Sequence record: OR352946.1
Direction: 5' to 3' (one strand)
Source of the DNA: Escherichia phage AV116
Length of the DNA: 64,000 nt
Shown here: in pieces, positions 1 through 64,000 of the stretch
How positions within the stretch are numbered: the first letter of the stretch is position 1
Layout of the letters: every line of letters starts with the position of its first letter
Made by a program: the position numbers and the translations under genes
The notes under the pieces: model-generated
What the model was told of the DNA's origin: nothing
The model's database searches: none
What the model saw: the letters and a program-made list of their open reading frames with translations, nothing else

Positions 1-478
1 GCCTTCAGTTCTTTAAGGACTATTGGCAACTTGTTATTTTTTTCAAGGAGCCGCTTATACTCGGTAGCATCATTCATGTTGATTGTGTAATGTTTCATCA
101 ACAGTTTGATAACTAGTAACTCTGAAGTGTCTTCAACTAGTTTAGCCCATTTAGAGAATCGACGACCACGCGGAATTGCAGCCATCATATAGTTGAAGTG
201 CGCTTCATCACTTAATTCAGAACCGACTAAGTTCATCATGTAAACAGCTGGCATACATTCCGGGAACTGGGATAATGAGTTCTCAACCATAAATTTTGAG
301 TAGTCGACCTGAGCAATTGACGTAGATTTCTTTTCATTAATAGCATTAATGATTTTAAAGAATTCATTCTCAGGTTTTTCTTTAAACATGTCAGCACATT
401 TTTGAATCGCATCAGCGTCGTTAGACTTCCATGCAATTTGGTGCTCGTTAAGTTGGACGTCATCATCAAATAAGTTCA
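1..478 (-). CDS. 62: clamp loader small subunit gp62 (partial, C-terminus runs off window start)
   Basis: ATG at 478 overlaps the gp44 stop (ATGA junction); my hand translation begins [19 protein letters not shown]...FPECMPAVY, matching remembered T4 gp62; not in ORF track because it is truncated by the window edge. Confidence 0.8.
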
Positions 479-480
479 TA

Positions 481-1443
481 TTATTTCCAAGTCAGTTCGC
501 AGGTCAGTTGAAGAAGCATATACATAACATGTAATTCAATATTACTTGCTAATCCATGAAACTTATTGTTTTCGCCTGCAATTTCATAAAGCGAAATAAT
601 ACTTTTACCAGGTGCAACTTGGTCATAACATTCTGAAACTAATTTATCGATGAACCATGAATAATCTGCGGCATATTTTGGAGCTAATGCACGAAGTTGT
701 TTGATATCTTTATTTTTCATTGCTTCTATGACATCATCTACCGTGCCACGGTCATTAGTTACGATAGACAAAATACCCGCATCAAGAACACCTTTAGACG
801 AGTACTGGTCTAATTGACCAATTGTACGACGAAAGTCCGGGAAGTTCTTTTTAACCAGAGCTGCAACAACTTTCATATCAGCGATTTCGATATTTTCGTT
901 CTTACAGATTTCAACCATACGATGAATCATTTTCTTCATCATCGAGATTTTATCTTCTTCGGTTGGACGTCCGAATTCGATAACTCGACAACGACTACGT
1001 AACGGTTCGATAATTCCATCGATGTTGTTAGCAGTAATAATAATAGAACAGTTACTAGAGAATTCTTCCATAAACGTACGAAGGTGACGTTGTGATTCGG
1101 CGAGGCCACTACGGTCAAATTCATCGATAACGATAACTTTCGGCTTGCCTTCCATTGAGACTGAACGAGCGAATGCAGTTAATGGACCACGCACAAAATC
1201 AATCTTACAATCAGAACCGTTGACGAACATCATTTCGGCATTAATATCATTACATAATGCTTTTGCTACGGTTGTTTTACCTGTACCAGGAGAAGGAGAG
1301 TGTAAAATAATATGAGGAAGTTTTCCTTTAGATACTAAAGACTTGAATGTTTCATGGTCATACGCAGGCAGAATACATTCGTCAATGGAAGAAGGACGAT
1401 ATTTCTGTTCTAGAATGTGTTCTTTGGAATTGATAGTAATCAT
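481..1443 (-). CDS. 44: clamp loader ATPase subunit gp44
   Basis: 320 aa; Walker [11 protein letters not shown], Walker [12 protein letters not shown] motif; close to remembered T4 gp44. Confidence 0.95.
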
Positions 1444-1518
1444 GTAATTTTCCTCATTATCATTAAACTGGAGGATTTCTCCTCCATAATCGTATCACAA
1501 TAAACGTAAAGCTTTGAC

Positions 1519-2205
1519 TTAGAAGTCGTGAGTAGAATCGGCTTCCATCGCAATAACATAACTTACTTGAGAGCTTTCAAACTTGGCTGCAACTTTATCA
1601 CCAGCTCCCCACAACATTACTTTATAGTTACCTGGCTGGATTTTCATATTAGCCATATTGATTACGAAGTTAAAGTTGTTAGAACCATCATAATCGGTAA
1701 GAGTCAAAGAATACTTAGGACGAGTTAGTCCTGAATCTTCAACTTTATTATAGCCATTGATAACAATTTTACCATCTTTATTTGTAATAGCAATTGTATC
1801 AATCTGAAGACCACGTGAAACTCGAAGCAATTGTTGAAGGTCTTCAGCTTTAATTTCAGTAATCACAGAAGCTACTGGGAATTGAATTGGCTTATTAGGA
1901 AAAACAATTGTGCTCTTGTCAGCGGCAGGCCAATAAACTGTGGAACGTGTATCTGCAATTTTAATATTGCCATCAGTGTGCATTGAAATTTCAGCATCAT
2001 CAGACACTAGACTCAAAATGCTTAAGAAGCTATTCAAATCATAAAGTGCTACGTCAAAATCAATTTCATCAGAGATATTTGCTTCCGCATAAGTGGTGCC
2101 ATTAACTGCACGAGTCATAATAAATTTACCTTGACTCAGCAGAATGCCAGAGTTAATAGAAGCGAAGTTTTTCAGAATATTTACGGTTTCACGGCTAAGT
2201 TTCAT
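1519..2205 (-). CDS. 45: sliding clamp gp45
   Basis: 228 aa, same length as T4 gp45; synteny 45-44-62. Confidence 0.9.
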   Translation of the reverse strand: MKLSRETVNILKNFASINSGILLSQGKFIMTRAVNGTTYAEANISDEIDFDVALYDLNSFLSILSLVSDDAEISMHTDGNIKIADTRSTVYWPAADKSTIVFPNKPIQFPVASVITEIKAEDLQQLLRVSRGLQIDTIAITNKDGKIVINGYNKVEDSGLTRPKYSLTLTDYDGSNNFNFVINMANMKIQPGNYKVMLWGAGDKVAAKFESSQVSYVIAMEADSTHDF

Positions 2206-3101
2206 TTAGGTTTCCTATTAGCATAATAATTTGTCCAAGTCCGGATAGCACCTTGGTATGATTCATCATTAAAACCATGCTGAATTGCATGTTTTCTAAA
2301 TGTAATATAACTTGGTTTTCCTAAAGCAATCCACAATTCCTTTAATTTTTGTTCATGAAATATCCATGTACCTCTAGCTTTAGATTTTCTGAATTTATCC
2401 TTAAATTCTTTGGTTGCATTTCTTTTCGAAGCTGCGATAGAGGCCTTTGCTCTATTTTCAGGTTTAGACCAATACAATGTTTTAGATATTTTTATTTTAT
2501 CTTTAACATTAGGAGAATTCATTATATCTTTAAATTTTAAAGCAAAATCTCTATCGTTAAACATTTTTTTAGAACGAATAGAAACTTTCTCTCTTCGTTC
2601 TTTGGTCCAATATGTTTTTTGAAATTCTCTAATTGCGTTTAAATGATTCTCCGACAATTTGCAATTTTTTCTAACACCGACGTAATCTTCGTTTATTTCG
2701 TTTTTAGAAAGTTTTACTATTTTGCCTGTTTTTAAATTTTTATACGGTGCATATCCTTTAGCTGATATTCTAGACTTCTCGTTAGCATAAGCCTTATTAA
2801 AATATTTTTCATTTGAAACGGCTTTAACATTGAGTTGGAATAGTCTTTCTATTCTTCTAGGGTCTAATGTGGTTTCGCCTAAAATTTTTACAGAATATTC
2901 GCCTTGGTCTATTAATCTGTTATATAAAGGAGAATACGAGGAATTAACACTACCGGTATATATTTTACCGGTAGAATCTTCAATAATATCCTTTCCATTA
3001 AAATGACACGAAACTTTAGAACCTATATAATAACACGGGTATTCATTTTTAATCTCACGATTATAAAAGGTTATAAGATATATTAAATTCATAATTATCA
3101 A
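2202..3101 (-). CDS. GIY-YIG-like homing endonuclease with NUMOD3-like DNA-binding repeats (Seg-like), paralog 1
   Basis: N-terminal LIYLITFYNR...YYIGSK (degenerate GIY..YIG); lysine-rich C-terminal half with repeated K-x-K-I-S-type motifs; paralogous to 6954..7757 and 14083..14904; inserted between 45 and rpbA. Confidence 0.55.
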   Translation of the reverse strand: MIIMNLIYLITFYNREIKNEYPCYYIGSKVSCHFNGKDIIEDSTGKIYTGSVNSSYSPLYNRLIDQGEYSVKILGETTLDPRRIERLFQLNVKAVSNEKYFNKAYANEKSRISAKGYAPYKNLKTGKIVKLSKNEINEDYVGVRKNCKLSENHLNAIREFQKTYWTKERREKVSIRSKKMFNDRDFALKFKDIMNSPNVKDKIKISKTLYWSKPENRAKASIAASKRNATKEFKDKFRKSKARGTWIFHEQKLKELWIALGKPSYITFRKHAIQHGFNDESYQGAIRTWTNYYANRKPK

Positions 3102-3514
3102 GCAACAACCATCTGCTTTTTAATAGCTTCAGGCAGTGATTCAATATATTCTGGAATTTTAGAAGCAACAATTTCGCCAGCTGCAATTAGTTGTTCGTCG
3201 GCATCAACACAGTAAAAATCTTCAAGGCGTTCAGAACCGTCTTTATCAAGAACGATTTTAGCACCTGCTTCGATAGAATCTTTATAGTGCTTACGCATCA
3301 AATGAATCCACATATCAGACACATCGTTATCAATAAAACCATAAATCATAAAACGAGTTTCTTGTGGCAAAGATTGGAGTTTTTTAGCACTTGCGTCATC
3401 ACAATGCAGGACCCATGCTTTACGAACACGATTATGGTTATGTGGGTTAGCGTCAGTACGGATAGAAGTAACTTTCAGATCAGCAGCAGTGAAACCTTTA
3501 GCAGTAGTAAACAT
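3098..3514 (-). CDS. rpbA: RNA polymerase-binding protein RpbA homolog (by position)
   Basis: 138 aa ORF directly downstream of gene 45 as in T4; sequence identity not verifiable from memory. Confidence 0.5.
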   Translation of the reverse strand: MFTTAKGFTAADLKVTSIRTDANPHNHNRVRKAWVLHCDDASAKKLQSLPQETRFMIYGFIDNDVSDMWIHLMRKHYKDSIEAGAKIVLDKDGSERLEDFYCVDADEQLIAAGEIVASKIPEYIESLPEAIKKQMVVA

Positions 3515-3526
3515 ATTATTTCTCTC

Positions 3527-3715
3527 TTATTCGTAGAAGTCGGTAACTGTCCATGCGGAATTGCGATTAGACATTATTTTATTATACTCATCTTTAAAAG
3601 CAGATTTGAGCATTTGTTCAGTAACAATATGTTCTTCACCTGAAAACGTATTGGTCAAAACATATTTTTTAATTTCAGGGACAACGAGAAGATGTTGTCC
3701 AGTTGAATACTCCAT
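3527..3715 (-). CDS. 45.2: hypothetical protein, 45.2-like
   Basis: 62 aa from internal ATG at 3715 (MEYSTGQ...); position between 46 and rpbA. Confidence 0.5.
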   Translation of the reverse strand: MEYSTGQHLLVVPEIKKYVLTNTFSGEEHIVTEQMLKSAFKDEYNKIMSNRNSAWTVTDFYE

Positions 3716-3730
3716 GTTGTTCTCCATTTA

Positions 3731-3761
3731 ACACGATGTGGTCATTATAACCACATCGTGT
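3731..3761 (-). promoter_or_regulatory. perfect 12-bp stem hairpin between gene 46 and 45.2
   Basis: ACACGATGTGGT-cattata-ACCACATCGTGT inverted repeat in the intergenic spacer. Confidence 0.5.
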
Positions 3762-3769
3762 TAAAGCGT

Positions 3770-5458
3770 TTATGAAACAGTCATTACCGTAAATCGTCCA
3801 ACTTTGCTCATTTGAAGATGTTGTCCATAAGCTTGTGGGTCATGGTCTCTGTGACTAATTATAAACACGTTTGCATCGGTTAGAGAGTTAAGAATTGTTG
3901 AAATAGCTTTAATACCTTCAGAATCAGTCGCGGAATCCATGACTTCGTCCATAATTAATGTATTGATTCTAACACCAGAGACCTTTTCAGCAATATCTCG
4001 CCATGTAAACAACAACGCGATATCGATACGTGCTTTTTCACCTTGACTAAATGAAGCATAACTGAACTCTTCACGACCACGTGATTTTATAGATTCATTG
4101 AATTCTTCGTCAATAGAAAACACGTAATCAGCTTCCATGATTTTAAGATAATGGTTAATCTGCTTGTTGAACAGAGGCACATATTTTTTAATGATAGCAC
4201 CTTTAATACCAGAATCTTTTAACATATCTGTGATAATACCACGATGGTATTTTTCAAGAACGATATCCGATTTTGTTTTAATGATTTTATCAAGTTCTTT
4301 TTGAAGCAAAGCTATCTCATCGGCATGGTCGATAAATTCCGCTGAGGCTTGTTCTATTGCAGCTTTAACTTTCTTAGCTTTATCAATAGTGGCAATCATT
4401 GCTTGTTTCTTGGTACGAATATCAGATGCAAGGTCCTGTTTAGTCTTAACATTAGCTCTATATTCGTCCACTAGGACACTCAGATTATCTCTGTGGCAGG
4501 TAAGTTGCTCGAATGAGTGATTACATTCATGAAGCTTATCGGTAATCTTAGAGACAATAGGATCACCCTGGTGCAACTGTGATGCGCAAGTAGGACATGT
4601 ACCGCCATCATGATACATCTTAATAACTTTGTTGTATGAGTCAATTTTAGATTTAATCAAGAATGCTTCTTGTCCTATCTTGTTGAATGCCTCAGTAGGG
4701 TCTTCATCAAGAACGATATTAAGTAGTCGCTCATTAGCTTCTTCGATTTCTGCTTTTAATGAACGAGCTTCTTTAGCTAGGTCGTCATACATATTCTGTA
4801 GACGCGCTACATTATCACCAGATAATTTCTTTTGACGTTCGATATTCTCGTTATAAATCTTAATTTGTTGGATAACACCATCTTTCTTGGCATCGAGAAC
4901 TTGTCCCTGGGAATTAAGTTCTCGAACTTGAGACTTATTGATTTTATCCATTTCAGCGAGTGTGCCGACTTCTAAAAGGTCTTCGACAAGTTTTCTACGA
5001 GCAGGGGTGCTAAGAGCCATGAAAGGGGTATACCCTGCCGTCCCAAGCACAACGATCTGTTTAAAAGACGCGTATGACATTCCGATGCTACGTTCAAATT
5101 CTTCTTGGAAGTCACGACTGCTGGCAGATTCATCAAGACGAACACCGTCAACGGAGATTTCGAAAATATTGGGCTTTTGGCCACGTTTAATGAAGTATTT
5201 TTTATCATCGAATTCCATCCAAAGCTCAACTAAGAGCTCTTTCTTGTTCGTGCTATTAATGATTTGTCCTTTCTTAACATCACGAAATGGTTTACCGAAA
5301 AGTCCGAAAGTAATGGCTTCTAACATCGTAGATTTACCACCGCCATTTTTACCAGTGATTAATGTCTTTTGAACTTTATCTAATTGGATATCAATAGGAT
5401 TCCCACCTACCGACATGATGTTTTGATAACGAACACGATTTAATTTAAATGATTTCAT
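3770..5458 (-). CDS. 46: recombination endonuclease subunit gp46 (SbcC/Rad50-like ATPase)
   Basis: 562 aa; Walker A GKNGGGKST near N-terminus, CxxC zinc hook (CPTCAS), C-terminal D-loop; length matches T4 gp46. Confidence 0.9.
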   Translation of the reverse strand: MKSFKLNRVRYQNIMSVGGNPIDIQLDKVQKTLITGKNGGGKSTMLEAITFGLFGKPFRDVKKGQIINSTNKKELLVELWMEFDDKKYFIKRGQKPNIFEISVDGVRLDESASSRDFQEEFERSIGMSYASFKQIVVLGTAGYTPFMALSTPARRKLVEDLLEVGTLAEMDKINKSQVRELNSQGQVLDAKKDGVIQQIKIYNENIERQKKLSGDNVARLQNMYDDLAKEARSLKAEIEEANERLLNIVLDEDPTEAFNKIGQEAFLIKSKIDSYNKVIKMYHDGGTCPTCASQLHQGDPIVSKITDKLHECNHSFEQLTCHRDNLSVLVDEYRANVKTKQDLASDIRTKKQAMIATIDKAKKVKAAIEQASAEFIDHADEIALLQKELDKIIKTKSDIVLEKYHRGIITDMLKDSGIKGAIIKKYVPLFNKQINHYLKIMEADYVFSIDEEFNESIKSRGREEFSYASFSQGEKARIDIALLFTWRDIAEKVSGVRINTLIMDEVMDSATDSEGIKAISTILNSLTDANVFIISHRDHDPQAYGQHLQMSKVGRFTVMTVS

Positions 5459-5703
5459 ATGTATTCTCTTCGAATGAAGTCCTCTACATATTTTAACATG
5501 TCATCCCTATCAGCAAAATATTCATCTAGTTCTGCATACATAACAACACCTGGTGCATACTCACAGGTAACATACATTGTTCCAAAGAAACGAGGAGTTG
5601 ATTCCTCGTAATTCTCAGTCCATTCAACGATACCAATATAACCGTCACCAATACTAAATTCATGACGATGGATTTCATAATCAGTCTTCGTCATTATACG
5701 CAT
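5455..5703 (-). CDS. hypothetical protein (46.1-like)
   Basis: ATGA overlap with gp46 start; ATG at 5703 (track start at 5709 is TTG). Confidence 0.45.
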   Translation of the reverse strand: MRIMTKTDYEIHRHEFSIGDGYIGIVEWTENYEESTPRFFGTMYVTCEYAPGVVMYAELDEYFADRDDMLKYVEDFIRREYI

Positions 5704-5938
5704 CCTCAATACACGCTTCAGCCATTTTAAGAATAGAGCCAGGAGTATCGTTGTCCATTATATTAAAGCTAAATTCAATAGCCCAGTCGGTGCAGACATG
5801 AACTGCTTTAACTTCATTGCCTTCAACGCGTAATGGCTCAATCCAATACTTGATAGTGTTCTCGAATCCATCGTCATCTTTAACGTCCATTTCAACTTCA
5901 AGCCTGAGTCCAGCATTGTTAAATTCATCTAAAGTCAT
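5681..5938 (-). CDS. hypothetical acidic protein (46.2-like)
   Basis: 85 aa; ATGA overlap with gp47 stop. Confidence 0.45.
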   Translation of the reverse strand: MTLDEFNNAGLRLEVEMDVKDDDGFENTIKYWIEPLRVEGNEVKAVHVCTDWAIEFSFNIMDNDTPGSILKMAEACIEDAYNDED

Positions 5939-6954
5939 TGTGTTGCCTCAATATAAAGTTCGTTGGAATATTTGACCAGCGCTTCTCTGTCTTCATCTGA
6001 GATATCTGGAATCGCGTCAATATATTCTTTAATGATATCTTGAAGTGATTTAATCTCGATTTCCTGGTCGTCATCAGATTCAACACTGTTATCAACTTTA
6101 GAAACCATACGAAGAGAGTGAACTACTTTTTCAAGTTCAGATTCAAACTTAGTCAACTCTGAATCAATTTCTGATACTATAACACGTACGGCTAGATTAG
6201 TATAATCAGAATAATTGATTTTGCCTTTAAATGGATAAGTGATTCGTCGATGCCATGTTGTTTCATTAGGAATAAATTCCATACGTTCAACATCAGTGTC
6301 AAATACCCAGAATCCGCGCGGGTCGTTCTCATCACCTGCAGTAAGGGTCCATGGTGTCCCAATATATTTGACGTTAGCAGCTTCAGAGATTGTGTGGAAG
6401 TGGCCGGACCAGACTTGTTTATAGGTCTTTAAGAAATCAGGTTCAAGCCCATGAGACTTCATTCCTTTATAGAAATAGAAGCCATTTAATTCCCAGTGCC
6501 CAACACAATACGCTGCAGAAGAAGTCTTGATGTGCTCTAAGATTTCACCTGTATTTTCTTCACACATCCATGGAATCAAATCAATCAAGCACCCATCAAA
6601 ATCTACTGTAGTTGGCTTATCATAAATTATTACGTTTTTACGATGGCTCAATAATTCTTGAACAGTGTTAGGATATAAGGTTGTTTTATAAAAGAGATCA
6701 TGATTCCCAAGTATTGTATGGACTGTTATACCAGCGGCTTCCACCAAATCAAACATTTCACGCGTGAATTCCATACAACGTTGTGTGGTGTGGGCTCTGA
6801 CATCAAATGTATCACCATATTGAATCCATGTTGTTATTCCATTTGCGACGGAATAGTCGATCATTTGTCTGAAACCGTCACGTTGTATAGCTTGAATCCA
6901 ATCGTCGTCTTTTTTGACGCCTAGATGCAAATCGCCTATATTAAGTATTTTCAT
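5935..6954 (-). CDS. 47: recombination endonuclease subunit gp47 (Mre11/SbcD-like phosphoesterase)
   Basis: 339 aa from ATG at 6954; phosphoesterase motifs GDLHLG, GNHD, GHxH. Confidence 0.9.
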   Translation of the reverse strand: MKILNIGDLHLGVKKDDDWIQAIQRDGFRQMIDYSVANGITTWIQYGDTFDVRAHTTQRCMEFTREMFDLVEAAGITVHTILGNHDLFYKTTLYPNTVQELLSHRKNVIIYDKPTTVDFDGCLIDLIPWMCEENTGEILEHIKTSSAAYCVGHWELNGFYFYKGMKSHGLEPDFLKTYKQVWSGHFHTISEAANVKYIGTPWTLTAGDENDPRGFWVFDTDVERMEFIPNETTWHRRITYPFKGKINYSDYTNLAVRVIVSEIDSELTKFESELEKVVHSLRMVSKVDNSVESDDDQEIEIKSLQDIIKEYIDAIPDISDEDREALVKYSNELYIEATQ

Positions 6955-7757
6955 CACATACCTTTAAATTTGGAGTAAATTATATTGTGGTACGATATAT
7001 CAGGAAACCCTTTATCGACCGCAATTTTTCTAAACTTATTAGGACTTATTTTACCACACTCCATCCATAATGCAAACAACTCGTCAAAATGCTCATATGC
7101 TGGACCTCGACGAGCTTTTGACACAGCAGCACTTATGCGAGCCTTTTTCTCAGAATCAAGGTTTTTAAGAGAATTACTTATTTTATTTTTTTGCTCTTCT
7201 GAATTGAAGGTGCCTTTTTCCCAGCCTAAAGGTTGGCTTCCTTCATGGAACATTTTTCTTGAAGTTCCATTGGTATACCATATTTTACCTTTATTGTGCC
7301 CTGATGCTTTATATTTTGGTGAGCGTCCTTTTATAAATCCTTCAGGTATAGTAGGAGCAAATGTTTGTTCAAGGGTTTCTGGGTTATACGAATGTATGTT
7401 ATTTTTGGCGTTATGAGACCCATATAATGGGTGATTTTTACCAGAAACATCACGCCCAAAGAAACCAGTTGGTGATGCCAAAGACATATTCATATACAAA
7501 GGATTTTTATGAGCTTGAACTCTAATTTGATAGTCCTTTTCCACCTTTAAAGCTTCTTCTCGTGTTGGATGTTCGCTCAAAATACAAGAATCAAACAACG
7601 TAGGATTTTCTAAAAGTTCTTTGTTATAAATTTTACGATAGGCTTTAGATAGAATAGTACCATGATACCCGTTTAAATGTTTTTCTAAGCTAGTCGAACC
7701 TATGTAAAAAGGTGGTAGCTTATCTCCAGAATAAATTGTCAAATAGACTATAAACAT
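6954..7757 (-). CDS. GIY-YIG homing endonuclease-like protein with NUMOD3-like repeats, paralog 2
   Basis: Start at ATG 7757 with AAGGAG SD; FIVYLTIY...FYIGST, conserved Glu/Asn region (SCILSEHPTREEALKVEKDY...HKNPLYMN) resembling I-TevI catalytic domain; GKNHPLYGSHNAKN and K-x-K-I-S repeats. Confidence 0.6.
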   Translation of the reverse strand: MFIVYLTIYSGDKLPPFYIGSTSLEKHLNGYHGTILSKAYRKIYNKELLENPTLFDSCILSEHPTREEALKVEKDYQIRVQAHKNPLYMNMSLASPTGFFGRDVSGKNHPLYGSHNAKNNIHSYNPETLEQTFAPTIPEGFIKGRSPKYKASGHNKGKIWYTNGTSRKMFHEGSQPLGWEKGTFNSEEQKNKISNSLKNLDSEKKARISAAVSKARRGPAYEHFDELFALWMECGKISPNKFRKIAVDKGFPDISYHNIIYSKFKGM

Positions 7758-7781
7758 ATATTTCTCCTTTGATTTAAGGAG

Positions 7782-7811
7782 ATTATAACACGCCTTTAAT
7801 GAAGCGTAAAC
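7782..7811 (-). promoter_or_regulatory. T4-type early promoter-like element (GTTTAC-N18-TATAAT) upstream of GIY-YIG gene
   Basis: minus-strand reading TTGTTTACGCTTCATTAAAGGCGTGTTATAAT. Confidence 0.45.
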
Positions 7812-7835
7812 AAAAAAAGGAAGCACTAGGCTTCC
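7811..7835 (-). terminator. rho-independent terminator-like hairpin
   Basis: GGAAGC-loop-GCTTCC stem followed by U-run on minus-strand RNA. Confidence 0.5.
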
Positions 7836-7902
7836 TTTTGATATCGCCTAAGGCTTATAGGTCCTTAGAAATCTGGATGTTCATCTTCAACAAAGCTAGT
7901 AT

Positions 7903-8118
7903 TCATCGCTGCCACCATTTTTTAAGTTGATGTGAATCTACCCATACCTTCGCTACAGGCTCAATATTAAAAATACCATCGGACGTACGTCCAATCATTT
8001 TGTATTCGGTTTCAGATTGCTTGATACAAATATCACCATAAGAGCGAAGTCTAAAAGCGGCTCCTACTAGAAGCCGTTTAAACTTTGTTTGAACTAGCGC
8101 CATTAATGATGTCCTCAA
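7903..8118 (-). CDS. hypothetical protein
   Basis: 71 aa ORF, co-oriented; start uncertain. Confidence 0.35.
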   Translation of the reverse strand: MRTSLMALVQTKFKRLLVGAAFRLRSYGDICIKQSETEYKMIGRTSDGIFNIEPVAKVWVDSHQLKKWWQR

Positions 8119-8401
8119 TAGCCTGACGAGTAGTAACCCACTGGATTTTAATTAACTTGTCATTATATGGTTGTCTTAGAATATCCCGAGATTTCTTAAT
8201 AGCATATTCGTAAGCTTCGAAGTTGTTTTGAATTGCTGCTTCTTGAGCATGAGCATAAAGACGGTTTAGTTCAAAACGATTCTTTTTAAGAATCTTTTCG
8301 GATTTTTTACGTGCTTCAGCTTCATTTTTCTTTTGGATTTCTTGTAGCATTTTAGCTACTGCATCTTCTGCTTCTTTATTTTCAATAATCTCGGTAGTCA
8401 T
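8078..8401 (-). CDS. hypothetical protein
   Basis: 107 aa co-oriented ORF. Confidence 0.45.
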   Translation of the reverse strand: MTTEIIENKEAEDAVAKMLQEIQKKNEAEARKKSEKILKKNRFELNRLYAHAQEAAIQNNFEAYEYAIKKSRDILRQPYNDKLIKIQWVTTRQAIEDIINGASSNKV

Positions 8402-8402
8402 A

Positions 8403-8612
8403 TTATCTCATTAAATTAAAATAAAAACGTCCGTCCTCTTCAATACAGAACTCATACTCAACCGGAGTCCCATTTATCGAAAATAACACGTCATGTGGGT
8501 TCAAAGGGTCGATGTCAAAATTAATTTTAAATTCACGACCCAACAGTTTTACCAAATAAGGGATTGCTTCGTCAAAAGGTTCTTCTAAGTAGTTAGAGAT
8601 GTCAATTGTCAT
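8403..8612 (-). CDS. hypothetical protein
   Basis: ORF downstream of gene 55; ATG at 8612 or 8618 overlapping the gp55 stop. Confidence 0.4.
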
Positions 8613-9177
8613 CCTCATATAAAAAATCCAAACTAGGCGAATCGCTAACAACTTCCTTCTTTTCAGCCCCAGGAGCTTTATAAGCGGATTCTTCATAATG
8701 CGTCATTTTATCGTAGATGTCTTGAATAAACGTTTCATCTACCAACGCTACCATATCATCGTCATGACTGTCGTAGACATTATGAACGAAGTAACTATAT
8801 TTCTTTGCAACTTCCTTACGTTCTTTTTTGATACGTTGGACAAAAGCATTAAAACAAGCTCGAGTTATGTATGCATGTGGGTTATTGTACTTAGTTTCGT
8901 CGAAATTATGAAGTCCCTTAATAGAGGCTTCAATCCCATCTGCAATCATCTCCTGCTTCCAAGACTGGGTATATCCTGAAAAGTTGAAACGTTTGGACAG
9001 GCCTTCGGCGATAAGCATAATTGCTAAACCGATGGTATCATTCTGACGAATAATTTTGTTTGGGTCTTTATTATTTAAGAGCTCCTTTTTCCACTCGATT
9101 ATAGCGGCGAGAAGCTCTTTATTATTCACATAGTTATTTTTAGGTTTTTGTTCAGTCATAAGTACCTCTTGGCTCAA
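8602..9177 (-). CDS. 55: late-transcription sigma factor gp55
   Basis: 191 aa; near-identical over long stretches to remembered T4 gp55 ([52 protein letters not shown]). Confidence 0.95.
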
Positions 9178-9314
9178 TTCATAGGTCTATTATATCATAA
9201 TATTTAGAGACCTATCTTAAAGCACGAGATACTATAAAAGATACATAACTTTTATAAAGTTGTCGACTTAAAATTCACCAATCTTTTCTTCAGTTATACT
9301 GATTCGAGTTAATT

Positions 9315-9542
9315 TCATTCTAGTTCCTTTGCTGCTTCAAGAGCAGCATCCAGCGAATCAAATTGGTCAACGAAATCAATATTTAACGCATCGTCAACCG
9401 TAGCATATAACCACCATTGTTTGAATTCGTATTCAAGAATAAATCCAGGACCTTCAATCTGAGGAAGACCTAGGCTATTTGTACCAACTTCGTAACCAGC
9501 TAGACGCAGGTCATTAATCAAAGTTTCTGTTAATACGCTCAT
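9315..9542 (-). CDS. hypothetical acidic protein
   Basis: 75 aa co-oriented ORF. Confidence 0.45.
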   Translation of the reverse strand: MSVLTETLINDLRLAGYEVGTNSLGLPQIEGPGFILEYEFKQWWLYATVDDALNIDFVDQFDSLDAALEAAKELE

Positions 9543-9871
9543 TTTACCGCCTTAACAATTTTCAGGTCAACGAATTTTTTCTTACGTTGATTTTTCATAC
9601 GACGGATAGTCTTTTCAGAGATTTCATGTTTCTGATAAGCTTTAGATTCGACACCAAATGCAGCAACGTCAAATTCAGAAAGAATGTATTGCACTAGAAT
9701 TTCACGAATAGAGTTACGTCCAATTTTCTGCTCATGTTTTTGCATGATTTCATAGAGACGATATTCCCAGGCGTCAAGAACTTGAGGAGTAACAATATTG
9801 CCGGATTCCAGAAGAGCAACAACTTTATCGAAAGCGAAAGAATTAACTACGTTTTTGATTTTAGTAGACAT
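9539..9871 (-). CDS. hypothetical protein
   Basis: ATG at 9871 (MSTKIKN...) with GAGGAAA SD; early promoter module immediately upstream. Confidence 0.5.
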   Translation of the reverse strand: MSTKIKNVVNSFAFDKVVALLESGNIVTPQVLDAWEYRLYEIMQKHEQKIGRNSIREILVQYILSEFDVAAFGVESKAYQKHEISEKTIRRMKNQRKKKFVDLKIVKAVK

Positions 9872-9890
9872 ATTATTTTCCTCGGTTATT

Positions 9891-9938
9891 TTATTATCCA
9901 ATGAGAGCATTATACTCTGCTCTCAAGAGTTTGTAAAT
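9891..9938 (-). repeat. 48-nt exact repeat copy A (early promoter module)
   Basis: ttattatccaatgagagcattatactctgctctcaagagtttgtaaat; identical copy at 37698..37745; contains TTTACA-N17-TATAAT on minus strand. Confidence 0.85.
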
Positions 9939-9940
9939 CG

Positions 9941-10153
9941 TTATCCGAACTTTTTAGCGCCTTTCCAGCCTTCGTACATAACTGCACAAGTCAGTAGCAC
10001 AGCGTGTTGGCATTCTTTGTATTTGTAAATCCAGAACCAGCGTAAAAAGTCTTCATCCTCAACACCGTTGAGTTTCATGTTGGCGAAGAATTCAGCTCGT
10101 TCTTCGCGAAGTTTTTGAGATAACATAGATTCAGGATTCATTTTGTGTTCCAC
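9941..10153 (-). CDS. hypothetical protein
   Basis: 70 aa co-oriented ORF. Confidence 0.4.
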   Translation of the reverse strand: MEHKMNPESMLSQKLREERAEFFANMKLNGVEDEDFLRWFWIYKYKECQHAVLLTCAVMYEGWKGAKKFG

Positions 10154-10272
10154 GCCCCGTTTTCATCGATGAACTTAATCCAGTCATTTACAGACCATTT
10201 AGTTGTATCACCCTTTGGATTAACATTTAAAGTATATAATCCCTGCTTAAAAAGCATTCGTTTGATATTCAT
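10138..10272 (-). CDS. hypothetical small protein
   Basis: ATG at 10272 with GAGGAAA SD; track ORF 10138..10365 shortened to avoid overlap. Confidence 0.35.
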   Translation of the reverse strand: MNIKRMLFKQGLYTLNVNPKGDTTKWSVNDWIKFIDENGAWNTK

Positions 10273-10279
10273 AATTTCC

Positions 10280-10573
10280 TCAACTGTAACGATAACATTC
10301 GTTAGCTTTACGTTTGGCTTCAGTATGAGAAGTATTATAATCATACTCTTCTTTACTGTAAACATCTTTTTTCAACTTACGAACTTCTTTGCGGAGTTGT
10401 CGATTCATTTCGTTCTTGACTTCAGAATCAACGCCTTTCATACGTTTCCATTTATCTGAGCGGAAGATGTTTTCAACCATGTCTTTGTGGCTAACACCGT
10501 CAGGAGCTTTACGTTTACCAAAATAGTCGTAATCACGAACTTTCAAATCTTTACGACGATACGTTTTACCCAT
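10280..10573 (-). CDS. hypothetical basic protein
   Basis: ATG at 10573 (MGKTYRRKD...), lysine/arginine rich. Confidence 0.4.
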   Translation of the reverse strand: MGKTYRRKDLKVRDYDYFGKRKAPDGVSHKDMVENIFRSDKWKRMKGVDSEVKNEMNRQLRKEVRKLKKDVYSKEEYDYNTSHTEAKRKANECYRYS

Positions 10574-10580
10574 AAGTACC

Positions 10581-10829
10581 TCAGAGGTTGATTGATACAA
10601 TGCGTTTGATAAAATTCACTTCACTTACTGAAAGGTCTTTAAGACCGATTGATTCTAAACGCTGAATAAAAGTCAACATTGGGATATAGTCCCATTGTGT
10701 TTTAGTCGTTTGATAAGTACGGACGCCATTAGCAATTTCAACATGCAAATCGGAAATGGTAATGAATACCGGTCGCTCGTCATTAACTTTAAGGGTTAGA
10801 ACAACTTTCTTTGAATCTAAACTAATCAC
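10581..10829 (-). CDS. hypothetical protein
   Basis: 82 aa ORF. Confidence 0.4.
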   Translation of the reverse strand: MISLDSKKVVLTLKVNDERPVFITISDLHVEIANGVRTYQTTKTQWDYIPMLTFIQRLESIGLKDLSVSEVNFIKRIVSINL

Positions 10830-11008
10830 GGCTTAATTTCCTTCGCAATTGAACAGAAGATACCACGGTCACAAAGCATTTCACCAATTTCTGGATATTT
10901 GATTGAACGGTACCAAACATCCAGGCTTGAAACTCTGGTTATCCGTACTGCATTACCGTTGACAGAATAGTACTGGTCAACCTTAATTTCTTTATCTTCA
11001 ATTGTCAT
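10826..11008 (-). CDS. hypothetical small protein
   Basis: ATG at 11008 (MTIEDKEIK...) with GAGGAAA SD. Confidence 0.4.
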   Translation of the reverse strand: MTIEDKEIKVDQYYSVNGNAVRITRVSSLDVWYRSIKYPEIGEMLCDRGIFCSIAKEIKP

Positions 11009-11173
11009 TTTATTTTCCTCTATAGTAGATGGTTTAATCTTAACACATCTATCGAGGATGTAAACTGTTTTATGAAAATATTTTTGATTTGAGAGGGGCA
11101 CAAGGAGATAGTGAAGTGAAGATTCCAATGGATTATATTAGAAATGAGATAAAGAAGACCAGGCGGCACCTGG

Positions 11174-11482
11174 TCAATCTTCTATGATATCAGAGTCGTA
11201 TCCTAATGAAATCAAGGACTTTTTAAACTCTGCAATATTCTTTTGTTTCTTATCATTTAAAAATATGACAGGATAACGAATATTAAGTGAAGTGAATCCT
11301 GCACGTTTAGCAAGAGATACGATTAAAGGACGGTCATATTCAATCTTACCATTATTAGTGAGGACTTTATAAAATGTATAAGGAGCATTGAGCTCCTTTA
11401 AAAGTTTTGTAACAGTATAACATCCTGGACAACGTCCAACTTCTTCAGGGATGCCATAAATTTCAATCTTGTTGTGTTCCAC
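11174..11482 (-). CDS. nrdH: glutaredoxin-like protein NrdH
   Basis: 102 aa; CPGC redox motif; synteny with nrdG/nrdD. Confidence 0.8.
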   Translation of the reverse strand: MEHNKIEIYGIPEEVGRCPGCYTVTKLLKELNAPYTFYKVLTNNGKIEYDRPLIVSLAKRAGFTSLNIRYPVIFLNDKKQKNIAEFKKSLISLGYDSDIIED

Positions 11483-11484
11483 AA

Positions 11485-11697
11485 TTATTCCTTGCCAAGA
11501 ACAGAATTCAGTTTATTAGTAATTTTGTCCAAACGTTCATTGAATTCGCTGGAGGATAAACCCTTTTCCGGAGAAATTAAACTAATCACGAAAAATACAC
11601 CAGTAAAAGGAATAAGAAAAATAGCTCCAACTGCCATAAACAAAAAGAACGTTACAGTTGTAAGAAAATCAGCTAAACCTTTACGAAATTTGTACAT
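11485..11697 (-). CDS. small membrane protein
   Basis: 70 aa, two hydrophobic segments. Confidence 0.45.
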   Translation of the reverse strand: MYKFRKGLADFLTTVTFFLFMAVGAIFLIPFTGVFFVISLISPEKGLSSSEFNERLDKITNKLNSVLGKE

Positions 11698-11807
11698 ATT
11701 TACCCTTAATTAACTAAGAATTGATAATCATTAAACTATATTGCGAATAAAATTCTGGACCAAAACGAAAAATCATATCATTTATAGTATCCATAATGTA
11801 ATTCAAT

Positions 11808-12278
11808 TTAATCATGTTTCCACACCCCATCGGTATTTGACCAAAGTCGCTGATTATCTGATCCTCGCCACAGTTTTTTGGTCGGAAGATTTTTCTCATA
11901 CTTCCCATCAATAATAACATCAACATATTTAAGCATTTCTAGTTGTTTAATATCTTCAAACTTATATCCTGTCCACAACCAAATGCTTTTATTGGGATAA
12001 AGATTTTTTACTGTTTGAACAATGCAATGAATAACATCTCGGTTATCAGGATAGAGAGGGTCACCTCCGGTTATAGTTAATCCTTCTATATAATCATTAT
12101 TCAAACATTCAATTAATTGTTCTAGTGTTTCACCAGTGAATGGAATACCATTTCTAGCATTCCATGTTGATTTATTATAACACCCTTCGCATTTATGCAA
12201 ACAACCTGTAACGAAAAGAACGACCCTACAACCAGGGCCATTCACAAAATCGCAAGGATAAAATCTATCATAATTCAT
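11808..12278 (-). CDS. nrdG: anaerobic ribonucleotide reductase activating protein NrdG (radical SAM)
   Basis: 156 aa; cysteine cluster GCLHKCEGCYN; immediately upstream of nrdD. Confidence 0.9.
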   Translation of the reverse strand: MNYDRFYPCDFVNGPGCRVVLFVTGCLHKCEGCYNKSTWNARNGIPFTGETLEQLIECLNNDYIEGLTITGGDPLYPDNRDVIHCIVQTVKNLYPNKSIWLWTGYKFEDIKQLEMLKYVDVIIDGKYEKNLPTKKLWRGSDNQRLWSNTDGVWKHD

Positions 12279-14092
12279 TGGTGTTTAACCCTATGCATGA
12301 TTTCTTTATTTTTACCGAGATTAAATCCGCGTTCGTTCGGATTTCCCAAATAGCCGCATGTTCTTCTTATGGTGTTCATCTTTTTAGGATCAGTTTCTCC
12401 GCAAACTGAACAAACAAATCCATTTTCGGTAGGAGTCATTTCATGAGTACTTCCACATGTAAAACATTTATCTACTGGCATATTAACACCAAAATAATCT
12501 AAATGTTGTGCAGCATAATCCCAGACAGCCTCAAGTCCTTTTAAGTTATTTTTCATATCAGGAAGTTCAACATAAGAAATGTGACCACCTGTCGCAATGA
12601 AATGATACGGCGCTTCACGAGAAATCTTTTCAAACGGAGTAGTATTTTCTTCTACTGAAACGTGGAAACTGTTAGTGTACCAGCCTTTATCGGTAACATC
12701 TTTTACACTTCCATATTTTTCTGTATCAAGTTTACAGAAGCGATAACAAAGGTTTTCAGCAGGAGTAGAATACAAACTAAAAGCAAAACCAGTTCTTTCA
12801 GTCCACTGTTTAAGATGAGCATTCATTTTAGTTAAAATTTCTTGTCCAATATCACGACCGACAAGAATATTCAATTCATGAATACCGATGTATCCTAAAG
12901 ACACTGAACTTCTACCGTTTTTAAATAGCTCAATTATATCGTCATCAGGTTTAAGACGAACCCCGAATGCACCTTCTTGGTAAAGAATAGGAGCAACAGT
13001 CGCTTTAACTCCTTTTAAGGAACTAATTCTACACATCAAAGCTTCAAAACACAGGTCCATTCGTTCATTGAATAATTCAACAAATTTCTGTTCATTGAAC
13101 TGTGTTCCAATATAAGAATCTAATGCGATACGAGGAAGATTCAGTGTTACAACGCCGAGATTATTACGACCGTCAAGAATTTCATTTCCAGTTGAATCTT
13201 TCCATACGCTCAAGAAACTACGGCAACCCATCGGAGAAACTGGAACTGAAGAACCGGTAATAGCTTTATTATTCTTAACTGAAATAATGTCAGGATACAT
13301 TCTTTTGCTTGCACATTCTAACGCAAGTTGTTTAATATCATAGTTTGGATCATCTTTATAAAGATTAACACCTTCTTCAAAAAACATAACAAGCTTAGGG
13401 AAAATAGGAGTTATTCCATCACGTCCAAGGCCTTTAATGCGGTTTTTAAGAATTGCCTTCTGAATCATTCGTTCAGTCCAGTCAGTTCCCGTACCAAATG
13501 TAATTGTCACAAAAGGCGTTTGTCCGTTTGAACTAAAGAGAGTGTTTACTTCATATTCATAAGCTTGGAATGCATCGTATACGTCTTTTTCTGTTTTAGA
13601 TTGAGCATAATTCAGAATGTCTGGTATTTGCCATTTTTCTGCATCTTCAACATGTTTAGCGTATGTGCGTTTAACATAAGGAGAAAGAACTTTATCGACA
13701 TTCGCAAATGTAGTTCCGCCATACTGGTGTGAAGCAACTTGTGCAGTAATTTGTGCCATAATTGCAGTAGCAACGCCAATAGATTTAGGCGTTTCAATTT
13801 GAGCATTGCCTAATTTAAATCCATTCTCAAGCATTCCTTTTAAATCTACTAAACAGCAATTAGTAAAAGGCAATGATATACTATAATCTAAATCGTGAAA
13901 ATGAATTAATCCGACATTATGAGCATTTACAATATGGCTCGGAAGAATACTACAAGCGATATGTTTAGAAACAATACCGGCCATTAAATCTCTTTTTGTT
14001 GGAAAGACACGAGAATCTTTGTTGGCATTTTCGGTATTTAATTCTTTATCTTTATTTGAAATAAAATTTAAAACATCTTTCTCTAAAGACAT
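12275..14092 (-). CDS. nrdD: anaerobic ribonucleoside-triphosphate reductase NrdD
   Basis: 605 aa; C-terminal glycyl-radical motif RTCGYLG and zinc ribbon CFTCG...CSVCG; uninterrupted ORF (no intron apparent). Confidence 0.95.
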   Translation of the reverse strand: MSLEKDVLNFISNKDKELNTENANKDSRVFPTKRDLMAGIVSKHIACSILPSHIVNAHNVGLIHFHDLDYSISLPFTNCCLVDLKGMLENGFKLGNAQIETPKSIGVATAIMAQITAQVASHQYGGTTFANVDKVLSPYVKRTYAKHVEDAEKWQIPDILNYAQSKTEKDVYDAFQAYEYEVNTLFSSNGQTPFVTITFGTGTDWTERMIQKAILKNRIKGLGRDGITPIFPKLVMFFEEGVNLYKDDPNYDIKQLALECASKRMYPDIISVKNNKAITGSSVPVSPMGCRSFLSVWKDSTGNEILDGRNNLGVVTLNLPRIALDSYIGTQFNEQKFVELFNERMDLCFEALMCRISSLKGVKATVAPILYQEGAFGVRLKPDDDIIELFKNGRSSVSLGYIGIHELNILVGRDIGQEILTKMNAHLKQWTERTGFAFSLYSTPAENLCYRFCKLDTEKYGSVKDVTDKGWYTNSFHVSVEENTTPFEKISREAPYHFIATGGHISYVELPDMKNNLKGLEAVWDYAAQHLDYFGVNMPVDKCFTCGSTHEMTPTENGFVCSVCGETDPKKMNTIRRTCGYLGNPNERGFNLGKNKEIMHRVKHQ

Positions 14093-14904
14093 AATTCTAA
14101 TTTATCCTTTTGAAATTCTTCGTCTAAATATGGGTTCCAACCCATTTTAAACCTTTTGATGAAATTATCAATTCTAAATTTCGGTAAATTTAACTCCGCA
14201 AAAATAGATGATTTACTTTTAAAATCTGGACCTAAATAATCATATAAAATTTCTGCGTATTTTAACCATAATATATAAGTACCAGATTTAATTGCGTTCG
14301 GAGTTTTCCAAGGTTTTACACCATACATCGGATTTCCACTTCCTTTATGCCTGATAGAAGATGAAATTCCAATTTTAATTTTAGCTTCCTTTGTATGCGA
14401 AAATCCACGATGCGGATTTTCTTTCCAGTATTTTTTAGCAGCTTCTGATATTTTCTTTCTGGCTAAATTAGTATGATGCTTTCCATAAAATCCATGATTT
14501 TTGCCTTTATTACGATTTCTTTTAATCATGGTTATTGATTGCTTTTCTCTAGTTTCTTTAGAAGGAGAAATACCATATGTCGTAAATTTGCCATCAGCAT
14601 ATGCTAAATTAAAATACTCTTTATTCCATACATCTTTTTCTATATTCTTTTGAAATTCAGCTTCAATGCTAGTTATTTGTTCATCTCCGACTAATTGAAA
14701 ATATAATATTTCAACTTTCGGCGTTTCTTTCAATAAGGCTTTTTGAAATTCGGAAGATGACGAAGACGAATAATAAAATTTACCATTTTTATCAATAATA
14801 TTCGTTCCATCAAAAGTGCAATTGGTTTTACTTCCAATGTAATAATATGGTGGGGTTTTAGCATTAATTCTATTAATAAATGATAGTTTATATACTACAT
14901 TCAT
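14083..14904 (-). CDS. GIY-YIG-like homing endonuclease with NUMOD3-like repeat, paralog 3
   Basis: VVYKLSFINR...YYYIGSK; GKNHGFYGKHHTNLARKKISEA; free-standing between nrdD and 49. Confidence 0.55.
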   Translation of the reverse strand: MNVVYKLSFINRINAKTPPYYYIGSKTNCTFDGTNIIDKNGKFYYSSSSSSEFQKALLKETPKVEILYFQLVGDEQITSIEAEFQKNIEKDVWNKEYFNLAYADGKFTTYGISPSKETREKQSITMIKRNRNKGKNHGFYGKHHTNLARKKISEAAKKYWKENPHRGFSHTKEAKIKIGISSSIRHKGSGNPMYGVKPWKTPNAIKSGTYILWLKYAEILYDYLGPDFKSKSSIFAELNLPKFRIDNFIKRFKMGWNPYLDEEFQKDKLELCL

Positions 14905-15374
14905 TTTAAACTCTTTCTAAGCTGCTTTTTGAATGAAGCTATTAATTGTGTTTTAGTATCAGATTCAGTATATTCAAATCCTCTTTGAAGCATCTCAGCC
15001 ATCATTTCCTCTTTACCTAGTCTTGAGAACTCTTTAGTTTTGTCTGGAACAAAATTAGGATGGATATTATTATCAGAATAATCTTGTTTCAAATAAGCAA
15101 GAAGAGCTTCAAGCCATTCTAAGTAGTCAACGTTTTGACCTTTCAAACCGGAACGGTTGAACTTATGCTTCATTTGACCTTCTGCTGCGTTGCACAGATT
15201 ACAGAGTAATCCACGAACTCTACCGGCTTTTGGCCCGTTTAATTCATGGTCGTGGTCAAGATGGTTACCTTGAACATCAGGGTCTAATTCACGGTGGCAA
15301 ATAGGACACTTACCGTTCTGTGCATCATAAAATTTTTGTTTTTCTTCTTTATATTTTGCGCCTGATAATAACAT
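14901..15374 (-). CDS. 49: endonuclease VII (Holliday junction resolvase) gp49
   Basis: 157 aa; Zn-binding CPIC...CNLC and HLDHDHE motif; same length as T4 gp49. Confidence 0.9.
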   Translation of the reverse strand: MLLSGAKYKEEKQKFYDAQNGKCPICHRELDPDVQGNHLDHDHELNGPKAGRVRGLLCNLCNAAEGQMKHKFNRSGLKGQNVDYLEWLEALLAYLKQDYSDNNIHPNFVPDKTKEFSRLGKEEMMAEMLQRGFEYTESDTKTQLIASFKKQLRKSLK

Positions 15375-15403
15375 GATAAACCCTTACCTTAAATAGATAA
15401 GGG

Positions 15404-15411
15404 TATTTATA
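15404..15411 (-). promoter_or_regulatory. late promoter TATAAATA upstream of gene 49
   Basis: exact TATAAATA on minus strand about 30 nt upstream of the ATG at 15374. Confidence 0.5.
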
Positions 15412-15413
15412 AT

Positions 15414-15584
15414 TTAGTAAACGTTATAAAAGTTACGATGAGAACGTTTAGCTTTGCGAAGCTGACGTTTAGTTGGTCGAACCGTAAATGGTCGTCCGGA
15501 GAAAAAATTCGGATCGGTTTTAATAAGCAAATACCAATCATGCTTGCCATTTTTTAATAAACGGTACAATAATTTAACTTGCAT
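15414..15584 (-). CDS. hypothetical small basic protein
   Basis: ORF with internal ATG start. Confidence 0.35.
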   Translation of the reverse strand: MQVKLLYRLLKNGKHDWYLLIKTDPNFFSGRPFTVRPTKRQLRKAKRSHRNFYNVY

Positions 15585-15712
15585 AATAATCTCTTCCCAT
15601 TTCCAAATCAATCATATCGTTTACTGTAGGTTCATCATAACACGTTTCTTCGTCGTTGTAAACTGTTTCGACGTCTGGCTCGACAGTTTCCCATCGAGCC
15701 GAATACCATGGT

Positions 15713-16048
15713 TTAACCCCGGAGTTTATTGAGCTCTTCATAATCAATCCAGGATTCTAGCCCTGACGGCAGGTCACATTCAATGTTCCACAGAAGCTCT
15801 TCAATGGCTTGCAGGCGATTATATTCTTCAACGGTAATGGTAACCATTGGTTTTGGCTTTTTAACCATCATGTCATTCATCAGAACGTACAGGTCTTCAC
15901 AAACAGCCGGGTCGTCCCATGTCCATACTTCAGCATCTCGAACCAATGAAGTCGGAATCGAATTTAAAACTTCAAGCTTAGTAGGAGCATCAGGGCCGAG
16001 AAGAGTTGCTACAAATTTATATGCTTTGGCGAAATCAATATCGTTCAT
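15713..16048 (-). CDS. hypothetical acidic protein
   Basis: 111 aa ORF between 49 and nrdC. Confidence 0.45.
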   Translation of the reverse strand: MNDIDFAKAYKFVATLLGPDAPTKLEVLNSIPTSLVRDAEVWTWDDPAVCEDLYVLMNDMMVKKPKPMVTITVEEYNRLQAIEELLWNIECDLPSGLESWIDYEELNKLRG

Positions 16049-16308
16049 TTAAAATATTCTCGCAGTTGGTCAAATCCACCAATGTGACTTCCGTCAGGAG
16101 CAAACACTTGAGGCATAGTCAATCCAACTTGTGATTCGCGTCCAAGCTTAACAAGAAGCTCAGTAATTTTCTCATCGTCGAACACACCTTTTTCTGGCAT
16201 AACATTAATGAATTCGAACGGCTGTTTCTTAACAGTCAGCAATCGTTTCGCATTATCACAATAAATGCATTTATGAATAGTAGAGTCATACCCGTACACT
16301 TTAAACAT
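16045..16308 (-). CDS. nrdC: thioredoxin/glutaredoxin NrdC
   Basis: 87 aa from MFKVYGYD; CIYC redox motif; nearly identical to remembered T4 NrdC. Confidence 0.9.
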   Translation of the reverse strand: MFKVYGYDSTIHKCIYCDNAKRLLTVKKQPFEFINVMPEKGVFDDEKITELLVKLGRESQVGLTMPQVFAPDGSHIGGFDQLREYFK

Positions 16309-16714
16309 TATTTTTCCTTTCATCGATTAAATATGCAACGCCAAATACAATACATGTAATAAAACCTGTGATACAGATAGAAACCAACAACACCGTACCA
16401 AAGAACCAAATCAAGTTATCTTTAGTAGTTTGTTTGATATCCATCTCACGAATTTCTATAGCTATCGTATCACCTTTATTCAGAAGCGTATAAAACGAAG
16501 GTGATACATGCCTGTCAAAAACTCGTCCTTGCTCATCTTTATAGACTGCAATAAATTCTAATTTAGAATATTTTCCTGTAGATTGACCTGAAATTAATTC
16601 CACTACCTCCACAGGAATTACTTTAGTTTCCATGTAAGTATTCTGGCTGTTCCAAATGAATGGAATGATGGCAAAAACTAAAGCTGCGATAAAACAACGA
16701 AGGCTATATCTCAT
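16301..16714 (-). CDS. membrane protein
   Basis: 137 aa with N- and C-terminal hydrophobic segments. Confidence 0.45.
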   Translation of the reverse strand: MRYSLRCFIAALVFAIIPFIWNSQNTYMETKVIPVEVVELISGQSTGKYSKLEFIAVYKDEQGRVFDRHVSPSFYTLLNKGDTIAIEIREMDIKQTTKDNLIWFFGTVLLVSICITGFITCIVFGVAYLIDERKNNV

Positions 16715-17019
16715 TATAATGTTCTCTCAAATTTGTGGAAGCATTTACGGCATTTCAATTTCAAGTTATCGGTGGTCCAGTTAACCAGTTGGACTTGGAT
16801 AGTTCCACATTCCGGGCATGGATGTTTTGCTGCCGATTTGGCAGCATTTTCACGTCGTTCAACCATTTTCATGATTTCGTTCCATGCCGGAGGAACGAAC
16901 TCTTCTTCACCGTGGATTTTATCTTGCTGAACAAATTCAATATTTGAACTATCGTCAATAAACTTAACCAAGCGGTGATTAGTGTTCATATCAATATCCT
17001 CTAAAAGACGTAGTTTCAT
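16714..17019 (-). CDS. zinc-ribbon protein
   Basis: CPECG...CRKC four-cysteine motif near C-terminus. Confidence 0.45.
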   Translation of the reverse strand: MKLRLLEDIDMNTNHRLVKFIDDSSNIEFVQQDKIHGEEEFVPPAWNEIMKMVERRENAAKSAAKHPCPECGTIQVQLVNWTTDNLKLKCRKCFHKFERTL

Positions 17020-17969
17020 TATAAAACCTCAATGGCATTTCGTAAACCATCCGCTTTCGCATTCAGAGCTTTTAACGATTTAGTTTGTTCTGCAATCTGG
17101 GCTTCGACTTCTTTAAGACGAGATTTGAGATATTCGCGTTCTTCTCTTAAGTTATCAACTTTTTCTGCTTTAGGTTCTTTAATAGTCTTAAGTTTATACC
17201 CGTTAGGGGACTTCAGCTTAATTCGGGTACGAGAACTGTATAACATTGAACCGTTATCTTCGGATTCGTCGAACGTTTCAACAACATCCATAGTCTCTAA
17301 CAATGTAATAAGTTTATAAGACAACGAACGAACGGTTTTGTTATGCTTATTAATTTCTTCGGCTTTCATGGTACCGAGATTACGTGAGTAGTAATAAGGA
17401 ACCTGGATATCAATTGACAATGATGCGTTACCATTACCAGTTGGTTTGAATACTGCAGTAACCCAATCTTTAACATGAACTTTATTTGTACGACCATCAC
17501 CGCCTGTGAATAATTTACGAGAATGTTTAAAAAGCATATTCACTTGGTTATTGAATTCACAAGCAAATTTATCAGCAAATTTAGTTTCAGGAATGGTAGA
17601 TAACCAATCAGCTAAATGAGTCTTTTTAACATCGTTAATAATAGTAAATTCAACCAAATCGGTTTTAGATGTCACAGATTTAATAAAGCTCGGCTTCATA
17701 AAGTTTTTAATGTTATCGCGAGCTACAGTAGAAGATAATAAACGAGAACGTTTGAACCATTGAAGCAGTGTCCCTAATGATTGAGAATACGCATTCTGAG
17801 TATCTTTACAGATATGATTTTCTTGGCCTGTGTATGTACCAAAATCGCGAAGAATACCACTTACTACATCTCGGTGTGGAACATCAAATCCTAGTGCACC
17901 AGAAGCGCGCTGAGCATGAATGTTAGCGATAAGACCGGCAAAGTATTCAATGTAATGTGAACGTGTCAT
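17019..17969 (-). CDS. hypothetical protein with C-terminal coiled coil
   Basis: 316 aa; early promoter module upstream. Confidence 0.5.
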   Translation of the reverse strand: MTRSHYIEYFAGLIANIHAQRASGALGFDVPHRDVVSGILRDFGTYTGQENHICKDTQNAYSQSLGTLLQWFKRSRLLSSTVARDNIKNFMKPSFIKSVTSKTDLVEFTIINDVKKTHLADWLSTIPETKFADKFACEFNNQVNMLFKHSRKLFTGGDGRTNKVHVKDWVTAVFKPTGNGNASLSIDIQVPYYYSRNLGTMKAEEINKHNKTVRSLSYKLITLLETMDVVETFDESEDNGSMLYSSRTRIKLKSPNGYKLKTIKEPKAEKVDNLREEREYLKSRLKEVEAQIAEQTKSLKALNAKADGLRNAIEVL

Positions 17970-17997
17970 AATATTTTCCTCTCGTTAAGATAGAAAG

Positions 17998-18026
17998 ATT
18001 ATACTCCAACCATCCTTGGTTGTACA
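17998..18026 (-). promoter_or_regulatory. T4-type early promoter-like element
   Basis: minus strand TGTACA-N17-TATAAT. Confidence 0.45.
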
Positions 18027-19022
18027 TCATTCCTTAAGAAGTTTTACTACCTGAATAAGATTAGCTCGTTCTGTTTTATTTTTACCGTTTAAGCCTGCTA
18101 ATCGTGAGATTTCATCGTCAGTCTGTTGAATAGTTACATTAAGTTCGTTAATCAAAGCTTCAAAGTATTTGATTTGCTCAGCATGTTTTGATTCAAATTT
18201 CTGAACCGGATTAACGTATTGATTCAGTTCATCAATAAGGTCTTTAAGAGCATCTTCTTGGTTGATATCATATTCAACTTCTTTTATTTCTTCAACAAGC
18301 TCGTCTTTATATCTAACGTCTTTTAGTCCTAGTGCTGGTCCTGAAATCTCTTCTTTAAGAGTACAAACATATCCAATACGGTATCCAATGCCGTCTCGCT
18401 TGATATCAACTTCGTCGATAAATCCACAATGTTTAAGACCAGAGCCGATTAGGTTAAAATATCCTTGACGTCTTCCTTCAAACGTTACACGAACTACTAA
18501 GACGGTTTTGCCACCGACCTTTTGAAGCTCACATTTATAAAAGTCAGTTGAACCTGAATAACGTGGATGAGTTTTAAAGTTCATCTGACGATCTAGACCC
18601 ATTTGTAAGCGTGCTGATACGGCCAGAAAACGTGTTTGGTTCTCGTTAAGATGAGCAACAATCCATTTCAAAGGCATTTTACCCTGTTCACGACCGAACA
18701 AATCAGTACGTCCTAAATTACGCAGGATATTGTTAGAGTTAATCATCGACAGAACGTTAAGTTTATTCAGCGCGCTGAAGATTCCATCGGCCATTGATTT
18801 TCCGTAACCTTTACACGCTTTAATAAGCGCTCGCGGTAGATTAGTATAGATTTCAGATGGCATATGAAAATCAAATTTACTAGTCAGTAATTGATGAACT
18901 TGGATAGCAATTTGCTCATAATTAAGTGCTCTGCGATCGTTATGGTCTTTAAACCACACTTTAATCTGTGAAGCACATAAACCGTTAATTTCATGTTTTA
19001 CCGCATCAGATGTAATGCTCAT
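18027..19022 (-). CDS. hypothetical protein with C-terminal coiled coil
   Basis: 331 aa ORF. Confidence 0.5.
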   Translation of the reverse strand: MSITSDAVKHEINGLCASQIKVWFKDHNDRRALNYEQIAIQVHQLLTSKFDFHMPSEIYTNLPRALIKACKGYGKSMADGIFSALNKLNVLSMINSNNILRNLGRTDLFGREQGKMPLKWIVAHLNENQTRFLAVSARLQMGLDRQMNFKTHPRYSGSTDFYKCELQKVGGKTVLVVRVTFEGRRQGYFNLIGSGLKHCGFIDEVDIKRDGIGYRIGYVCTLKEEISGPALGLKDVRYKDELVEEIKEVEYDINQEDALKDLIDELNQYVNPVQKFESKHAEQIKYFEALINELNVTIQQTDDEISRLAGLNGKNKTERANLIQVVKLLKE

Positions 19023-19084
19023 AACTATTTCCTCAGATTGAATTGGAACTCAAAACCATTATAACCCGTCCTTGGGTAAAGCGT

Positions 19085-19612
19085 TTATGCGTGAACCGTC
19101 TTTAAACGTTCTTCAAATTTCCGAAGAGTACTAATACGTTCTGCTTTCTGTTTTGTATAGTTTGCAATACGTTCTGAAGTGAGAGCGTATCGTTCGTTTA
19201 CTGTTTCTTTCATGAAGTCAGGGATTTCACGAGAAGCTTTAATTTCATCAAACTTATCGAGTACTGCCTGGTCTTCAGCAATTAAATTTTCGTACATCTC
19301 GATATCTTTCTTGATGAAGTCGATATCTTCCTGGGTTACTTTGGATAAACGAGATGCTTTATCCTTTTTGTACTGCTCGTTAGTTTCACGAGACCAGAAT
19401 AATGTACGTTTTTTGTTAGTGTTTTTGTAGACTTCCACAATTCCAACTGAATCGATGATAACAATCCAATTCCAGCGAGATTTGAAAATCTGACCTCCGT
19501 CCACGGTAATCTCGTTACCATAAGCAATGTCATTAAAGAACTTGCTTTGTGCTTCAGATTTAAATTTACCGTCGTTATAATTTACCAGGTTGAAAATATC
19601 TTTAGCGTTCAT
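19085..19612 (-). CDS. hypothetical protein
   Basis: 175 aa ORF; promoter module directly upstream. Confidence 0.5.
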   Translation of the reverse strand: MNAKDIFNLVNYNDGKFKSEAQSKFFNDIAYGNEITVDGGQIFKSRWNWIVIIDSVGIVEVYKNTNKKRTLFWSRETNEQYKKDKASRLSKVTQEDIDFIKKDIEMYENLIAEDQAVLDKFDEIKASREIPDFMKETVNERYALTSERIANYTKQKAERISTLRKFEERLKTVHA

Positions 19613-19639
19613 GTTTTACCTCCAGTAGTTGATAGGTCT

Positions 19640-19668
19640 ATAATAACATAACCATAGACCTTGTAAAC
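19640..19668 (-). promoter_or_regulatory. T4-type early promoter-like element
   Basis: minus strand GTTTAC-N17-TATTAT followed by AGACCTATC. Confidence 0.5.
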
Positions 19669-19670
19669 AA

Positions 19671-19958
19671 CTAAAAGAAACTTTTTTCGGTATTTTTTCC
19701 ACTGAACCAAACCGACTTCGGGATTTTTTGTAATTTTTCAGATTTAAGTTTCTCTTCCTGCTCTTTCTTATATACACCCTTGTCGTACTGGAGCATCTCT
19801 ATGGCATTCTTTTGCAAACAATCTAAGGTAATTAAGGCTTTAGTTTTTCCTTTCAAGGAAGAGTCCTGGCGAACCTCCTCGCTATATTGCATCGTAGAAC
19901 TAACCATACGATGAGCATAGAGTTCGACTGCTGCTTTAATTTTTTGCATAAAATCCAT
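19671..19958 (-). CDS. hypothetical protein
   Basis: 95 aa; AAGAGGA SD upstream of ATG at 19958. Confidence 0.4.
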   Translation of the reverse strand: MDFMQKIKAAVELYAHRMVSSTMQYSEEVRQDSSLKGKTKALITLDCLQKNAIEMLQYDKGVYKKEQEEKLKSEKLQKIPKSVWFSGKNTEKSFF

Positions 19959-20096
19959 AACATATCCTCTTTGATTTGTACATCATTATTTTTAAATATT
20001 TCTATGCCCTCAGTAGGTTCCTGGTGTCCTTCTTTGAGGTAAGCCATATGATTATTCATCTTTATGGCTTTTGTTACCTCAGAACTTCCTATAAGC

Positions 20097-21077
20097 TTAT
20101 TTCAGTAAAGTTACTTCGGAGATTTCTTCCCAACCATCTTTATCAGTTGAAATAAAATCTGCTACATAAAGAGCCGTACGTAATGATACATTGCGAAGAC
20201 GAGATACGTTAGCCTTCATCCAGGACAATGCTTTATACGTTTCTGCATCCGTCAGACCACGTTTCTGCATCATGTCAGTAGATAATATTACATCTTCAAC
20301 TCGAACCATAATCTCTTCATTAGAGTGTACTCCAAGGTCGAGATACACTGAACGAGATACTAAAGCTTGAAGGTGTGGAGCAAGTTTCGAACCGCGTTCT
20401 AACTCTTTATCGATATCAACGTTTGTAATGAAAACGATAGTACCTTCAAACTCAAATTCTTTATCAATACCCTTATCATCGAGATAAGATGACGCAGTGC
20501 TCCAACAAACTTTGCGTTTATCTCCGGTATCTAATGCTGCTTTAAGAAGATTCAAGATGTCCATATCTGAGAATACGTCAACGTCGTCGATTAAGAGAAC
20601 GCTGTCTGCATCACGGTTGAGCCAAAGTTGTTCGTAAAGGCCAATACCAGAGATTTTACCATTAATACTTTTGTATTTGATGAAACCATTATCATTAGCA
20701 TTATTAAGTGCTTTATCCAGAGAATACGTCTTACCAATACCTGCTGCACCTGAAATAATGAGTGAACGAATTTTGCCATCAATAATGCCATTCGTCATCA
20801 TGTTCATTACTTTAAAGCGTTTGTTGATACGAGTTTTCATATCTTCAGTGCTTTCAGCAACTGCAACTGGTGATGTCTCAACTCCTTCCATTACGATGTC
20901 TGATTTGAAGACCCATACTCCACGTTCAGAACCATCAATCATAACGAAAATTTTACCATCACCTAAGTGGGAACATTCAGGATTAAGCTTTGCCGGGAAC
21001 CAGGTCTTTGTGGCAACATAAGAACCAGAGATTTCGTTATTACGATAGATACCTTTTTTGATTTGAACGTTGAACAT
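20097..21077 (-). CDS. P-loop ATPase (AAA-like) with N-terminal extra domain
   Basis: Walker A GAAGIGKT, Walker B LLIDDVD; ATG at 21077 with GGAGAA SD. Confidence 0.6.
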   Translation of the reverse strand: MFNVQIKKGIYRNNEISGSYVATKTWFPAKLNPECSHLGDGKIFVMIDGSERGVWVFKSDIVMEGVETSPVAVAESTEDMKTRINKRFKVMNMMTNGIIDGKIRSLIISGAAGIGKTYSLDKALNNANDNGFIKYKSINGKISGIGLYEQLWLNRDADSVLLIDDVDVFSDMDILNLLKAALDTGDKRKVCWSTASSYLDDKGIDKEFEFEGTIVFITNVDIDKELERGSKLAPHLQALVSRSVYLDLGVHSNEEIMVRVEDVILSTDMMQKRGLTDAETYKALSWMKANVSRLRNVSLRTALYVADFISTDKDGWEEISEVTLLK

Positions 21078-21116
21078 TTTATTCTCCAAATTTACTCATT
21101 TCGTTTCGATAGGTCT

Positions 21117-21145
21117 ATAATAACATGTTTAAAGCAAAAGTAAAC
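21117..21145 (-). promoter_or_regulatory. T4-type early promoter-like element
   Basis: minus strand GTTTAC-N17-TATTAT. Confidence 0.5.
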
Positions 21146-21147
21146 AA

Positions 21148-21366
21148 TTATTTGCGACGAGTTTTTTTGGTAAGAGGTTGAAAGAACACTGCTTTACCAG
21201 CAGGAGTCAAAGTGACTCGTAATGCATTACCGATTCCCAAGGATGCTTTAACCAGACCTTTAGATTTCAGTTCACCGAATGCTTGACGTTGGTCTGCATC
21301 ACGAGTGTTAACCATAAGACCTTTATCACCAGCTTCACGAATCATTTCTAACATTTTGGTTTTCAT
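21148..21366 (-). CDS. hypothetical small protein
   Basis: 72 aa from ATG at 21366 (MKTKMLEM...) with GAGGAG SD. Confidence 0.45.
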   Translation of the reverse strand: MKTKMLEMIREAGDKGLMVNTRDADQRQAFGELKSKGLVKASLGIGNALRVTLTPAGKAVFFQPLTKKTRRK

Positions 21367-21452
21367 TTTGTTCTCCTCTTGTTTTGATAGGTCTATAATA
21401 ACATATCCTAAAAGCATGTACACTACTTTTTAAAAATATTTGACCCCCTAAA

Positions 21453-21466
21453 GGGCCCGAAGGCCC
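21453..21466 (-). terminator. GC hairpin GGGCC-ttcg-GGCCC downstream of the nucleotidyltransferase gene
   Basis: perfect 5-bp GC stem with tetraloop immediately after the stop codon; weak U-run. Confidence 0.4.
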
Positions 21467-21469
21467 TTA

Positions 21470-22459
21470 TCATTTATAGTATGAATTGTGGTTTTCTAAG
21501 TAGACTTGCTCAAGAAAGTCATCCCAGAAACTCATATCTACTTTTTGTTGCATACCGTTCTTAGCGGCTTGTTCCGATGCTTGTTCAACTTGGTCAACGA
21601 TATCTTCTAGGAATTCTTGTACAGTTTTAAACGTATGTTTACCAAGCTTAACATCGAGAATAAATGGAGCATCCTGAAGTGGGTAAACCAGGTCGCCGGT
21701 TTTGTAAATTTCCAATAATTGAAGTCCACCACGACATGCATGACTCAATGCTTTCCAATCAATACCTTCATTGGCTTCAGCCTTACGAGCACGTTCACCA
21801 TAGTTCTCTTCCAGTTTAACCAGGATGGCATTGAACTCTTTGTTAGTTAACGTATCTTGGAATTTACGGTCCAACAGACTATAAAATGTTTGCTTACCTG
21901 TTTTCTCGTTTTCGGTTTCAACCCATGAAGCAAATTCACCTACAGGCAGAACATTCTTCATATGTGATAAACGAATTACTGCACCATTATCAAAGTATTG
22001 TCCCCATTCATTAGAACGTTTAAGGGCTTGACGAAGAACAGCCAGTCGAGAACCCTTGACACCGTATTTAGAAGCTTGCTTACGGACATACCCTAAATAA
22101 GATTTCATGTTAGTAGTATAGAAACGAGACCTGTTATCTTGAATATACTTCCATACATCAGGCAAATCAGATTTAACTACTAGACTTTGTGGAGTGTGAA
22201 GCATATCTAATGCGACGGTTTCACCATCCGCAGCTAGTTTAAAGAAATATTTGAGACTGTACAACTCATGGTCCACGTCGTCTTTTGTGTTCTTAGAAGA
22301 TGTGTTATTCGTGTTCTTGCTCATGTGTTCTTTAACGTTACCGGTCAAAATATCACGAGCATGAGGGACATAAATTTCTTTAAAATCGATGTCAGATTCA
22401 GGAGTAGACGTTCCATAAAGGTGGCTGCCAAAGTAGCCTTTCATAATTGTTTTCATCAT
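21470..22459 (-). CDS. Pol-beta superfamily nucleotidyltransferase-like protein
   Basis: N-terminal YFGSHLYGTSTPESDIDF fits the GS-x9-DxD nucleotidyltransferase signature; 329 aa. Confidence 0.55.
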   Translation of the reverse strand: MMKTIMKGYFGSHLYGTSTPESDIDFKEIYVPHARDILTGNVKEHMSKNTNNTSSKNTKDDVDHELYSLKYFFKLAADGETVALDMLHTPQSLVVKSDLPDVWKYIQDNRSRFYTTNMKSYLGYVRKQASKYGVKGSRLAVLRQALKRSNEWGQYFDNGAVIRLSHMKNVLPVGEFASWVETENEKTGKQTFYSLLDRKFQDTLTNKEFNAILVKLEENYGERARKAEANEGIDWKALSHACRGGLQLLEIYKTGDLVYPLQDAPFILDVKLGKHTFKTVQEFLEDIVDQVEQASEQAAKNGMQQKVDMSFWDDFLEQVYLENHNSYYK

Positions 22460-22929
22460 TTAGCCTTATATTCAAGAGTAGGACAGACTTTTTCTTTACG
22501 AGCTTTAAGGTATTCGCCTATTAATGATTTCTTACGTTCAATAGGCTCAAGTCCATTTTTAATTCGTTCTTGGTTTTGTGCAATGAGCTCAATTTCTTTA
22601 TAATATTTTCTGTCGTTATATTTGTCTAACAACCAAGACGGACCAATTACCAACCCGGTAGCAATAAAAGCCATGACTGCCACCATTAAAATGCCTACAC
22701 CAATTGAAGCTGGAACTAATGTCCATAGACTGCTAAAAACAAAGAATTTAGTTAAAATTTCCTGGCCAATGATTGTGACTGCTGCTAAAATAGCAAATCC
22801 AATAATTGAAACGGCCAATACCGGGATTAACGTTTTCCAAAAATAAGCACACAACGTTTTCGGCCGATTCCATGTACTATTGAACGCGGCATAAATTTTA
22901 AAATGCCAAGAGTTTTCATTGATAATCAT
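22456..22929 (-). CDS. membrane protein
   Basis: 157 aa with 3-4 hydrophobic helices. Confidence 0.5.
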   Translation of the reverse strand: MIINENSWHFKIYAAFNSTWNRPKTLCAYFWKTLIPVLAVSIIGFAILAAVTIIGQEILTKFFVFSSLWTLVPASIGVGILMVAVMAFIATGLVIGPSWLLDKYNDRKYYKEIELIAQNQERIKNGLEPIERKKSLIGEYLKARKEKVCPTLEYKAK

Positions 22930-22938
22930 AATAATTCC

Positions 22939-23469
22939 TTATTTCAAAGTCGGGATAATGGAATCAAGATAAGCTTTAAGAGCAACTGCTTCATCTTTGT
23001 CTAATGTAATGATATGTTGACGAAGGTCATCAATTTGACGAATAACTACGACATCACCGTCTTCATAAGAAGGATTAACGCCTAGGACTGTTGTATAGTC
23101 AGGGCGGTCCTGATTTGTAATAAAAGCATTACGGCATTTAGCCCATTGAAGTTTGGCCTTTTTGGCTGTTTCAGATTCAATGAATTCTTTCACCTTAGCG
23201 ACAAATGTTTTCCAATTATTAATAGAAAAACATTCATCTTCGGTTTCGATATTAACCCCACTATAAAGTCCGTGATAAAAACGAACTTGAAGGTCTTCAT
23301 CAATGTTAATTACAGATGCATGACCAGGTGGATTGAGTTTCAAAATCTTGTCTAGTTCCATAGGAAGAATAGTAACAACATCATCTTCTTGCGTCAGAAC
23401 ATACGCATAACCACGTTTTTCGATACATAAATCGCCAAACAACTCGGTTGTTTCAATTACAGTTTTCAT
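22939..23469 (-). CDS. hypothetical protein
   Basis: ATG at 23469 (MKTVIETT...). Confidence 0.45.
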   Translation of the reverse strand: MKTVIETTELFGDLCIEKRGYAYVLTQEDDVVTILPMELDKILKLNPPGHASVINIDEDLQVRFYHGLYSGVNIETEDECFSINNWKTFVAKVKEFIESETAKKAKLQWAKCRNAFITNQDRPDYTTVLGVNPSYEDGDVVVIRQIDDLRQHIITLDKDEAVALKAYLDSIIPTLK

Positions 23470-23481
23470 ATTATTCACCAA

Positions 23482-23646
23482 TTAAAGTTTCAACAAAATT
23501 CACCAAAGCATCCTGGCAAGCATCAACCTGATTTTCATAAAAGTCTCCGTTATCATTTACCGCGTGATAAGCTACAACATTCAAATCTGAATCGGCTTCA
23601 CGTAGGTCACGGATAAGGTCCATCAATTTATTAGCTTGTTCACGGG
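23482..23646 (-). CDS. small ORF (54 aa), hand-translated, not in ORF track
   Basis: MTREQANKLMDLIRDLREADSDLNVVAYHAVNDNGDFYENQVDACQDALVNFVETLIGE; ATGA-coupled to upstream small ORF. Confidence 0.3.
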
Positions 23647-23769
23647 TCATTTTACCATACTCGTTTCAATAAGATTCACTATGCCGTTTACCATGTTATA
23701 AGTAAACATCGGATAATTGTATTGTATCACAACGTATACGATAAGCAAAAGTTTCATTTTGTTCTCCAT
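23647..23769 (-). CDS. small hydrophobic ORF (40 aa), hand-translated, not in ORF track
   Basis: MENKMKLLLIVYVVIQYNYPMFTYNMVNGIVNLIETSMVK; GGAGAAC SD; directly downstream of a promoter module. Confidence 0.3.
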   Translation of the reverse strand: MENKMKLLLIVYVVIQYNYPMFTYNMVNGIVNLIETSMVK

Positions 23770-23786
23770 TTGTTTTGATAGGACTA

Positions 23787-23815
23787 CTATAACATAGTCC
23801 TATCAAGATGTAAAC
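23787..23815 (-). promoter_or_regulatory. T4-type early promoter-like element inside hairpin GATAGGACTA..TAGTCCTATC
   Basis: minus strand GTTTAC-N17-TTATAG; -10 flanked by 10-bp inverted repeat. Confidence 0.5.
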
Positions 23816-24048
23816 TACCGATTATGTTTTAAATGTTGATAAAGTTCTTCAACTTGTTTAGGGTCCAAAACAATTAGGTCATTTTCTTGGCGAAGATAAA
23901 TCCATCCCTTATCTCCAGGACCATTTTTACAAAACATCACCACCATATCATCATCTTCAGCGCTTTCAGGTAAAAGTTCAAGTACACCGTCTTCAGATTT
24001 TCCAGTATAATCGTAAAGCATAATATCCTCACATAATCTCGTTAACAT
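23815..24048 (-). CDS. hypothetical acidic protein
   Basis: 77 aa ORF. Confidence 0.4.
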   Translation of the reverse strand: MLTRLCEDIMLYDYTGKSEDGVLELLPESAEDDDMVVMFCKNGPGDKGWIYLRQENDLIVLDPKQVEELYQHLKHNR

Positions 24049-24208
24049 ACATTTGCAATTCGGTGTGGGCGTCAGCCATCTTTTTCATAGCTCTGTTAAT
24101 GTCGATGTCTCCATCTTCGCAACCATGAGCATTTTCCCAATCAGATACCGCATTAGCGTACTCTTCAATCAAAAACATTAACTTAGAAATTTTTTCTTTA
24201 CGTGACAT
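24029..24208 (-). CDS. hypothetical small protein
   Basis: ATG at 24208 (MSRKEKISK...) with GAGGAGAAC SD. Confidence 0.4.
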   Translation of the reverse strand: MSRKEKISKLMFLIEEYANAVSDWENAHGCEDGDIDINRAMKKMADAHTELQMYVNEIM

Positions 24209-24235
24209 AACGTTCTCCTCTAGTAAGTAAGGTTT

Positions 24236-24264
24236 ACTATAACACAACCTGAGGAGAAGTAAAC
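24236..24264 (-). promoter_or_regulatory. T4-type early promoter-like element
   Basis: minus strand GTTTAC-N17-TATAGT. Confidence 0.5.
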
Positions 24265-24273
24265 TGATAGATG

Positions 24274-24303
24274 CCAAAAAGCCCCGACCTTTCGGAAGGG
24301 GCT
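24274..24303 (-). terminator. rho-independent terminator-like hairpin after rI
   Basis: AGCCCC..GGGGCT hairpin followed by UUUUU on minus-strand RNA. Confidence 0.55.
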
Positions 24304-24309
24304 AGTAAA

Positions 24310-24612
24310 TTAGATAGATGTAGGCTCTAATTTTATTTTCATGAACTCGGCAAATTGTCTGGCAGTTTTTATGCCTTGTTCATGACATTCAAATGCATCA
24401 TCACAGGGACTATTTTTGTAATGCTTTGCCATATACTTATAGAATTTTTCAGAATTCTCGACATTTTGAATTTCAAACAAAGTATATACGTTTTTAATCC
24501 CTGATTCCATAAAGTTATCAAAATATGGGTCGATATATGCAGTACCAACGATAGGAGTTGTTGCTGCAAAAAACCCCAGCATCGCCATGACAGCTATCGC
24601 TCTTAAGGCCAT
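24310..24612 (-). CDS. rI: lysis inhibition regulator RI (antiholin)
   Basis: 100 aa; N-terminal signal-anchor MALRAIAVMAMLGFFAA; resembles remembered T4 RI; position upstream of tk. Confidence 0.75.
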   Translation of the reverse strand: MALRAIAVMAMLGFFAATTPIVGTAYIDPYFDNFMESGIKNVYTLFEIQNVENSEKFYKYMAKHYKNSPCDDAFECHEQGIKTARQFAEFMKIKLEPTSI

Positions 24613-24624
24613 ATAGGCCTCCTG

Positions 24625-24837
24625 TTAATTTTGGCCAGTATTTATTTTTCGCCTTTGGACGGCCTTAACATCTGTGAGGTATTTTTCCAGCTTGCGCTTG
24701 CGTGTATAATCAGCTTTAGAACCAGTTTGACGGATATCCTCGTTTAAATGAGAAATAGAATGTCCTAATTCTCTTCGGATTTCATCCAATTGGGTTACAG
24801 TAAGATTACGAAGTTGTCTTTCGTTTAATTGCTGCAT
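24625..24837 (-). CDS. hypothetical protein (rI.1-position)
   Basis: 70 aa ORF. Confidence 0.4.
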
Positions 24838-24864
24838 ATATACCTCTTGGTTAGATATTAGTAT

Positions 24865-25446
24865 TTATAACAACCCTGTCAAATCGTTCCAATGCTTCCG
24901 GCATAATGACACATATCTATCGGTATCACCAATTTCAATTTGACTGCCATCTGTAATTGGAAGTCCGTCTTCCGTGACTCTAGCTACCATTGTGGCCTTT
25001 TTACCACAATGACAAACACCTTTAAGTTCAACAAGTTTATCGGCAATAGCCATTAATGCTTGAGAACCTTCAAATAGATTACCTTTAAAATCTGTTCGTA
25101 GTCCATATGCCATTACCGGCACATTGTACACGTCAACAATACGACTAAGTTGATACACCTTTTCAGTAGTTAAGAACTGAGCTTCGTCAACAAATACACA
25201 ATGAATATCCTTTTGTGCTGCAGCCCATTTATAAAATTCAAAGATATCCATGTCTTTTGTAATTATATTGGCATCCTGACGAATACCAATACGAGAGACT
25301 ATTTCACCTTTTGAATCACGAGTATCAATAGCCGGTTTAAGAACTAATACACCCATGCCACGTTCTTTATAGTTATGTGCGGCAGTAAGTAATGAAGCAG
25401 ACTTACCAGCGTTCATAGCGGCATAGGTAAAAATTAAACTAGCCAT
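24865..25446 (-). CDS. tk: thymidine kinase
   Basis: 193 aa; P-loop AAMNAGKSASLL; C-terminal zinc ribbon CHCG...LCRKH. Confidence 0.95.
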   Translation of the reverse strand: MASLIFTYAAMNAGKSASLLTAAHNYKERGMGVLVLKPAIDTRDSKGEIVSRIGIRQDANIITKDMDIFEFYKWAAAQKDIHCVFVDEAQFLTTEKVYQLSRIVDVYNVPVMAYGLRTDFKGNLFEGSQALMAIADKLVELKGVCHCGKKATMVARVTEDGLPITDGSQIEIGDTDRYVSLCRKHWNDLTGLL

Positions 25447-25455
25447 AAGAGTCCC

Positions 25456-25638
25456 TTATAGTGAATTCACGTAGTCAATGAGTTCTTGTTCTTTCCTGTC
25501 AAATGATTCCAACAATGCTTGATATTCTTCGTCCGTCAAAGGAGCATATTCATCATACGCATTGGTGGCTGCTTGCTCATCCAATAGGTCATGGATAAGT
25601 TCAAACAGTTTAGTTTTCTCTTCTTTAGTCAATTTCAT
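25456..25638 (-). CDS. hypothetical acidic protein
   Basis: 60 aa ORF. Confidence 0.4.
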   Translation of the reverse strand: MKLTKEEKTKLFELIHDLLDEQAATNAYDEYAPLTDEEYQALLESFDRKEQELIDYVNSL

Positions 25639-26099
25639 TTAGGTTCCCAATCAACAATCACAATTTCTAGTTTAGTGGAATACGTATCTAAAATCTCTTC
25701 GATGACATCCCAGTTTCCACCACCAATACCTGCACCAATTCTTGGCATATAAATTACAGGCTTTGTTATCTTATTCTTTCCGAATTCATTTAATTCTATT
25801 ATACAATTCATTAAAGCAGAGTACTCAAAATTAGGTCCCGGCTCAAACTGTGTATAAAGATTAAAGCAATAAGCTTTATGGGTCTTAAAATATTTTTCAT
25901 AAACCGAATAAGTCCCGAGTTTAGACTTGTCTCCGAATTCGGTTTGAAGTTTATCGGCTTCCAGAATTTTTGGATAAGCCTTTGCTAATTGTCCTGCCAC
26001 ACCAGCGCCCATTGTATGAAAACAATTACACCCGTGAGCAATATTATTACCTTTAGAAAACAGGGCGACAATATCGCCCTTGATATAGTTTTTAATCAC
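25635..26099 (-). CDS. macro domain protein, TARG1/OARD1/DarG-like (putative ADP-ribosyl hydrolase)
   Basis: YIKGDIVALF...IAHGCNCFHTMGAGVAGQ and C-terminal YMPRIGAGIGGGNWDVIEEI align with remembered TARG1 motifs (YVKGDLF, LAHCIS..MGAGIA, MPRIGCGLD); probable GTG start at 26099 overlapping upstream stop (track start 26129 is TTG). Confidence 0.6.
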   Translation of the reverse strand: MIKNYIKGDIVALFSKGNNIAHGCNCFHTMGAGVAGQLAKAYPKILEADKLQTEFGDKSKLGTYSVYEKYFKTHKAYCFNLYTQFEPGPNFEYSALMNCIIELNEFGKNKITKPVIYMPRIGAGIGGGNWDVIEEILDTYSTKLEIVIVDWEPK

Positions 26100-26439
26100 T
26101 TGCTGCAAGTCCTCTAGTATAAGAGTCAACTAGACGGTCCACCATAGAATTGCATGCCGCCTTATCTTTAGGTTCCGCCACCGAGCATTCTAATATTTGC
26201 CATTTTTTATAGTATCTTTTAATTAAGGTAGACGCCTTGAACCTACTAGACGCCCCATCTTTTTCTCCGTCTTTATACGCATATAACAATTTTTGTGAAA
26301 AATCTACTTTACACTCTTGACTTTTACCACAATAATCAGACGCCGTTCTGTTTGTATACTCCGTTACATCAGTATATGTAGTATTAGCAAGAGCGTTAAA
26401 TGAAACCAAGCCAACTATTAAAGCCAACATTTTGGTCAT
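26092..26439 (-). CDS. secreted/periplasmic protein (positional equivalent of T4 vs)
   Basis: 115 aa; N-terminal signal peptide-like MTKMLALIVGLVSFNALA. Confidence 0.45.
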   Translation of the reverse strand: MTKMLALIVGLVSFNALANTTYTDVTEYTNRTASDYCGKSQECKVDFSQKLLYAYKDGEKDGASSRFKASTLIKRYYKKWQILECSVAEPKDKAACNSMVDRLVDSYTRGLAASD

Positions 26440-26978
26440 TCTTTTATTTCCAGTAGTTTATTTGATTTAAGGTAATTAGCCTTTTCTAGGACTTCAGAAG
26501 CATATTTACTTCCAGCACTTGTCTTCCATCCCGCATTATATGAGGATATGGCTTTCCTTATATCCCCGTTATGTATATTTAACCAATAAGAAAATTCGAT
26601 ATAAGCCCATCTGGCTGAATTAGACCGCTTAGATAGCATTTTCTTAATTTGGGCATCAGTCATATTATAACCAAGCTGGTTAATTCTTGCCCTCATTGTT
26701 GGTAGATAGTTTTGGAACATTCCATACGCATGGTGACCTTTCTTATCTTTAAGATTAATACCGGCAGATGATTCCTGCCATAGTATTGCGGCCATTATGT
26801 ATCCAAGTCCTTTCTTATGCATATTTTCATGCGTTTTAAATTTTCCGTCCTTAGAAAACTGTTCCCCAAACTGATAAGCATAATTCAAGTTATCGAGTTG
26901 GACATTACTAAAAGTATGCTCGGAGCTATGTGCTGATAACGAAAGAGCAAATAGACCAGCGAGTAGTGCTTTTCTCAT
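26436..26978 (-). CDS. secreted protein with lytic transglycosylase-like motif (vs.1-position)
   Basis: signal peptide MRKALLAGLFALSLSAHS; LWQESS motif reminiscent of SLT catalytic Glu-Ser. Confidence 0.45.
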   Translation of the reverse strand: MRKALLAGLFALSLSAHSSEHTFSNVQLDNLNYAYQFGEQFSKDGKFKTHENMHKKGLGYIMAAILWQESSAGINLKDKKGHHAYGMFQNYLPTMRARINQLGYNMTDAQIKKMLSKRSNSARWAYIEFSYWLNIHNGDIRKAISSYNAGWKTSAGSKYASEVLEKANYLKSNKLLEIKE

Positions 26979-26986
26979 GTTTACCT

Positions 26987-27445
26987 CTAGATTTTAATCA
27001 CTGCTTTAGAAGCTTTTCCTGGTAGTCGTTTACTGTTAATAATAGCCATTCTACATTGAAGAGTCTTCATTTTGAATGCCGGATTTTCGCGACAAACTGT
27101 AAGTCCTAACCAAAGATTTCCGTCAGTTATTTCTAAACGGCCTGGGCGATATTCGACACCTTCGACAAAATCTTCATCAACATCCGGACGTGCCGGCATT
27201 GATAAAAATTCTGCAACTTCTTTAACGTGATTTTTTACTTTATGAAATAATTCAAAAACGTAATTCTCATCTATTTCTCTCTGGATGGCACGATCTAAGA
27301 GATGTTGAGAATACTTGATATGAAAGCCTGGTAGTCCAAGAGACTTTGCAGCATCTTTTATACCGGCATTTATTTTGCGGAACTCCGTTTCAAAGATTCG
27401 ACGGAGTTTATTACGGCGGATAAAAACATCCGAATTGATAGTCAT
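26987..27445 (-). CDS. regB: site-specific RNA endonuclease RegB
   Basis: 152 aa; matches remembered T4 RegB (SQHLLDRAIQREID, EYRPGRLEITDGNLWLG). Confidence 0.75.
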   Translation of the reverse strand: MTINSDVFIRRNKLRRIFETEFRKINAGIKDAAKSLGLPGFHIKYSQHLLDRAIQREIDENYVFELFHKVKNHVKEVAEFLSMPARPDVDEDFVEGVEYRPGRLEITDGNLWLGLTVCRENPAFKMKTLQCRMAIINSKRLPGKASKAVIKI

Positions 27446-27473
27446 TTTGATTTCTCCTCTAGTTGACAGGTCT

Positions 27474-27502
27474 ATAGTAACACAACTAGAGGAGAAGTAA
27501 AC
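27474..27502 (-). promoter_or_regulatory. T4-type early promoter-like element upstream of regB
   Basis: minus strand GTTTAC-N17-TACTAT. Confidence 0.5.
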
Positions 27503-27506
27503 TACT

Positions 27507-27722
27507 TTATTGATAAAATGGAGTTAAAGCCCAGGATTCTTTAGATACTATATTGGCGAAATGCCTCATCTCTTCGATTTGGCGACGACGCTGGTCAGCA
27601 TAGTCTTCTTCGCCTTCTTCCTTACAGTCTTCAAGGTCTTCTTCAAGATACTTTAAGTATTCACTACAAATTTTGTTGACCTTTTCTTGGAAGTCCAATA
27701 ACCCAGTAATAGTAGAAGCCAT
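27507..27722 (-). CDS. hypothetical acidic protein (vs.3-position)
   Basis: 71 aa ORF. Confidence 0.45.
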   Translation of the reverse strand: MASTITGLLDFQEKVNKICSEYLKYLEEDLEDCKEEGEEDYADQRRRQIEEMRHFANIVSKESWALTPFYQ

Positions 27723-27988
27723 TAGTATTTTTCCTCAGGTCGAAATACCGCACGACATGCCCACATGCTGGCTTCTTTTAGATGTTGCTTAGCATACTTA
27801 AGAGCCTGCACTGCATCCATATCTTCTTTGGTTTGTTGCTCTGTTTCATTTTCTTTCAAGATATATGCTTCTTCAATCAGAGCATCAAACATCAATCCAA
27901 GACGGACTTCGGCATCTTTAATAGCGTTCACTTTACTGATTTTATCATCGGTATGCGGCTTGTAGCCTTTGATGTCTTCAATCGACAT
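27722..27988 (-). CDS. candidate anti-CBASS cyclic-oligonucleotide sponge Acb2 (vs.4-position)
   Basis: 89 aa from ATG at 27988 with AGGAAA SD; second ORF after regB, matching the T4 vs.4 slot and size class; sequence not verifiable from memory. Confidence 0.45.
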   Translation of the reverse strand: MSIEDIKGYKPHTDDKISKVNAIKDAEVRLGLMFDALIEEAYILKENETEQQTKEDMDAVQALKYAKQHLKEASMWACRAVFRPEEKY

Positions 27989-28202
27989 AAGGAATTTCCT
28001 CATCAGTGGCAAGGTCATATTCGACCAATTGGATAGGCTCATTAATACCATATCCACGTACAGTGATATCGGTTGACGGATAGTTTCCAGTAATATCACC
28101 CATTCTAAATGCTTCAATGAATGATTGCTCGCCTGAGCAACTAAACCAGGCGGCAAAACATTTTAAAACATCTTCAGACCCTTCTATAATCAATTTAGCC
28201 AT
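27978..28202 (-). CDS. hypothetical acidic protein (vs.5-position)
   Basis: 74 aa ORF. Confidence 0.4.
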   Translation of the reverse strand: MAKLIIEGSEDVLKCFAAWFSCSGEQSFIEAFRMGDITGNYPSTDITVRGYGINEPIQLVEYDLATDEEIPYVD

Positions 28203-28564
28203 TATAGACTCTCAGTAAAGGTACGAGCGATAACGTCGCGCTGCTGTTCCGGAGTCAGAGAGTTAAAGCGAACTGCATAACCGGATACACGGATGGTCAG
28301 CTGCGGATATTTTTCTGGATGCTTAACTGCATCTTCTAGAGTTTCACGACGCAGAACGTTAACGTTCAGATGTTGACCACCTTCAATTTTAACTTTAGGT
28401 TGATGTTCAATTTCAATTTCACGGGCATGCAAACCGTAGAAAATTTCCGGGTCTACAATAGTGTCTTCTTTAAAAGTCTTAGAGACAATAATCCGGGCTT
28501 GAGTACCATCTTCAAAATAAATAGTGCCTTTATGTGCACCTTCAAGAATTTGATATGCTTTCAT
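28202..28564 (-). CDS. autonomous glycyl radical cofactor GrcA/YfiD-like (T4 Y06I-like)
   Basis: C-terminal approx 60 aa ([60 protein letters not shown]) match E. coli GrcA as I remember it, including the RVSGY glycyl-radical motif. Confidence 0.85.
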
Positions 28565-28570
28565 ATAACC

Positions 28571-28879
28571 TCAATTAGAAAATAAATTTATCCAAGTTTT
28601 TTCTTTAATCAAAAATGGGTCGGAATTAAACGCCATTAAACTTTGAGTGATTAATCCCTTAAATGGCCCATCAATAAATTCCATTTTGAAATGCGGAATA
28701 CTAGTCATCAACCGTGCATTAGGAGCAGTACAAAGAACCTGCTGCCCTGCGAACGGACCTTTAGTCAAACGATATCGTTTAGGTTTAAAATGGTAAATCT
28801 CGTAATTTTCTACAAGAGCCCTTTTATTGCATACTGGGCTGTTATAACAATACTCAAAAACTTCAATAGTGGTCATCAT
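28571..28879 (-). CDS. hypothetical cysteine-containing protein (vs.7-position)
   Basis: ATG at 28879 in ATGA overlap with upstream stop. Confidence 0.4.
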   Translation of the reverse strand: MMTTIEVFEYCYNSPVCNKRALVENYEIYHFKPKRYRLTKGPFAGQQVLCTAPNARLMTSIPHFKMEFIDGPFKGLITQSLMAFNSDPFLIKEKTWINLFSN

Positions 28880-29415
28880 TGCATTCCAATCACAAAAAAT
28901 TGAGGACGAGCAATACCGCCGATGCAATATTTGCTTTTGCAACAGTGTTGGACTGTTTTAATATGGACATTGTAAATCTTATCCATATCAGGAGCTTTAA
29001 TAGGCTCGTCAATTATGTACAGAATACGAGAAAGCGTTAATCCACGGAATTTAGAACCTTCATTGCCAATAAAACTACGAACAGAATCAGTAAATAAACG
29101 GAATCGAATATCGTCGCTAGAATAACGAGAAAATTCTTTTTTAATGTTGCCGGCAGAAATTTTAGCATAAGCTGAAGTATTAGAAAGAACAATAACTGTT
29201 CCACCATCATACAGCCAATTAACAGCAAAATTAGTTACTGCGGTCGATTTACCTGATTGTCTGCCGCCGTCTAAACGAAGTGTACAGTACTGCTTGAGTA
29301 CGTCTTCAAATGGTGGGACATAACCGTTCTTACAAATTTCTTCTACTCTAGCATCAGAATGGTGTGTAAAAGCATTCATCAGGGATAGATAAGGACCAGT
29401 TAAAAATGTTCTCAT
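28876..29415 (-). CDS. small P-loop NTPase (vs.8-position)
   Basis: Walker A GGRQSGKST; Walker B-like ILYIIDEP. Confidence 0.5.
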   Translation of the reverse strand: MRTFLTGPYLSLMNAFTHHSDARVEEICKNGYVPPFEDVLKQYCTLRLDGGRQSGKSTAVTNFAVNWLYDGGTVIVLSNTSAYAKISAGNIKKEFSRYSSDDIRFRLFTDSVRSFIGNEGSKFRGLTLSRILYIIDEPIKAPDMDKIYNVHIKTVQHCCKSKYCIGGIARPQFFVIGMQ

Positions 29416-29496
29416 TTAGTTTCTCTTTTAGGTTGGGCCATTCCGTGGCGCATGAATTGTCCATTTCTGTATTTACCCCTCCAAGTAATTATGAAT

Positions 29497-29526
29497 ATAC
29501 TATCACAATTCTAGGAGAAAGTAAAC
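29497..29526 (-). promoter_or_regulatory. T4-type early promoter-like element
   Basis: minus strand GTTTAC-N18-TAGTAT. Confidence 0.45.
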
Positions 29527-29528
29527 TG

Positions 29529-29831
29529 TTATTTACCTTTAATTACTTTAGCTGCTTCGATAGCCGCTTGCTGAAGGTCATCCATAGACATACCAAATTT
29601 AGAAGCAAAGTTATCAATTTTCTTTTCGACAGCATTCAAAGGCTTGGCCTGTTTACCTTCATTAGCGCCAGGAAGAGCGAGAATACGCTCTTTGTCAATA
29701 TAAAGGCTTACAAGTTTCTTACGGTCTTTATCGGACAAATCATGAAATGAATGGGCCTTTTTATTTATAGCGGCTTCTAATTTACCTGCACTCACTCGCG
29801 CTTCAGTAATAAATTCTTGATATGTTTTCAT
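29529..29831 (-). CDS. internal protein with capsid-targeting sequence (IPII/IPIII-like)
   Basis: N-terminus MKTYQEFITEARV is the T4 internal-protein capsid-targeting sequence with L-x-E prohead protease site. Confidence 0.65.
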   Translation of the reverse strand: MKTYQEFITEARVSAGKLEAAINKKAHSFHDLSDKDRKKLVSLYIDKERILALPGANEGKQAKPLNAVEKKIDNFASKFGMSMDDLQQAAIEAAKVIKGK

Positions 29832-29861
29832 TTTTGTTTCCTTGTTTGTTTTGATAGAGTA

Positions 29862-29891
29862 ATTATACCATATTAATACTTAAGCGTAAAC
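29862..29891 (-). promoter_or_regulatory. T4-type early promoter-like element
   Basis: minus strand GTTTAC-N18-TATAAT. Confidence 0.5.
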
Positions 29892-29894
29892 AAT

Positions 29895-30155
29895 TTAAGC
29901 TTTACCGCCAGAAATAATTCCGAAGTTGTTAAAATCGTATCCAATATCGTCAACATCTACTTTAGGACTTACTACAACATAAGCAATTTCACTACGTTTT
30001 GCATAGGTGTTGATTTCTTTACCATCGCCACCTAAGAAAGAATACCCATTACGTTTTAATGAGCCAAAGTCTTCGGCATCACCAATGAAAGCTTTAACTT
30101 TAAATTTAGGACCTTTGGCATCTGCTTCAGCGATAAATTCTTGATACATTTTCAT
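29895..30155 (-). CDS. internal protein-like (capsid-targeting sequence), glycine-rich
   Basis: N-terminus MKMYQEFIAEA. Confidence 0.55.
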   Translation of the reverse strand: MKMYQEFIAEADAKGPKFKVKAFIGDAEDFGSLKRNGYSFLGGDGKEINTYAKRSEIAYVVVSPKVDVDDIGYDFNNFGIISGGKA

Positions 30156-30161
30156 TTTTCC

Positions 30162-30575
30162 TTAGTAAATTGATTTACCATAGTATTTGTACCAAGTCGG
30201 ACGTTGAGCAATTTTTTCATCTAAGCGTGCTTGACTTATCGCAATGGACGCTTCAGACGGGACGTAATTATTACGAAATTCTATAGGAATGTCGGAAATA
30301 TCCTGGACAGTCGTGTCCTTGATTTTGAAACCACGTTTCAAACATTCGGCTATTAGCTCGATTTGACGTAAACGTAAAAATTCGAGTTTGTCGTAAAAGA
30401 ATGTTACGTGACCTGTGCCTAAGATAAATGTTGGAGAGATTTTAAAATCCTTTACACGTTTACCGTTTTGAACATGTTTACGGACTGCACCAAATACGCG
30501 TGGTAATTCACGATACTCAGCCATAAGATGTTGGTCGGTCAGTTCAGAAACAAGTGTTAAATTGATACGGGTCAT
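30162..30575 (-). CDS. denV: endonuclease V (pyrimidine dimer DNA glycosylase) DenV
   Basis: from [12 protein letters not shown]; near-identical to remembered T4 endo V. Confidence 0.9.
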
Positions 30576-30603
30576 AATTTCCTCCAAGTAGTTGATGAAT
30601 GTA

Positions 30604-30632
30604 TAGTATCAAAGTCCTTGGAGGAAGTAAAC
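30604..30632 (-). promoter_or_regulatory. T4-type early promoter-like element upstream of denV
   Basis: minus strand GTTTAC-N17-TACTAT. Confidence 0.45.
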
Positions 30633-30633
30633 A

Positions 30634-30915
30634 CTATTTTTCTGAAGCGCCTGAAATATATTTTTCAAGACGCTGTTTCATCAACGAGCCGTTCTTAGCG
30701 ATTTCTTCCGGTTTATCGCACATACGCAACAATGCTTCAAGCTTAGCGATATCGCTGGTACGTTCAAATTTGCGAGTATCTATCTTACTAGCAAGTTCAG
30801 AAATACGTGCTAATAGACTTTCAGCTTCAACCAAAGCTGCACCTAGCTTAGTTGCAAATGTGTCAGTAGCTTCGTTAAGAATAGATTCTGATAAAAATTC
30901 ACTATATGTTTTCAT
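30634..30915 (-). CDS. internal protein-like (capsid-targeting sequence)
   Basis: ATG at 30915 gives [11 protein letters not shown]; ATGA overlap with lysozyme stop. Confidence 0.5.
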
Positions 30916-31400
30916 ATATACGCTTTCCAAGTTCCTGTTTTAAATGTTGAGATTACGCGTTTCGCGCGATTAGGTGTCTGACGATACCATTTAGATTGGG
31001 CTAGATTTACTGCCGCTTCATCCCAACGTTTCTGTTGAAGCATACGAAGAGAATTAGTAAAACCGGCGACTCCTGCTACACCCATTTGGAAGACCATATT
31101 GACCAATGCACACCGACGAACTGCATCTAAAGAATCATATACCGGTTTAAGTTTAGCATTACCCAAGATTCCGCGGACGGCTTTATCAACGTCTTCATTA
31201 AATAGCTTTTCAGCCTCATCAAGGGTAATTGTACCGTTGCATTTACGACCGATCATTCTGTCAAGTTCAGCTTTAGCTATGGCTAAAGACGGGTTCTTTG
31301 TTACTAAATGGCCTATGCCAATTGTCCAAAAGCCTTCAGTGTCTTTGTATAAAGTCAGTCTAAGACCTTCGTCATTACGAAGCATTTCAAATATATTCAT
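30912..31400 (-). CDS. e: endolysin (T4 lysozyme e)
   Basis: from [31 protein letters not shown]; GGGAGG SD. Confidence 0.95.
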
Positions 31401-31434
31401 AATACCTCCCACGTTTATAGGAGGTATTTATTAC

Positions 31435-31893
31435 TTATAGGAGGGTAGTGAGCACCTTATATAATGATTTGCCCATTACATATTCCCATTGAGAAGGTTT
31501 AATTAAAGCGAATGCATCAAATTCAGGAATCTGTCGTCCGTCTGGGAATGTATGATAGGAATTACAAACACTGTTTCTGAATTGCTCGTGCTCTACAGGG
31601 ATGGTATATAGGAACAGATGAATATTCTTATTGTCTGAGTAATGATGTTCACCTAGGTCTTTCAGGAAGGCAGGGTCATATTGTGTAAACCCAGTTTCTT
31701 CTTCGCATTCGCGAATAGCGGCTTCAATAGGAGATTCGCCAGGTTCGACACGGCCTTTAGGAATATCCCACCGATGAGCTAAAGAACCTTTAGGACGAGA
31801 ACCAGTTACACGCCCCATGAATAATTCTTTATCTTCGGTAAGGAAAATAATACCGGCTGATAGTTCTTTCACTTTATTTTTCTTACTCATCAT
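31435..31893 (-). CDS. nudE: Nudix hydrolase NudE
   Basis: Nudix box GRVEPGESPIEAAIRECEEETG. Confidence 0.85.
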   Translation of the reverse strand: MMSKKNKVKELSAGIIFLTEDKELFMGRVTGSRPKGSLAHRWDIPKGRVEPGESPIEAAIRECEEETGFTQYDPAFLKDLGEHHYSDNKNIHLFLYTIPVEHEQFRNSVCNSYHTFPDGRQIPEFDAFALIKPSQWEYVMGKSLYKVLTTLL

Positions 31894-32119
31894 CTCGGTC
31901 CCATGATTTGGCCATTAATTCGGACATAAATTCTTCAATGCGCGTTTCTTTAGATGGACTTTCACTATTAGAGACCGCAAGTTTGTAATCTGCAATAGGA
32001 CAGAACATATCAAGGTCCATATTAAGGTCGTCTTTGATTTTTTCTTCTGACACATCTTTATCGTATGTGTACAGATAACTATCACATGATTCTGATTTAA
32101 TGTAAATTGCTATACTCAT
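31883..32119 (-). CDS. hypothetical acidic protein
   Basis: ATG at 32119 in ATGA overlap. Confidence 0.4.
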   Translation of the reverse strand: MSIAIYIKSESCDSYLYTYDKDVSEEKIKDDLNMDLDMFCPIADYKLAVSNSESPSKETRIEEFMSELMAKSWDRDDE

Positions 32120-32340
32120 CTCAAATTCCTGCATTCGGTAATAAAACGTTCAACTTCATTATTCTTGTCTTTATGTTCTTGTAAACTACTTTTAATAAGA
32201 TTAATAATGATAGCGACAGTGCCGCCGCCAATGATGCCACCAATAATACTTACGATAGTAGATGTTAATAAGATAGCAATAATATCAACAAAACCGAAAG
32301 AACTCACCTTAGTACTAAAAAAACCATATAGACGGTACAA
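32116..32340 (-). CDS. small membrane protein with C-terminal F-I-T-E-C-R tail
   Basis: hydrophobic core IIAILLTSTIVSIIGGIIGGG; tail ERFITECRNLR. Confidence 0.45.
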   Translation of the reverse strand: MYRLYGFFSTKVSSFGFVDIIAILLTSTIVSIIGGIIGGGTVAIIINLIKSSLQEHKDKNNEVERFITECRNLR

Positions 32341-32584
32341 ATATAATCCATCCTGTTATCCATTGGCACTTATTGAAAAACTTTTCAAGCTCAGCTTGAG
32401 TTGTTCGTATTACTTCATCGATAGGTTGATATCCGTTAATGTATCTGTTCACGATAATACCTGCTGACTGGTCGATTTTAAATTCTTGGCAAATATGTTT
32501 CACTAAGTATGATGGACATCCTGTCCAATCTACTGAATAGTATGAAATACCTTCATTGCCGTCGTCTATATTATTGTTAATCAT
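32315..32584 (-). CDS. hypothetical protein
   Basis: 89 aa ORF; C-terminal hydrophobic segment. Confidence 0.35.
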   Translation of the reverse strand: MINNNIDDGNEGISYYSVDWTGCPSYLVKHICQEFKIDQSAGIIVNRYINGYQPIDEVIRTTQAELEKFFNKCQWITGWIIFVPSIWFF

Positions 32585-33270
32585 TACCAGCCTTCCATAG
32601 GGAATTCCAGATAAACTTGAGCATTGACACGAATTTCATTGGTAATCTTTTTAACTCGGTCTGTATTACGAGATACACGTCCGAACCAACGCCATCCGTT
32701 ACTAATTGCACGAGAACCAGTGTGCCATGTTTGCCAATCAAACTGAAGAAGAGTACGATCTGGAGCTTCCCATTTCTCTAGTTCGCCTTTTTCGATTTTT
32801 TCGAGGACTTCTTTGTGCCACTGGCGATAGATAAGTTCGCCATCAGGAATCTGACTGAACTCTGCAGTTCCTGTTGCAAAATGAGTAGGACACACATCAG
32901 CGTTAACAAGACCAAGAATATGTTCAGACAAATAGCGAGGATTGTCATAGTCAGGTTGTCCTGCAGTAATAAAATGTTGACCAACCGGAATATCCGGGCG
33001 TGGTACGTCATCATGGTGATAACCAGGAATAGCAGGATACCAAACAGGCATCAGCATGTGGACTCGTGAATCAAATACTACATCCGAGTCTTTCCAATCG
33101 TCAGGGAGATTTTGGATAAAGCTACGAGTAATTGGACCGCCATTATCAAAAGCAAAATTCAAATCGCAATTAAAGAACATAGGCTCGTTTTTAATCTGGT
33201 CATTTTTAATCGCATGAGCAAAACCACCTACTGCACGAGCTTGACTATTAAACACTTTAGAACTATTCAT
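32584..33270 (-). CDS. hypothetical protein, 228 aa
   Basis: ATG at 33270 with GAGGAAA SD; Trp/His-rich. Confidence 0.5.
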   Translation of the reverse strand: MNSSKVFNSQARAVGGFAHAIKNDQIKNEPMFFNCDLNFAFDNGGPITRSFIQNLPDDWKDSDVVFDSRVHMLMPVWYPAIPGYHHDDVPRPDIPVGQHFITAGQPDYDNPRYLSEHILGLVNADVCPTHFATGTAEFSQIPDGELIYRQWHKEVLEKIEKGELEKWEAPDRTLLQFDWQTWHTGSRAISNGWRWFGRVSRNTDRVKKITNEIRVNAQVYLEFPMEGW

Positions 33271-33271
33271 A

Positions 33272-33577
33272 TTATTTTCCTCGGCATTCTTTAATGAAAT
33301 TTTCTAGATTGGTAGATTCAATAGCTTTTTTACGAGCTTCTGCATGTTCTTCTTCGGACAATTTACATTTATAATTGACCCAGACATTATGGTCGAAACT
33401 AGTCGTGGCATATAATAACAATGCTCCAGCGAATAGCAAAAACGGTGATAAGAATACAAAACCAGGAACACCATCCATACTGTAAGCCTTTTGTAATACT
33501 GCAACAGAAAGAGCTGCGTAAAAAGGTGATGCAAATATTGTTAAAAGACCAATTCGGTTGGTTTCGCCTAATTTCAT
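33272..33577 (-). CDS. small membrane protein with C-terminal ENFIKECR tail
   Basis: two TM segments; tail NLENFIKECRGK. Confidence 0.5.
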   Translation of the reverse strand: MKLGETNRIGLLTIFASPFYAALSVAVLQKAYSMDGVPGFVFLSPFLLFAGALLLYATTSFDHNVWVNYKCKLSEEEHAEARKKAIESTNLENFIKECRGK

Positions 33578-33606
33578 AATATTCTCCTCATGTTTTAATA
33601 GGACTA

Positions 33607-33635
33607 CTATAACATAATCCTATAATTATGTAAAC
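33607..33635 (-). promoter_or_regulatory. T4-type early promoter-like element in hairpin
   Basis: minus strand GTTTAC-N17-TTATAG. Confidence 0.5.
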
Positions 33636-33647
33636 AGTTTTGCGAAA

Positions 33648-34604
33648 TTATTTGAAAGGTTTTACCATATGAAAATTTTCTTTAAACCGTTTGATGTAAT
33701 CATTTTTGCCGAGCTTATGATACATAGCCACTACTTCATAATAGTTCTCGTATGCGTACTCACGGAACCAACCGGAGGTGATGCTTGTGCAGACTTTTTC
33801 TAATGCCATCATGAAACTGGCTTCAGGGTTAATTTTAAAGTCATTAGGAATCTGAGAACGTTCTAACGCTAGTACACATGATTCTTCGTATACGCCGGCC
33901 AATTTGACCATTTCCGGTAATGATTCGAACTTCTCGCGTGAGGTCATGACTTCAGAACCATCTTTCATATAAAATGTATACGCTGGACGGTCTGTTAGTG
34001 CAATGGCTTCATGAATAGTATCATGGTCATATGTATAGATGTCATCTTTAAAGAACGCACTTTTAGAAGTGTCAAGAACTGGGTGAGCATAATTCAAGGT
34101 TTCTTTCTGGCGTTTCAGCATAATTTCAGTAAGTTCATCGTTCAGTGTAACACCTTTACCACGAAGATACTGAATATGGTTCATAGTCTTTAAAAAGAAT
34201 GGATTATTTTTCTTGAAACGATGAGACATCTTAATTGCAAGACATATCTCAGGAGTTGCCCAGTAAAACCCGTTCAAACGGTCTTTAGTCAAATTTTTCT
34301 TGGCGTATTTTAAAAGGTCATAAGAAGACGTGAAATCTTCAGGAGTGAGTTCACCGACTAATTCACGGACATTAGTGATTGCCGGAACAATATATGCTTC
34401 AAAATGAGTTTCGCGTCCATTATGGAAGCATTTGAAAACTTGGACATCAGGGTTATCTTGGTGAACATATACACCCATCATTTGATTTTTGAATGCGTTC
34501 CAAGAACCTTGGTCCGCAATAAAGTCCCAATCACTATTTTTAATAGCGCTAGAATCAATAAGACCGTGATAGTGAAGTGCACGAGAACCAATAACTAACA
34601 TCAT
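33648..34604 (-). CDS. hypothetical protein, 318 aa
   Basis: long co-oriented ORF. Confidence 0.5.
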   Translation of the reverse strand: MMLVIGSRALHYHGLIDSSAIKNSDWDFIADQGSWNAFKNQMMGVYVHQDNPDVQVFKCFHNGRETHFEAYIVPAITNVRELVGELTPEDFTSSYDLLKYAKKNLTKDRLNGFYWATPEICLAIKMSHRFKKNNPFFLKTMNHIQYLRGKGVTLNDELTEIMLKRQKETLNYAHPVLDTSKSAFFKDDIYTYDHDTIHEAIALTDRPAYTFYMKDGSEVMTSREKFESLPEMVKLAGVYEESCVLALERSQIPNDFKINPEASFMMALEKVCTSITSGWFREYAYENYYEVVAMYHKLGKNDYIKRFKENFHMVKPFK

Positions 34605-34632
34605 AATATTTTCCTCGGATTAATTCATTAAC

Positions 34633-34884
34633 TTAAATTTCACGACATGCGATATTATATTCATCCCAGAGGTCATCATGTGAAGCTTCTACCAATGGAA
34701 CGATTGTACCGTTTATGTCTTCATTATAAGGGCAAATTGTACAGTGCGCATCTTCGAATCGGATGCCTTTGTGTTCAGATTTTTTATAACGCATATCGAA
34801 TATCTTTGCAAACTTTTCACGAGTAATAGTTTTAGCAACCACTTTGGTTCCAATACTTTCGTAATAAATCATTGTGGACTCCAT
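34633..34884 (-). CDS. hypothetical protein with C-terminal N-I-A-C-R tail
   Basis: 83 aa; CTICPY and C-terminal EYNIACREI. Confidence 0.45.
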   Translation of the reverse strand: MESTMIYYESIGTKVVAKTITREKFAKIFDMRYKKSEHKGIRFEDAHCTICPYNEDINGTIVPLVEASHDDLWDEYNIACREI

Positions 34885-34901
34885 TTAATTTGATAGGACT
34901 A

Positions 34902-34930
34902 CTATAACATAGCCCTATCTTGTTGTAAAC
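34902..34930 (-). promoter_or_regulatory. T4-type early promoter-like element
   Basis: minus strand GTTTAC-N17-TTATAG. Confidence 0.5.
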
Positions 34931-34934
34931 TGTT

Positions 34935-35132
34935 TTAGCAAGAATAACTAGATGATACCCAGCCTTGAACAGTGATACTATTGTGGGATAATGAGATCGC
35001 GTCCTGGAGATTCAGACCTGCGTTATCTTCAATCCATAATGTAACTTCTTCACGTTCTTCTGTTGCAATTTGGAACAGGTTTTCCAGGGCAGCTACTGCC
35101 GTACGTACAGCACAATCTAATTCACGAGACAT
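34935..35132 (-). CDS. small protein, C-terminal GWVSSSYSC family member
   Basis: 65 aa ending QGWVSSSYSC. Confidence 0.45.
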   Translation of the reverse strand: MSRELDCAVRTAVAALENLFQIATEEREEVTLWIEDNAGLNLQDAISLSHNSITVQGWVSSSYSC

Positions 35133-35141
35133 ATTGTTTCC

Positions 35142-35414
35142 TTAGCAAGTGTGAGAAGATGCGACCCAACCACCAGTTTCGAGGCTCAGGTTGTAGTCGT
35201 ATTGGTAAACGTCGGCCCATTCAGCATAGCCGTTTTTTGTACAACGTTCAAGATCAGCTTTAAGATGTCCGGGTGAATGATAGGTTCCGCCCATACCATA
35301 AGCCGGATACAAATTAAACGTGGTGTTTTGTTTATCAGCAATTTCTTTGGCAGCCTCAATAGCTGCATAGATTTTTGCTACAGCTTCAGCCAGTTCGGTT
35401 TGTTCTTTAGACAT
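35142..35414 (-). CDS. small protein, C-terminal GWVASSHTC family member
   Basis: 90 aa ending GGWVASSHTC; paralog of 35424..35729. Confidence 0.45.
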   Translation of the reverse strand: MSKEQTELAEAVAKIYAAIEAAKEIADKQNTTFNLYPAYGMGGTYHSPGHLKADLERCTKNGYAEWADVYQYDYNLSLETGGWVASSHTC

Positions 35415-35423
35415 AATGATTCC

Positions 35424-35729
35424 TTAGCACAACGCAGAAGACGAAACCCAAGCACCTTCAGTAATAACGTAACCATTACCTTCACGCTTAACATCGCCAC
35501 CATTATTTTCAATTTCATTTTTCATCCACTGGGATACGATTTCACCCTTAGGATAATAAGTACGACCGCTACCATAATCACCTACAGAAAATGATACGGC
35601 ATATTGGTCTGCGATCTTTGTTGCTTCTTCTTCGATACGTTCAGCTTGATTCAGAAGTTTATAAATTGCATCTGAAGCGGATTTGGCATCATTAAACTCT
35701 GGTACTTTAATTTCAATAATCTTACTCAT
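35424..35729 (-). CDS. small protein, C-terminal GAWVSSSALC family member
   Basis: 101 aa ending GAWVSSSALC. Confidence 0.45.
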   Translation of the reverse strand: MSKIIEIKVPEFNDAKSASDAIYKLLNQAERIEEEATKIADQYAVSFSVGDYGSGRTYYPKGEIVSQWMKNEIENNGGDVKREGNGYVITEGAWVSSSALC

Positions 35730-36085
35730 TTTCTACATTCCTTAATAAAGTTTTCGATTGTTTCATTTTCACGTTTAGCTAGAAGTTCATTATAACTAAT
35801 CATTTGAGAAGCGTAAATCTTTTTATTTTTCTTGTTATGGTTTATAAAATCGTAGTAAAAATAGACTACAGTACAAAATGATGCGATGGATGCAAAGGCT
35901 TGGGTATACCGTAAGTCCTGCCATTGGTCTGTGAATCCACCAGTGTTCCCTATAAATCCTAACACAACGCCGTCAATAAGAAATCCAACTAATCCAAAGG
36001 CAAATCCCATGCCAATACTCATAATAAAAATTAGAATGTTCTCACCAAGAGAAGGCCATATGGTTAAGAGTTGAGGCTTTTGCAT
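35726..36085 (-). CDS. membrane protein with C-terminal ENFIKECR tail
   Basis: two TM segments; tail IENFIKECRK. Confidence 0.5.
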   Translation of the reverse strand: MQKPQLLTIWPSLGENILIFIMSIGMGFAFGLVGFLIDGVVLGFIGNTGGFTDQWQDLRYTQAFASIASFCTVVYFYYDFINHNKKNKKIYASQMISYNELLAKRENETIENFIKECRK

Positions 36086-36459
36086 CTTATTTCCTTAACG
36101 AATTCCATAGCTTCTTCATATTCATACTTTTTAACAGCTTCATCATACTGAGCTTGGGCTTTTGCGCACTGAACTTTCCATTCTCTTAATCGGGCTCTGT
36201 GATGACGGCCTTGGTGCCAATATCCTACCCAATTAATAGGCATTAATAAAAACGGTACAATAAGTGGTGCGACGAACATTAATGAAAATGCTGCATCAGA
36301 CGATATAACTTCACTAGAATCTAAAACAGCTCCTATAATCATAAAGATTAAAAATGCTAAAGCTAAAATAGGGCCAAATAATACTTCATTTGGGATTAAT
36401 TTACGCTTGTATTCATACGCCCAGGGCTTACTTGGCATGTATAGGGTTGGCTTTGACAT
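36064..36459 (-). CDS. membrane protein with C-terminal K-E-I-R-C tail
   Basis: two TM segments; probable ATG at 36459 (track start 36489 is TTG). Confidence 0.4.
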   Translation of the reverse strand: MSKPTLYMPSKPWAYEYKRKLIPNEVLFGPILALAFLIFMIIGAVLDSSEVISSDAAFSLMFVAPLIVPFLLMPINWVGYWHQGRHHRARLREWKVQCAKAQAQYDEAVKKYEYEEAMEFVKEIRCKSLNS

Positions 36460-37030
36460 ATTCTCTACATTCCATAATAAATTGCTCAAGGATTAAATTG
36501 TTAGTGAAATTAGGACTAACAACCATAGTTTCATAAAGCGCATCAATAGCACTTAAAGCATCAACTCTTTTAAGCAAAGGCTTGCCTTCATACATAGTTT
36601 CAGAATCGATGATTAACGTAAAGTAATATTTTTTATTATCGACTAGAACTTCTGTATCGATATAAAACATATTAGACCTCAGAAGCTTATCTCTAAAGCC
36701 ATAATAATCTTCAGAGCGTTCGCTGATATATTCCCATTCAGTGTTTAAACAACAAACAGACCACGTAGGAGCAACGAAATCAGTGAATCTAATATCATGG
36801 TCTGCAACTAGTTTAGCAATAGCTCCGATATCATGAATCATAATACCTGGGGCTAATAAAGATTTTCTGCTATGGCTAGCCGTTTTCTCGGTGGTCTCAT
36901 AAGAAGACGACCAGTACCATTTACGTCCAGTTGCAACATATCGTAATGAATCAACTAAAGACGTAGGTGGATTTACCTTATCTCGGAACTCTTCGAACAT
37001 TGAGTCAATATCATTATTTTGGTTTCGCAT
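36428..37030 (-). CDS. hypothetical protein with C-proximal F-I-M-E-C-R motif
   Basis: ATG at 37030 (MRNQNND...); ..EQFIMECREYVKANPIHAK. Confidence 0.45.
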   Translation of the reverse strand: MRNQNNDIDSMFEEFRDKVNPPTSLVDSLRYVATGRKWYWSSSYETTEKTASHSRKSLLAPGIMIHDIGAIAKLVADHDIRFTDFVAPTWSVCCLNTEWEYISERSEDYYGFRDKLLRSNMFYIDTEVLVDNKKYYFTLIIDSETMYEGKPLLKRVDALSAIDALYETMVVSPNFTNNLILEQFIMECREYVKANPIHAK

Positions 37031-37079
37031 GTTAACTCCTTTATTATCCAAAAGGAGGACCGGAGTCCTCCGTATTATT

Positions 37080-37673
37080 TTATTTCAAAGAGTTAATATA
37101 TTCTTGTACATCAGCAGAAGTGGTTTCGACACCAGCTGGAGTGCCATTGAACGTTTCAACACGAGTCAGAGTGTCTTCGATATCAACCTTAGTCAGTGCA
37201 GCGATTTCAATTACATCATCAGCCGTAGAGATACCAAGGGCATTAGCTGCTCGAGTTTCACGAATGTATTCGAGTTTGATTGCCAGATTCTGACGAGCAT
37301 CATCAAGTTCAACCACCTTACGAGCAATTTCAATTCGCATAGCGGCATACCCGTCAGCTTTTGTATTAAGTTGTTCGGCAGTTCGACGATACAGAAGACC
37401 AAGCTTAGCATGCATGGTAACATCTTGTCCTTCAGCCAAGAGCTTACGAATTTCACGTTCCTTAGAAGCGGCTTGCTTGTTCTTTTCATTAACAAGTTCG
37501 CGAATACGTTTTTCTTCATTAATAGATTTAACAGAAGCCGTTTTTAGTTCTTTGATTTGGGTAATCAACTTATCTGCAGCTGCGTTATACTGTTCTTCGA
37601 CAGTCAGATTTTTAGCCATAGCAGTACCCAGTTTAGTGCGGATGAATTCAACAAGTTTTTTCAGTGTGTTCAT
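37080..37673 (-). CDS. coiled-coil protein
   Basis: ATG at 37673 ([10 protein letters not shown]...); heptad-rich; promoter repeat copy B upstream. Confidence 0.5.
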
Positions 37674-37697
37674 ATTATTACCTTTCAATTGGTGGTT

Positions 37698-37745
37698 TAT
37701 TATCCAATGAGAGCATTATACTCTGCTCTCAAGAGTTTGTAAATT
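37698..37745 (-). repeat. 48-nt exact repeat copy B (early promoter module)
   Basis: identical to 9891..9938. Confidence 0.85.
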
Positions 37746-37971
37746 ATTTTTTAATCAAATTGACATAAAACTCGGCGTCTTCCGGGTGCATGCCTTCACA
37801 GTATTCTTCAACCATGAACTTCTTAACGGCTTCATAAGGACCACTCAGATTAAGCTCAGTTGTCCAGAACTTGGAATCTTGGGCTGAATCGATATGAACT
37901 TCAGGGTGACGGTTGCGAATAACTTCTTCTGTGTATTCATAATCAACGACATCAATACTAACTTTAGCCAT
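37744..37971 (-). CDS. hypothetical acidic protein
   Basis: 75 aa ORF. Confidence 0.45.
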   Translation of the reverse strand: MAKVSIDVVDYEYTEEVIRNRHPEVHIDSAQDSKFWTTELNLSGPYEAVKKFMVEEYCEGMHPEDAEFYVNLIKK

Positions 37972-38003
37972 TTTATTTTCCTCTCATTTGATTTGATAGG
38001 TCT

Positions 38004-38032
38004 ATAGTAACACCGTCCTTGGTGTTTGTACA
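38004..38032 (-). promoter_or_regulatory. T4-type early promoter-like element
   Basis: minus strand TGTACA-N17-TACTAT. Confidence 0.45.
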
Positions 38033-38536
38033 TCATTTATTTTTAATTTTGCAAATTTTTCCAGCTTCAATGCACGCAGCATAGATGATGCTCTGGGCAA
38101 TTTTATTGCTAGTGGACCTTGCAATCACACTAAGAACAATTTCTTTTTCTTCACCACCACATCCCCAGCTATTTTGCCCATGTGTACCTTTAACTACGGC
38201 TGAAACTTCAACAGAACGTCCACCATCAGAAGTCTTAACATCCACAACCCAATCACCGTCTTTCTCATTAACCTGTGGTTTATCCCAAGAAATACTAATA
38301 TATGATTCGCCGTCAATAGAAGTCGCCGGGTTTTTCTCTACAGTAAGACCTTCGCTTTCTAACCATTCAATAGTATTTGAGCATAAATCTGTAGAACATC
38401 TCATCGGAAAGCGGCATGATTTTTCACCTTTAGATGCAGCGTCATACATCTTTTCCAAAATACGCTTTTGTACATTTTTAAAAACAACGTCACGCGATTC
38501 TTCAGATTTTTTATTCAGTTCAGTATAAAGACTCAT
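38033..38536 (-). CDS. hypothetical protein, 167 aa
   Basis: co-oriented ORF. Confidence 0.5.
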   Translation of the reverse strand: MSLYTELNKKSEESRDVVFKNVQKRILEKMYDAASKGEKSCRFPMRCSTDLCSNTIEWLESEGLTVEKNPATSIDGESYISISWDKPQVNEKDGDWVVDVKTSDGGRSVEVSAVVKGTHGQNSWGCGGEEKEIVLSVIARSTSNKIAQSIIYAACIEAGKICKIKNK

Positions 38537-38566
38537 AATGTTTTCCTCATTTGTTTTGATAGGTCT

Positions 38567-38595
38567 ATAGTATCATACCTCAAGGAGAAGTAAAC
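38567..38595 (-). promoter_or_regulatory. T4-type early promoter-like element
   Basis: minus strand GTTTAC-N17-TACTAT. Confidence 0.5.
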
Positions 38596-38673
38596 AACTT
38601 TGTGAAAAATTTATCTGCCCTAGATGCCCGAAAGCCCCAACCATAGGAAGGGGCTTAAGTGATTGTAACTTAA

Positions 38674-39300
38674 TTATTTACGGGTTTTTGCATACTGAGC
38701 AGCGTCAGCAGCCAAACGACCTGCCTGACGAAGTTTTTCTTTAATCTCATCGTGAAGTGGTTGAGTGTACTTCAAACCTTCAATAGTCAAATAAAGACGA
38801 TAAAGGTCTGGGGTATCAAGGTTGTTGATATGTTGGCCATTACGAAGACTGTTGAATTCACGAACGAGTGAAGATGTATCGGATTCAATATCACGAACAA
38901 GCGAAGATAGTTGTTTATATTTTTTTTCCAGGCTAGAAGTATCAAACTTAAGAGCAGGAGCTTTAGGAGTTGCTTTTACTTCCGGCTTAGGCTCAGGTTT
39001 TGCTACTGCTTTAGGGGTCGCAGGTTTAGGAGTGGTAGGAGCAGGTTTTACTTTAGGCGAACCAGATTTAGCAGAAACACCACCACTAACAATATCTTTG
39101 AATGCTTTAGAAGCTCTGTAATATTCTTTTTGGCTGGAAGTGTCGATACCGTACATGGCTTGAACGTTTTTGAAAAACTCTGTACTAGTTTTTGTACCAG
39201 AAATAGCATCGTAAGCAGCTTGCCACTTCTCTTTTGTCATACGTACACCGGCTTCGGTGATTACTTCCGTTTCGGCTAAAAATTCATTAAAAGTATACAT
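38674..39300 (-). CDS. internal protein-like basic protein with Pro/Lys/Thr-rich linker
   Basis: N-terminus MYTFNEFLAETEV resembles capsid-targeting sequence; PKVKPAPTTPKPATPKAVAKPEPKPEVKATPKAP low-complexity segment. Confidence 0.5.
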   Translation of the reverse strand: MYTFNEFLAETEVITEAGVRMTKEKWQAAYDAISGTKTSTEFFKNVQAMYGIDTSSQKEYYRASKAFKDIVSGGVSAKSGSPKVKPAPTTPKPATPKAVAKPEPKPEVKATPKAPALKFDTSSLEKKYKQLSSLVRDIESDTSSLVREFNSLRNGQHINNLDTPDLYRLYLTIEGLKYTQPLHDEIKEKLRQAGRLAADAAQYAKTRK

Positions 39301-39341
39301 TGATGGTCCTTAGAAAGTAGGTTTATTATTTACTATATTTA

Positions 39342-39373
39342 TACAAAAAAGCCCCAACCTTTCGGAAGGGGCT
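39342..39373 (-). terminator. rho-independent terminator-like hairpin
   Basis: AGCCCC..GGGGCT hairpin followed by UUUUUU on minus-strand RNA; same architecture as 24274..24303. Confidence 0.55.
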
Positions 39374-39383
39374 ATATACCTTG

Positions 39384-39680
39384 TCGGGGTTTCCACCTAC
39401 TAGATAAGTGTTTGTACGAAACGCCGGGATTCGAACCCGGTTATTAAGTAGTTGACGCTACTCAATATTTTTAAAAAGGCCATATCTCGACCGTATCCGA
39501 ACGTTCCGTCAAAAACGCTACTCGGCTTACGGCAAAGATATTTCCTCGAATCGATAATTCTGTGCGCCGTTTCTGCTGTGATGTAAGGGGATATTAACAA
39601 ATCGTAAAGATTTATTAAGACCAGTCCTTACTCAGGGAACATCAGTCCGACGACTTGCCGGTAGCGACCCGGCTTCTTGT
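39384..39680 (-). ncRNA. putative stable small RNA / tRNA-like region (positional analog of T4 RNA species 1/2)
   Basis: non-coding stretch next to tRNA-Arg containing canonical T-arm CCGGG-TTCGAAT-CCCGG (rc of 39427..39441) and GC hairpins; no complete cloverleaf could be folded by eye. Confidence 0.3.
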
Positions 39681-39681
39681 T

Positions 39682-39758
<77 letters not shown>

Positions 39759-39761
39759 TAA

Positions 39762-40427
39762 TTAAAATTTCATTTTTCGACCTTTAAACCATCCTTCTGG
39801 AATTGGGTCAGTTTTCTTAATACGTTTAGAAACTTTTTCATCTAATGAATGAATCCACATCATACCAAATTGGGAATTCTTTTCGCCCTGTTGATGTTTA
39901 TTTCTGGCGTGAGATTCTTTCATTTTATTAATAGTTTCAAGAGTATGGGTCTTACCCAAGAAAGATTTAGTATTTAAAAATTTCTCTCTATACTTAGGAT
40001 TATCCCAAAGCTGTTTAAACCTTTCTGAACCCATTTTACGATATTTTTCTTTAAGGTCTGGGTCGTTCTCAAATCTGGTTTTAAAAGCAGCAGCCCCTTT
40101 TAAGGAAGCTTCTTTCTTTTTATCCAAATATTCTTTAGTGTTTAAATGGTCCCAACCACCTTCACCACCTAATTTCAAATTATAAACATCAGGGCGCTTT
40201 AAAAACTCTTCAGTCACAATATTCTTTTCTGACTCAAACATAGAGGTTTTATCGTCAAAGAACTCTAATATTTCTTTAGAGAAATTTTCTATACCATACT
40301 TGTCTTGGGCTCTTTTTAATAATTTACCAGAACCCATATATCCATCATCTAAATTTTCGGTAGAATGGGCGCCTATATAGATTTTATTATTAATTTTATT
40401 TGTTATTTTATAAGTGTAATGGAACAT
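39762..40427 (-). CDS. segB: GIY-YIG homing endonuclease SegB-like
   Basis: canonical N-terminal GIY-YIG (HYTYKITNKINNKIYIGAH...GYMGSG); embedded between two tRNA genes as T4 segB. Confidence 0.75.
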   Translation of the reverse strand: MFHYTYKITNKINNKIYIGAHSTENLDDGYMGSGKLLKRAQDKYGIENFSKEILEFFDDKTSMFESEKNIVTEEFLKRPDVYNLKLGGEGGWDHLNTKEYLDKKKEASLKGAAAFKTRFENDPDLKEKYRKMGSERFKQLWDNPKYREKFLNTKSFLGKTHTLETINKMKESHARNKHQQGEKNSQFGMMWIHSLDEKVSKRIKKTDPIPEGWFKGRKMKF

Positions 40428-40468
40428 AAATATCTCCTATTTCTAAGAGTATTTATGTTCCCAAAATA

Positions 40469-40540
40469 TGGCCCTGGCTGGTTTCGATCCAGCTACCTAT
40501 CAGTTATGAGCTGACAGCTCTCCCATTGAGCTACAGGGCC
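40469..40540 (-). tRNA. tRNA with CAT anticodon (Ile-lysidine type or Met)
   Basis: hand-folded: acceptor GGCCCTG/CAGGGCC, D-arm GCTC-AATGGGA-GAGC, anticodon loop CTCATAA, T-arm GCTGG-ATCGAAA-CCAGC; CCA not encoded. Confidence 0.8.
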
Positions 40541-40636
40541 TAAATAACTTTCTATTATGAAAGGCACTTGAGGGAGCACCTTTGGTAATAGAGGGTAGAT
40601 TAATAATAACACATAATTCTTAAAGCAAATTACGTT

Positions 40637-40927
40637 TTACCGTACCATATTAATGTAGTTATATTCAATGCAACGTAATTTCAAAGGGTTCTTGAAAATA
40701 TCATATTCAAGAGGGCCTTTTTCTGTTTCAATAAAGAAATCAAAGTTAACTGTGTTAAATTTAACGTCTTCACAGAGTAATTTAACTTGTGAAGATGAAC
40801 GGTCGATATAAACCTTTTCAACCTCAAAGATAGTCAGAATACCGTAGTCATTAACCAGTGCTTTAGCTGCACGTTGGTCGCTTTCATATCCGTTCTCAAT
40901 GGACGATACTTTAGCATAAAGAATCAT
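40637..40927 (-). CDS. hypothetical protein
   Basis: 96 aa ORF. Confidence 0.45.
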   Translation of the reverse strand: MILYAKVSSIENGYESDQRAAKALVNDYGILTIFEVEKVYIDRSSSQVKLLCEDVKFNTVNFDFFIETEKGPLEYDIFKNPLKLRCIEYNYINMVR

Positions 40928-41286
40928 GAATGTTCCACCATTTCAAAGGTATGAGCATCAACAATATGATACCAGTCAAAATTTTCTTCCGCGTTTTTAT
41001 AAATTTCGCGAAGAGCTTCAACAGTTTTTCCTGTAGCAACAAGATCGTCAATACCACCAAGAGGATAACAGTAATAACCAGCAAACAGAAGGAAATTAAT
41101 AGTTTCTGTAGGTTCTGGATGCAGAACACCGTTATCATCTACCACTTCAAAGAAAGTGTAAGAAGGAGTACAAGTTTTAATCCAAGCCCATGCTTGGGCT
41201 GCTGAATCAAATGGTCTGCGTATCAAACGACAATCAGGGTCTTTAGAAGGATTTGCGTCAAAATCTGCATATACATGATATTTCAT
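40924..41286 (-). CDS. hypothetical protein
   Basis: 120 aa ORF. Confidence 0.45.
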   Translation of the reverse strand: MKYHVYADFDANPSKDPDCRLIRRPFDSAAQAWAWIKTCTPSYTFFEVVDDNGVLHPEPTETINFLLFAGYYCYPLGGIDDLVATGKTVEALREIYKNAEENFDWYHIVDAHTFEMVEHS

Positions 41287-41472
41287 TTACTCACCTTTTG
41301 CAATTTTATCCATAACGATAGCGATTAAGCCGATTAGAAATGCTACTACCAATGAGATAGAATTTTCTGTTGTTGTCAGTAGTCCACAAATGAATCCTAC
41401 AAACATCGAAAAACTAAAAGCCATTGAAGCAATTACTACAGCAACATTACGAATCAGTTCAGCGCGTTTCAT
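41287..41472 (-). CDS. small membrane protein
   Basis: ATG at 41472 (MKRAELIRNV...), two hydrophobic segments. Confidence 0.4.
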   Translation of the reverse strand: MKRAELIRNVAVVIASMAFSFSMFVGFICGLLTTTENSISLVVAFLIGLIAIVMDKIAKGE

Positions 41473-41520
41473 TTTATTTCTCCATTTACTCATTTGTTTT
41501 GATAGGACTACTATAACATA

Positions 41521-41549
41521 TCCCTATAGGCTTGTATACCTTTATTTCA
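41521..41549 (-). promoter_or_regulatory. T4-type early promoter-like element in hairpin
   Basis: minus strand GTATAC-N17-TTATAG. Confidence 0.45.
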
Positions 41550-41805
41550 AATATATTGCGTATTTTTTATAGCCACCAGGCTCGTGTCGAAGACCTTTAT
41601 CATTCGCAAAACGTTGAATGTTATTGAACTGATTTTCATCAAGTTCGGATGTGTCAAATACGAAAAAGTTTCGTTTGTTACCAAGCGTGATATGCGGAGT
41701 TAAGTCAATATTATACAAATTAAGAATATCAGCAATAACCTGATTGACCGCTTTGTTAATTTTCACACCAGATGATTCTGAGATGAATTCGTTGAAAGTT
41801 TTCAT
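41542..41805 (-). CDS. internal protein-like (capsid-targeting sequence)
   Basis: ATG at 41805 gives MKTFNEFISES. Confidence 0.5.
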   Translation of the reverse strand: MKTFNEFISESSGVKINKAVNQVIADILNLYNIDLTPHITLGNKRNFFVFDTSELDENQFNNIQRFANDKGLRHEPGGYKKYAIYLK

Positions 41806-41838
41806 TTTAGGTTCCATTTGGTTGTTTTGATAGGACTA

Positions 41839-41866
41839 CTATAACATAGTCCTATCGTGTTGTAAA
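41839..41866 (-). promoter_or_regulatory. T4-type early promoter-like element in hairpin
   Basis: minus strand TTTACA-N16-TTATAG flanked by GATAGGACTA/TAGTCCTATC. Confidence 0.45.
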
Positions 41867-42178
41867 TTATTTTATGCCTTTAGAAGAAATGGTATTTTGG
41901 CGTTTAACCCCTGTTTGTGAAAAATCGTGGTTATCGATTTGGTCGACTCGCATAACACCAAATGCAGATTTAATTTTAGCCTTTGAACCTTTTTTGATAC
42001 TAATTATCATATAAGTATCATTTTTCTTATATTCGAAATTTGTTACTTCAACGCCTTGATTAGAAATTGACTTAATAATAGCATTAGCGTATTCATCATC
42101 TAACGGACCGGTGGTGTTAATAATAAAATTTTTATCGGCTTTAGTAGCTTCAGCGATAAACTCTTGATAAGTTTTCAT
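41867..42178 (-). CDS. ipI: internal protein I-like (capsid-targeting sequence)
   Basis: N-terminus MKTYQEFIAEA; adjacent to 57B as T4 ipI. Confidence 0.6.
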   Translation of the reverse strand: MKTYQEFIAEATKADKNFIINTTGPLDDEYANAIIKSISNQGVEVTNFEYKKNDTYMIISIKKGSKAKIKSAFGVMRVDQIDNHDFSQTGVKRQNTISSKGIK

Positions 42179-42214
42179 TTGTTTTTTCCGTTTGGTTTGT
42201 GATTTGATATGATG

Positions 42215-42244
42215 ATAGTATCACACCATCATCCTTATGTAAAC
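42215..42244 (-). promoter_or_regulatory. T4-type early promoter-like element upstream of ipI
   Basis: minus strand GTTTAC-N18-TACTAT. Confidence 0.45.
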
Positions 42245-42257
42245 TGTTTTGTGAAAA

Positions 42258-42943
<686 letters not shown>

Positions 42944-42947
42944 TTTA

Positions 42948-43682
42948 TTACCTTAAGATTGTTTCAATTTTAGAATAAAGCTCTTCTAAAGAGCCGTCGT
43001 TTGTAATAACTAAATCGCCTTCTTCAATAGGCAACCCAGCTTCTGTAATATGTTTATCAGTGGATTCCGTACCAGAGCGAACCACATGAATAACTGTAGC
43101 ACCCATCGCTCTAGCGGTTTCCATTTCATGGACTTGACGTGTATCGGTTACAACATAGTAATCGAAATCACTTCCAATATAATCCATATAGTTTAATGCA
43201 AAAAGCTTAACCCAATACATACGGTCAAATAAATTAACGACAACATCCGTACCGAGGGCTTGCATAAGACGGCGGATTGACCATGTGTCGTTGATATTAT
43301 TTATAGCTTCACGCAGGGCTTCATATGGTTTAATATCTAGATACGAATATCCACCTTCTAACGATGATAATACTTTAACATTATTAATTGGTAAATATTG
43401 ACTTTGCAAATAAATTAGCGCTTCTTCCAATAATTCAATAACATCCAACTTATTGATATTTAATGGCGTTTCACGGTCATATCCGATACCTTCAAAGTAT
43501 TCGTATTTCAACTCTGTGAATACATCAGGATTTTCAGCATGCCTACGTCCCCAGGCTATTGCTAGAGAGTCTTTAATTGGATATGCTAATTGGTATTTTA
43601 CGGATTTAAAGTTTGAATTGATGTAATCAGCAGTAGTGTCTTTACCACTACGTTTGATGCCACTTAAAAAGATTAGCTCCAT
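42948..43682 (-). CDS. 1: deoxynucleoside monophosphate kinase gp1
   Basis: P-loop LSGIKRSGKDT; close match to remembered T4 gp1. Confidence 0.95.
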   Translation of the reverse strand: MELIFLSGIKRSGKDTTADYINSNFKSVKYQLAYPIKDSLAIAWGRRHAENPDVFTELKYEYFEGIGYDRETPLNINKLDVIELLEEALIYLQSQYLPINNVKVLSSLEGGYSYLDIKPYEALREAINNINDTWSIRRLMQALGTDVVVNLFDRMYWVKLFALNYMDYIGSDFDYYVVTDTRQVHEMETARAMGATVIHVVRSGTESTDKHITEAGLPIEEGDLVITNDGSLEELYSKIETILR

Positions 43683-43735
43683 AGGTTTTCCTCATATAAT
43701 TTATGAGTGATTATAACATACGGAGCTAGAAGCGA

Positions 43736-44320
43736 TTAACGCAAGGAAGGGTGTCTAGAAATGGATTTAGATTCGACCGCTTGACGTGGTTGTTGAGATA
43801 CAATGACTTCACCATCCTTTTCTATCGTCATATACGCATAGTGAATAGTTGCTACGCACGTAACGGCAGGGTCAGAATCTTCAGTGTAACTAAATTCAAT
43901 TTCACTCAAATCAGAAATCCATGGTTTATAGAAATTTGCCGTCAAAACTACTTCTGTCTTATTGTTATTTAAAATGTGCAAAGTAACAAACTCAGGACCA
44001 TCGGAGTGGGCCGTATTATGTCCGGTTATATAGTTATTAGTGCTGAGCATCCATTTATACATGTTCATCCAGGACGTCATGTCTTCATCAACTATAAATC
44101 GTACAACAAAAGGGTCATATTCAAATGTGGTGCCTGCACGCATTGCACGTCCTAACCCCATCGTGCCTGTCACAGTTTCAACAACAGGAATTCTCACACC
44201 TGGCAACGGTGCCGTTTGGGCATTGAGCACAAAACCTGAAGTTCGTGTACTATCTGGGATATCCACAACAAAGTTTGTTATATTTGTTTGGTTAAAAATC
44301 TGTCTCGTTGGACGAGTCAT
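43736..44320 (-). CDS. 3: tail completion / sheath stabiliser gp3
   Basis: ATG at 44320 (MTRPTRQIFNQTNITNF...) with GAGGTG SD; resembles T4 gp3. Confidence 0.85.
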   Translation of the reverse strand: MTRPTRQIFNQTNITNFVVDIPDSTRTSGFVLNAQTAPLPGVRIPVVETVTGTMGLGRAMRAGTTFEYDPFVVRFIVDEDMTSWMNMYKWMLSTNNYITGHNTAHSDGPEFVTLHILNNNKTEVVLTANFYKPWISDLSEIEFSYTEDSDPAVTCVATIHYAYMTIEKDGEVIVSQQPRQAVESKSISRHPSLR

Positions 44321-44422
44321 AAGCACCTCAAAAACGCTTTAATAAAAATGCAGTATAATGGTTTTAGGTCTCTTCCATTAATCTGGTTCAACAGAATATC
44401 AGAAGAACGGAAGAGAATAGAA

Positions 44423-45244
44423 TTAAGATTTCCAAACAGTATTCGCAGAGAAACGTTTTCCTTTTGACATAAACTGCTGAGTAGGTAACATGATTATGTT
44501 AGCCCAGTCTTTAGGAGCTATTTCTGTTATTGTTCCTCTAATGTGGCCTGGCAGGTATGCTTTAATCATTTTGTCAGCACCTTGAAATCCTTTCACCTTG
44601 CTCCAGTCTATCTTCAACTTTGTGTTATTAGTAATAGTAGTTGTGCTAGCATATTGCTTCAGCAATTCTTCAAGAAACTGTTGTCGTGCTTTAGGTGGGA
44701 TATAGTGCAAGTTTAACCCATACATCAAATTATGTTTACCTAATCCTAAATAAATAATCAAAGGATAACGGTCCCAGTATGGCAGAGTATCTTTATGTTT
44801 AGCATCATACACGTAAGTATAAATTTTGCCTGGCGTAGGCTTGACTACTTTATGACCTTTTACACTTTTCTTAATTGTTTCAACAAACCACTTAGATGAT
44901 TTGTTGTTTACTGCTGCGCCTTCATTTCTAATCTTTTCTCGTATTGAACTGCGAAACGAGTTTATCATCAGAAGTTGACGTTCTTGCTTATTGAGTTTAT
45001 TTTTAGGTTTAGATTCAAGCGTTTCAATTTTCTGTGCAGTCTTAATAGATGATGCATATCTAGACATTGCAGATGTAAACGACGAGTATTTTATTCCTTT
45101 TGATTCTGCAAATGCTTTTGCAGTGATTCCTTTCTCTTTAGCTTTCTTGTATTCTAATCCTATCTCAATCCATTTTCTTTCATTCATAGACTGAGCAATC
45201 TTAGGGGCTTGTGCGCCTTCAGATATAATTTGGAATATGCTCAT
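44423..45244 (-). CDS. 2: DNA end protector gp2
   Basis: 273 aa basic protein; synteny 3-2-4. Confidence 0.85.
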
Positions 45245-45246
45245 AA

Positions 45247-45696
45247 TTACCCCTTGTATCCGAGTTTTCTAAGTCCGTCTTCGGTTAGAACTCGAAATTT
45301 TATATTTCTCTTTTCAGCAACAGCTGAGGCAGCTTTCCATTTGTCACAGTTCACAGACCAGGTATATATTTCATTCATATAACGTTTCTTTGCTGCGGTC
45401 GTAAGATTTGCGGGCTTAATAGGTGGCTGAGTTTCTTTCTTTGGTTTTATTTCTACAAAAAACTCTTGACCTGATGCATCTTTCATCCATATGTCCATAT
45501 AGTATCGACGTTTCTTACCTTCAGCATTACAAAAATATGGAATTACTGCTGTTTCACTACCCCATGCAATAATTTCTGGATTTTTATCCAACCATTCGAA
45601 AAAGAATTTTTCCCAGTTTGAACGATACGTTATTTTGGTATGGTCTCCACGGTATTTTTTTAAATTTTTTGGGACCCATTTACCAGAGTAGGCCAT
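45247..45696 (-). CDS. 4: head completion protein gp4
   Basis: 150 aa from ATG at 45696 ([12 protein letters not shown]...) with GGAGGA SD; track ORF is N-terminally over-extended. Confidence 0.85.
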
Positions 45697-45707
45697 GTTG
45701 TCCTCCT

Positions 45708-45730
45708 TATAAATAGTATTATTATTTATA
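45708..45730. promoter_or_regulatory. divergent pair of late promoters (TATAAATA) for gene 53 (+) and gene 4 (-)
   Basis: TATAAATA at 45708..45715 on plus strand and at 45723..45730 on minus strand. Confidence 0.6.
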
Positions 45731-45757
45731 CCAATTTCATATTGGAAGGAGACTATC

Positions 45758-46333
45758 TTGTTATTTACATTCTTCGACCCAATAGGATATAGTGCTAAAA
45801 CAGTTAATAAGAATGCACCTACTATTCCTATGACAGACATATTTCGTAACTATAAAGAGTACTTTAAGCGTGTGGCTGCCAATTATAGATTACGTTCTTA
45901 TTACATTAAAGGCTCTCCACGTCCTGAAGAACTAGCGAATATCATTTATGGCAACCCGCAATTATACTGGGTTCTTTTGATGTGCAACGATAACTACGAC
46001 CCGTATTATGGTTGGATTACATCTCAGGAAGCAGCGTATCAAGCTTCTATTCAGAAATATGCTAATGCAGGCGGCGACCAAATTCTTTACCATATTAATG
46101 AGAACCGTGAGAAATTTTACAATTTAGTTTCATATCCAGACGAGCCTTTAGTGTGGTATGATAAAGGTGATGAAGCTCGTAAGTATCCGCAATATAAAGG
46201 ACCTTTAGCTGCAGTAGATACTTATGAAGCGGCAGTATTAGATAATGAAAAACTTCGTAAAATAAAAATTGTTGCAAAAGAAGATATAAACTCGTTTATC
46301 ACAGATTTGATTCGTGAGATGGAGATTGCATAA
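45758..46333 (+). CDS. 53: baseplate wedge protein gp53
   Basis: 191 aa; near-identical to remembered T4 gp53 over most of its length. Confidence 0.95.
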   Translation: MLFTFFDPIGYSAKTVNKNAPTIPMTDIFRNYKEYFKRVAANYRLRSYYIKGSPRPEELANIIYGNPQLYWVLLMCNDNYDPYYGWITSQEAAYQASIQKYANAGGDQILYHINENREKFYNLVSYPDEPLVWYDKGDEARKYPQYKGPLAAVDTYEAAVLDNEKLRKIKIVAKEDINSFITDLIREMEIA

Positions 46334-48066
46334 TGGAAATGATTAGCAGTAGCCTTAATTGGTTCGTGGGTGTTGTCGAGGACAGAATGGACCCATTAAA
46401 ACAAGGGCGAGTTCGAGTTCGAGTCGTTGGTCTTCATCCGGCACAGAGAGCACAAGGTGATGTACAAGGTATTCCTACAGAAAAACTTCCATGGATGACT
46501 GTTATTCAACCTATTACGTCTGCATCAATGTCAGGTATTGGTGGTTCTGTTACAGGTCCTGTTGAAGGAACTCGAGTATATGGTCATTTCTTAGACAAAT
46601 GGAAAACAAACGGGATTGTACTTGGTACGTATGGCGGAATTGTACGTGAAAAGCCTAATAAACTTGAAGGTTTTTCAGACCCGACAGGCCAGTATCCGCG
46701 ACGTTTAGGTAATGATACGAACGTATTAAACCAAGGTGGTGAAGCTGGTTATTATTCGAACTCTAACGTAATTCAAGATAACAACTTGGATTATGGTATA
46801 AACCCAGACGATACAGATTTAGCAAATATTCCAGAAGATGATGACCCTAATTTTACAATAACAGAAATGTTACGTCGTGACGAAGGTCTTCGTGATAAAG
46901 TGTATTGGGACCATCTCGGATATCCTACCGTAGGTATTGGTCACCTTATCGTAATGGAAAAGACCCGAGATATGTCTCGAATTAATAAATTGTTATCTGA
47001 TCAAGTAGGGCGTGAAGTAACAGGAAATCCCGGAACTATTACATTAGAAGAAGCAACAGCGTTATTTGAGAAAGACCTTGCTAAGATGCAGAAAGACATT
47101 CGTTCTAATTCTAAAGTAGGTCCTGTTTATGCTAAAATGAACAGGTCTCGTCAAATGGCATTAGAAAACATGTGTTTCCAAATGGGCGTTGGTGGTGTAG
47201 CAAAATTCAATACTATGCTTAAAGCAATGGCCACAGGTGATTGGAAAACCGCATACAAATCTGGTCGCGATTCGTTATGGTTCCAACAGACTAAAGGGCG
47301 TGCTTCACGTGTAACAACAATTATTTTAACTGGTAACATGGAATCATATGGCGTTCCTGTTAAAACACCACCTTCGCCAGGAGTTGGTGCTGATTTAGTT
47401 ACTAGAAATACCGATCCAGAAGACCCAGCCGGTCCTCCTGTTCCATTAGATTCACGCATCCTTTTTAAAGAACCGGAATCAAGTTATCGTGGTGAGTACC
47501 CATATGTTCATGCTATGGAAACAGAAAGTGGTCATATCCAAGAATTTGACGATACTCCAGGTAATGAACGTTATCGCTTAGTTCATCCAACAGGGTCATA
47601 TGAGGAAGTTTCTCCGTCTGGGCGTCGTACTCGTAAAACTGTAGAAGACCTTTTTGACATCACTAATGGTGATGGGAACTTCTTGATTTCTGGCGATAAG
47701 CTTGTTAACGTTGGTGCTAATGAAATATATTATAACATGGCAGACCGCCTCCATCAAATAGACGGCAATGACACAATCTTTATTCGTGGTAACCAATCTA
47801 AAACTGTTGAAGGCGATGGAACTCTTTACGTTAAGGGTAATATCAAAATAGTTGTTGACGGAAATGCAGATATTCTTGTTAAAGGTGATGCTAAAACTCA
47901 GGTCGAAGGGAATCATGATTACACCGTCAACGGAAACGTTAAATGGACTGTTAATGGTAATGTTGATATGACTGTTGCCGGGGATTGGGCAGAAACAATG
48001 TCTACAATGAGCTCAGTAGCTTCAGGACAATACACTGTTGACGGATCTCGTATTGATATTGGGTAA
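46333..48066 (+). CDS. 5: baseplate hub / tail lysozyme gp5
   Basis: 577 aa; OB-fold N-terminus, lysozyme domain (LRRDEGLRDKVYWDHLGYPTVGIGH), C-terminal beta-helix VxGxxxx repeats. Confidence 0.95.
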   Translation: MEMISSSLNWFVGVVEDRMDPLKQGRVRVRVVGLHPAQRAQGDVQGIPTEKLPWMTVIQPITSASMSGIGGSVTGPVEGTRVYGHFLDKWKTNGIVLGTYGGIVREKPNKLEGFSDPTGQYPRRLGNDTNVLNQGGEAGYYSNSNVIQDNNLDYGINPDDTDLANIPEDDDPNFTITEMLRRDEGLRDKVYWDHLGYPTVGIGHLIVMEKTRDMSRINKLLSDQVGREVTGNPGTITLEEATALFEKDLAKMQKDIRSNSKVGPVYAKMNRSRQMALENMCFQMGVGGVAKFNTMLKAMATGDWKTAYKSGRDSLWFQQTKGRASRVTTIILTGNMESYGVPVKTPPSPGVGADLVTRNTDPEDPAGPPVPLDSRILFKEPESSYRGEYPYVHAMETESGHIQEFDDTPGNERYRLVHPTGSYEEVSPSGRRTRKTVEDLFDITNGDGNFLISGDKLVNVGANEIYYNMADRLHQIDGNDTIFIRGNQSKTVEGDGTLYVKGNIKIVVDGNADILVKGDAKTQVEGNHDYTVNGNVKWTVNGNVDMTVAGDWAETMSTMSSVASGQYTVDGSRIDIG

Positions 48067-48069
48067 TAT

Positions 48070-48585
48070 ATGGCACAAATACTTCCTTTAAATACCGACT
48101 TAGGAGAAGACATGGAAGGGGCGTCTATTGACGTCCTTTTTACTCCGCAGTTAGAAACAACCGAAACTTTAGTGTCAATAAATATAACAGATTATGAACC
48201 GACACAAGGCATTACGGTAGATGGTAATCGTTTATATGGAACATATGAAAGTGTGTTTAGCTTTTCTTCGGACGCATTGAAATACCGATTAAATGATGAT
48301 TTTGAAACCGCATCTTCATGGGATGATTTACCAAAAGATGAGTCCACACAGTTATATTTGTGGAGAGCTCCTCAGAATCTTCGTAAAGTGTTTAGTTATA
48401 CGGTTGAAATGATTTATAACTACCAAGAAGAAAGTTCATCAGGCGGTTCTAGAAGCGACTCTGGTACAGAACCTCCACCGGCTCCAGTACAAAAAACTCT
48501 TACTAAGGTTTATACAAAAACTATAGTAGGAAATTGGAGCAAATGGGCTCATCAATTACGAAACTATGTTTATGAGAGGCCGTGA
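48070..48585 (+). CDS. 5.1: hypothetical protein 5.1-like
   Basis: 171 aa ORF between gene 5 and 5.4. Confidence 0.55.
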
Positions 48586-48881
48586 AAATGTCTGGCTTAA
48601 GTTACGACAAGTGCGTTACAACAGGTCATGAAGCATGGCCTCCTACTGTAATAAATGCTTCCCAATCTAAAGTGTTCACCGGCGGTATTCCTGTTCTTGT
48701 GGCAGGAGACCAAATAACACCTCATACAGAAATTAAAAAACCATACGAGACTCATGGAGGTGTTACTGAACCTCGTACATCTAAAGTATACGTCACCGGT
48801 AAAAAGGCCGTTCAAATGGCTGACCCAATTTCATGCGGGGATACTGTTTCTCAGGCCTCGTCAAAAGTCTTTATAAAATAG
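48582..48881 (+). CDS. 5.4: PAAR-repeat tail spike tip protein gp5.4
   Basis: 99 aa; PAAR-like repeats, position after gene 5. Confidence 0.8.
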
Positions 48882-48889
48882 GAATTAAA

Positions 48890-50863
48890 ATGGCAAACAC
48901 TCCTGTAAATTATCAATTAACCCGAACAGCGAATGCTATTCCCGAGATTTTTATCGGGGGCACATTTGCCGAAATCAAACAGAACATTATCGAATGGCTT
49001 AATGGGCAGAATGAATTTCTTGATTATGATTTTGAAGGTTCACGCTTAAACGTATTGTGCGACCTTTTAGCATATAACACTCTTTACATCCAACAGTTCA
49101 GTAATAGTGCAGTGTATGAAAGTTTTATGCGTACTGCAAACTTGCGTAGTTCTGTTGTACAAGCGGCTCAAGATAATGGATATCTGCCTTCATCTAAATC
49201 AGCAGCACAAACAGAAATTATGCTAACATGTACAGATGCATTAAATAGAAACTATATCACCATTCCACGTGGCACTCGTTTCTTAGCATACGCTAAAGAT
49301 ACTTCTGTTAACCCGTATAACTTTGTTTCTACTGAAGATGTCATTGTAGTTAAAGACAAAAATAACCAATATTTTCCACGTCTTCGATTAGCTCAAGGAC
49401 GTATTGTTCGCACTGAATTAACATTTGATAGATTAAAACCTATCATTATTCGTGATAAGAATATTGACCGTAATTTGGTTAAGTTGTATGTTGACGGAGC
49501 AGAATGGATTAACTGGACTCGTAAGTCGATGGTTCACGCTGGTTCTACGTCAACAATCTATTATATGCGTGAAACAGTTGATGGGAACACCGAATTTTAT
49601 TTTGGTGAAGGCGAAATCTCTATTAACACGTCAGAAGGTGCGTTAACATCTAACTATATTGGTGGCCTTAAACCTGTTCAGGGTTCTAAAATCGTAATTG
49701 AGTATATTTCTACTAATGGCGCAGATGCTAACGGTGCTGTAGGATTTTCTTATGCTGATACATTAGCTAATATCACGGTAATCGATATTAATGAGAACCC
49801 TAGCAATAACCCAGACTTTGTTGGGGCCGACGGCGGTGGTGACCCTGAAGATATTGAACGTATCCGCGAATTAGGCACAATTAAACGCGAAACTCAACAA
49901 CGTTGTGTAACCGCTTCCGACTATGACACATTCGTTTCTGAGCGGTTTGGTTCTATTATTCAAGCGGTTCAAACATTCACAGATTCATCTAAACCAGGGT
50001 ACGCCTATATTGCTGCTAAGCCTAAATCTGGATTGTATTTGACTTCTGTCCAACGTGATGATATCAAAAACTATTTGAATGATTATAACTTAGGGACTAT
50101 TACACCTGTTGTTATTTCGCCTGATTATTTGTTTATCAAAATGAATATCAAAGTTACATATGCGTTGAATAAACTCCAAGAATCAGAACAATATCTTGAA
50201 GGGCAAATTATTAATAAAATTGACCGATATTATATTGAAGATGTAGAAATTTTTAACTCATCGTTTGCAAAATCTAAAATGCTAACTTATGTCGATGATG
50301 CAGATATTTCTATTATTGGTTCTTCAGCTACTATTCAAATGGTTCGCGAAGTACAAAACTTCTATAAAACGCCTGAGGCCGGTATTAAATACAATAATCA
50401 GATTAAAGATAGATCGATGGAATCTAATATATTCTCGTTTGATTCGCACAGACCTAATCCGGAAAATGCAAACGAAACTATTAAATACGGTGTTCGCATA
50501 GTATCTTCTGACCGTAATGACCGTGGCATAGGTCAAGTTATTATTGGTCCATTTGCAGATGGTGATGTTGTTGAAAACGAAAATATACAACCTTATACAG
50601 GTAATGATTTTAATAAACTTACTGTTACTGACGGACGAAACAAATACTATTCAATTGGTGAAGTGAATTATCCTGCCGATTCGATTTATTGGAACATTGC
50701 TAAAATTGACCTCACTTCAGACCGTTTTGAAGTTCAAACAATTGAACTTTATTCCGACCCTGCAGATGATATTATTTTTACAAAGGATGGTTCTTTAATC
50801 GTATTCGAAAATGACTTACGTCCTCAGTACTTAACTATAGATTTGGAGCCTATTTCACAATGA
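48890..50863 (+). CDS. 6: baseplate wedge protein gp6
   Basis: from MANTPVNYQLTRT; about 657 aa; synteny. Confidence 0.9.
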   Translation: MANTPVNYQLTRTANAIPEIFIGGTFAEIKQNIIEWLNGQNEFLDYDFEGSRLNVLCDLLAYNTLYIQQFSNSAVYESFMRTANLRSSVVQAAQDNGYLPSSKSAAQTEIMLTCTDALNRNYITIPRGTRFLAYAKDTSVNPYNFVSTEDVIVVKDKNNQYFPRLRLAQGRIVRTELTFDRLKPIIIRDKNIDRNLVKLYVDGAEWINWTRKSMVHAGSTSTIYYMRETVDGNTEFYFGEGEISINTSEGALTSNYIGGLKPVQGSKIVIEYISTNGADANGAVGFSYADTLANITVIDINENPSNNPDFVGADGGGDPEDIERIRELGTIKRETQQRCVTASDYDTFVSERFGSIIQAVQTFTDSSKPGYAYIAAKPKSGLYLTSVQRDDIKNYLNDYNLGTITPVVISPDYLFIKMNIKVTYALNKLQESEQYLEGQIINKIDRYYIEDVEIFNSSFAKSKMLTYVDDADISIIGSSATIQMVREVQNFYKTPEAGIKYNNQIKDRSMESNIFSFDSHRPNPENANETIKYGVRIVSSDRNDRGIGQVIIGPFADGDVVENENIQPYTGNDFNKLTVTDGRNKYYSIGEVNYPADSIYWNIAKIDLTSDRFEVQTIELYSDPADDIIFTKDGSLIVFENDLRPQYLTIDLEPISQ

Positions 50864-53800
50864 CAGTAAAAGCGCCAGCAGTCACAAGTCTCAGAATATC
50901 CAAGTTGTCCGCTAACCAAGTTCAAATACGCTGGGATGACGTTGGTGCTAATTTCTACTATTTCGTAGAAATCGCTGAGACTAAAACGGCAGACGGGGGA
51001 ATAATTCCCACTGCCAGCTACAGATGGATAAATTTAGGATATACTCCTAATAGCAACTGGTTCGAAAGTAGCTTAGACCCATTAACTTCTTATATTATTC
51101 GTGTATCAACTGCCGCCGAAGGCTTCGAGAGATCTGATTGGGTATATACCGAAATATTTGAATCATTTCAGACTAACGCGTATACATTTCAACATATGAT
51201 TGAAATGCAATTGGCTAACACTTTTATTAGAGAAAAATTTACAAATAACAACATGTCTTATGTCGATTTTAATAACGACACTATAATGGCAGCTCTAATG
51301 AATGAATCGTTCCAATTTAGCCCTGCTTATGCGGATATTTCATCTATTAAAAATTTCATTATTGGCGAAAATGAGTATCATGAAATTCAAGGTTCGATTC
51401 AACAGGTGTGTCATGATATAAACCGTGTTTATTTGATGGAATCCGAAGGAATTCTTTATTTGTTTGAACGGTATCAGCCTGTGGTTAAAGTCTCTAATGA
51501 TAAGGGACAAACCTGGAAATCGGTTAAATTGTTTAATGACCGTGTAGGGTACCCTGTATCAAGAACAGTGTATTACCAGACAGGTTATACCACGTATGTT
51601 CTTGGGTATGATAAATTATTTTACGGCCGTAAATCAACTGACGTTCGTTGGTCTGCTGATGATGTGAGATTTAGTTCTCAAGATATAACATTTGCTAAAA
51701 TTGGTGACCAGTTAAATTTAGGATTTGATGTAGAAATATTTGGTAACTACGCATCATTACCTGCTAACGTATCACGTATTGCAGAAGCTATCGTTTGCAA
51801 TGACGATTATGTATACGTTGCTGCTCGAGATAAAGTTCGTTTTATTAAAACTAGTAATGCCCCTATTGATTCAGACCCGTTATCTCCGACATATTCCGAA
51901 CGTTTGTTTGAACAAGAAACATTTAACATCACAGGTAACCCTAAGGCCGTTTGCTATAAAATGGATTCTGTCGGTGGTAAAATATTTGCACTGATTATCG
52001 GTGAAGTTGTTAATCTTAACGATGACCCGAGGACTACTCCTATTGTTGATTCTGCTGATAAGGGTATTTACGTTCTAGACCATGACGCTGGCACATTTAA
52101 ACGTGTGTTTGGTAATACTGAAGAAGAACGTCGCCGTATTGAACCAGGGTACACCAGTATGTCTACTGATGGTGTTGAGTTATCTATTTCATCTAGTAAT
52201 TTTAAATTTCTAGAATCGGACATTGTTGATGACCCAAAAACACAAGTCAAGTACGGTTTAATCGGTGCTGTTAAATATGAGTATCCTCGTGAATGGCTGG
52301 CTGATAAACATTATCATATGATGGCATTTATTTCAACTGAAGACTCTCAATGGGAATCGTTCACTCCTCAACCAATGGAATACTACGCTGAGCCATTCTT
52401 TAGTTATTCTAGAAAGTCTGGTACTCGTTGTTGGATTAATAACTCAGACAAGGCCGTTGTAATTTATTCTGATTTACTTTACACTAAGGTTATTGAGAAT
52501 CATCCACTTAGTTCTTCAGACCGTGAAGTTCATGAATATTGGAAGGACGGTGACTGTACAATAGTGATGCCTAACGTAGATTTCACCGGATTTAAAAAAT
52601 ATGCATCCGGCATGATTTTCTATAAATCATCAGGTGAGATTATTTCTTATTATGATTTTAGTTATCGTGTTAGAGATAATGTTTCTATAATTTGGAAGCC
52701 TACTAATATATTCTTAACAGCATCGTTACAAAACCAAGAAAAAGATACCACATGGACTCCTGTAGAAGAGAACGGCATTGCAGACCCAGATTTACGACCA
52801 TTGCTCACTACAATGATGCCGGAGTCTTATCTTTTAGATAATACAAACTTCGAAGCATTCTGCGAGGCTTATATTCAGTATCTTTCTGACGGTTATGGGA
52901 CCCATTATAACAACCTTTTGAATCTTATTAAAAATCAATATCCGCGCGAAGAACATGCGTGGGAATACTTATGGTCTGAGATTTATAAACGAAACATTTA
53001 CTTAAACGCCGAAAAACGCGATTTAGTGTCTCGTTTCTTTGAATCAAGAAGTTATGACTTCTATTCAACTAAAGGAACTGAAGCATCATATAAATTCTTG
53101 TTTAAAGTGCTTTATAACGAAGATGTTGAAATTGAAATTGAATCTAGTTCCGGGACTGAATATGATATCATCATTGAATCTGATTCGTTGACAGAAGATT
53201 TGGTCGGACAAACCATATACACCGCGACAGGGCGTTGTAATGTGACGTATATCGAGAGAAGTTACTCTAAAGGTAAATTACAATGGACAGTAACAATTCA
53301 CAACCTCTTAGGTCGTTTAATCCAAGGACAGGAAGTTAAAGCTGAAAGACTCCCTGGTTTTGAAGGTGAAATTGTTCGTGGTATTAAAGGTAAAGAGCTT
53401 TCTCAGAACAACATTGATTACATAAATCGTGGTAGAGCATACTACGTAATGAAGATTAAATCTAAACTTCCATCATCTCGTTGGAAATCAGACGTATTAC
53501 GTTTTGTTCATCCGGTTGGATTTGGATTTATCGCAATTACACTTCTCACAATGTTTATTAACACTGGATTAACACTTAAACATGTTGAAACCATTATTAA
53601 TAAATACAAAAACTATAAGTGGGATTCTGGATTACCGACTAAATATGCAGACCGAGTGGCTAAATTAGACCCACAAGGAAATTTTGAGTTTGACCCTATT
53701 ACAGGTAAAGCGATATATGAAATAGGCCCTATGGCTGGTCAAGATTATCCATTGCCTGAAGATTATAACGCTGAAAACAATAACTCCATATTTCAAGGTC

Positions 53801-53958
53801 AACTTCCATCGGAACGACGTAAACTGATGAGCCCGTTATTTGATGCTTCCGGAACAACATTCTCTAGATTTAGAGATTTGGTTGAACAACGGTTAATCGA
53901 TAATGTGGGAAATCCAAGAGACCCCGTGAATCCACCACAGGTTAAATTAGATGAATGA
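50860..53958 (+). CDS. 7: baseplate wedge protein gp7
   Basis: 1032 aa, same length as T4 gp7; synteny. Confidence 0.9.
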   Translation: MTVKAPAVTSLRISKLSANQVQIRWDDVGANFYYFVEIAETKTADGGIIPTASYRWINLGYTPNSNWFESSLDPLTSYIIRVSTAAEGFERSDWVYTEIFESFQTNAYTFQHMIEMQLANTFIREKFTNNNMSYVDFNNDTIMAALMNESFQFSPAYADISSIKNFIIGENEYHEIQGSIQQVCHDINRVYLMESEGILYLFERYQPVVKVSNDKGQTWKSVKLFNDRVGYPVSRTVYYQTGYTTYVLGYDKLFYGRKSTDVRWSADDVRFSSQDITFAKIGDQLNLGFDVEIFGNYASLPANVSRIAEAIVCNDDYVYVAARDKVRFIKTSNAPIDSDPLSPTYSERLFEQETFNITGNPKAVCYKMDSVGGKIFALIIGEVVNLNDDPRTTPIVDSADKGIYVLDHDAGTFKRVFGNTEEERRRIEPGYTSMSTDGVELSISSSNFKFLESDIVDDPKTQVKYGLIGAVKYEYPREWLADKHYHMMAFISTEDSQWESFTPQPMEYYAEPFFSYSRKSGTRCWINNSDKAVVIYSDLLYTKVIENHPLSSSDREVHEYWKDGDCTIVMPNVDFTGFKKYASGMIFYKSSGEIISYYDFSYRVRDNVSIIWKPTNIFLTASLQNQEKDTTWTPVEENGIADPDLRPLLTTMMPESYLLDNTNFEAFCEAYIQYLSDGYGTHYNNLLNLIKNQYPREEHAWEYLWSEIYKRNIYLNAEKRDLVSRFFESRSYDFYSTKGTEASYKFLFKVLYNEDVEIEIESSSGTEYDIIIESDSLTEDLVGQTIYTATGRCNVTYIERSYSKGKLQWTVTIHNLLGRLIQGQEVKAERLPGFEGEIVRGIKGKELSQNNIDYINRGRAYYVMKIKSKLPSSRWKSDVLRFVHPVGFGFIAITLLTMFINTGLTLKHVETIINKYKNYKWDSGLPTKYADRVAKLDPQGNFEFDPITGKAIYEIGPMAGQDYPLPEDYNAENNNSIFQGQLPSERRKLMSPLFDASGTTFSRFRDLVEQRLIDNVGNPRDPVNPPQVKLDE

Positions 53959-54955
53959 TTCAAGTGTTATCTATCGTGCAATAGTTACATCAAAATTTAG
54001 AACAGAGAAAATGCTGAATTTTTATAATTCAGTTGGGGATGGAGATGATAAGAACTCCATTTATATTACGTTTGGACGTTCAGAGCCTTGGGCGTCAAAT
54101 GAAAATGAGGTGGGCTTCGCCCCACCTTATCCTACAGATTCTGTTCTTGGTGTTACTGATATGTGGACCCATATGATGGGCACCGTTAAAGTTTTACCTT
54201 CAATGTTAGATTCTGTTATTCCTAGACGTGATTGGGGAGATGTGCGATATCCAGACCCTTACACGTTTAGAATTAACGATATAGTCGCATGTAATACTGC
54301 TCCGTACAACGCGACAGAAGTTGGAGCCGGTTGGTTAATTTACCGTTGTTTAGATGTCCCTGACGTAGGGCTCTGTTCAATAGAATCTTTAGATAATAAA
54401 GATGAATGTCTTAAATTGGGTGGTAAATGGACTCCGTCTGTTCGTTCTATGTCTCCTCCTGAAGGCAGAGGCGATGCTAATGGGGTTATCGAAACCGGTG
54501 ATGGATATATTTGGGAATATCTTTATGAGATTCCTGCCGATGTGTCAATTAACCGTTGCACTAATGAATATCTTGTAGTTCCATGGCCGGAAGAAATTAA
54601 AGAAGACCCCACCCGTTGGGGATATGAAAATAACTTAACTTGGCAACAAGATGACTACGGTTTGATTTACCGTGTTAAAGCTAATACGATGCGGTTTAAA
54701 GCATATTTTGATTCTGTTTATTTCCCTGAGGCAGCTTTGCCTGGTAACAAGGGTTTTAGACAGATATCAATTATCGCAAACCCGTTAGAAGCTAAGAAAA
54801 ATCCAAATGACCCTAATGTTAAAGCAGAAAAGGATTATTACGACCCTAGAGACCTGCAACGTCATTCTGGTGAAATGATTTATATGGAAAACCGACCACC
54901 TGTTATTATGGCAATGGACCAAACAGAAGAAATTAACATTTTGTTTATGTTTTAA
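53951..54955 (+). CDS. 8: baseplate wedge protein gp8
   Basis: 334 aa, same as T4 gp8. Confidence 0.9.
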   Translation: MNDSSVIYRAIVTSKFRTEKMLNFYNSVGDGDDKNSIYITFGRSEPWASNENEVGFAPPYPTDSVLGVTDMWTHMMGTVKVLPSMLDSVIPRRDWGDVRYPDPYTFRINDIVACNTAPYNATEVGAGWLIYRCLDVPDVGLCSIESLDNKDECLKLGGKWTPSVRSMSPPEGRGDANGVIETGDGYIWEYLYEIPADVSINRCTNEYLVVPWPEEIKEDPTRWGYENNLTWQQDDYGLIYRVKANTMRFKAYFDSVYFPEAALPGNKGFRQISIIANPLEAKKNPNDPNVKAEKDYYDPRDLQRHSGEMIYMENRPPVIMAMDQTEEINILFMF

Positions 54956-54959
54956 TTAG

Positions 54960-54986
54960 GGAGCCTTCGGGCTCCCATTTTTGTAT
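54960..54986 (+). terminator. rho-independent terminator after gene 8
   Basis: GGGAGCC-ttcg-GGCTCCC hairpin followed by ATTTTTG. Confidence 0.7.
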
Positions 54987-54987
54987 C

Positions 54988-54995
54988 TATAAATA
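54988..54995 (+). promoter_or_regulatory. late promoter TATAAATA upstream of gene 9
   Basis: exact TATAAATA about 33 nt upstream of ATG at 55028. Confidence 0.6.
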
Positions 54996-55027
54996 GAATA
55001 TAATATCGGACAACAAAAGGCAGAATT

Positions 55028-55900
55028 ATGGCATTTTTTAAGCAAACTCCTAAACAATTAATCGATACCGGCGAAATTGGTAATGCCTCAACAGGTGATA
55101 TCTTATTCGACGGTGGTAATAAAATAAATGACGATATCAACGCTATTTACAATGCATTTGGCGATCAACGTAAAATGGCCGTAGCAGATGGAACCGGACC
55201 TACAGGTCAAACTATTCATGCCACAGGCTATTATCAAAAAGGAAAGGCGGTCGATTATCAAACTCCTATTAAACCAGGCACTATGCATGATATTGATGCT
55301 TCTGATGGCGGTGTGATTGTTATTATTGACCGTCCTGAATTAGGTGACTCTGTAGAATTCATAAACTCTAATGGGTCTATTTCTGTTAACAATCCTTTAA
55401 GTATCCAAGTAACCGATGGTTCGATTAAAGGTGTTCTTAATAATCTTGTTATTTCAACCCCTTATACCCATGTTGTTCTTCGTTGTGTTGAACTTAATGG
55501 GCCAACTTCAGTATGGAATTATTCTACTGATAGCATGTTTGGGCAGAAAGAATCTCCTGTCGATGGGACTTGGAGTCTTACAGGAAACACAGTTTCTATT
55601 CCTCTGTTTTATCGCACTGATTATAACATGGCCAAATTGCTTGTTACATGCCAATCCGCCGACGGTAGAAAAATAAAAACATGCGAAATAAATATTCTAA
55701 TAGATACAATTAACTCAGAAGTTCTTTCTACCGAATTTGCAGTAATGCGAGTTGGTAATGTAGATGAAACCGACGAGATTGCTAATATTAGCTTTAGTAT
55801 TATTAACAACTTTGCTACTATGACGATTACATCCGATATTATTGGATTACGTTCGGCAGTTAAAATTATCTCAACTCAGAAAATTGGGGTCGCTCAATAA
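55028..55900 (+). CDS. 9: baseplate protein gp9 (long tail fiber socket)
   Basis: 290 aa; synteny. Confidence 0.9.
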   Translation: MAFFKQTPKQLIDTGEIGNASTGDILFDGGNKINDDINAIYNAFGDQRKMAVADGTGPTGQTIHATGYYQKGKAVDYQTPIKPGTMHDIDASDGGVIVIIDRPELGDSVEFINSNGSISVNNPLSIQVTDGSIKGVLNNLVISTPYTHVVLRCVELNGPTSVWNYSTDSMFGQKESPVDGTWSLTGNTVSIPLFYRTDYNMAKLLVTCQSADGRKIKTCEINILIDTINSEVLSTEFAVMRVGNVDETDEIANISFSIINNFATMTITSDIIGLRSAVKIISTQKIGVAQ

Positions 55901-57705
55901 TGAAACAAAATATTAAAATTGGTAACGTCGTTGATGACGGACAAGGCGATTACCTTCGTCGAGGTGGTGAAAAAATAAATGAGAACTTTGACGAAATCTA
56001 TTATGAATTAGGTGATGGTGAAGTTCCTTATGCCGCTGGCGCATGGAAGACTTATGATGCGGCTGATGGTCTTAATCTTAAGGCTGCTTGGGGTAAATCT
56101 TATGCAATTAATACTACTTCTGGGCGAGTTTCGGTAAATCTTCCTAAAGGGACAATTGCAGACTATAATAAAGTTATTCGTGCTCGTGACGTATTTGCAA
56201 CTTGGAACATTAACCCTGTTACTTTAATTCCGGCAAACGGAGACACGATTAAAGGTTCTTCATCTCCGGTAGAAATTAACGTTCAGTTCTCTGATTTAGA
56301 ATTAGTTTATTGTGCTCCTGGACGTTGGGAATACATCAAGAACAAACAAATTGATAAAATAGTTAGCTCCGACATTAGTAATGTTGCTCGTAGAGAATAT
56401 CTGGTTGAAACCCAAGGTCAGACCGATTTCATGGATGTTTTTAACGGGACCTCTTATAACGTTAACAACATTCGCGTAAAACATCGTGGCAACGAATTGT
56501 ATTATGGTGATGTATTCAGTGATAATAGTGATTTTGGTTCTCCAGGCGCTAATCCTGGTGAACTGGTTGCACTTGATGGATTTAATATTAGATTACGCCA
56601 ACCATGTAATGTTGGCGACACCGTACAAATTGAGACATTCCTAGATGGTGTTTCTCAGTGGCGTAGTTCATATACTCGTCGCCAAGTTCGCATTTTAGAT
56701 AGTAAATTGACTGCTAAAACGTCTATTGACGGAAGTATTTACGTCACTGATTTGAGTACGTTCCGGTCTATTCCATTTACAGCATTTGGTATTAATCCTA
56801 CAGAACCACCTAACCCGAATTCATTAGAAGTTCGCTTCAATGGTATTCTCCAAGAATTAGCTGGTACTGTTGGAACTCCTATTTTCCGTTGTGAAGGTGT
56901 GGATGCTGATTCTGAAGAGTCATGCGCTAATCTCGGTGGGACATGGACTCAATCGTATACAGATTATGCGATTGAATATACTGATAATATCCCTAGCGCA
57001 ATTCTGTTTGACCGTCAATTTGAAGACCAAGACATTATTACCATCACATGGTTTAATAACGATTTAGGAACTCTTCTTGAAATGGAAGAAATCCTTGATG
57101 TCGCTGATGAGAAATATGTTTCTCAAGGGTCTAACATTGAAATTACTGGTGACGTTGCATTAACCGATTTCGATAAAATTGGATGGCCTAATGTAGAACC
57201 TGTTCCTAAGTATGAACGTGAATTCTCTACTATCTCAGCAATATTTGATACAATTTATCCTGTCGGGACTATTTACGAAAATGCGGTTAACCCTAATAAT
57301 CCGGCCACTTATTTAGGTTTTGGTTCGTGGAAAATTTGGGGACAAGGCAAAGTATTAGCAGGTTGGAATGATGACGCGTCGGATCCTAATTTTGCATTAA
57401 ATAATAATGACCTTGACGTCAATGGTAACCCTACTCATACCGCAGGTGGTACCGTTGGTGTAACAACCATCACATTAGAAAATGCTGATTTACCAGCTAC
57501 ACAAACCGATGAAAAGGTTCTTATTTCTGATGATAATGGTACAGTAATTATAGGCGGTTGCCAATACGACCCGGATGAAGAAGGTCCTATTTACACTAAA
57601 TATCGTGAAGACCATGCAAAGACTAATGAATCTCATGTTCCAGCGCGTTCTATAACTAATATTCAGCCATCTATAACTGTATACCGTTGGGTAAGGATTG
57701 CATAA
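55900..57705 (+). CDS. 10: baseplate wedge protein gp10
   Basis: 601 aa; synteny. Confidence 0.9.
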
Positions 57706-58364
57706 TGACTGTACTTAATACAAAGGCGGGAGTTATTTCCCGTCATGCTGATTTTTTGAATTACAGAAAAAATCCAGCTCAAATTGATGTTTTAAACAAC
57801 CAAGCTGTAGGTTCCGTGACTATTTCTCAGTTAGCTCGCGGTTTTTATGATGCTAACGTAGAATCTGCAATAAATGATGTCCATAATATGGCACGAGCTG
57901 ATATTGGTACTGTTGTCACAAACACTTCAGGCGTATCGCCTGAAGGTACAGCACAAGTTGATTATTGGACTTTTTCTGGTGATGTTCTCGACGATACTTT
58001 GGCCCCTGGAACGCCGGTCGTTATTAACGTATTTGGACTTGCTGTTAAAGCAACAATCGGTATGACTGATAACGAATTAACGGCACAAGTTCGTATAGCT
58101 TTACAAGAAGCCATTGCTAATCAAATCGCTATTTCTTCTTATAAAGACCATCCGTCTGAAGGTAATAAACTTCAGGTGACATATTTAGATAACCAACGTC
58201 ATGTGTTGCCAACATATGCTTCGTTTGGTGTAACAATTTCGCAAGAAATTTTGTCTGAAGCAAAATCCGGATACGGAACATGGAATTTATTGGGTGCCCA
58301 AACGGTTACTCTTGATAACCATGATACTCCTACCGTTTTCTACCACTTTGTGAGAGCCTCATGA
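57705..58364 (+). CDS. 11: baseplate protein gp11 (short tail fiber socket)
   Basis: 219 aa from ATG at 57705 (TAATG overlap with gene 10). Confidence 0.9.
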
Positions 58365-59944
58365 GTAATAACAATACATACCAACACGTTTCAAATGAAT
58401 CTATTTACGTTGAATTCGACCCTACGGGGTCGAATTTTCCAGACACAGTCACTAATGTCCAAGCCGCATTAGCTGCCATTTCTCCTTCAGGTGTTAATGG
58501 CGTACCGGAAGCAACAACTACTACACCTGGAATTATTCAAATAGCTACTCCACAAGAAGTTATTGATGGATTAGATAATAGTAAAGCTGTTACTCCGGCA
58601 ACACTGAATGCTCGTCTACAATATCCTAATGCAACCGAAACTCAATATGGCTTAACTCGTTATGCTACTGAAGATGAAGCAGTAACCGGAACTATTGACG
58701 ATGCATCAATTACTCCGCTTAAATTGAATCAAAAAATAGACAATGTATTTCAGACAAAAGTGTCAACAGAAGCAACAAATGGTGTAATTAAAATTTCAAC
58801 TTCTGCTGCGGCATTAGCTGGTTCTGACGATACAACGGCAATGACGCCGTTAAAAACACAACAATTAGCAATTAAACTTATTTCACAAATTGCTCCAAAT
58901 AATAGTGACGCCACCGAATCTATTACCGGTGTTGTTCGTTTGGCTACAGTTGCTCAAGCACAACAAGGCACCCTGCGTGAAGGCTATGCAATTTCACCTT
59001 ATACCTTTATGAATTCAGTAGCATCAGAAACTAATAAAGGTGTCGTTAAACTAGGGACACAGACTGAAGTAAATAGTAACAACTCTTCAGTTGTAGTGAC
59101 CGGCGCAACATTAAACGGGCGCGGTGCTACAACTTCTTTACGTGGAGTTGTTCGTTTAACTACACAAGCGGGTAACCAATCAGGTGGTGATGGTTCTTCC
59201 GCCCTTGCTTGGAATGCTGATGTTATCCACCAACGAGGCGGTCAAACTATTAATGGCACGCTTCGCATTAATAATACGTTGACGGTTGGTTCTGGTGGTG
59301 CTAATATAACGGGTAATGTCAATATGACCGGTGGCTATATTCAAGGCAATCGTATTGTGACTCAAAATGAATTAGACCGAATTCTTCCAGTTGGCGCTAT
59401 TACAATGTGGGCTGCAGATAGTTTACCGAGTTCTGATTGGCGCTTCTGCCACGGTGGGACCGTTTCTGCTTCAGAATGTCCGGTATATGCTTCCAGAATT
59501 GGGACACGATATGGTGGTAGCTCTTCTAACCCAGGCTTGCCTGATATGCGTGGATTATTTGTTCGCGGCTCAGGTCGTGGTATCCATTTAACTAACCCTA
59601 ATGTTAATGGTAATGACCAATTCGGTAAGCCTCGTCTGGCGGTAGGTTGTACCGGTGGATATGTCGGTGAAGTGCAAAGACAACAGATGTCGTATCATAA
59701 GCATGCTGGTGGTTTTGGCGAACATGACGATTCCGGTGCATTTGGTAATACTCGTCGTTCAAACTTTGTTGGTACTCGTAAAGGACTTGACTGGGATAAC
59801 CGTTCATATTTTACTAACGAAGGATATGAAATTGATCCAGCGTCTCAGCGTAACTCTAAATATACCATGAATCGTCCAGAATTAATTGGAAATGAAACTC
59901 GCCCGTGGAATATTTCTTTAAACTATATCATTAAGGTAAAATAA
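58361..59944 (+). CDS. 12: short tail fiber gp12
   Basis: 527 aa, same as T4 gp12. Confidence 0.9.
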
Positions 59945-61392
59945 TGGCTGATATATCTCTGGTAGATTTACCATATGTTGACGGCCCGCCAGACGCGGGT
60001 CAGAGTCGTATTGAATGGATTAAAAACGATGAAGAAATAACAGGTGCTGACACAAAATACGGTTCTGAAGGTGTAATGAACCGTCCTATTGTTGAAGTTC
60101 AACGTAACGTAGAAGCGTTAGATGTTAATATTAAAACTATAGCATCTTCTTTGAATACGGCCAATGAAGATATCAAAGTTATTCAAGGTATTTTAGATGT
60201 TTCTGGGGATGTTGATGCTCTTGCACAGATAGGCCAGAACACCCAAGATATTGATGTCATTAAAGTCACAGTTCAAACCCATGCTAGTGAATTGAATGAT
60301 TTGAATGAACATATTGATGCGAATACTGATGATATTGGTGTTTATAATCAGGAAACAGATTCAGTTTATAGAACGGTTCGTAATGACCTGCTTTGGATTA
60401 AAAATGAATTAGGACAATATACTGGTCAAGATATTAATGGGGTTCCTACTCCAGGAAATGATAGCACTGGTATGAAACGCCGTATTATGACTAATAGCTC
60501 TGTAATTGTTGACCACGGTGTTCGATTAACTGATTTAGAAACTAAATTTGCTGATTCTGATGTTGGCTCTTTAACTCTTGAAGTTGAACACTTGCGCGAA
60601 GAAATGGGGCCTCGTACTTCTTTCACTACTCCAGTGTTTAGTCGTCTTTCCGGTATTGATTTAACTTTGTCGCGTCAAAATGCTGACTTGGATGGCATTA
60701 AACAGTCTATTGGGTATCCTAATACGACTTCTATTATTACTACAACTAATGCGAATAGTTCAGCAATAAACGACATTAATCTTGAGCTCAATCAATCCGG
60801 TGGTATTAAACCTCGTTTGACTACGGTAGAAACTGCCATTGGCGCTGATGATTTGCCTACTACAATCCAAGGACGTATTAAACTCAATACCGATGCTATC
60901 GGAGCATTGAACACTGTTGTCGGCTCTGATTCTTCGTCAGGATTGCGTTTTAATGTGTCATGGTTAAATAACGTAGTCGGTGTTGACGCTTCAGGTGGGA
61001 AACCGGAACCAGACGGCTCTTTGCTTTATCGTACTCGAGAGCTTGAAGGAACTATTAGTTGGATGAGTAATGACATTCAGAACATTCAAACTGATGTTGG
61101 GACTAATTCCACAGGAATTAAGGGTTCTGTAAACACATTAAATACTCTTATAAATGGCACCAACCCAAATGGTTCGACTGTTGAAGAACGCGGTATATTG
61201 CCTACAGTTAAAAGTCATGATATGACAATTAATGGTTTAACTTCTAGAATTGCTACTCTTGAAACTGATTTGGCCGCTGCAGAAGCTGAAATCCAAACTC
61301 TTAAGGACGCTGGATATATTGAAGATGCTCCTTCAGACGGTAAATTCTATGTTCGCAAAGATGGTGCATGGGTTGAACTTCCTACAGCTTAA
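59944..61392 (+). CDS. wac: fibritin (whisker) wac
   Basis: 482 aa coiled-coil protein; C-terminal foldon-like GYIEDAPSDGKFYVRKDGAWVELPTA. Confidence 0.85.
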   Translation: MADISLVDLPYVDGPPDAGQSRIEWIKNDEEITGADTKYGSEGVMNRPIVEVQRNVEALDVNIKTIASSLNTANEDIKVIQGILDVSGDVDALAQIGQNTQDIDVIKVTVQTHASELNDLNEHIDANTDDIGVYNQETDSVYRTVRNDLLWIKNELGQYTGQDINGVPTPGNDSTGMKRRIMTNSSVIVDHGVRLTDLETKFADSDVGSLTLEVEHLREEMGPRTSFTTPVFSRLSGIDLTLSRQNADLDGIKQSIGYPNTTSIITTTNANSSAINDINLELNQSGGIKPRLTTVETAIGADDLPTTIQGRIKLNTDAIGALNTVVGSDSSSGLRFNVSWLNNVVGVDASGGKPEPDGSLLYRTRELEGTISWMSNDIQNIQTDVGTNSTGIKGSVNTLNTLINGTNPNGSTVEERGILPTVKSHDMTINGLTSRIATLETDLAAAEAEIQTLKDAGYIEDAPSDGKFYVRKDGAWVELPTA

Positions 61393-61398
61393 TGAAAA

Positions 61399-61412
61399 GG
61401 GCCTTCGGGCCC
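61399..61412 (+). terminator. GC hairpin GGGCC-ttcg-GGCCC after wac
   Basis: perfect stem-tetraloop; weak U-run. Confidence 0.45.
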
Positions 61413-61424
61413 TAAAGGATTTAT

Positions 61425-62351
61425 ATGTCAGGTTATAATGCACAAAACCCTAAAGAATTAAAGGACGTAATATTACGTCGTTTAGGCGCTCCTATTGTAA
61501 ATGTTGAATTAACTACAGACCAAATTTATGATTGTATTTCACGAGCGTTAGAACTTTATGGCGAATACCATTTTGACGGGTTGAATAAAGGTTTCCATGT
61601 ATTTTTTGTTGATGACGAAGAAAAATACCGTCACGGCGTATTTGATATGCGTGGTTCTAACGTATTTGCTGTAACAAGAATTATAAGAACAAATGTTGGC
61701 TCTATTACTTCAATGGATGGTAATGCAACTTATCCATGGTTCACTGATTTCCTTTTAGGAATGGCTGGTGTTTCAGGTGGTATGGGTAGTAATTGTGGTA
61801 AATTCTACGGACCGAACGCTTTTGGCGCTGACCTCGGGTATTATTCTCAATTAGTATCTTATATGGGTATGCTTCAAGATATGATTGCTCCTCTTCCAGA
61901 TTTTTGGTTTAACTCTGCAAACGAGCAATTAAAAGTAATGGGTAACTTTAGACAGAAAGATGTCATTATCGTTGAATCGTATGTTCGCTCTTATATCGAG
62001 ACCCATAAGATGGTAGGAAATACAGTAGGGTACGGTCAGGTTGGTCCTCGTGATTCATGGTCTATTTCTGAACGTTATGATAATCCAGACCATAATTTGG
62101 TCGGGCGTCGAGTTGGTGAAGATCCTGCAACTAAACAAGGCGCATATAACAACCGCTGGGTTAAAGATTATGCAACTGCATTAGCTAAAGAGCTTAATGG
62201 ACAAATTCTTGCTAAACATCAAGGTATGATGTTACCGGGTGGCGTCACTGTTGATGGTGTTCGATTAATTGAAGAAGCTCGTTTAGAGAAAGAAGCTTTA
62301 CGAGAAGAGTTATATTTACTGGACCCTCCTGCAGGTATTTTGGTAGGTTAA
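61425..62351 (+). CDS. 13: neck protein gp13
   Basis: 308 aa; synteny. Confidence 0.85.
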
Positions 62352-62352
62352 T

Positions 62353-63117
62353 ATGGCAACTTATGATAAAAATCTTTTCGCCAAGCTAGAAAATCGTGGT
62401 GGGTATTCTCAGACAAATGAGACCGAAATCCTCAATCCATTTATCAATTTTAATAATTATGAGAATAGTCAGACATTAGCCGATGTTCTAGTGGCAGAAA
62501 GCATACAGATGCGCGGTATTGAATGTTTTTATGTTCCACGTGAATATGTTGCCGTGGACCTTATCTTTGGTGAGGACCTTAAAAATAAATTTACTAAAGC
62601 ATGGAAATTTGCTGCATATCTGAACTCTTTTGAAGGTTATGAAGGAGCGAAATCGTTCTTCAGCAACTTCGGAATGCAAGTTCAAGACGAAGTTACATTA
62701 TCTATTAACCCGGGTCTTTTCAAACACCAGGTCAACAATCAGGAGCCCAAGGAAGGTGATTTAATATACTTCCCAATGGACAACAGTTTGTTTGAGATTA
62801 ACTGGGTTGAACCATATGACCCATTCTATCAAGTAGGTAAAAATGCGATTCGTAAAATTACTGCAGGCAAGTTTATTTACTCTGGCGAAGAAATCAATCC
62901 GGTGCTTCAGAAAAATGAAGGTATCAATATACCTGAATTTAGTGACTTGGAACTTAACCCTGTTAGAAATCTTGACGGTATCCATGACATTAATATCGAT
63001 GAATATTCTGAAGTTGAGCAAATCAATTCAGAGGCAAGCGAATACGTTGAGCCGTATGTAGTAGTTAACAACCGTGGTAGACAAAATTCACCATTTGACG
63101 ATGGGTTTATGAATTAA
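62353..63117 (+). CDS. 14: neck protein gp14
   Basis: 254 aa; synteny. Confidence 0.85.
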
Positions 63118-63166
63118 TAAATAGATAAGATAAAGCAAACACCGGTCGAAAGGCCGGTTAGGAGAA

Positions 63167-63991
63167 ATGATGTTTGGCTATTTTTACAACTCGTCGTTCA
63201 GGCGATATATCACAATGATGGGCGATTTGTTTTCAAATATCCAAGTTAACCGTCAATTGTCTACAGGCAATAAATTAATTAGAGTTCCTATTACGTATGC
63301 ATCTAAAGAGCACTTTATGATGAAACTTAATAAATGGACCTCTATAAACTCACAAGAAGATGTGGCTAAAGTCGAAACTATTCTACCACGTATAAATCTC
63401 CAAATGGTAGATTTCGTTTATAACCCAACGTTTAAAACGAATATATTGAATAACTCTCTTTTGAGTAAATCGACTAAGGATATTGTAGACCAATACAACC
63501 CATCACCAATTAAAATGATTTTTGAACTGAGCATCTTTACTCGTTATGAAGATGATATGTTCCAAATCGTTGAGCAAATTATTCCATATTTTCAGCCGCA
63601 TTTTAATACGACTATGATTGAGCAATATGGGCAGGATATTCCATTTGAAAGGGATATTAAAGTCGTATGGATGGCAGCAGCAATGGATGAACAAATAGAC
63701 GGTGATAATTTATCTCGTCGACGTTTAGAGTGGTCATTAACATTTGAAGTAAATGGATGGATGTATCCTCCGGTAGGCGCAGCTGAAGGCCTTATTAAAA
63801 CGACTTATCTTGATTTTCATGCTAATGAACGAGACCTTCAAACAGCCGCCAGTGTTTTTGAATCAGTTGATACAGAAATTAAACCGAGAGACGTTGAAGC
63901 ACAAGATTGGAATGGTAAAGTTGAACAAACTTATACTCATGATATTCCAATCCCGACTCCACCAACCCCTCCTGGTCCTAGAAAACAATAA
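63167..63991 (+). CDS. 15: tail sheath stabiliser / tail terminator gp15
   Basis: 274 aa; synteny. Confidence 0.85.
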   Translation: MMFGYFYNSSFRRYITMMGDLFSNIQVNRQLSTGNKLIRVPITYASKEHFMMKLNKWTSINSQEDVAKVETILPRINLQMVDFVYNPTFKTNILNNSLLSKSTKDIVDQYNPSPIKMIFELSIFTRYEDDMFQIVEQIIPYFQPHFNTTMIEQYGQDIPFERDIKVVWMAAAMDEQIDGDNLSRRRLEWSLTFEVNGWMYPPVGAAEGLIKTTYLDFHANERDLQTAASVFESVDTEIKPRDVEAQDWNGKVEQTYTHDIPIPTPPTPPGPRKQ

Positions 63992-64000
63992 GAGGTAAAT

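Follow-up and report, generated by a model that had tools for sequence, protein, structure and literature searches.

Three probable GIY-YIG homing endonuclease genes of separate origin adjoin genes 45, 47, and nrdD in Escherichia phage AV116

[quoted passage not shown] The genes lie in a 64,000-nt stretch of DNA, the whole of which is referred to here as the window, among conserved genes for replication, recombination, and nucleotide metabolism, and each is an intact open reading frame on the minus strand: ORF1 (2202..3092, 296 aa), ORF2 (6954..7757, 267 aa), and ORF3 (14083..14904, 273 aa). Judged by sequence, they fall in a SegG-like branch and a sister branch with the core Y...YIGS(K)...Y.GS...E...N. 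Homology, fold, sporadic occupancy, one-sided linked tracts, and cross-genus transfer are directly supported. Free-standing genes of the seg type, cut sites at a distance, and co-conversion are already well established for T4 and ordinary in T-even phages.

The gene orders were rpbA, ORF1, 45; an a-gt.3-like ORF, ORF2, 47; and 49, ORF3, nrdD. These were checked against phage PhAPEC2 and against the Mosigvirus phage AV109, to which the window is 99.1% identical, and they agree with an earlier note on this DNA, whose claim of three free-standing GIY-YIG-type genes at separate insertion points adjoining conserved genes was borne out. The ends given there for ORF2 and ORF3 stood. The start of ORF1, placed in the note at 3101 (a TTG), is likely the ATG at 3092, because homologs begin with MNLIY and the AV109 annotation is 2202..3092. 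The rpbA stop codon sits 5 nt upstream of ORF1, and ORF1 is joined to gene 45 by an ATGA overlap. ORF2 lies upstream of gene 47, and its stop codon overlaps the ATG of that gene by 1 nt. ORF3 overlaps both of its neighbors: the gene 49 stop codon at its start (ATGA) and, by 10 nt, the start of nrdD at its end. The GC content of ORF3 was 0.28-0.30 and was low in ORF1 as well. A fourth, separate gene (39762..40427, minus strand), which the note had called SegB-like, passed the Pfam GIY-YIG model at 25.7 bits and is flanked by tRNA-Arg and tRNA-Met, a segB-like context.

ORF1 has a SegG-like GIY-YIG N-terminal domain (aa 1 to about 105), a helical repeat region, and a C-terminal helical module that is also found in ORF2. 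ORF2 consists of a GIY-YIG domain (aa 1 to about 95), a weak NUMOD3-like linker, and this module. ORF3 is a full-length SegG homolog bearing an inserted NUMOD3 region; it was 39.8% identical to T4 SegG over aa 1-126 (E 2e-17), and its C-terminal block matches that of SegG (GW.P..D.E, ending ELC). The similarity of ORF1 to T4 SegG was N-terminal (E 2e-8), and the two proteins matched SegG at 38-40% identity. ORF1 and ORF3 shared 31% identity over 192 aa (E 2e-13), confined to the N-terminus, and ORF1 and ORF2 shared 26% over their full length (E 2e-9), including a common C-terminal block of about 50 aa. Pairwise comparison of ORF2 and ORF3 gave no significant match; a profile of the ORF1/ORF3 family matched that of the ORF2 family with an hhalign probability of 99.4% (E 3e-21). 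We rejected a recent origin by duplication in this genome, given identities of just 26-31% and, for each gene, closer relatives elsewhere. The word paralogous, used for the three genes in the note, holds at the superfamily level only: the closer relatives are in other phages, and the C-terminal modules are shuffled.

The "GIY" and "YIG" half-motifs read IY (Tyr at 5) and YYIG (22-24) in ORF1, VY and YYIG in ORF3, and VY (Tyr at 5) and FYIG (18-20) in ORF2. Their Tyr and Gly residues were invariant in the family alignments except for Y5 of ORF2, which was kept in at least 90% of members. The YYIGSK block that had been ascribed to all three proteins is present in ORF1 and ORF3, but ORF2 reads FYIGST. 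Across 66 diverse relatives in the SegG-like family, Y5, Y22, G24, K26, Y45, the Ser of Y.GS, and N99 were invariant and E82 was found in 65; ORF1 and ORF3 retain every one of these residues. The Glu and Asn corresponding to I-TevI E75 and N90 are E82 and N99 in ORF1 and E73 and N90 in ORF2, and ORF3 has equivalent residues. A conserved Arg helps define the GIY-YIG superfamily (PMC1564403); in I-TevI it is R27, in the helix after YIG. No Arg occupies this position in ORF1, ORF2, or ORF3. The SegG-like family has the invariant Lys26 instead, and the ORF2 family has a near-invariant Arg66. PMC2630997 gives a precedent for relocation of the Arg within the superfamily. Arg12 was considered as such a relocated catalytic residue; it is only 80% conserved in the SegG-like family and is missing in a close ORF1 homolog, P0124. 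The proposal that ORF2 alone keeps an I-TevI-like catalytic region was not supported, since ORF2 also lacks the canonical Arg and the Y.GS motif is common to all three.

ORF2 scored 17.8 bits against Pfam GIY-YIG (PF01541), below the cutoff of 22.6, and neither ORF1 nor ORF3 had a match to this model. T4 SegG likewise had none, so the model leaves the SegG branch uncovered. The NUMOD3-like repeats reported for all three proteins were confirmed by Pfam (PF07460) in two stretches of ORF3 (29.6 bits, cutoff 20.4), were sub-threshold in ORF2 (15.8 bits), and were not detected in ORF1 or its close homologs. In the predicted models of ORF1 and ORF2, the top structural match was the I-TevI catalytic domain, with the three-stranded sheet plus helices of the GIY-YIG fold. 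The AF2 model of ORF2 had a pLDDT of 82, and its best three Foldseek matches in the PDB were I-TevI 1LN0/1MK0 (probability 0.95-0.99). Single-sequence PDB searches with ORF2 and ORF3 returned nothing relevant, and a PDB profile search with the ORF2 family gave a sole, weak match to the NUMOD3-like linker of I-TevI (E 0.077). A word-indexed search for ORF1 homologs found only 5 proteins and an N-terminal profile only 17, whereas an exhaustive representative search (E<=1e-30) showed a large SegG-like family of at least 140 clusters at 50% identity.

Occupancy of the sites was sporadic. The junction of rpbA and 45 was empty in 142 records and filled in 9, the junction of 49 and nrdD was empty in 355 and filled in 49, and the ORF2 site was filled in 4 records. 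PhAPEC2 lacks all three genes, and in it the place of ORF2 is taken by a-gt.2 and the terminator and promoter of 47; one or more of the three are also missing from JK42 and from LF82-4. The earlier note had proposed comparison with endonuclease-free relatives and had reasoned that orthologs at identical positions in all of them would speak against mobility. The ORFs are missing from most relatives and orthologs are not at the same position everywhere, so that objection falls.

Each filled site was accompanied by a sharply bounded diverged tract that lay downstream and not upstream; it covered about 30 nt in 45, about 375 nt in 47, and about 245 nt in nrdD. Each of the three tracts occupies the 5' end of the downstream gene and begins precisely at the endonuclease gene, and the upstream genes were 97-100% identical over their last 120-150 nt or so, up to the junction. 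In gene 45, codons 3-9 (2179..2199, minus strand) read CTT AGC CGT GAA ACC GTA AAT here and CTG TCT AAA GAT ACT ATC GCT in empty-site phages; the same patch is present in G2285, and the empty-site phages PhAPEC2 and JK42 have the other allele. The right junction of ORF1 comes from manual reading and gene-anchored comparisons, since MAFFT aligned that flank of the insertion incorrectly. The gene 47 tract (6577..6954, minus strand; gene nt 1 to about 378) was approximately 62% identical to empty-site Mosigviruses, after which identity rose to about 100%. Exactly 4 records had the tract at 99% identity or higher, the other 751 falling at 60-80%, and ORF2 was at least 99% identical in 4 records. 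The nrdD tract (13848..14092, minus strand; gene nt 1-245) was 66% identical to PhAPEC2, followed by about 92-95% over the remainder of the gene; it reached 95% identity or more in 49 records and did not exceed 90% in the remaining 947, and ORF3 was at least 90% identical in 49. Tract and gene counts were thus equal for the two longer tracts (4 and 4 for 47, 49 and 49 for nrdD), a match based on record counts and five inspected genomes, and in the examined phages the tracts went together with the genes. The gene 45 patch is a candidate target or immunity patch for ORF1, and the 47 and nrdD tracts are candidate co-conversion or immunity tracts for ORF2 and ORF3, respectively. The nrdD gene of G2285 is split by another endonuclease gene.

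ORF3 has also spread horizontally apart from the genome backbone, as seen between Mosigvirus and Tequatrovirus. When the window was compared with Tequatrovirus G10400, DNA identity was 76.6% for nt 1-350 of gene 49, 98.4% for ORF3, and 95.5% for nt 1-245 of nrdD. The 98.4% identity across two phage genera indicates recent spread.

Other explanations are available for these genes. ORF1 and ORF3, or all three, could be relics that have lost catalytic activity or could have been domesticated as DNA-binding proteins that no longer home, and the earlier note had suggested inactivity of ORF1 and ORF3 from the missing Arg and His after YIG. The lack of a Pfam match for ORF1 points the same way, as does the G2285 copy of ORF1, which carries a frameshift; decay therefore occurs in this lineage, and the frameshift fits the usual decay phase of homing elements. 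However, Table 1 of PMC2988022 lists T4 SegG among active GIY-YIG endonucleases, with gene 32 as its target, and this protein has the same Arg-less core and escapes the same Pfam model. ORF1 and ORF3 keep all of the core residues that are invariant in the 66 relatives, ORF1 homologs at 49-63% identity are still full-length, and ORF3 is nearly unchanged between genera that differ far more in gene 49 (77% identity). We therefore consider inactivity unlikely. The assignment of ORF2 to the HNH endonucleases, as in many GenBank records, is the least credible of the alternatives. PHROG 10820 carries this label, as do homologs in LF82-4, KPV15, PM2, and others, and the C-terminal 80 or so residues of ORF2 resemble the C-terminus of a protein annotated as mobE, but this similarity is limited to the DNA-binding end. 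Pfam HNH was absent from ORF2 and from all 48 members of its family, of which 9 had Pfam GIY-YIG and 30 had NUMOD3. The conserved family motif is Y..YIGS..Y.GS..E..N, the best matches to the predicted fold are to the GIY-YIG domain of I-TevI, and the family profile matches that of the SegG-like family.

The diverged 5' tracts, for their part, could be ordinary mosaic blocks on which the endonuclease genes are passengers rather than the cause. T-even genomes are mosaic, and the tracts alone are not proof of endonuclease-driven conversion because adjacent DNA is co-inherited under ordinary recombination too; matching counts would be expected from physical linkage alone. Diverged patches without an adjacent endonuclease gene also exist in the region, such as the 3' end of gp46. 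Yet that patch is 100% identical to G2285, in which an endonuclease gene sits beside it, and so it also traces to such a gene. The shared starting point and side of the three tracts, next to upstream genes that match up to the junction, argue against ordinary mosaicism, and no record beyond the 49 carried the nrdD variant at more than 90% identity. We judge this explanation improbable, somewhat more so than inactivity of the enzymes, and favor three separately acquired homing endonuclease genes with linked tracts. A bolder proposal, which we put forward only tentatively, is that the SegG-like clade and the ORF2 sister clade may form a distinct GIY-YIG catalytic subclass, in which the hallmark Arg would be replaced by the invariant Lys after YIGS and an invariant Tyr-x-Gly-Ser, together with the partly conserved Arg12 from the first hairpin, and that each gene may also move between genera of phages in a fixed combination with a resistant target allele of its own.

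Cleavage by the three proteins and the positions of the cut sites are predicted by analogy with T4 SegG, SegF, and SegB. On co-infection with a relative lacking the gene, the enzyme would bind and cut the sensitive allele in the 5' part of the downstream gene, that is, near codons 3-9 of 45, within the first 375 nt or so of 47, or within approximately the first 245 nt of nrdD. The break would then be resected and repaired from the endonuclease-carrying genome, which would copy the endonuclease gene with the adjacent stretch, and the diverged stretch would shield the carrier from its own enzyme. Expression of the three genes probably rides on host-gene transcripts; the start and stop junctions of ORF1 and ORF3 with their neighbors overlap or nearly abut. 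For ORF2, a separate promoter of the early type and a hairpin covering the ribosome-binding site may also play a part. Pattern matching and RNA folding of the region upstream of ORF2 (7763..7839, minus strand) suggested a terminator-like hairpin (7839-7815), a T4-early-like promoter, GTTTACG-17-TATAAT (7811-7782), and a hairpin pairing with the Shine-Dalgarno AAGGAGA (7782-7763). The fold had an energy of -13.8 kcal/mol (z -3.9), and none of 200 shuffles was as stable. This hairpin was particular to ORF2 among the three, the folds around the starts of ORF1 (z -0.06) and ORF3 (z -1.95) being unconvincing, and it was not conserved upstream of the LF82-4 homolog. A match to the T4 late-promoter consensus, TATAAATA (15404..15411, minus strand), lies upstream of gene 49 and could drive a 49-ORF3-nrdD transcript. 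It is a pattern match and the sole one near the three genes, with none directly upstream of ORF1 or ORF2, and the window-wide count was not above chance.

These results correct the annotation of ORF1 and ORF2, which are "hypothetical protein" in AV109, and of ORF2 homologs, which are widely labeled "HNH endonuclease". They also yield three predicted homing sites, at the 5' ends of 45, 47, and nrdD, which would account for local marker exclusion and mosaic boundaries in crosses of Mosigvirus and Tequatrovirus phages. In the SegG branch, a missing textbook Arg or Pfam match is not evidence of inactivity. The genes are new instances of known seg-type biology and add no new principle.

T4 SegG (gene 32.1) is a close counterpart. 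It shares with ORF3 the N-terminal core YYIGSK..Y.SS..E..YFN and the C-terminal block in a full-length alignment, and with ORF1 the N-terminal domain, the helical and C-terminal regions of ORF1 being unrelated. As with SegG, the cassettes are tightly packed between conserved genes, and the predicted cut would fall tens to hundreds of nucleotides into the neighboring conserved gene, with co-conversion; free-standing endonucleases are described as cutting away from their own genes (PMC2988022). However, SegG is located between 59 and 32, so the targets differ from those of ORF1 and ORF3; identity to ORF1 and ORF3 is only 36-40%; and ORF3 is longer than SegG (273 compared to 210 aa) with an extra NUMOD3 insert. 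I-TevI of the T4 td intron (PDB 1LN0, 1MK0, 1I3J) has the catalytic domain structurally nearest to the ORF1 and ORF2 models. The Tyr of GIY, the Tyr of YIG, the Glu, and the Asn are conserved, the ORF2 family and ORF3 have a NUMOD3-type linker, and the putative ORF2 hairpin is reminiscent of the translational control reported for endonucleases encoded in T4 introns (PMC2988022). In contrast, I-TevI is intron-encoded whereas the three genes are free-standing, sequence identity is 13-21%, ORF1, ORF2, and ORF3 have no counterparts of Arg27 and His31 at those positions, and in SegG-like proteins an additional hairpin of about 10 residues separates YIGSK from Y.GS. T4 endonuclease genes nearby are mobB (alpha-gt/alpha-gt.2), mobC (nrdG/nrdD), and I-TevII in the nrdD intron (PMC2988022, Table 1). 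Although mobB and mobC encode HNH enzymes, I-TevII lies inside an intron, and the exact insertion points differ from those of ORF1, ORF2, and ORF3, the hotspots around 47/alpha-gt and nrdD are the same.

Over bases 1-16000, the window was 99.1% identical to Escherichia phage AV109 (Mosigvirus, Tevenvirinae), and 95-97% identical to many further Mosigviruses. Every gene of the region that holds ORF1 (2202..3092, 296 aa), ORF2 (6954..7757, 267 aa), and ORF3 (14083..14904, 273 aa) is on the minus strand. In the sense of transcription, the order is 49, ORF3, nrdD, nrdG, later 55, and later still a-gt.4, an a-gt.3-like ORF, ORF2, and 47, followed by 46.2, 46.1, 46, 45.2, rpbA, ORF1, 45, and 44. All three are real, intact reading frames, and the observation of the earlier note is confirmed. 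Its extent for ORF1 was correct as to the ORF but not the start, which is most likely the ATG at 3092 rather than the TTG at 3101 because homologs start with MNLIY and AV109 is annotated in that way. GC content was 0.28-0.30 in ORF1 and ORF3 compared to 0.35-0.40 in the flanks; ORF2 was not GC-poor. GenBank labels genes of these kinds as hypothetical, "homing endonuclease", or "SegG homing endonuclease", and relatives of ORF2 as "HNH endonuclease". In the literature library searched, there was no paper on these three genes in particular.

The core reading of the note, that free-standing GIY-YIG-type homing endonuclease genes lie at three sites, was borne out by homology to SegG, by profiles, and by site occupancy. 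A review of T4 mobile elements (PMC2988022, Table 1) counts T4 SegG among the active free-standing GIY-YIG endonucleases, with insertion at 32/59 and gene 32 as its target. SegG was 38-40% identical to the N-termini of ORF1 and ORF3 by tblastn against phage genomes, and its alignment with ORF3 is full length, with a C-terminal block, GW.P..D.E, ending in ELC. In Pfam, ORF3 matched NUMOD3 only, ORF2 had a sub-threshold GIY-YIG match (17.8 bits), and ORF1 had no match; T4 SegG itself has no Pfam match at E<=1, so the missing match for ORF1 is uninformative. In PHROGs, ORF1 and ORF3 fall into phrog_7504 ("homing endonuclease") and ORF2 falls into phrog_10820, labelled "HNH endonuclease". Among 48 diverse members of the ORF2 family, the conserved positions were Y5 (at least 90% of members), Y18-I-G-S, G-Y31-x-G33, R66, E73, and N90; Pfam GIY-YIG was matched in 9 of the 48 and NUMOD3 in 30. 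The top three PDB matches to the predicted structure of ORF2 (pLDDT 82) were all the I-TevI catalytic domain (probability 0.95-0.99), and this prediction agrees with a GIY-YIG fold.

Three further claims of the note did not hold. The ORFs are not close paralogs: in pairwise comparisons, ORF1 was 31% identical to ORF3 across 192 N-terminal residues only (E 2e-13) and 26% identical to ORF2 from end to end (E 2e-9), with a shared C-terminal block of ~50 aa, and ORF2 and ORF3 had no significant similarity. The ORF1/ORF3 family profile aligned with that of the ORF2 family over 170 columns (hhalign probability 99.4%, E 3e-21), and at this profile level all three are linked. ORF1 and ORF3 had also been considered possibly inactive, and ORF2 more canonical. 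The definition of GIY-YIG takes in an Arg after YIG (PMC1564403), and Arg is absent from that position in ORF1, ORF2, and ORF3 alike. An exhaustive profile search returned 140 clusters (50% identity) at E<=1e-30 and 1948 at E<=1e-3. Y5, Y22, G24, K26, Y45, the Ser of Y.GS, and N99 were invariant in 66 diverse members of the SegG-like family, with E82 kept in 65 and R12 in 53; ORF1, ORF3, and the active SegG, which shares the Arg-less core, possess all of these residues. The missing Arg is a trait of the family and not decay, and the SegG branch represents a large variant of the GIY-YIG core that does without it. Relocation of the Arg inside the superfamily has a published precedent (PMC2630997), and Lys26 or Arg12 are candidate substitutes.

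All three ORFs are absent from the comparison phage PhAPEC2, in which a 42-nt gap separates rpbA from 45, 49 overlaps nrdD, and the sequence ahead of 47 holds a-gt.2, a terminator, and a promoter similar to the MotA-box middle type. Over the phage collection, the rpbA/45 site was an empty contiguous junction in 142 records and filled in 9 (at least 95% identity to ORF1), and the 49/nrdD site was empty in 355, RB69 among them, and filled in 49 (at least 90% to ORF3). The site upstream of 47 was filled in 4 records at no less than 99%, and about 82 more had 60-80% homologs of ORF2. Upstream of ORF2, a-gt.2 and its terminator are missing (window 7758..8071 versus PhAPEC2 7105..7561), and only a diverged a-gt.3-like ORF (7903..8118) is kept. 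Across 7758..8071, blastn gave no match to PhAPEC2 (E<1e-10), so the arrival of the ORF2 cassette was a replacement of the sequence there and not a simple interruption.

Divergence from PhAPEC2 around the ORFs was one-sided. The last 120-150 nt or so of rpbA and 49, upstream of ORF1 and ORF3, were 97-100% identical up to the junction, and the sequence upstream of ORF2 was replaced; the downstream genes 45, 47, and nrdD were rewritten from their start codons onward. Codons 3-9 of gene 45 had 13 changes in 21 nt, including one serine codon switch from TCT to AGC. Gene 47 was about 62% identical over nt 1 to ~378 and then ~100%, and nrdD was 66% identical over nt 1-245 and then ~92-95%. The nrdD variant was common to the window and JK42, both with ORF3, and was absent from PhAPEC2, LF82-4, and G2285. 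The gene 47 variant type, ending at the same position, was also found in LF82-4, which has a diverged homolog of ORF2, and the gene 45 patch was also in G2285, whose ORF1 is frameshifted. Across the collection, 49 records had the nrdD tract at 95% identity or more, and none of the other 947 exceeded 90%; for the gene 47 tract, 4 records reached 99% or more and the remaining 751 lay at 60-80%. These counts of 49 and 4 equal the carrier counts of ORF3 and ORF2, and neither variant was found there at high identity without its linked gene. Because the tracts differ by amino acid as well as silent changes and lack such gene-free copies, they look like long-term passengers from a donor lineage that would also confer self-immunity. 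Identity to the Tequatrovirus G10400 was 76.6% over gene 49 nt 1-350, 98.4% in ORF3, and 95.5% in the nrdD tract, which points to cross-genus transfer of ORF3 with its tract between Mosigvirus and Tequatrovirus. The rpbA/45 site of G10400 is likewise occupied, by a homolog 59% identical to ORF1.

Other elements were noted nearby. In G2285, a close relative (2702..3591, 4295..5011, and 12675..15537), a frameshift splits ORF1 into two overlapping ORFs, which probably makes it a pseudogene; the 45.2/46 spacer contains a homing endonuclease gene on the plus strand (phrog_655); and a further endonuclease gene, of phrog_314 and 256 aa, breaks up nrdD. Endonuclease genes are densely packed in this hotspot region. 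The window has no such gene at 45.2/46, and the 3' part of its gene 46 (3839..3988, minus strand; gene nt 1471-1620, the SbcC-like Walker B region) is 69% identical to PhAPEC2 and 100% to G2285, with the last 69 nt PhAPEC2-like. This patch resembles the trace that an endonuclease gene since lost, or a partial co-conversion event, would leave. Just upstream of gene 46, the 45.2/46 spacer holds a perfect palindrome, AACACGATGTGG-TTATAATGA-CCACATCGTGTT (3716..3769, minus strand), with a shorter stem at its position in PhAPEC2. Candidate functions are an RNA hairpin or a promoter whose TATAAT falls in the loop. Two segments of PhAPEC2 are missing from the window: the pin gene for a Lon protease inhibitor, located downstream of 49 (15411..15424 versus 14390..14814), and about 320 nt near nrdH with RB69ORF082c (11474..11495 versus 10964..11286).

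Expression signals were assessed at the level of patterns only. ORF1 starts 5 nt past the rpbA stop and its own stop overlaps the gene 45 ATG, ORF3 overlaps 49 on one side and nrdD on the other, and the sole late-promoter consensus near the three ORFs is upstream of 49. Ahead of ORF2 lie a terminator-like hairpin, a T4-early-type promoter, GTTTACG-17-TATAAT, at 7811-7782, and a second hairpin (7782-7763; -13.8 kcal/mol, z -3.9) that pairs with the ORF2 Shine-Dalgarno sequence. A transcript from this promoter would begin inside the left arm of the second hairpin, freeing the ribosome-binding site. This layout resembles the control logic that PMC2988022 describes for T4 intron endonucleases; no conservation of it was seen ahead of the homolog in LF82-4. 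Within the 3' end of ORF2 (7048..7076, minus strand), about 95 nt before the 47 ATG, is a sigma-70-like TTTGCA-17-TAAAAT with TG upstream, which may act as a 47 promoter inside the endonuclease coding sequence, an arrangement that PMC2988022 describes for certain seg and mob insertions in T4.

A fourth GIY-YIG endonuclease gene (39762..40427, minus strand; Pfam GIY-YIG 25.7 bits; phrog_314, E 2e-49) sits within the tRNA cluster, between tRNA-Arg (39682-39758) and tRNA-Met (40469-40540), the same context as T4 segB. In T6, SegB is reported by a 2026 paper (PMC13096335) to promote the amplification of anti-defence loci.

The most useful outcomes are the predicted target regions, the corrected annotation, and the SegG branch as a large Arg-less variant. 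ORF1-3 add members to a well-known kind of endonuclease in a phage group famous for such genes. Each enzyme would cut the sensitive allele at a site distant from its own gene, the break would be resected and repaired with the endonuclease-carrying genome as template, and the gene would be copied in together with the sequence up to the cut. Since co-copying would extend to the cut, the far tract ends are the best guesses for putative cut sites, ~30 nt into 45, ~375 nt into 47, and ~245 nt into nrdD. We infer that these features match the intronless homing of T4 seg genes, for which section 7 of PMC2988022 describes a cut away from the endonuclease gene, resection, carrier-templated repair, and co-copied intervening sequence.

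Follow-up and report, generated by a model that had tools for sequence, protein, structure and literature searches.

A putative Seg-like GIY-YIG homing endonuclease cassette at the 5' end of gene 47 in Escherichia phage AV116, an a-gt-free Mosigvirus

Does the absence of the alpha-glucosyltransferase gene a-gt between genes 47 and 55 of Escherichia phage AV116 (OR352946.1), where a homing endonuclease-like gene is found, mean that a mobile element has displaced it? A first-pass annotation of the window, that is the whole stretch of 64,000 nucleotides analysed here, placed a-gt in this interval of T4 and described the AV116 interval as holding a 267-aa ORF and three small ORFs, with neither a-gt nor any ORF of glycosyltransferase size. 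These points proved accurate: the T4 record reads 47, 47.1, a-gt, mobB, a-gt.2-.5, 55, the ORF list and the annotation of phage AV109 agree on the content of the AV116 interval, with every gene on the minus strand (Table 1), and apart from the 267-aa ORF the longest ORF on either strand measures 143 aa and runs antisense within the former. The coordinate 8696, previously given as the edge of the interval, is not a gene start; it marks the mechanical end of an ORF that extends upstream of the true start of the ~71-aa reading frame.

Table 1. Features of the window from gene 47 to gene 55.
Feature	Position	Strand	Evidence
Gene 47, Mre11/SbcD-like recombination nuclease subunit	5935..6954	-	Pfam Metallophos 5.6e-7, AV109 annotation
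Foreign 5' part of gene 47, ~codons 1-120	6595..6954	-	identity profile vs RB69, HX01, NRG-P0074
Predicted GIY-YIG homing endonuclease gene, free-standing, 267 aa	6954..7757	-	
RNA hairpin TCTCCTT-AAATCA-AAGGAGA, pairs the endonuclease Shine-Dalgarno	7763..7782	-	scan
Sigma-70 / T4-early-type promoter match, (G)TTTACG, 17 nt, TGtTATAAT (extended -10)	7782..7810	-	10/12 consensus + TG
Intrinsic-terminator-like hairpin and T-run, ends the a-gt.3 unit	7815..7839	-	10-bp stem plus TTTTTTTG; fold z -3.4
a-gt.3 homologue (non-RB69 allele, named a-gt.3* here), 66 aa	7903..8103	-	phrog_1648 2.3e-29
a-gt.4 homologue (DUF2654), 107 aa	8078..8401	-	Pfam PF10849 1e-27
a-gt.5 homologue (DUF5491), ~71 aa	8403..8618	-	Pfam PF17595 4.3e-12
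Gene 55, late sigma factor, interval boundary	8602..9159	-	AV109, RB69, T4 annotations

T4 and AV116 have in common the genes flanking this interval and the homologues of a-gt.3, a-gt.4 and a-gt.5, and each hosts a homing endonuclease gene in it; however, AV116 is devoid of 47.1, a-gt and a-gt.2, and the T4 endonuclease is the HNH-type MobB, located at a different spot from the GIY-YIG gene of AV116. The a-gt.3* protein is 85% identical to a-gt.3 of Dhakavirus IME08 and 51% to that of RB69, and its nucleotide sequence is 92.5% identical to that of Mosigvirus ESCO47; RB69-type homology picks up again at 8074. The a-gt.4 homologue is 58% identical to T4 a-gt.4 and 99% identical to RB69 at the nucleotide level. 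The a-gt.5 homologue, which T4 a-gt.5 matches in tblastn over 8618-8406, overlaps with its start the end of gene 55, itself 99-100% identical in nucleotides to NRG-P0074.

The window derives from an RB69-like Mosigvirus: it is 99.9% identical to phages AV109/114/118 and colinear with RB69, the type phage of the genus, at 97-100% identity outside mobile inserts. Its end does not connect to the beginning of AV109, and the window probably derives from a sister isolate. In their 47-55 intervals RB69 possesses a-gt.2 and no endonuclease gene, and AV116 the reverse. Four Mosigviruses free of the endonuclease (RB69, HX01, NRG-P0074 and ESCO47) likewise have no a-gt between genes 47 and 55, and its absence there appears, on the genomes compared, to be normal for the whole genus. 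The reading that we favour, with a probability of roughly 0.8, is that Mosigviruses are ordinarily a-gt-free and arabinosylate their cytosine, and that the extra part in AV116 is a homing cassette of ~1.2 kb (~6595-7810).

The earlier description of the 267-aa product as GIY-YIG/NUMOD3-like was right but weakly grounded, as its Pfam matches fall below threshold (E 0.005, 0.019). Searching PDB sequences with the single sequence or with a profile HMM returned no informative match, and the link to GIY-YIG nucleases came only from fold comparison and profile-profile comparison; with this evidence added to the sub-threshold Pfam matches, the assignment is solid. The predicted structure consists of a nuclease domain with the GIY-YIG alpha/beta catalytic fold (residues ~1-95, pLDDT 96-98), a linker with NUMOD3-like beta-hairpins, and a separate C-terminal helical DNA-binding module (~187-264; NUMOD3 / helix-turn-helix), and its matches in the fold comparison are GIY-YIG nucleases. 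Among 60 homologues, down to 25% identity, Y9, G11, Y18, G20, Y31, G33, E73 and N90 are invariant; the motifs Y5/Y9 (IVYLTIY) and Y18-I19-G20, along with E73 and N90, vary little or not at all in this set, and R66 is nearly invariant. E73 and N90 align with E75 and N90 of I-TevI (hhalign 98.3%), and none of the aligned residues could be matched to Arg27 of I-TevI, the catalytic centre thus appearing only partly canonical. The HNH label borne by phrog_10820 and several RefSeq records is an annotation error: Pfam yields no HNH family at E<=0.1, and the protein is predicted to fold as a GIY-YIG nuclease.

The closest parallels are the Seg proteins of T4 (SegA-G), which are homing endonucleases of the free-standing GIY-YIG type and are responsible for localized marker exclusion. 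Shared with them are the N-terminal GIY-YIG domain with a Seg-type 'Y-x-G/S-S/T' motif and with Glu and Asn at I-TevI-like positions, the modular C-terminal DNA-binding part, the seat between conserved genes, the presence/absence polymorphism and the co-converted flanks. Unlike them, the AV116 protein belongs to a family of its own, phrog_10820, which T4 itself lacks at this site; it has no BLAST-level similarity to SegA, SegF or I-TevII, its promoter looks early rather than late, and its nuclease role is a prediction from sequence and fold. Compared with I-TevI, the td intron endonuclease (PDB 1LN0/1MK0), the AV116 gene is not intron-encoded, and its product is 16-21% identical in sequence and has no visible zinc finger. 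The 267-aa product seems to be an ordinary selfish Seg-like GIY-YIG homing endonuclease, and the locus adds nothing that alters understanding of how such elements work; what the comparison does flag is a widespread family of predicted endonucleases mislabelled as HNH in databases.

One limit of the cassette is recorded in gene 47, which is chimeric, with a standard Mosigvirus 3' two-thirds and a foreign 5' third. Its first 360 nt share 57-73% nucleotide identity with endonuclease-free Mosigviruses, as opposed to 90-100% from nt 361 onwards, and at the protein level identity is 61% in the foreign part versus 99% in the rest, which puts the downstream junction at ~6590 +/- 30. The same type of N-terminal allele, at 76-88%, occurs in two other genomes that carry the endonuclease gene. 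We read the foreign segment as a putative co-conversion tract brought in with that gene, its footprint being visible here and the event itself not observed. The upstream junction falls at 7811/7810, right after the T-run of the terminator. ESCO47 has a near-identical terminator (two mismatches) before its gene 47 and diverges from the window directly past the T-run, and LF82-4 diverges from RB69 at the equivalent point. The locus offers a clean natural example of a homing endonuclease's footprint: both junctions are sharp, one lying at a terminator and the other in a conserved stretch of an essential gene. We also considered 6595-8073 as one imported block that would account for the loss of a-gt.2, and rejected it: ESCO47 possesses a-gt.3*, the terminator and no a-gt.2, all without the endonuclease, and the cassette was narrowed accordingly to the limits given above. 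Part of the mosaic, a-gt.3* in particular, is thus not endonuclease-driven, T4-like genomes being mosaic anyway. Further mosaic joints exist near the locus.

The endonuclease gene is inserted between conserved genes and is polymorphic among close relatives. The full segment is present in only 4 of 767 matching records; in 34 of the 40 best-listed ones the flanks alone are aligned (57-58% coverage), LF82-4 and ESCO47 being partial. The gene is absent from the four Mosigviruses named above and from the others listed, with the exception of LF82-4, which has a diverged homologue. Homologues with 55-65% identity directly precede gene 47 in Mosigvirus LF82-4, Tequatrovirus PaulHMueller, Dhakavirus IME08 and two metagenomic T4-like contigs. 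No near-identical donor of the imported tract was found in the phage collection or among metagenome proteins: for the endonuclease, the top homologue not from an AV phage shows 63% identity, and for the 5' part of gene 47 the nearest match, that of LF82-4, reaches 72-82% in nucleotides. The LF82-4 endonuclease allele (63% at the amino acid level) has the same breakpoints as the window, which would be compatible with a single ancestral acquisition in Mosigvirus; this was rejected, as the tracts are only 72-82% identical while the flanks are ~100% identical, which implies that the genus acquired the gene independently at least twice.

One possibility, which we hold tentatively and consider doubtful for now, is that the gene represents a Seg lineage not yet characterised, whose site-specific homing would target the 5' end of gene 47 across four or more T4-like lineages, repeatedly overwriting the N-terminal 120 codons and capturing the translation start. 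Were this so, the lineages concerned would span glucosyl-hmC Tequatrovirus, arabinosylated Mosigvirus, Dhakavirus and others, and the enzyme would have to tolerate several kinds of modified DNA; the overwritten codons would include those for the catalytic motifs of gene 47's Mre11-like product, the same nuclease by which the enzyme's own breaks are resected, and the lineage would keep replacing the alleles of a core recombination gene.

The distribution also bears on whether the ORF might be a decayed or domesticated relative of homing endonucleases, a non-cutting DNA-binder, for example a regulator of gene 47, that has been inherited vertically. The gene is rare and patchy in the genus and is represented there by two diverged alleles, each with foreign flanks, which points to recent mobility and not to vertical descent. 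Moreover, the ORF is full length, its tyrosines, Glu73 and Asn90 have remained invariant over the whole range of homologues, and its nuclease domain is modelled with high confidence, so that we regard decay as unlikely, even though the sub-threshold Pfam scores and the missing clear counterpart of Arg27 would fit it, tight coupling to the essential gene 47 could hold an inactive ORF in place, and I-TevI also acts as a repressor (PMC2988022).

More improbable still is that the endonuclease gene was a passive passenger and that the mosaic block results from routine homologous exchange when T4-like phages co-infect a cell. Such exchange fits ESCO47, which has the a-gt.3* allele and has lost a-gt.2 with no endonuclease present, as well as other mosaic joints nearby. 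In the window and in LF82-4, however, which acquired it independently, foreign sequence sets in exactly past the terminator, always includes the endonuclease gene and stops in one and the same conserved block of gene 47, the geometry to be expected of break repair at a fixed site.

For the homing cassette, we infer the following course of events. The cassette comprises an early-type promoter, a hairpin at the ribosome site, the endonuclease gene and, from a foreign gene 47, the initial ~360 nt. During mixed infection the enzyme would cut alleles that lack its gene, close to where gene 47 begins. After resection of the break, the donor would serve as the template for repair, by which the endonuclease gene would be copied along with the sequence on either side of it. 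The exchange would resolve on one side where gene 47 first becomes highly conserved (block at nt ~361-420) and on the other just past the terminator that precedes this gene. The foreign 5' part of gene 47 probably also protects the carrier from its own enzyme. Co-conversion and marker exclusion have been described for Seg enzymes (PMC2988022, PMC2330249), and nucleases have been reported at recombination boundaries (PMC10448857).

As for expression, the first-pass annotation credited the endonuclease gene with its own early promoter and terminator. The promoter match stands (7810-7782), as a consensus match, with promoter-like sites no commoner in the region (12) than in shuffles (9.4 +/- 3.4), whereas the terminator hairpin (7839-7815) lies upstream and ends the preceding unit. 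No terminator was found between the endonuclease gene and gene 47. The TGA stop of the former has one base in common with the ATG of the latter, and with gene 47 starting inside the endonuclease stop the two genes would be co-transcribed and probably translationally coupled. The outer stem of the hairpin upstream of the endonuclease gene also pairs the AUG, and the fold of 7745-7800 (-13.8 kcal/mol, z -3.9) was equalled in stability by none of 200 shuffles. The predicted transcription start falls within the loop of this hairpin, and RNA beginning at 7775 is unstructured (-1.1 kcal/mol). Expression is probably limited to transcripts from the gene's own promoter, because read-through RNA would hide the ribosome site in the hairpin. 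Hairpins that sequester the ribosome site have been documented for I-TevI/II/III, segB and mobE (PMC2988022); a T4 late promoter (TATAAATA), as in I-TevI, was sought at the hairpin and is absent.

Against this background, it is scarcely credible that the incoming endonuclease gene replaced an ancestral a-gt and thereby altered the DNA modification state, as the first-pass annotation had offered as one option: T4 does have a-gt at the same position together with another endonuclease gene, mobB, and the cassette did replace native sequence, but a-gt is equally missing from the site in the four endonuclease-free Mosigviruses, it coexists with an endonuclease homologue in PaulHMueller (order 47, endonuclease homologue, 47.1, a-gt), the sequence replaced amounted to the short leader plus gene 47's 5' third rather than a 1.2-kb gene, and the arabinosylation pathway is intact in AV109. 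A tempting inference is hereby corrected, as an absent a-gt need not mean a gene displaced by a mobile element. Nor can the loss of a-gt.2 be attributed to the endonuclease, because ESCO47 is without both.

The other option, that glucosylation is encoded elsewhere or differently, stands in its second half. A search for transferases, as had been recommended, was carried out by tblastn with T4 a-gt and b-gt as queries; neither the window nor positions 1-110,000 of AV109 gave a match (E<=1e-3), and ten further mid-size ORFs of the window have no glycosyltransferase Pfam match. For RB69, homologues of a-gt, b-gt and ba-gt are reported absent (PMC6024577). RB69 DNA carries arabinosylated cytosine, shown for this phage only, and the gene assignments there are gp3 and gp46:47 as arabinosyltransferases, gp48 as 5-hydroxy-dCMP synthase and gp50-55 in sugar-nucleotide supply (PMC6024577; PMC13326640). 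Judging from gene content, the modification state of AV116 is probably RB69-type cytosine arabinosylation, encoded elsewhere in the genome, a state that bears on restriction evasion and on the use of AV phages in phage therapy. The RB69 arabinosylation genes p003, p045-048 and p050-055, read in the near-identical AV109 (99.9% to the window over this locus), are conserved there at 96-100% protein identity and in RB69 order, at 75-104 kb, 3-31 kb upstream of the start of the window and outside it.

In the first-pass annotation, a-gt had been placed between genes 47 and 55 on the T4 map, and the corresponding interval of Escherichia phage AV116 was said to hold a 267-aa gene and three small ORFs, with no glycosyltransferase-sized ORF. 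The gene order of the T4 record (47, 47.1, a-gt, mobB, a-gt.2, a-gt.3, a-gt.4, a-gt.5, 55) and the ORF list, which contains no ORF longer than 143 aa besides the 267-aa ORF on either strand of the interval, show that both the map position and the observation were correct.

Features in and around the 47-55 interval of the window, followed by diverged homologues of the 267-aa ORF in other genomes
Feature	Position	Strand	Remarks
Gene 46	3770-5458	-	
46.1, 46.2	between gene 46 and gene 47	-	
Gene 47	5935-6954	-	
267-aa ORF	6954-7757	-	TGA stop shares one base with gene 47 ATG
Non-coding stretch	7758-7902		145 nt
Terminator-like hairpin with T-run	7839-7815	-	first control element 5' to 3'; fold z -3.4
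Promoter match	7810-7782	-	second element; GTTTACG, 17 nt, TGtTATAAT
Hairpin TCTCCTT/AAGGAGA	7782-7763	-	last element; pairs Shine-Dalgarno, outer stem reaches AUG
66-aa ORF	7903-8103	-	T4 a-gt.3 homologue
107-aa ORF	8078-8401	-	T4 a-gt.4 homologue (DUF2654)
~71-aa ORF	8403-8618	-	T4 a-gt.5 homologue (DUF5491)
Gene 55	8602-9159	-	
Homologue, Mosigvirus LF82-4	upstream of gene 47		63% identity
Homologue, Tequatrovirus PaulHMueller	upstream of gene 47		207 aa, 65% identity
Homologue, Dhakavirus IME08	about 3450-4100, between gene 47 and a-gt.2		unannotated; 61% identity over residues 2-202, single frame
Homologues, two metagenomic T4-like contigs	upstream of gene 47		62%, 55% identity

The 267-aa ORF obtained sub-threshold Pfam matches to GIY-YIG (E 0.005) and NUMOD3 (E 0.019) and no match in PDB sequence searches. 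It falls into phrog_10820 of PHROGs (E 2.5e-75), labelled 'HNH endonuclease', and has 123 homologues in the protein database, many of them with NUMOD3. Residues Y9, G11, P15, Y18, G20, Y31, G33, E47, F55, E73 and N90 are invariant across 60 aligned homologues, the profile of which matched a profile of T4 I-TevI, I-TevII, SegA, SegF, SegG and the window's other Seg-like ORFs (98.3% probability, E 2.6e-14); in this alignment FYIGS falls on the YIG motif, E73 pairs with I-TevI E75, and N90 with I-TevI N90. The AlphaFold model (mean pLDDT 88.8; 96-98 in the first 90 residues) has the I-TevI catalytic domain as its nearest solved structures in Foldseek. The profile match and the modelled fold bear out the initial GIY-YIG/NUMOD3 call and point to a modular GIY-YIG enzyme of the Seg kind, albeit one in which no equivalent of I-TevI Arg27 was identified; the 'HNH' label is wrong. 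The element is a putative new member of a well-known kind. The same label is widespread for the phrog_10820 family in RefSeq (LF82-4, QL01, G9062 and others), the fold and motifs of which are GIY-YIG.

Across 5900-9200 the window shares 99.9% identity with Escherichia phages AV109, AV114 and AV118, and 99.8% with AV115; these four belong to Mosigvirus, the genus of RB69. The RB69 interval reads 47, a-gt.2, a-gt.3, a-gt.4, a-gt.5, 55, without a-gt or an endonuclease gene; HX01 and NRG-P0074 share this layout, and in ESCO47 a-gt, a-gt.2 and the endonuclease are all missing. Homologues of a-gt, b-gt and ba-gt were not found in RB69 by Thomas et al., who report arabinose in place of glucose on its DNA (PMC6024577). 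Lee et al. (2026) described mono- and poly-arabinosylated 5-hydroxycytosine and assigned three roles: 5-hydroxy-dCMP synthase to gp48, arabinosyltransferase to gp3 and gp46:47, and sugar-nucleotide supply to gp50-55 (PMC13326640). This pathway is conserved: RB69 p003, p045-p048 and p050-p055 match AV109 in tblastn at 96-100% identity and in RB69 order, upstream of gene 43 and thus outside the window, which starts at gene 44. Neither the window nor AV109 1-110,000 gave a tblastn match to T4 a-gt or b-gt, and no glycosyltransferase Pfam match was found among ten further mid-size window ORFs. The layouts, the literature and the AV109 pathway genes together mark the absence of a-gt, already accounted for in the literature, as a genus-wide trait. 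Of the two explanations initially offered, glucosylation encoded elsewhere or differently holds in modified form, as DNA glycosylation is encoded elsewhere in the genome and with a different, presumably arabinose-based chemistry. Displacement of a-gt by a mobile endonuclease is refuted by this genus-wide absence and by PaulHMueller, where the order 47, endonuclease homologue, 47.1, a-gt, a-gt.2 onward demonstrates that both genes coexist where the genus has a-gt.

The distribution of the element is patchy: the whole segment occurs in just 4 of the 767 phage records that matched, and 34 of the 40 best-listed of these align at the flanks alone (57-58% coverage). Its diverged homologues display site-specific synteny across lineages, lying directly upstream of gene 47 and overlapping its start by 1-23 nt at their 3' ends; more remote relatives occupy other genome sites. 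The IME08 record extends gp47 N-terminally in place of the homologue, probably a mis-annotation.

Alignment to endonuclease-free Mosigviruses gives 97-100% identity across genes 44-46 and over the 3' two-thirds of gene 47, and 99.5% from 8072 on; 6955-8071 has no counterpart in these phages, and the first ~360 nt of gene 47 (6595-6954) reach only 57-73% identity. At the protein level, identity to RB69 is 61% for gp47 residues 1-120 and 99% for the remainder. The window, LF82-4 and metagenomic contig L016 have a common gp47 N-terminal allele (76-88% identity among these carriers, 56-64% to endonuclease-free phages). LF82-4 has the same breakpoints as the window, with 72-82% identity inside the tract and flanks of ~100%, which means that the genus gained the element on two or more occasions, from separate donors. 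The downstream breakpoint common to both falls on nt 361-420 of gene 47; this block, which encodes PTTVDFDGCLID, shows 88-95% conservation even across genera and would be the expected site for repair synthesis to resolve.

At the upstream junction, the window's a-gt.3 protein is 85% identical to IME08 and 51% to RB69, and endonuclease-free ESCO47 carries the same non-RB69 allele (92.5% nucleotide identity) with a near-identical terminator (two mismatches) and without a-gt.2. The window and ESCO47 diverge directly past the terminator T-run (7811/7810), the point equivalent to that at which LF82-4 diverges from RB69, which places the cassette proper (endonuclease gene plus foreign flanks) at about 6595-7810. 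It replaced a short leader of native sequence together with the 5' third of gene 47. The a-gt.3 segment and the a-gt.2 loss belong to a separate mosaic layer, not caused by the endonuclease. ESCO47 2556-2839 represents a third Mosigvirus layout (47, terminator, Dhakavirus-like a-gt.3, neither a-gt.2 nor endonuclease), and its a-gt.4 is only 73% identical to the window at the nucleotide level, against 99% for RB69.

The gene had also been credited with its own early promoter and terminator. The former stands only as a consensus match, a good fit to the T4 early promoter pattern, such matches not being enriched in the region; the latter does not, the terminator-like hairpin ending the upstream unit. 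When folded, read-through RNA from upstream reaches -13.8 kcal/mol (z -3.9); a transcript beginning near 7775, the predicted start, lacks structure. Sequestration of the ribosome site on read-through RNA is documented for I-TevI, I-TevII, I-TevIII, segB and mobE, with the open transcript supplied by a late promoter (PMC2988022); here, in contrast, the promoter is early-looking, and the late promoter TATAAATA is absent at the hairpin. No terminator occurs between the endonuclease gene and gene 47, and the two are probably co-transcribed and translationally coupled. By analogy with Seg enzymes (PMC2988022, PMC2330249, PMC10448857), the endonuclease would, during co-infection, cut genomes that lack it, close to where gene 47 has its 5' end; break repair would then copy the cassette and flanks out of the donor, and the foreign 5' portion of gene 47 would shield the carrier from its own enzyme. 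The locus represents a tidy natural case of probable homing-associated gene conversion inside an essential recombination gene.

Genes 44-55 span a hot spot of homing endonuclease insertion. Between gene 45 and rpbA, a 299-aa Seg-like ORF (2202-3101, minus strand; phrog_7504, E 3e-16) aligns with T4 SegG-type N-termini, and segment 2180-3094 is missing entirely in NRG-P0074. Conversely, NRG-P0074 is annotated with one homing endonuclease gene between 45.2 and 46 (5321-6037) and another between 46 and 46.1 (7738-8592), both absent at window 3714-3780 and 5459-5796, respectively; identity falls to 70% beside the 46/46.1 insertion site. Further along the minus strand, nrdD and gene 49 flank a 273-aa homing endonuclease gene (14083-14904; phrog_7504 1.5e-33, NUMOD3 6e-7), with 14034-14899 lacking a counterpart in NRG-P0074, and a 221-aa SegA-like ORF (39762-40427) shares 54% identity with residues 9-98 of T4 SegA. 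Two ~330-aa ORFs of the nrdC region (20097-21089 and 21470-22459, both minus) have other affinities, one with weak AAA/STAND-NTPase and HTH matches, the other matching RlaP, an RNA-repair-pathway polymerase-beta-like nucleotidyltransferase (7.7e-13).

Follow-up and report, generated by a model that had tools for sequence, protein, structure and literature searches.

Two exact copies of a 49-nt predicted early promoter module in a Mosigvirus genome are probably PeSL-type cassettes

Two identical 49-nt modules in the DNA analysed here are each probably a PeSL-type cassette, in which a stem-loop around the -10 hexamer would attenuate or insulate read-through transcription, the conserved sequence would serve as a homology patch, and the copy before e.6 would have overwritten the copy before 55.2. 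Judged from comparison of public genomes, the module is an ordinary but well-documented member of this known class, newly recognised in Mosigvirus.

Extent and surroundings of the repeat

The window, ie the whole 64-kb stretch of DNA analysed, comes from a Mosigvirus, an RB69-like T4-type phage whose nearest records are PhAPEC2 (97%) and G53 (99%). Its longest exact repeat is 49 nt, at 9890-9938 (copy 1) and 37696-37744 (copy 2); the two are direct repeats, 27.8 kb apart, and their flanks are unrelated on either side. The initial annotation had reported an exact 48-nt duplicate at 9891..9938 and 37698..37745. That string has exactly two matches, both on the plus strand, at 9891-9938 and 37697-37744, with no third at up to three mismatches within the window, and none of 100 dinucleotide shuffles gave a match. 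The duplication and the first locus were therefore confirmed, the second locus was off by one and the identity reaches one nucleotide further. Exact repeats of at least 20 nt number five in the window, and all are early-promoter modules. Rfam, run at gathering thresholds over the whole window, returned two tRNAs only and no family at the module. The two copies and the genes beside them are as follows.

9890..9938, minus strand: copy 1 of the 49-nt module, promoter positions -36 to +13, predicted early promoter of the 55.2 homolog (exact repeat; synteny with PhAPEC2 and RB69)
37696..37744, minus strand: copy 2 of the 49-nt module, predicted early promoter of the e.6 homolog (exact repeat; synteny)
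9941..10141, minus strand: 55.3 homolog (DUF5490), upstream of copy 1; stop codon 9941-9943, 2 nt from the module
9539..9871, minus strand: 55.2 homolog (DUF7570), downstream of copy 1; ATG at 9871, 18 nt from the repeat
37744..37971, minus strand: frd.3-like ORF (Pfam Phage_FRD3), upstream of copy 2; stop codon 37744-37746, overlapping base 1 of the module
37080..37673, minus strand: e.6 homolog, downstream of copy 2; ATG at 37673, 22 nt from the repeat

Each copy spans the interval that runs from the stop codon of one early gene to the next gene's ribosome-binding region, and base 1 of copy 2, the A at -36, is also the final base of the frd.3-like stop codon. The earlier placement of each copy immediately upstream of a gene holds, on the minus strand. 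T4 gp55.2 is an inhibitor of E. coli topoisomerase I, and the T4 55.2 mRNA has been reported as an early transcript (PMC4396842).

Other features of the neighbourhood were recorded. RB69ORF072c, which lies between gene 55 and 55.1 in RB69 (41537-41874), ATK47, mobillu and mar006P2, is absent from the window (9178-9314) and from PhAPEC2; the shortened gene 55-55.1 gap of the window holds a promoter-like TTTATA-16-TATAGT at 9231-9258. Four small minus-strand ORFs (starts 29802-29831, 30126-30155, 30886-30915 and 42149-42178) open with a near-identical 30 nt (ATGAAAACATATCAAGAATTTAT..., MKTYQEFI...) and form a paralogous family of small early genes, each adjoining a promoter module. A GC-rich hairpin, AAAGCCCC(G/A)ACC...GGAAGGGGCT, occurs in three copies that are 71-91% identical (24271-24304, 38624-38657 and 39341-39374). 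These resemble a repeated terminator module, and two of the three adjoin tRNA genes, at 39685-39758 and 40469-40540.

The predicted promoter

Read on the minus strand, the module is A TTTACA aactcttgagagcagag TATAAT gctctcA ttggataataaa. The TTTACA-17-TATAAT pair matches the sigma-70 consensus at 11 of 12 positions in both copies and is among the best in each scanned region.

9932..9937, minus strand: -35 hexamer TTTACA of copy 1 (consensus scan)
9909..9914, minus strand: -10 hexamer TATAAT of copy 1 (17-nt spacer)
37738..37743, minus strand: -35 hexamer TTTACA of copy 2 (consensus scan)
37715..37720, minus strand: -10 hexamer TATAAT of copy 2 (17-nt spacer)

From spacing only, transcription would start at the A at 9902 in copy 1 and at 37708 in copy 2. 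T4-type early promoters have a GTTTAC-type -35 (-36 to -31), a TATAAT-type -10, an A-rich UP-like tract near -42 and, in RB69, a C-rich -3 to -1 (Nolan et al. 2006, PMC1524935). The module agrees with this type in TTTACA, in TATAAT and in CTC at -3 to -1, and carries A at -36 in place of the usual G. The tract ahead of TTTACA is AT-rich at copy 2 (AAAAAATAA) and more weakly so at copy 1 (AAAAAGTTCGGATAACG); an A-rich UP-like tract is clear at copy 2 only. We infer that the module is a sigma-70/T4-type early promoter whose strand and position fit the 55.2 and e.6 homologs. The view of the repeat as an early promoter module with an internal palindrome is borne out as to sequence class by the consensus match, the strand and the position, its activity being predicted; the -35/-10 pair and the palindrome are both present, and the strand on which to read them is the minus strand.

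The T4 RefSeq record, searched for experimental start sites, carries no promoter features. The literature searched contained nothing usable on start-site mapping in T4 or RB69, and no mapping of the motB promoter was found in the motB papers.

A second perfect TTTACA-17-TATAAT was seen on the minus strand at 10334-10362, inside the 55.5-like ORF; AGTATGA/TCATACT, an inverted repeat of 7 bp, surrounds its -10. This possible internal early promoter has a conserved counterpart at 42332 in PhAPEC2.

A stem around the -10 hexamer

An 8-bp stem, TGAGAGCA/TGCTCTCA, brackets the -10, with arms at -23 to -16 and -7 to +1 and an 8-nt loop, GAGTATAA.

9918..9925, minus strand: 5' stem arm TGAGAGCA of copy 1, positions -23 to -16 (covariation)
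9902..9909, minus strand: 3' stem arm TGCTCTCA of copy 1, -7 to +1; predicted start at 9902
37724..37731, minus strand: 5' stem arm of copy 2 (fold, covariation)
37708..37715, minus strand: 3' stem arm of copy 2; predicted start at 37708

The hairpin folds with -12.6 kcal/mol as RNA (z = -4.5) and with -7.2 kcal/mol as DNA. Covariation was scored over 15 distinct sequences of the module, taken from Mosigvirus, from JS98-like phages and from related metagenomic contigs. Pairing was kept in 96.7% of the cells, and half of the eight pairs change on both sides (A:U<->G:C, G:C<->C:G, C:G<->A:U). The observed score was reached by none of 500 shuffles, and the signal was lost when the partner was slid by 1-3 columns. 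On this covariation, pairing in the stem is under selection.

An inverted repeat centred on the -10 could also be an operator, at which a dimeric DNA-binding protein of the phage or the host would block early promoters, perhaps in the early shut-off of T4. Besides the position of the dyad, the regular geometry speaks for this, many modules having A(-16):T(-7) as the closing pair and a loop of 8 nt, and the mechanism of early-promoter shut-off has been stated to be unexplained (PMC2988021). We nevertheless regard an operator as very unlikely, since the arms differ completely among promoters of a single genome (GAGAGCA, GATAGGACTA, GGTACAGG, GGCTCAT and others), and the compensatory changes within the subfamily, together with the tolerance of G:T, indicate that pairing is conserved and not a recognition sequence.

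As the predicted start is the last base of the 3' arm, the full hairpin would form only in read-through RNA from upstream or in single-stranded DNA. From the upstream promoter at 11064 to copy 1 no terminator-like site was found, so read-through RNA is expected there. The hairpin might then be taken for a conventional intrinsic terminator of the upstream gene, overlapping the promoter fortuitously. In the relatives L045-L051 a true terminator, GGGCTTCGGCCC-T6, does stand in place of the promoter before 55.2, in the same slot ahead of the leader TTGGATAATAAA, which is kept, and one RB49 PeSL stem-loop gave strong termination in a lacZ reporter, in a paper that proposes attenuation of upstream transcription by the stem-loop (PMC2839356). 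The GC-rich stem and U-tract of a rho-independent terminator are not what is found at the module, however: the stem is followed by AUUGGAUAAUAAA or ATTGGATAATAAA with no U-tract, a consensus terminator scan called neither copy, and PhAPEC2 as annotated with ARNold by its authors has no terminator there. A hairpin that runs into AUUGGAUAAUAAA without a U-tract is not a canonical intrinsic terminator, and we think this explanation even less probable than the operator.

On whether the pairing would act in RNA or in DNA, two comparisons were made. Among 46 unique promoter hairpins there were four G:T mismatches against two A:C, which are few counts, and the folding energies of sense and antisense strands in 165 promoter segments were no more asymmetric than in controls.

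When copy 1 was folded as RNA with its flanks (9880-9950, minus strand), UUCGG upstream of the -35 paired with CCGAG in the 55.2 ribosome-binding region, a helix that would occlude the Shine-Dalgarno only in read-through RNA. This outer helix was set aside, being worth only about 3 kcal/mol and losing its upstream partner where another ORF is inserted.

Related modules and other hairpin promoters

The subfamily has four members in PhAPEC2, namely the two exact copies, one before ndd and one before the RB69ORF231c-like gene. The ndd module shares an identical 34-nt core and has TGTACA as its -35; the stem of the ORF231c-like module, GGAGCA/TGCTCC, shows an A:T to G:C double change. In JS98-like phages the stem of the 55.2 module is GGGACCA/TGGTCCY and that of a module before another gene GGGAGCA/TGCTCCY. 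T4 has the module GTTTACAAACTCTTGGGACCAGAGTATAATGGTCCC directly upstream of motB. This shares its sequence and stem geometry with the window module and differs mainly by compensated stem changes; it is, however, present in single copy, before another gene, with G at -36 and the leader GTGGAGTATAAA. A sensitive search found related sequence in 766 phage records. Matches of an 18-mer scan of IMG/VR at eight loci (L011, L014, L019, L022, L027, L028, L030 and L031) lay inside unrelated coding regions and were discarded as coincidental.

Stems around the -10 extend beyond the subfamily. In PhAPEC2 a perfect inverted repeat of at least 8 bp surrounds the -10 in 13 of 127 sigma-70-like hits, compared with 0.6% of random positions. 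The arms of these hairpin promoters are mutually unrelated (GATAGGACTA, GATAGGGCTA, TTGGTACAGG, GGGCTCAT, AGGTCTAT and a 14-bp arm containing a Shine-Dalgarno). Unique promoter segments (n = 165) fold better than downstream controls, at -7.6 against -4.7 kcal/mol (p = 6e-5), and in other genera the -10 of e.6 orthologs is still bracketed by a stem, one whose arms are entirely different. Three similar early promoters were located in the window.

23765..23816, minus strand: similar early promoter with a 12-bp stem TTGATAGGACTA/TAGTCCTATCAA around the -10 (repeat and promoter scan)
41806..41868, minus strand: similar early promoter with a 10-bp stem GATAGGACTA/TAGTCCTATC around the -10 (repeat and promoter scan)
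19629..19688, minus strand: similar early promoter with the stem AGGTCTAT/ATAGACCT around TATTAT (promoter scan)

An early promoter on the minus strand of PhAPEC2 (L003), at about 20117, has a 14-bp stem, TTCTCCAGTAGTTG/CAACTACTGGAGAA, whose 3' arm holds the Shine-Dalgarno GGAG of the downstream gene. The ribosome-binding site would be hidden in read-through RNA and free in RNA initiated at the promoter. In T4 gene e and soc a hairpin likewise hides the ribosome-binding site in read-through RNA only; the PhAPEC2 site uses an early promoter instead.

The leader

The conserved 3' part of the module is a leader, TTGGATAATAAA.

9890..9901, minus strand: leader TTGGATAATAAA of copy 1, +2 to +13
37696..37707, minus strand: leader TTGGATAATAAA of copy 2
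37041..37071, minus strand: intrinsic terminator after e.6, GGAGGACTCCGGTCCTCC then TTTT, followed by the leader motif TGGATAATAA (37041-37050) upstream of e.5

Variants of the form GGAT(A/T)A(T/C)AA are kept in all members of the subfamily, JS98-like ones included, and the T4 motB version is GGAGTATAAA. The leader follows not only promoter hairpins but also true intrinsic terminators, which are GGAGGACTCCGGTCCTCC-TTTT in the window and, in the relatives L045-L051, GGGCTTCGGCCC-T6. It could be a 5'-UTR signal, a processing signal or a recombination joint.

Gene gain, loss and exchange at the module edges

A cassette of about 296 nt, made up of RB69ORF075c and its own hairpin promoter, separates 55.3 from the 55.2 module in RB69, ATK47, mobillu, mar006P2, G53 and phiE142. 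A different ORF occupies this place in phi25-307, and an additional ORF lies upstream of the e.6 module in one relative (L042). JS98-like loci have the upstream gene and the module in common and downstream genes of three kinds. Of 161 Mosigvirus records, 17 had an uninterrupted 55.3-module-55.2 junction, identical at 126/126 positions; among the matches listed, nearly all the rest had an insertion of 290-300 nt. The e.6 junction was uninterrupted in 134 of the 161. Partial BLAST matches stop at the module edges. Homology breaks and small-ORF insertions or replacements at these edges in related phages give substance to the PeSL-like gene shuffling that the initial annotation had suggested.

Genes 49 and e, which are essential in T4, both lie in the 27.8 kb between the copies. 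A deletion between the direct repeats would remove them and so should be lethal, and recombination between direct repeats gives no inversion. Viable deletion or inversion variants, which had been proposed as a check, are therefore not expected. As a substrate for recombination, the role first ascribed to the repeat, the module is consistent with conversion and with exchange between genomes, and not with viable internal deletion.

Origin of the identity between the copies

The 49-mer was found in 160 phage records. The 55.2 and e.6 copies are identical (0/49 differences) in the insert-free genomes read, ie the window, PhAPEC2 and mogra. Of the seven insert-bearing relatives read, six (RB69, ATK47, mobillu, mar006P2, G53 and phiE142) show differences at 3-6 of the 49 positions. 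The 55.2 module of the ORF075c genomes has TATACA as its -35 and a compensated stem, GAGAGA/TCTCTC; that of mar006P2 is a hybrid, with an e.6-type 5' arm and an RB69-type 3' arm. Position -36 is G in the JS98-like 55.2 modules, in T4 motB and in four of the seven ORF075c-type 55.2 modules read. At the e.6 locus an A at -36 is dictated by the stop codon, whose last base it is; at the 55.2 locus it is unforced, which points to e.6 as the donor. A homogenising event in the PhAPEC2-like lineage is likely on this pattern, and in it the e.6 module probably overwrote the 55.2 module.

The same identity would arise if purifying selection on an optimal promoter had held both copies constant, with neither copying nor conversion. 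The e.6 copy is indeed nearly invariant in the Mosigvirus genomes read. The JS98-like outgroup, like the window, has 55.3 followed directly by the module with no ORF between them, and identity of the two copies could in principle be an ancestral state simply retained. Selection as the sole cause is nonetheless unlikely. Most Mosigvirus 55.2 copies read differ from e.6 by 3-6 positions while retaining the promoter boxes and, mar006P2 excepted, a compensated stem, so that identity is not required; the JS98-like and T4 versions also vary between loci; and the non-consensus A at -36 of 55.2 is explained by the e.6 stop codon and not by promoter optimality. The A/G allele at +1 is concordant between the two loci in nine of ten genomes, G53 being discordant, a concordance that could come from shared ancestry instead of gene conversion.

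The initial annotation had read the exact identity as recent copying. This stands in so far as the 49/49 identity is a minority, lineage-specific state (17/161), and fails for the module family, which is old (T4 motB, JS98-like 55.2 and four Mosigvirus loci) and whose 49-mer occurs in the 160 records. Identical sequence at distant loci with adjoining ORF insertions or deletions might also suggest that a small mobile element, MITE-like or associated with a homing endonuclease, has left its trace, or that the repeat is an assembly artefact. The repeat lacks target-site duplications, has no terminal repeats other than the stem and is accompanied by no nuclease gene, and both loci carry it in about 160 independently sequenced genomes; we give this explanation almost no credence.

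Assignment to the PeSL class

PeSLs are known from RB49/phi1, PST/T4 and nt-1/KVP40 (Arbiol, Comeau and Krisch 2010, PMC2839356; Comeau et al. 2014, PMC4122927); in the literature searched, no description of them was found for RB69-like phages (Mosigvirus). Their stem-loop lies most commonly between the two promoter hexamers or overlaps the -10, with a strong sigma-70-type promoter, and recombination crossovers have been mapped inside them (PMC2839356). The term PeSL-like, used of the repeat from the start, is apt, and the module belongs to the subclass with a stem-loop overlapping the -10 described in PMC2839356. We had considered that the module was not a PeSL, from a reading of PMC4122927 in which the stem-loop is only upstream of the promoter; this was overturned by PMC2839356.

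Point by point, the module has a predicted TTTACA-17-TATAAT promoter, intergenic and on the strand of the downstream gene; an 8-bp stem around the -10; an AT-rich tract before the -35 that contains the upstream stop codon, weaker at copy 1; and repeats in hyperplastic regions, with insertion, deletion and replacement of small ORFs among close relatives. It shares with the PeSLs of RB49/phi1, PST/T4 and nt-1/KVP40 a sigma-70-type early promoter, a stem-loop over the -10, tolerance of G:T, hyperplastic repeats and gene insertions and deletions at the edges. It differs from those of RB49 in its short stems, which are not of the GGGG/CCCC type, and also in a T4-type TTTACA in place of TTGACA and in having two copies 27.8 kb apart on either side of essential genes, for which reason excision of a mini-circle between them is not expected.

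Several T4 genes offer a parallel. Gene e, soc, 49 and I-TevI reportedly have, from McPheeters et al. 1986 and related work, a promoter inside a hairpin that is present only in read-through RNA. As in the module, the start site is inside or after the hairpin, so only upstream transcripts fold it. Those promoters are late, however, and their hairpins hide the ribosome-binding site, whereas the Shine-Dalgarno of the 49-nt module is 15-20 nt past the stem and is not sequestered.

We propose that host RNA polymerase would use the module right after infection, copy 1 giving transcripts of 55.2-55.1 and copy 2 those of e.6, as suggested by the consensus match and by homology to the T4 motB module. 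In read-through RNA the hairpin would most likely attenuate or insulate transcription, following the PeSL authors, or stabilise the 3' end of the upstream message, and each small gene would become a self-contained unit. A conserved module between unrelated flanks would act as a portable homology patch for the T4-type recombination system. Small ORFs would be gained, lost and swapped at its edges, and paralogous modules would overwrite one another; overwriting of the 55.2 module by the e.6 module in the PhAPEC2-like lineage would have left the two copies identical at 49/49 positions.

Significance

It is possible, but in our view doubtful, that pairing in the stem, as distinct from its sequence, is functional in its own right and has been kept from T4 motB through JS98-like to RB69-like phages and in dozens of unrelated early promoters. 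In that case T4-type early promoters would serve a dual purpose as DNA/RNA elements, whose hairpin, in read-through RNA or in transient single-stranded DNA, would insulate small-gene cassettes or help to shut early transcription off. The leader GGAT(A/T)A(T/C)AA, found after true terminators as well, would then be a second, separate signal.

With the module read as a PeSL-type cassette, which remains the interpretation we prefer, RB69-like phages would join the phages that carry such cassettes. Earlier papers argued mainly from two phage pairs; here, public genomes alone show a -10 stem selected for pairing and the gain, loss and replacement of genes at cassette edges. For annotation, this would explain why the sole exact repeats of at least 20 nt in the region are promoters, and it predicts transcription units for 55.2 and e.6. 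For phage engineering, the cassettes would be natural, self-insulated insertion points, and may also be sites of unwanted recombination.

Follow-up and report, generated by a model that had tools for sequence, protein, structure and literature searches.

What does a small macrodomain protein encoded next to vs do for a T-even phage? The question is raised by an open reading frame in the stretch of Escherichia phage AV116 DNA analyzed here (OR352946.1; 64,000 nucleotides, hereafter the window), which was originally predicted to encode a TARG1/DarG-like macrodomain and, hence, a candidate ADP-ribosyl hydrolase. The open reading frame at 25635-26099 is real. It lies on the minus strand, which had been left unstated, and extends from stop to stop over positions 25635-26129; all the sequence blocks quoted for its product are present (YIKGD at residues 5-9, IAHGCNC at 20-26, MGAGVA at 30-35, and MPRIGAGIGGG at 118-128). 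Translation from a TTG would give 164 amino acids, and translation from the GTG at 26099-26097 gives a product of 154 amino acids with a mass of 17.3 kDa and a pI of 6.8. The gene had been placed between tk and vs. As shown in Table 1, vs indeed lies directly upstream, but tk is separated from the macrodomain gene (from here on referred to as the macro gene) by a gene for a 60-amino acid tk.2-like protein. The order is thus tk, the tk.2-like gene, the macro gene, vs, vs.1, and regB, all on the minus strand, and this gene block matches Mosigvirus phages with 99% identity. No darT (DUF4433) adjoins the macro gene, its neighbors being vs and the tk.2-like gene.

Table 1. Features of the macro gene and its surroundings (positions are those of the window)
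Feature	Coordinates	Strand	Details
tk	24865-25446	(-)	gene-order context
tk.2-like gene, 60 aa, DUF7438, downstream neighbor	25456..25638	(-)	Pfam DUF7438 7.8e-16; RB69 counterpart annotated tk.2
ATGA overlap, macro-gene TGA with ATG of the downstream 60-aa gene	25635..25638	(-)	sequence; 3' end coupled
tk.4/adfM-type gene, stand-alone macrodomain protein, 154 aa	25635..26099	(-)	GTG start, TGA stop; ORF and translation
Diphosphate-binding Gly-rich loop, codons M118-W130 (MPRIGAGIGGGNW)	25710..25748	(-)	alignments, family conservation
N80-L-Y-T-Q84, invariant N-x-Y-T-Q motif	25848..25862	(-)	hhalign versus DarG, MAFFT alignments
First ADP-ribose-binding loop, codons H22-G33 (HGCNCFHTMGAG), with His22 and invariant Asn25	26001..26036	(-)	conservation, alignments
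Hairpin, 8 bp, AGGGCGAT-ATT-GTCGCCCT, about -13 kcal/mol	26062..26080	(-)	in codons 7-13
Start/stop overlap GTGATTAA, macro-gene GTG on vs TAA (26094-26092)	26092..26099	(-)	8 nt, read from the sequence
vs, valyl-tRNA synthetase modifier, 115 aa, upstream of the macro gene	26092..26439	(-)	PHROG 1256 5e-35; synteny with T4, T6, RB69
GAGGA, Shine-Dalgarno-like, 10 nt 5' of the GTG, within the vs coding sequence	26110..26114	(-)	sequence
vs.1	26436-26978	(-)	gene-order context
regB	26987-27445	(-)	gene-order context

The original prediction had the gene start at a GTG overlapping the upstream stop, with translational coupling across the overlap. We find this start credible because of homology: T4 and T6 have an ATG at the codon aligned with the GTG (MIVKYIKGD versus MIKNYIKGD), and the annotations of RB69 and vB_EcoM_WFL6982 use the identical GTG. 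Further, in both T4 and T6, an in-frame TAG directly precedes the aligned ATG. The 8-nt overlap of vs with the macro gene likely couples their translation, and the GAGGA at 26110..26114, to judge from the sequence, may act as a Shine-Dalgarno element; T4 has a GAGGA 11 nt 5' of the tk.4 ATG. The hairpin near the start of the coding sequence is also conserved in the nucleotide sequences of T4 and T6, and it is uncertain whether it forms part of the tk.4 system. We claim no dedicated promoter for the gene because a scan of positions 24700-28300 for promoters and terminators was no richer than shuffled sequence (9 promoter-like matches compared with 12.2 after shuffling, and 3 terminator-like matches compared with 2.1).

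The product matches the Pfam Macro profile (PF01661) with 28.5 bits, above the gathering cut-off of 22 (E=1.6e-6), with residues 22-136 aligned to profile positions 2-117 of 118, and it matches PHROG 335, which carries the label “phosphatase,” with E=8e-67. As homologs are also present in 2800 of 50,697 phage records, the match is beyond chance. An AlphaFold (AF2) model computed from a 73-sequence family alignment (pLDDT 95.9, pTM 0.91) has the three-layer alpha/beta/alpha macro fold. When the PDB was searched with Foldseek, TARG1, Poa1p, BT1257, DarG, and SCO6735 ranked highest, and a profile search of the PDB sequences returned the ALC1-like (TARG1/DarG/Poa1p) class only. The PADLOC DarG model matches the macro part (E=8.7e-9), and alignment of the family profile with the DarG macro profile by hhalign gave a probability of 99.3% (E=3.9e-20); the NCBIfam DarG equivalog NF048014 scored 31.8 bits, with a cut-off of 250, and only profile positions 4-148 of 338 were matched. 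The product is most closely related to BT1257, SCO6735, and Poa1p, and less closely to TARG1 and DarG proper. We conclude that the window protein is an ALC1-like (TARG1/DarG/Poa1p/SCO6735) macrodomain, not one of the MacroD, viral, or PARG type. The TARG1/DarG subfamily to which it had been assigned is thereby upheld, because the sequence, profile (Pfam Macro), and Foldseek/AlphaFold searches all placed the ALC1-like TARG1-DarG-Poa1p group at the top.

The original prediction named two signs that would speak against it: no significant profile or structure match to macrodomains, or the absence of the catalytic Lys and Asp from an alignment with TARG1. The profile and structure matches are significant, but the catalytic Lys84/Asp125 dyad of TARG1 is absent from the window protein, which has Gln84 and Gly126 instead. 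In DarG and TARG1, the catalytic Lys (K80 and K84, respectively) stands where the window protein has Gln84, and SCO6735 has Gln85 there. Specifically, N80-L-Y-T-Q84 falls on DarG N76-F-P-T-K80 when aligned by hhalign, with the same register in MAFFT, and SCO6735 A-N-M-I-G-Q85 is aligned with F-N-L-Y-T-Q84 of the window protein. The register was taken from profile-profile and L-INS-i alignments because pairwise phmmer comparison with BT1257 or SCO6735 misregisters the Gln84 region, where there is a 5-residue indel. For these comparisons, the TARG1 sequence used was identical to 2lgr, the DarG reference was taken from a darT-darG operon of E. coli that a tblastn search of plasmids with TARG1 had uncovered, and the SCO6735 sequence was read off a PDB alignment anchored by a chimeric query. 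FPTK is invariant in a 41-sequence DarG macro alignment, where the window protein has NLYTQ. Gly126 stands at the column of TARG1 Asp125, and DarG, which has GAGNGG at the Gly-rich loop, likewise lacks the Asp.

The residues that remain are strongly conserved. All 73 family members, among them T4 Tk.4, have Gln84 and Asn25, and 71/73 have His22. In the alignments, His22 and Asn25 correspond to SCO6735 His24 and Asn27, and Asn25 further corresponds to DarG Asn22 and PhiKZ AdfM Asn23; Gly122 and Gly124, both invariant in the family, correspond to SCO6735 Gly126 and Gly128. Mutagenesis has been published for residues equivalent to those of the His22/Asn25 loop. In SCO6735, Asn27 locks Gln85 and the N27S variant is nearly dead; at the Gln position, the Q85A and Q85E variants are inactive. 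According to the same SCO6735 paper, DarG has no Asp, and SCO6735, with neither Lys nor Asp, nonetheless removes ADP-ribose linked to thymidine in DNA, an activity that depends on Gln85. Asking for both Lys and Asp was therefore too strict. We conclude that Gln84 and Asn25 give the window protein an active-site constellation of the SCO6735 type (Gln-type). SCO6735 is a fast hydrolase in which Lys34 and Lys89 position the DNA, and equivalents of these two residues are absent from the window protein: the MGAG block has Ala at position 32, and the loop that follows Gln84, 5 residues shorter than in SCO6735, holds no Lys. Net charge has no power to discriminate DNA-acting macrodomains, as the pI is ~5 for the E. 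coli DarG macro part and PhiKZ AdfM and 9.9 for SCO6735.

Whether T4 has an ortholog in this slot had been left as a question, and the answer is that it does. T4 Tk.4 (AdfM), encoded between vs and tk, is a syntenic ortholog with 59% identity over its full length; coupling of its start with the vs stop involves the same codon as in the window gene, and both proteins carry HGCNCFHTMG, NLYTQ, and PRIGxGIxGG. The two loci differ in that five small ORFs lie between tk.4 and tk in T4 and one in the window. RB69 Tk.4 (NP_861803.1), annotated in its record as “phosphatase; contains A1pp phosphatase motif,” is identical to the window protein at 152/154 residues, the two substitutions being A32G and K58E. 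RB69 also shares the length of the product, the GTG start, the gene order (tk/tk.2/tk.4/vs/vs.1/regB), and membership of Mosigvirus; we found no experimental characterization of RB69 Tk.4 in the literature. Of the genes in the block, tk.4 has diverged most from its T4 counterpart (59% identity, compared with 68-83% for its neighbors). In T6, the flanks are T4-like and tk.4 is window-like (84% identity), which indicates that tk.4 alleles reshuffle independently of their surroundings. Further, the T6-type allele has G31K and G127K, i.e. one substitution in each binding loop. We conclude that the window gene is the RB69-type allele of T-even tk.4 (adfM) and an ortholog of T4 Tk.4.

Reversal of DarT-type ADP-ribosylation of DNA, one of the two roles originally proposed for the window gene, is the reported role of the T4 ortholog. 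T4 tk.4 was the single HIDEN-SEQ hit, depleted under DarTG2, and a clean knockout of tk.4 was sensitized to DarTG2 (bioRxiv 10.1101/2025.11.20.689424, November 2025; a preprint whose evidence is genetic only); because of this sensitization, Tk.4 was renamed AdfM. Earlier work had found the resistance of T2 and T4 to DarTG2 to be independent of AdfA and AdfN, and a review lists RB69 as targeted by DarTG1 and T5 and SECphi18 as targeted by DarTG2. The stand-alone macrodomain protein AdfM of PhiKZ (gp104) strips DarT2-placed ADP-ribose from DNA in vitro (Cell Rep 2026, PMC13309987). ICP1 AdfB was considered as a relative and rejected, as its description makes no mention of a macrodomain and its proposed mode of action is binding of DarT.

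Overall, we think it probable that the window gene encodes a free-standing macrodomain ADP-ribosyl glycohydrolase, the RB69-type AdfM, that removes DarT2 marks from phage DNA. By analogy, the window allele may have the same substrate and mechanism as the T4 and SCO6735 proteins. The macro protein would be made by coupled translation from a regB-vs.1-vs-tk.4-tk.2-tk transcript, and its glycine-rich loops, M30-G33 and I121-G128, would clamp the diphosphate of ADP-ribose. Asn25 would lock Gln84, which would hydrogen-bond the ring oxygen of the distal ribose, and a water molecule would initiate cleavage of the bond between ribose C1'' and thymine N3; the chemistry would thus be of the SCO6735 type and not the Lys-Asp Schiff-base chemistry of TARG1. 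The bond cleaved would be the mark left by host DarT2 on single-stranded phage DNA at TNTC motifs, and its removal would allow replication and packaging to proceed in DarTG2-carrying hosts. Several points weigh against this proposal. The support for the Tk.4 clade consists of T4 genetics reported in a preprint, and the T4 protein, the sole allele with a demonstrated anti-DarTG2 phenotype, is 59% identical to the window protein. The window protein also lacks the catalytic Lys found in DarG and TARG1, the AdfM that has biochemical support, that of PhiKZ, is of the Lys type (FPTK) and 21% identical, and the DNA-positioning K34 and K89 of SCO6735 have no counterpart (Ala at position 32; a short loop after Gln84). 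Finally, NARP1 operons contain relatives with 34-37% identity and the same motifs, and ADPR-1''-phosphate phosphatase activity has been proven for one protein of this kind.

The last point leads to a different function, namely that the window protein acts mainly as an ADP-ribose-1''-phosphate phosphatase of the Adpp/Poa1p kind, converting the ADPR-1P generated by aRES (a RES-type NAD+ phosphorylase) to ADPR, either instead of or besides removing ADP-ribose from DNA. We consider this possible but unlikely. The “phosphatase” label of PHROG 335 and the “A1pp phosphatase motif” in the RB69 record agree with it. Further, the members from Vibrio phage Ceto and Acinetobacter phage Liucustia (34-37% identity) share HxCNCF, NxY(T/G)Q, and IGxGLAGGDW with the window protein, and their genes lie in or beside pairs of Prs-like and NAMPT-like genes (NARP1). 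In Vibrio phage Gary, the macro protein of the operon dephosphorylates ADPR-1P and is needed against aRES; a January 2026 preprint describes how this protein, Adpp, acts on ADPR-1''-phosphate, after which NARP1 rebuilds NAD+ following aRES attack, and names Poa1p as the closest characterized Adpp homolog. However, tblastn detected no Adps or Namat homolog within the 64-kb window (E>0.3), and if these genes are missing, the published pathway could not turn ADPR into NAD+ again. In addition, the direct T4 ortholog scored specifically against DarTG2; for these two reasons we place the phosphatase second. The T-even clade also differs from the NARP1-associated members in its shorter loop after Gln84 and in having Ala or Ser, rather than Lys or Arg, at position 32. 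One activity does not preclude the other, and a small early Gln-type protein could use one active site (His22/Asn25/Gln84) both to remove thymidine-linked ADP-ribose placed by DarT2 and to dephosphorylate ADPR-1''-phosphate. We see only a modest chance that this is so. If it were, two unrelated NAD+-based defenses, DarTG2 and aRES, would both be blunted, and the diverged T4-type, RB69/T6-type, and T6 G31K/G127K alleles would represent tuning to host toxins.

As the protein lacks the canonical catalytic lysine, we also considered that it neutralizes DarT2 without catalysis, by binding the toxin or the ADP-ribosylated DNA. The replacement of Lys80/84 by Gln would fit, as would the observations that the dead Q85A variant of SCO6735 still inhibits DarT through interaction and that AdfB and other anti-DarT factors are proposed to bind. 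However, invariance of Gln84, Asn25, and both Gly loops across 73 diverse homologs is what a conserved active site would produce, the same Gln serves a fast hydrolase in SCO6735, and the C-terminal DarT-binding domain of DarG is absent from a protein of 154 amino acids that falls far below the NCBIfam DarG cut-off; we judge binding without catalysis improbable. The other role named in the original prediction, erasing or editing of ADP-ribose marks that the phage's own Alt, ModA, and ModB leave on host proteins or RNA, found no support and appears very improbable. ADP-ribosyltransferases and macrodomains do co-occur generally in T-even phages, as a review points out. In the window, though, no ADP-ribosyltransferase gene adjoins the macro gene, and the phenotype of the T4 knockout is specific to DarTG2. 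Further, the T4 ADP-ribosyltransferases are arginine-specific, and no ALC1-like macrodomain is known to cleave ADP-ribose from arginine.

The gene is already known as RB69 Tk.4 and T4 AdfM, and the finding has been described before, as the anti-DarTG2 role of T4 Tk.4 is published and the macro annotation of RB69 is in GenBank. As a counter-defense, removal of DarT2 marks probably lets RB69-type phages replicate in hosts in which DarT2 ADP-ribosylates viral DNA. What is added here is that T-even AdfM is of the Gln type, like SCO6735 and BT1257, and not of the DarG (Lys) type, like PhiKZ AdfM, so that the name AdfM spans two mechanistically different lineages. We also note that the family to which T-even AdfM belongs holds the ADPR-1P phosphatase Adpp.

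Among known systems, SCO6735 of Streptomyces coelicolor (PDB 5e3b) shares much of the active site of the window protein: it is ALC1-like, has Gln at the position of the catalytic Lys, has equivalents of His22, Asn25, Gly122, and Gly124, and, like the window protein, no equivalent of Asp125. SCO6735 has been proven to hydrolyze dT-ADPr DNA and to act as an antidote to DarT. The identity between the two is about 24%; SCO6735 has a longer loop after its Gln, carries Lys34 and Lys89, and is a basic (pI 9.9) cellular protein, whereas the window protein has a pI of 6.8 and is phage-encoded. The DarG2 macrodomains of E. coli, Taq, and Mtb (PDB 5m31 and 5m3i) have Lys80 where the window protein has Gln84, and DarG2 comes with a C-terminal DarT-binding domain and an adjacent darT, both of which are lacking here. 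Human TARG1/OARD1 (PDB 4j5r) is the top Foldseek match (3e-10) and has the YxKGD and MPRIGxG blocks in common with the window protein, but it is 23% identical and uses the Lys/Asp dyad.

Two further systems bear on the substrate. PhiKZ AdfM (PMC13309987) is, like the window protein, a stand-alone phage macrodomain and shares the conserved Asn (N23) and the MGAG loop; it counters DarTG2, as the window protein probably does, and differs in its DarG-like Lys motif (MFPTK) and in being imported into the phage nucleus. In vitro de-ADP-ribosylation is proven for PhiKZ AdfM, whereas the Tk.4 clade is known from T4 genetics. Adpp of Vibrio phage Gary and Poa1p are related to the window protein at the same family level, with HxCNC in common and a Poa1p match of E=1.2e-8, but their proven substrate is ADPR-1''-phosphate, not DNA. 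Alignment by eye puts a Ser of Poa1p, rather than a Gln, at the Lys position, and Adpp-type genes lie inside Adps/Namat operons, unlike the window gene, which sits among the tk, vs, and regB genes of a T-even phage.

We compared the regB-tk block of the window (24865-27445) with the corresponding T4 (L001) and T6 (L003) loci. Within this block, divergence from T4 was greatest in tk.4, the gene for the stand-alone macrodomain protein (59% identity), compared with 68-83% for regB, vs.1, vs, and tk, and the T6 block was found to combine T4-like flanks with a window-like tk.4. The tk.4 alleles are apparently exchanged as a cassette. The T6-type Tk.4 (122 members in its cluster) is 84% identical to the window protein and carries lysine (G31K and G127K) at two positions of the ADP-ribose-binding loops where glycine is otherwise nearly invariant, which, judged from the sequence, suggests altered binding or specificity. 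In the mutant T4 clone T4_7t1, the annotation splits the tk.4 region into macro-domain fragments of 186 and 177 nt; because this region displays 77.6% identity to the window protein, it looks to have been replaced by the sequence of another phage as well as disrupted. The features considered here are collected in the table.

Coordinates of tk.4-related features and homologous loci
Feature	Location	Strand	Remarks
T6 tk.4	L003:1501-1968		protein P0004; T6-type allele
tk.4 region of T4_7t1 (OL964745)	L002:1573-1948		laboratory-derived clone
vs	window 26092-26439		translationally coupled to macro gene
8-bp hairpin	window 26062-26080	minus	codons 7-13 of macro gene; stem-loop AGGGCGAT-ATT-GTCGCCCT
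DarT-family gene and macro gene	L004:667-3113		K. pneumoniae plasmid p4-KP21300
Locus with window-protein homolog, Vibrio phage Ceto	L009:3135-6149		homolog within or adjoining Prs-like and NAMPT-like pair
Locus with window-protein homolog, Acinetobacter phage Liucustia	L010:901-4474		homolog within or adjoining Prs-like and NAMPT-like pair

The 5' end of the macro gene contains a hairpin of about -13 kcal/mol, followed by GTTTTCT. The window, T4, and T6 share the 26-nt sequence TATATCAAGGGCGATATTGTCGCCCT without a mismatch, whereas identity between the Tk.4 proteins is just 57-59%; further, 10 of the 11 synonymous third positions in codons 1-15 are identical, compared with approximately half in the other codons. 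The hairpin could be an RNA or DNA structure under selection or, alternatively, mark a recombination junction where vs meets tk.4. The coupled gene, vs, is reported to be the T4 gene most strongly depleted in minimal medium versus LB (HIDEN-SEQ preprint, bioRxiv 10.1101/2025.11.20.689424). On the other side of the macro gene, the interval to the tk.2-like gene (window 25456-25638, compared with L007:1136-1551 of phage mobillu) is about 415 bp longer in many close relatives, the extra DNA consisting of two small ORFs (207 and 213 nt). Five small ORFs separate the macro gene from tk in T4, whereas the DUF7438 gene (60 aa) is the sole one at this place in the window and RB69.

Among more distant loci, plasmid p4-KP21300 carries a long DarT-family gene (444 aa) whose end overlaps by 4 nt the next gene, which encodes a 371-aa macro protein. 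A DarG-type NFPTK motif is present in this macro protein, whereas the C-terminal half of the protein is unlike that of Escherichia coli DarG; as read from these sequences, the pair may be a DarTG variant. In Ceto, the gene order is Adps-like, macro, and Namat-like, with a 4-nt overlap, in agreement with the published layout of NARP1-AP, the macro protein of which is an ADPR-1''-phosphate phosphatase.
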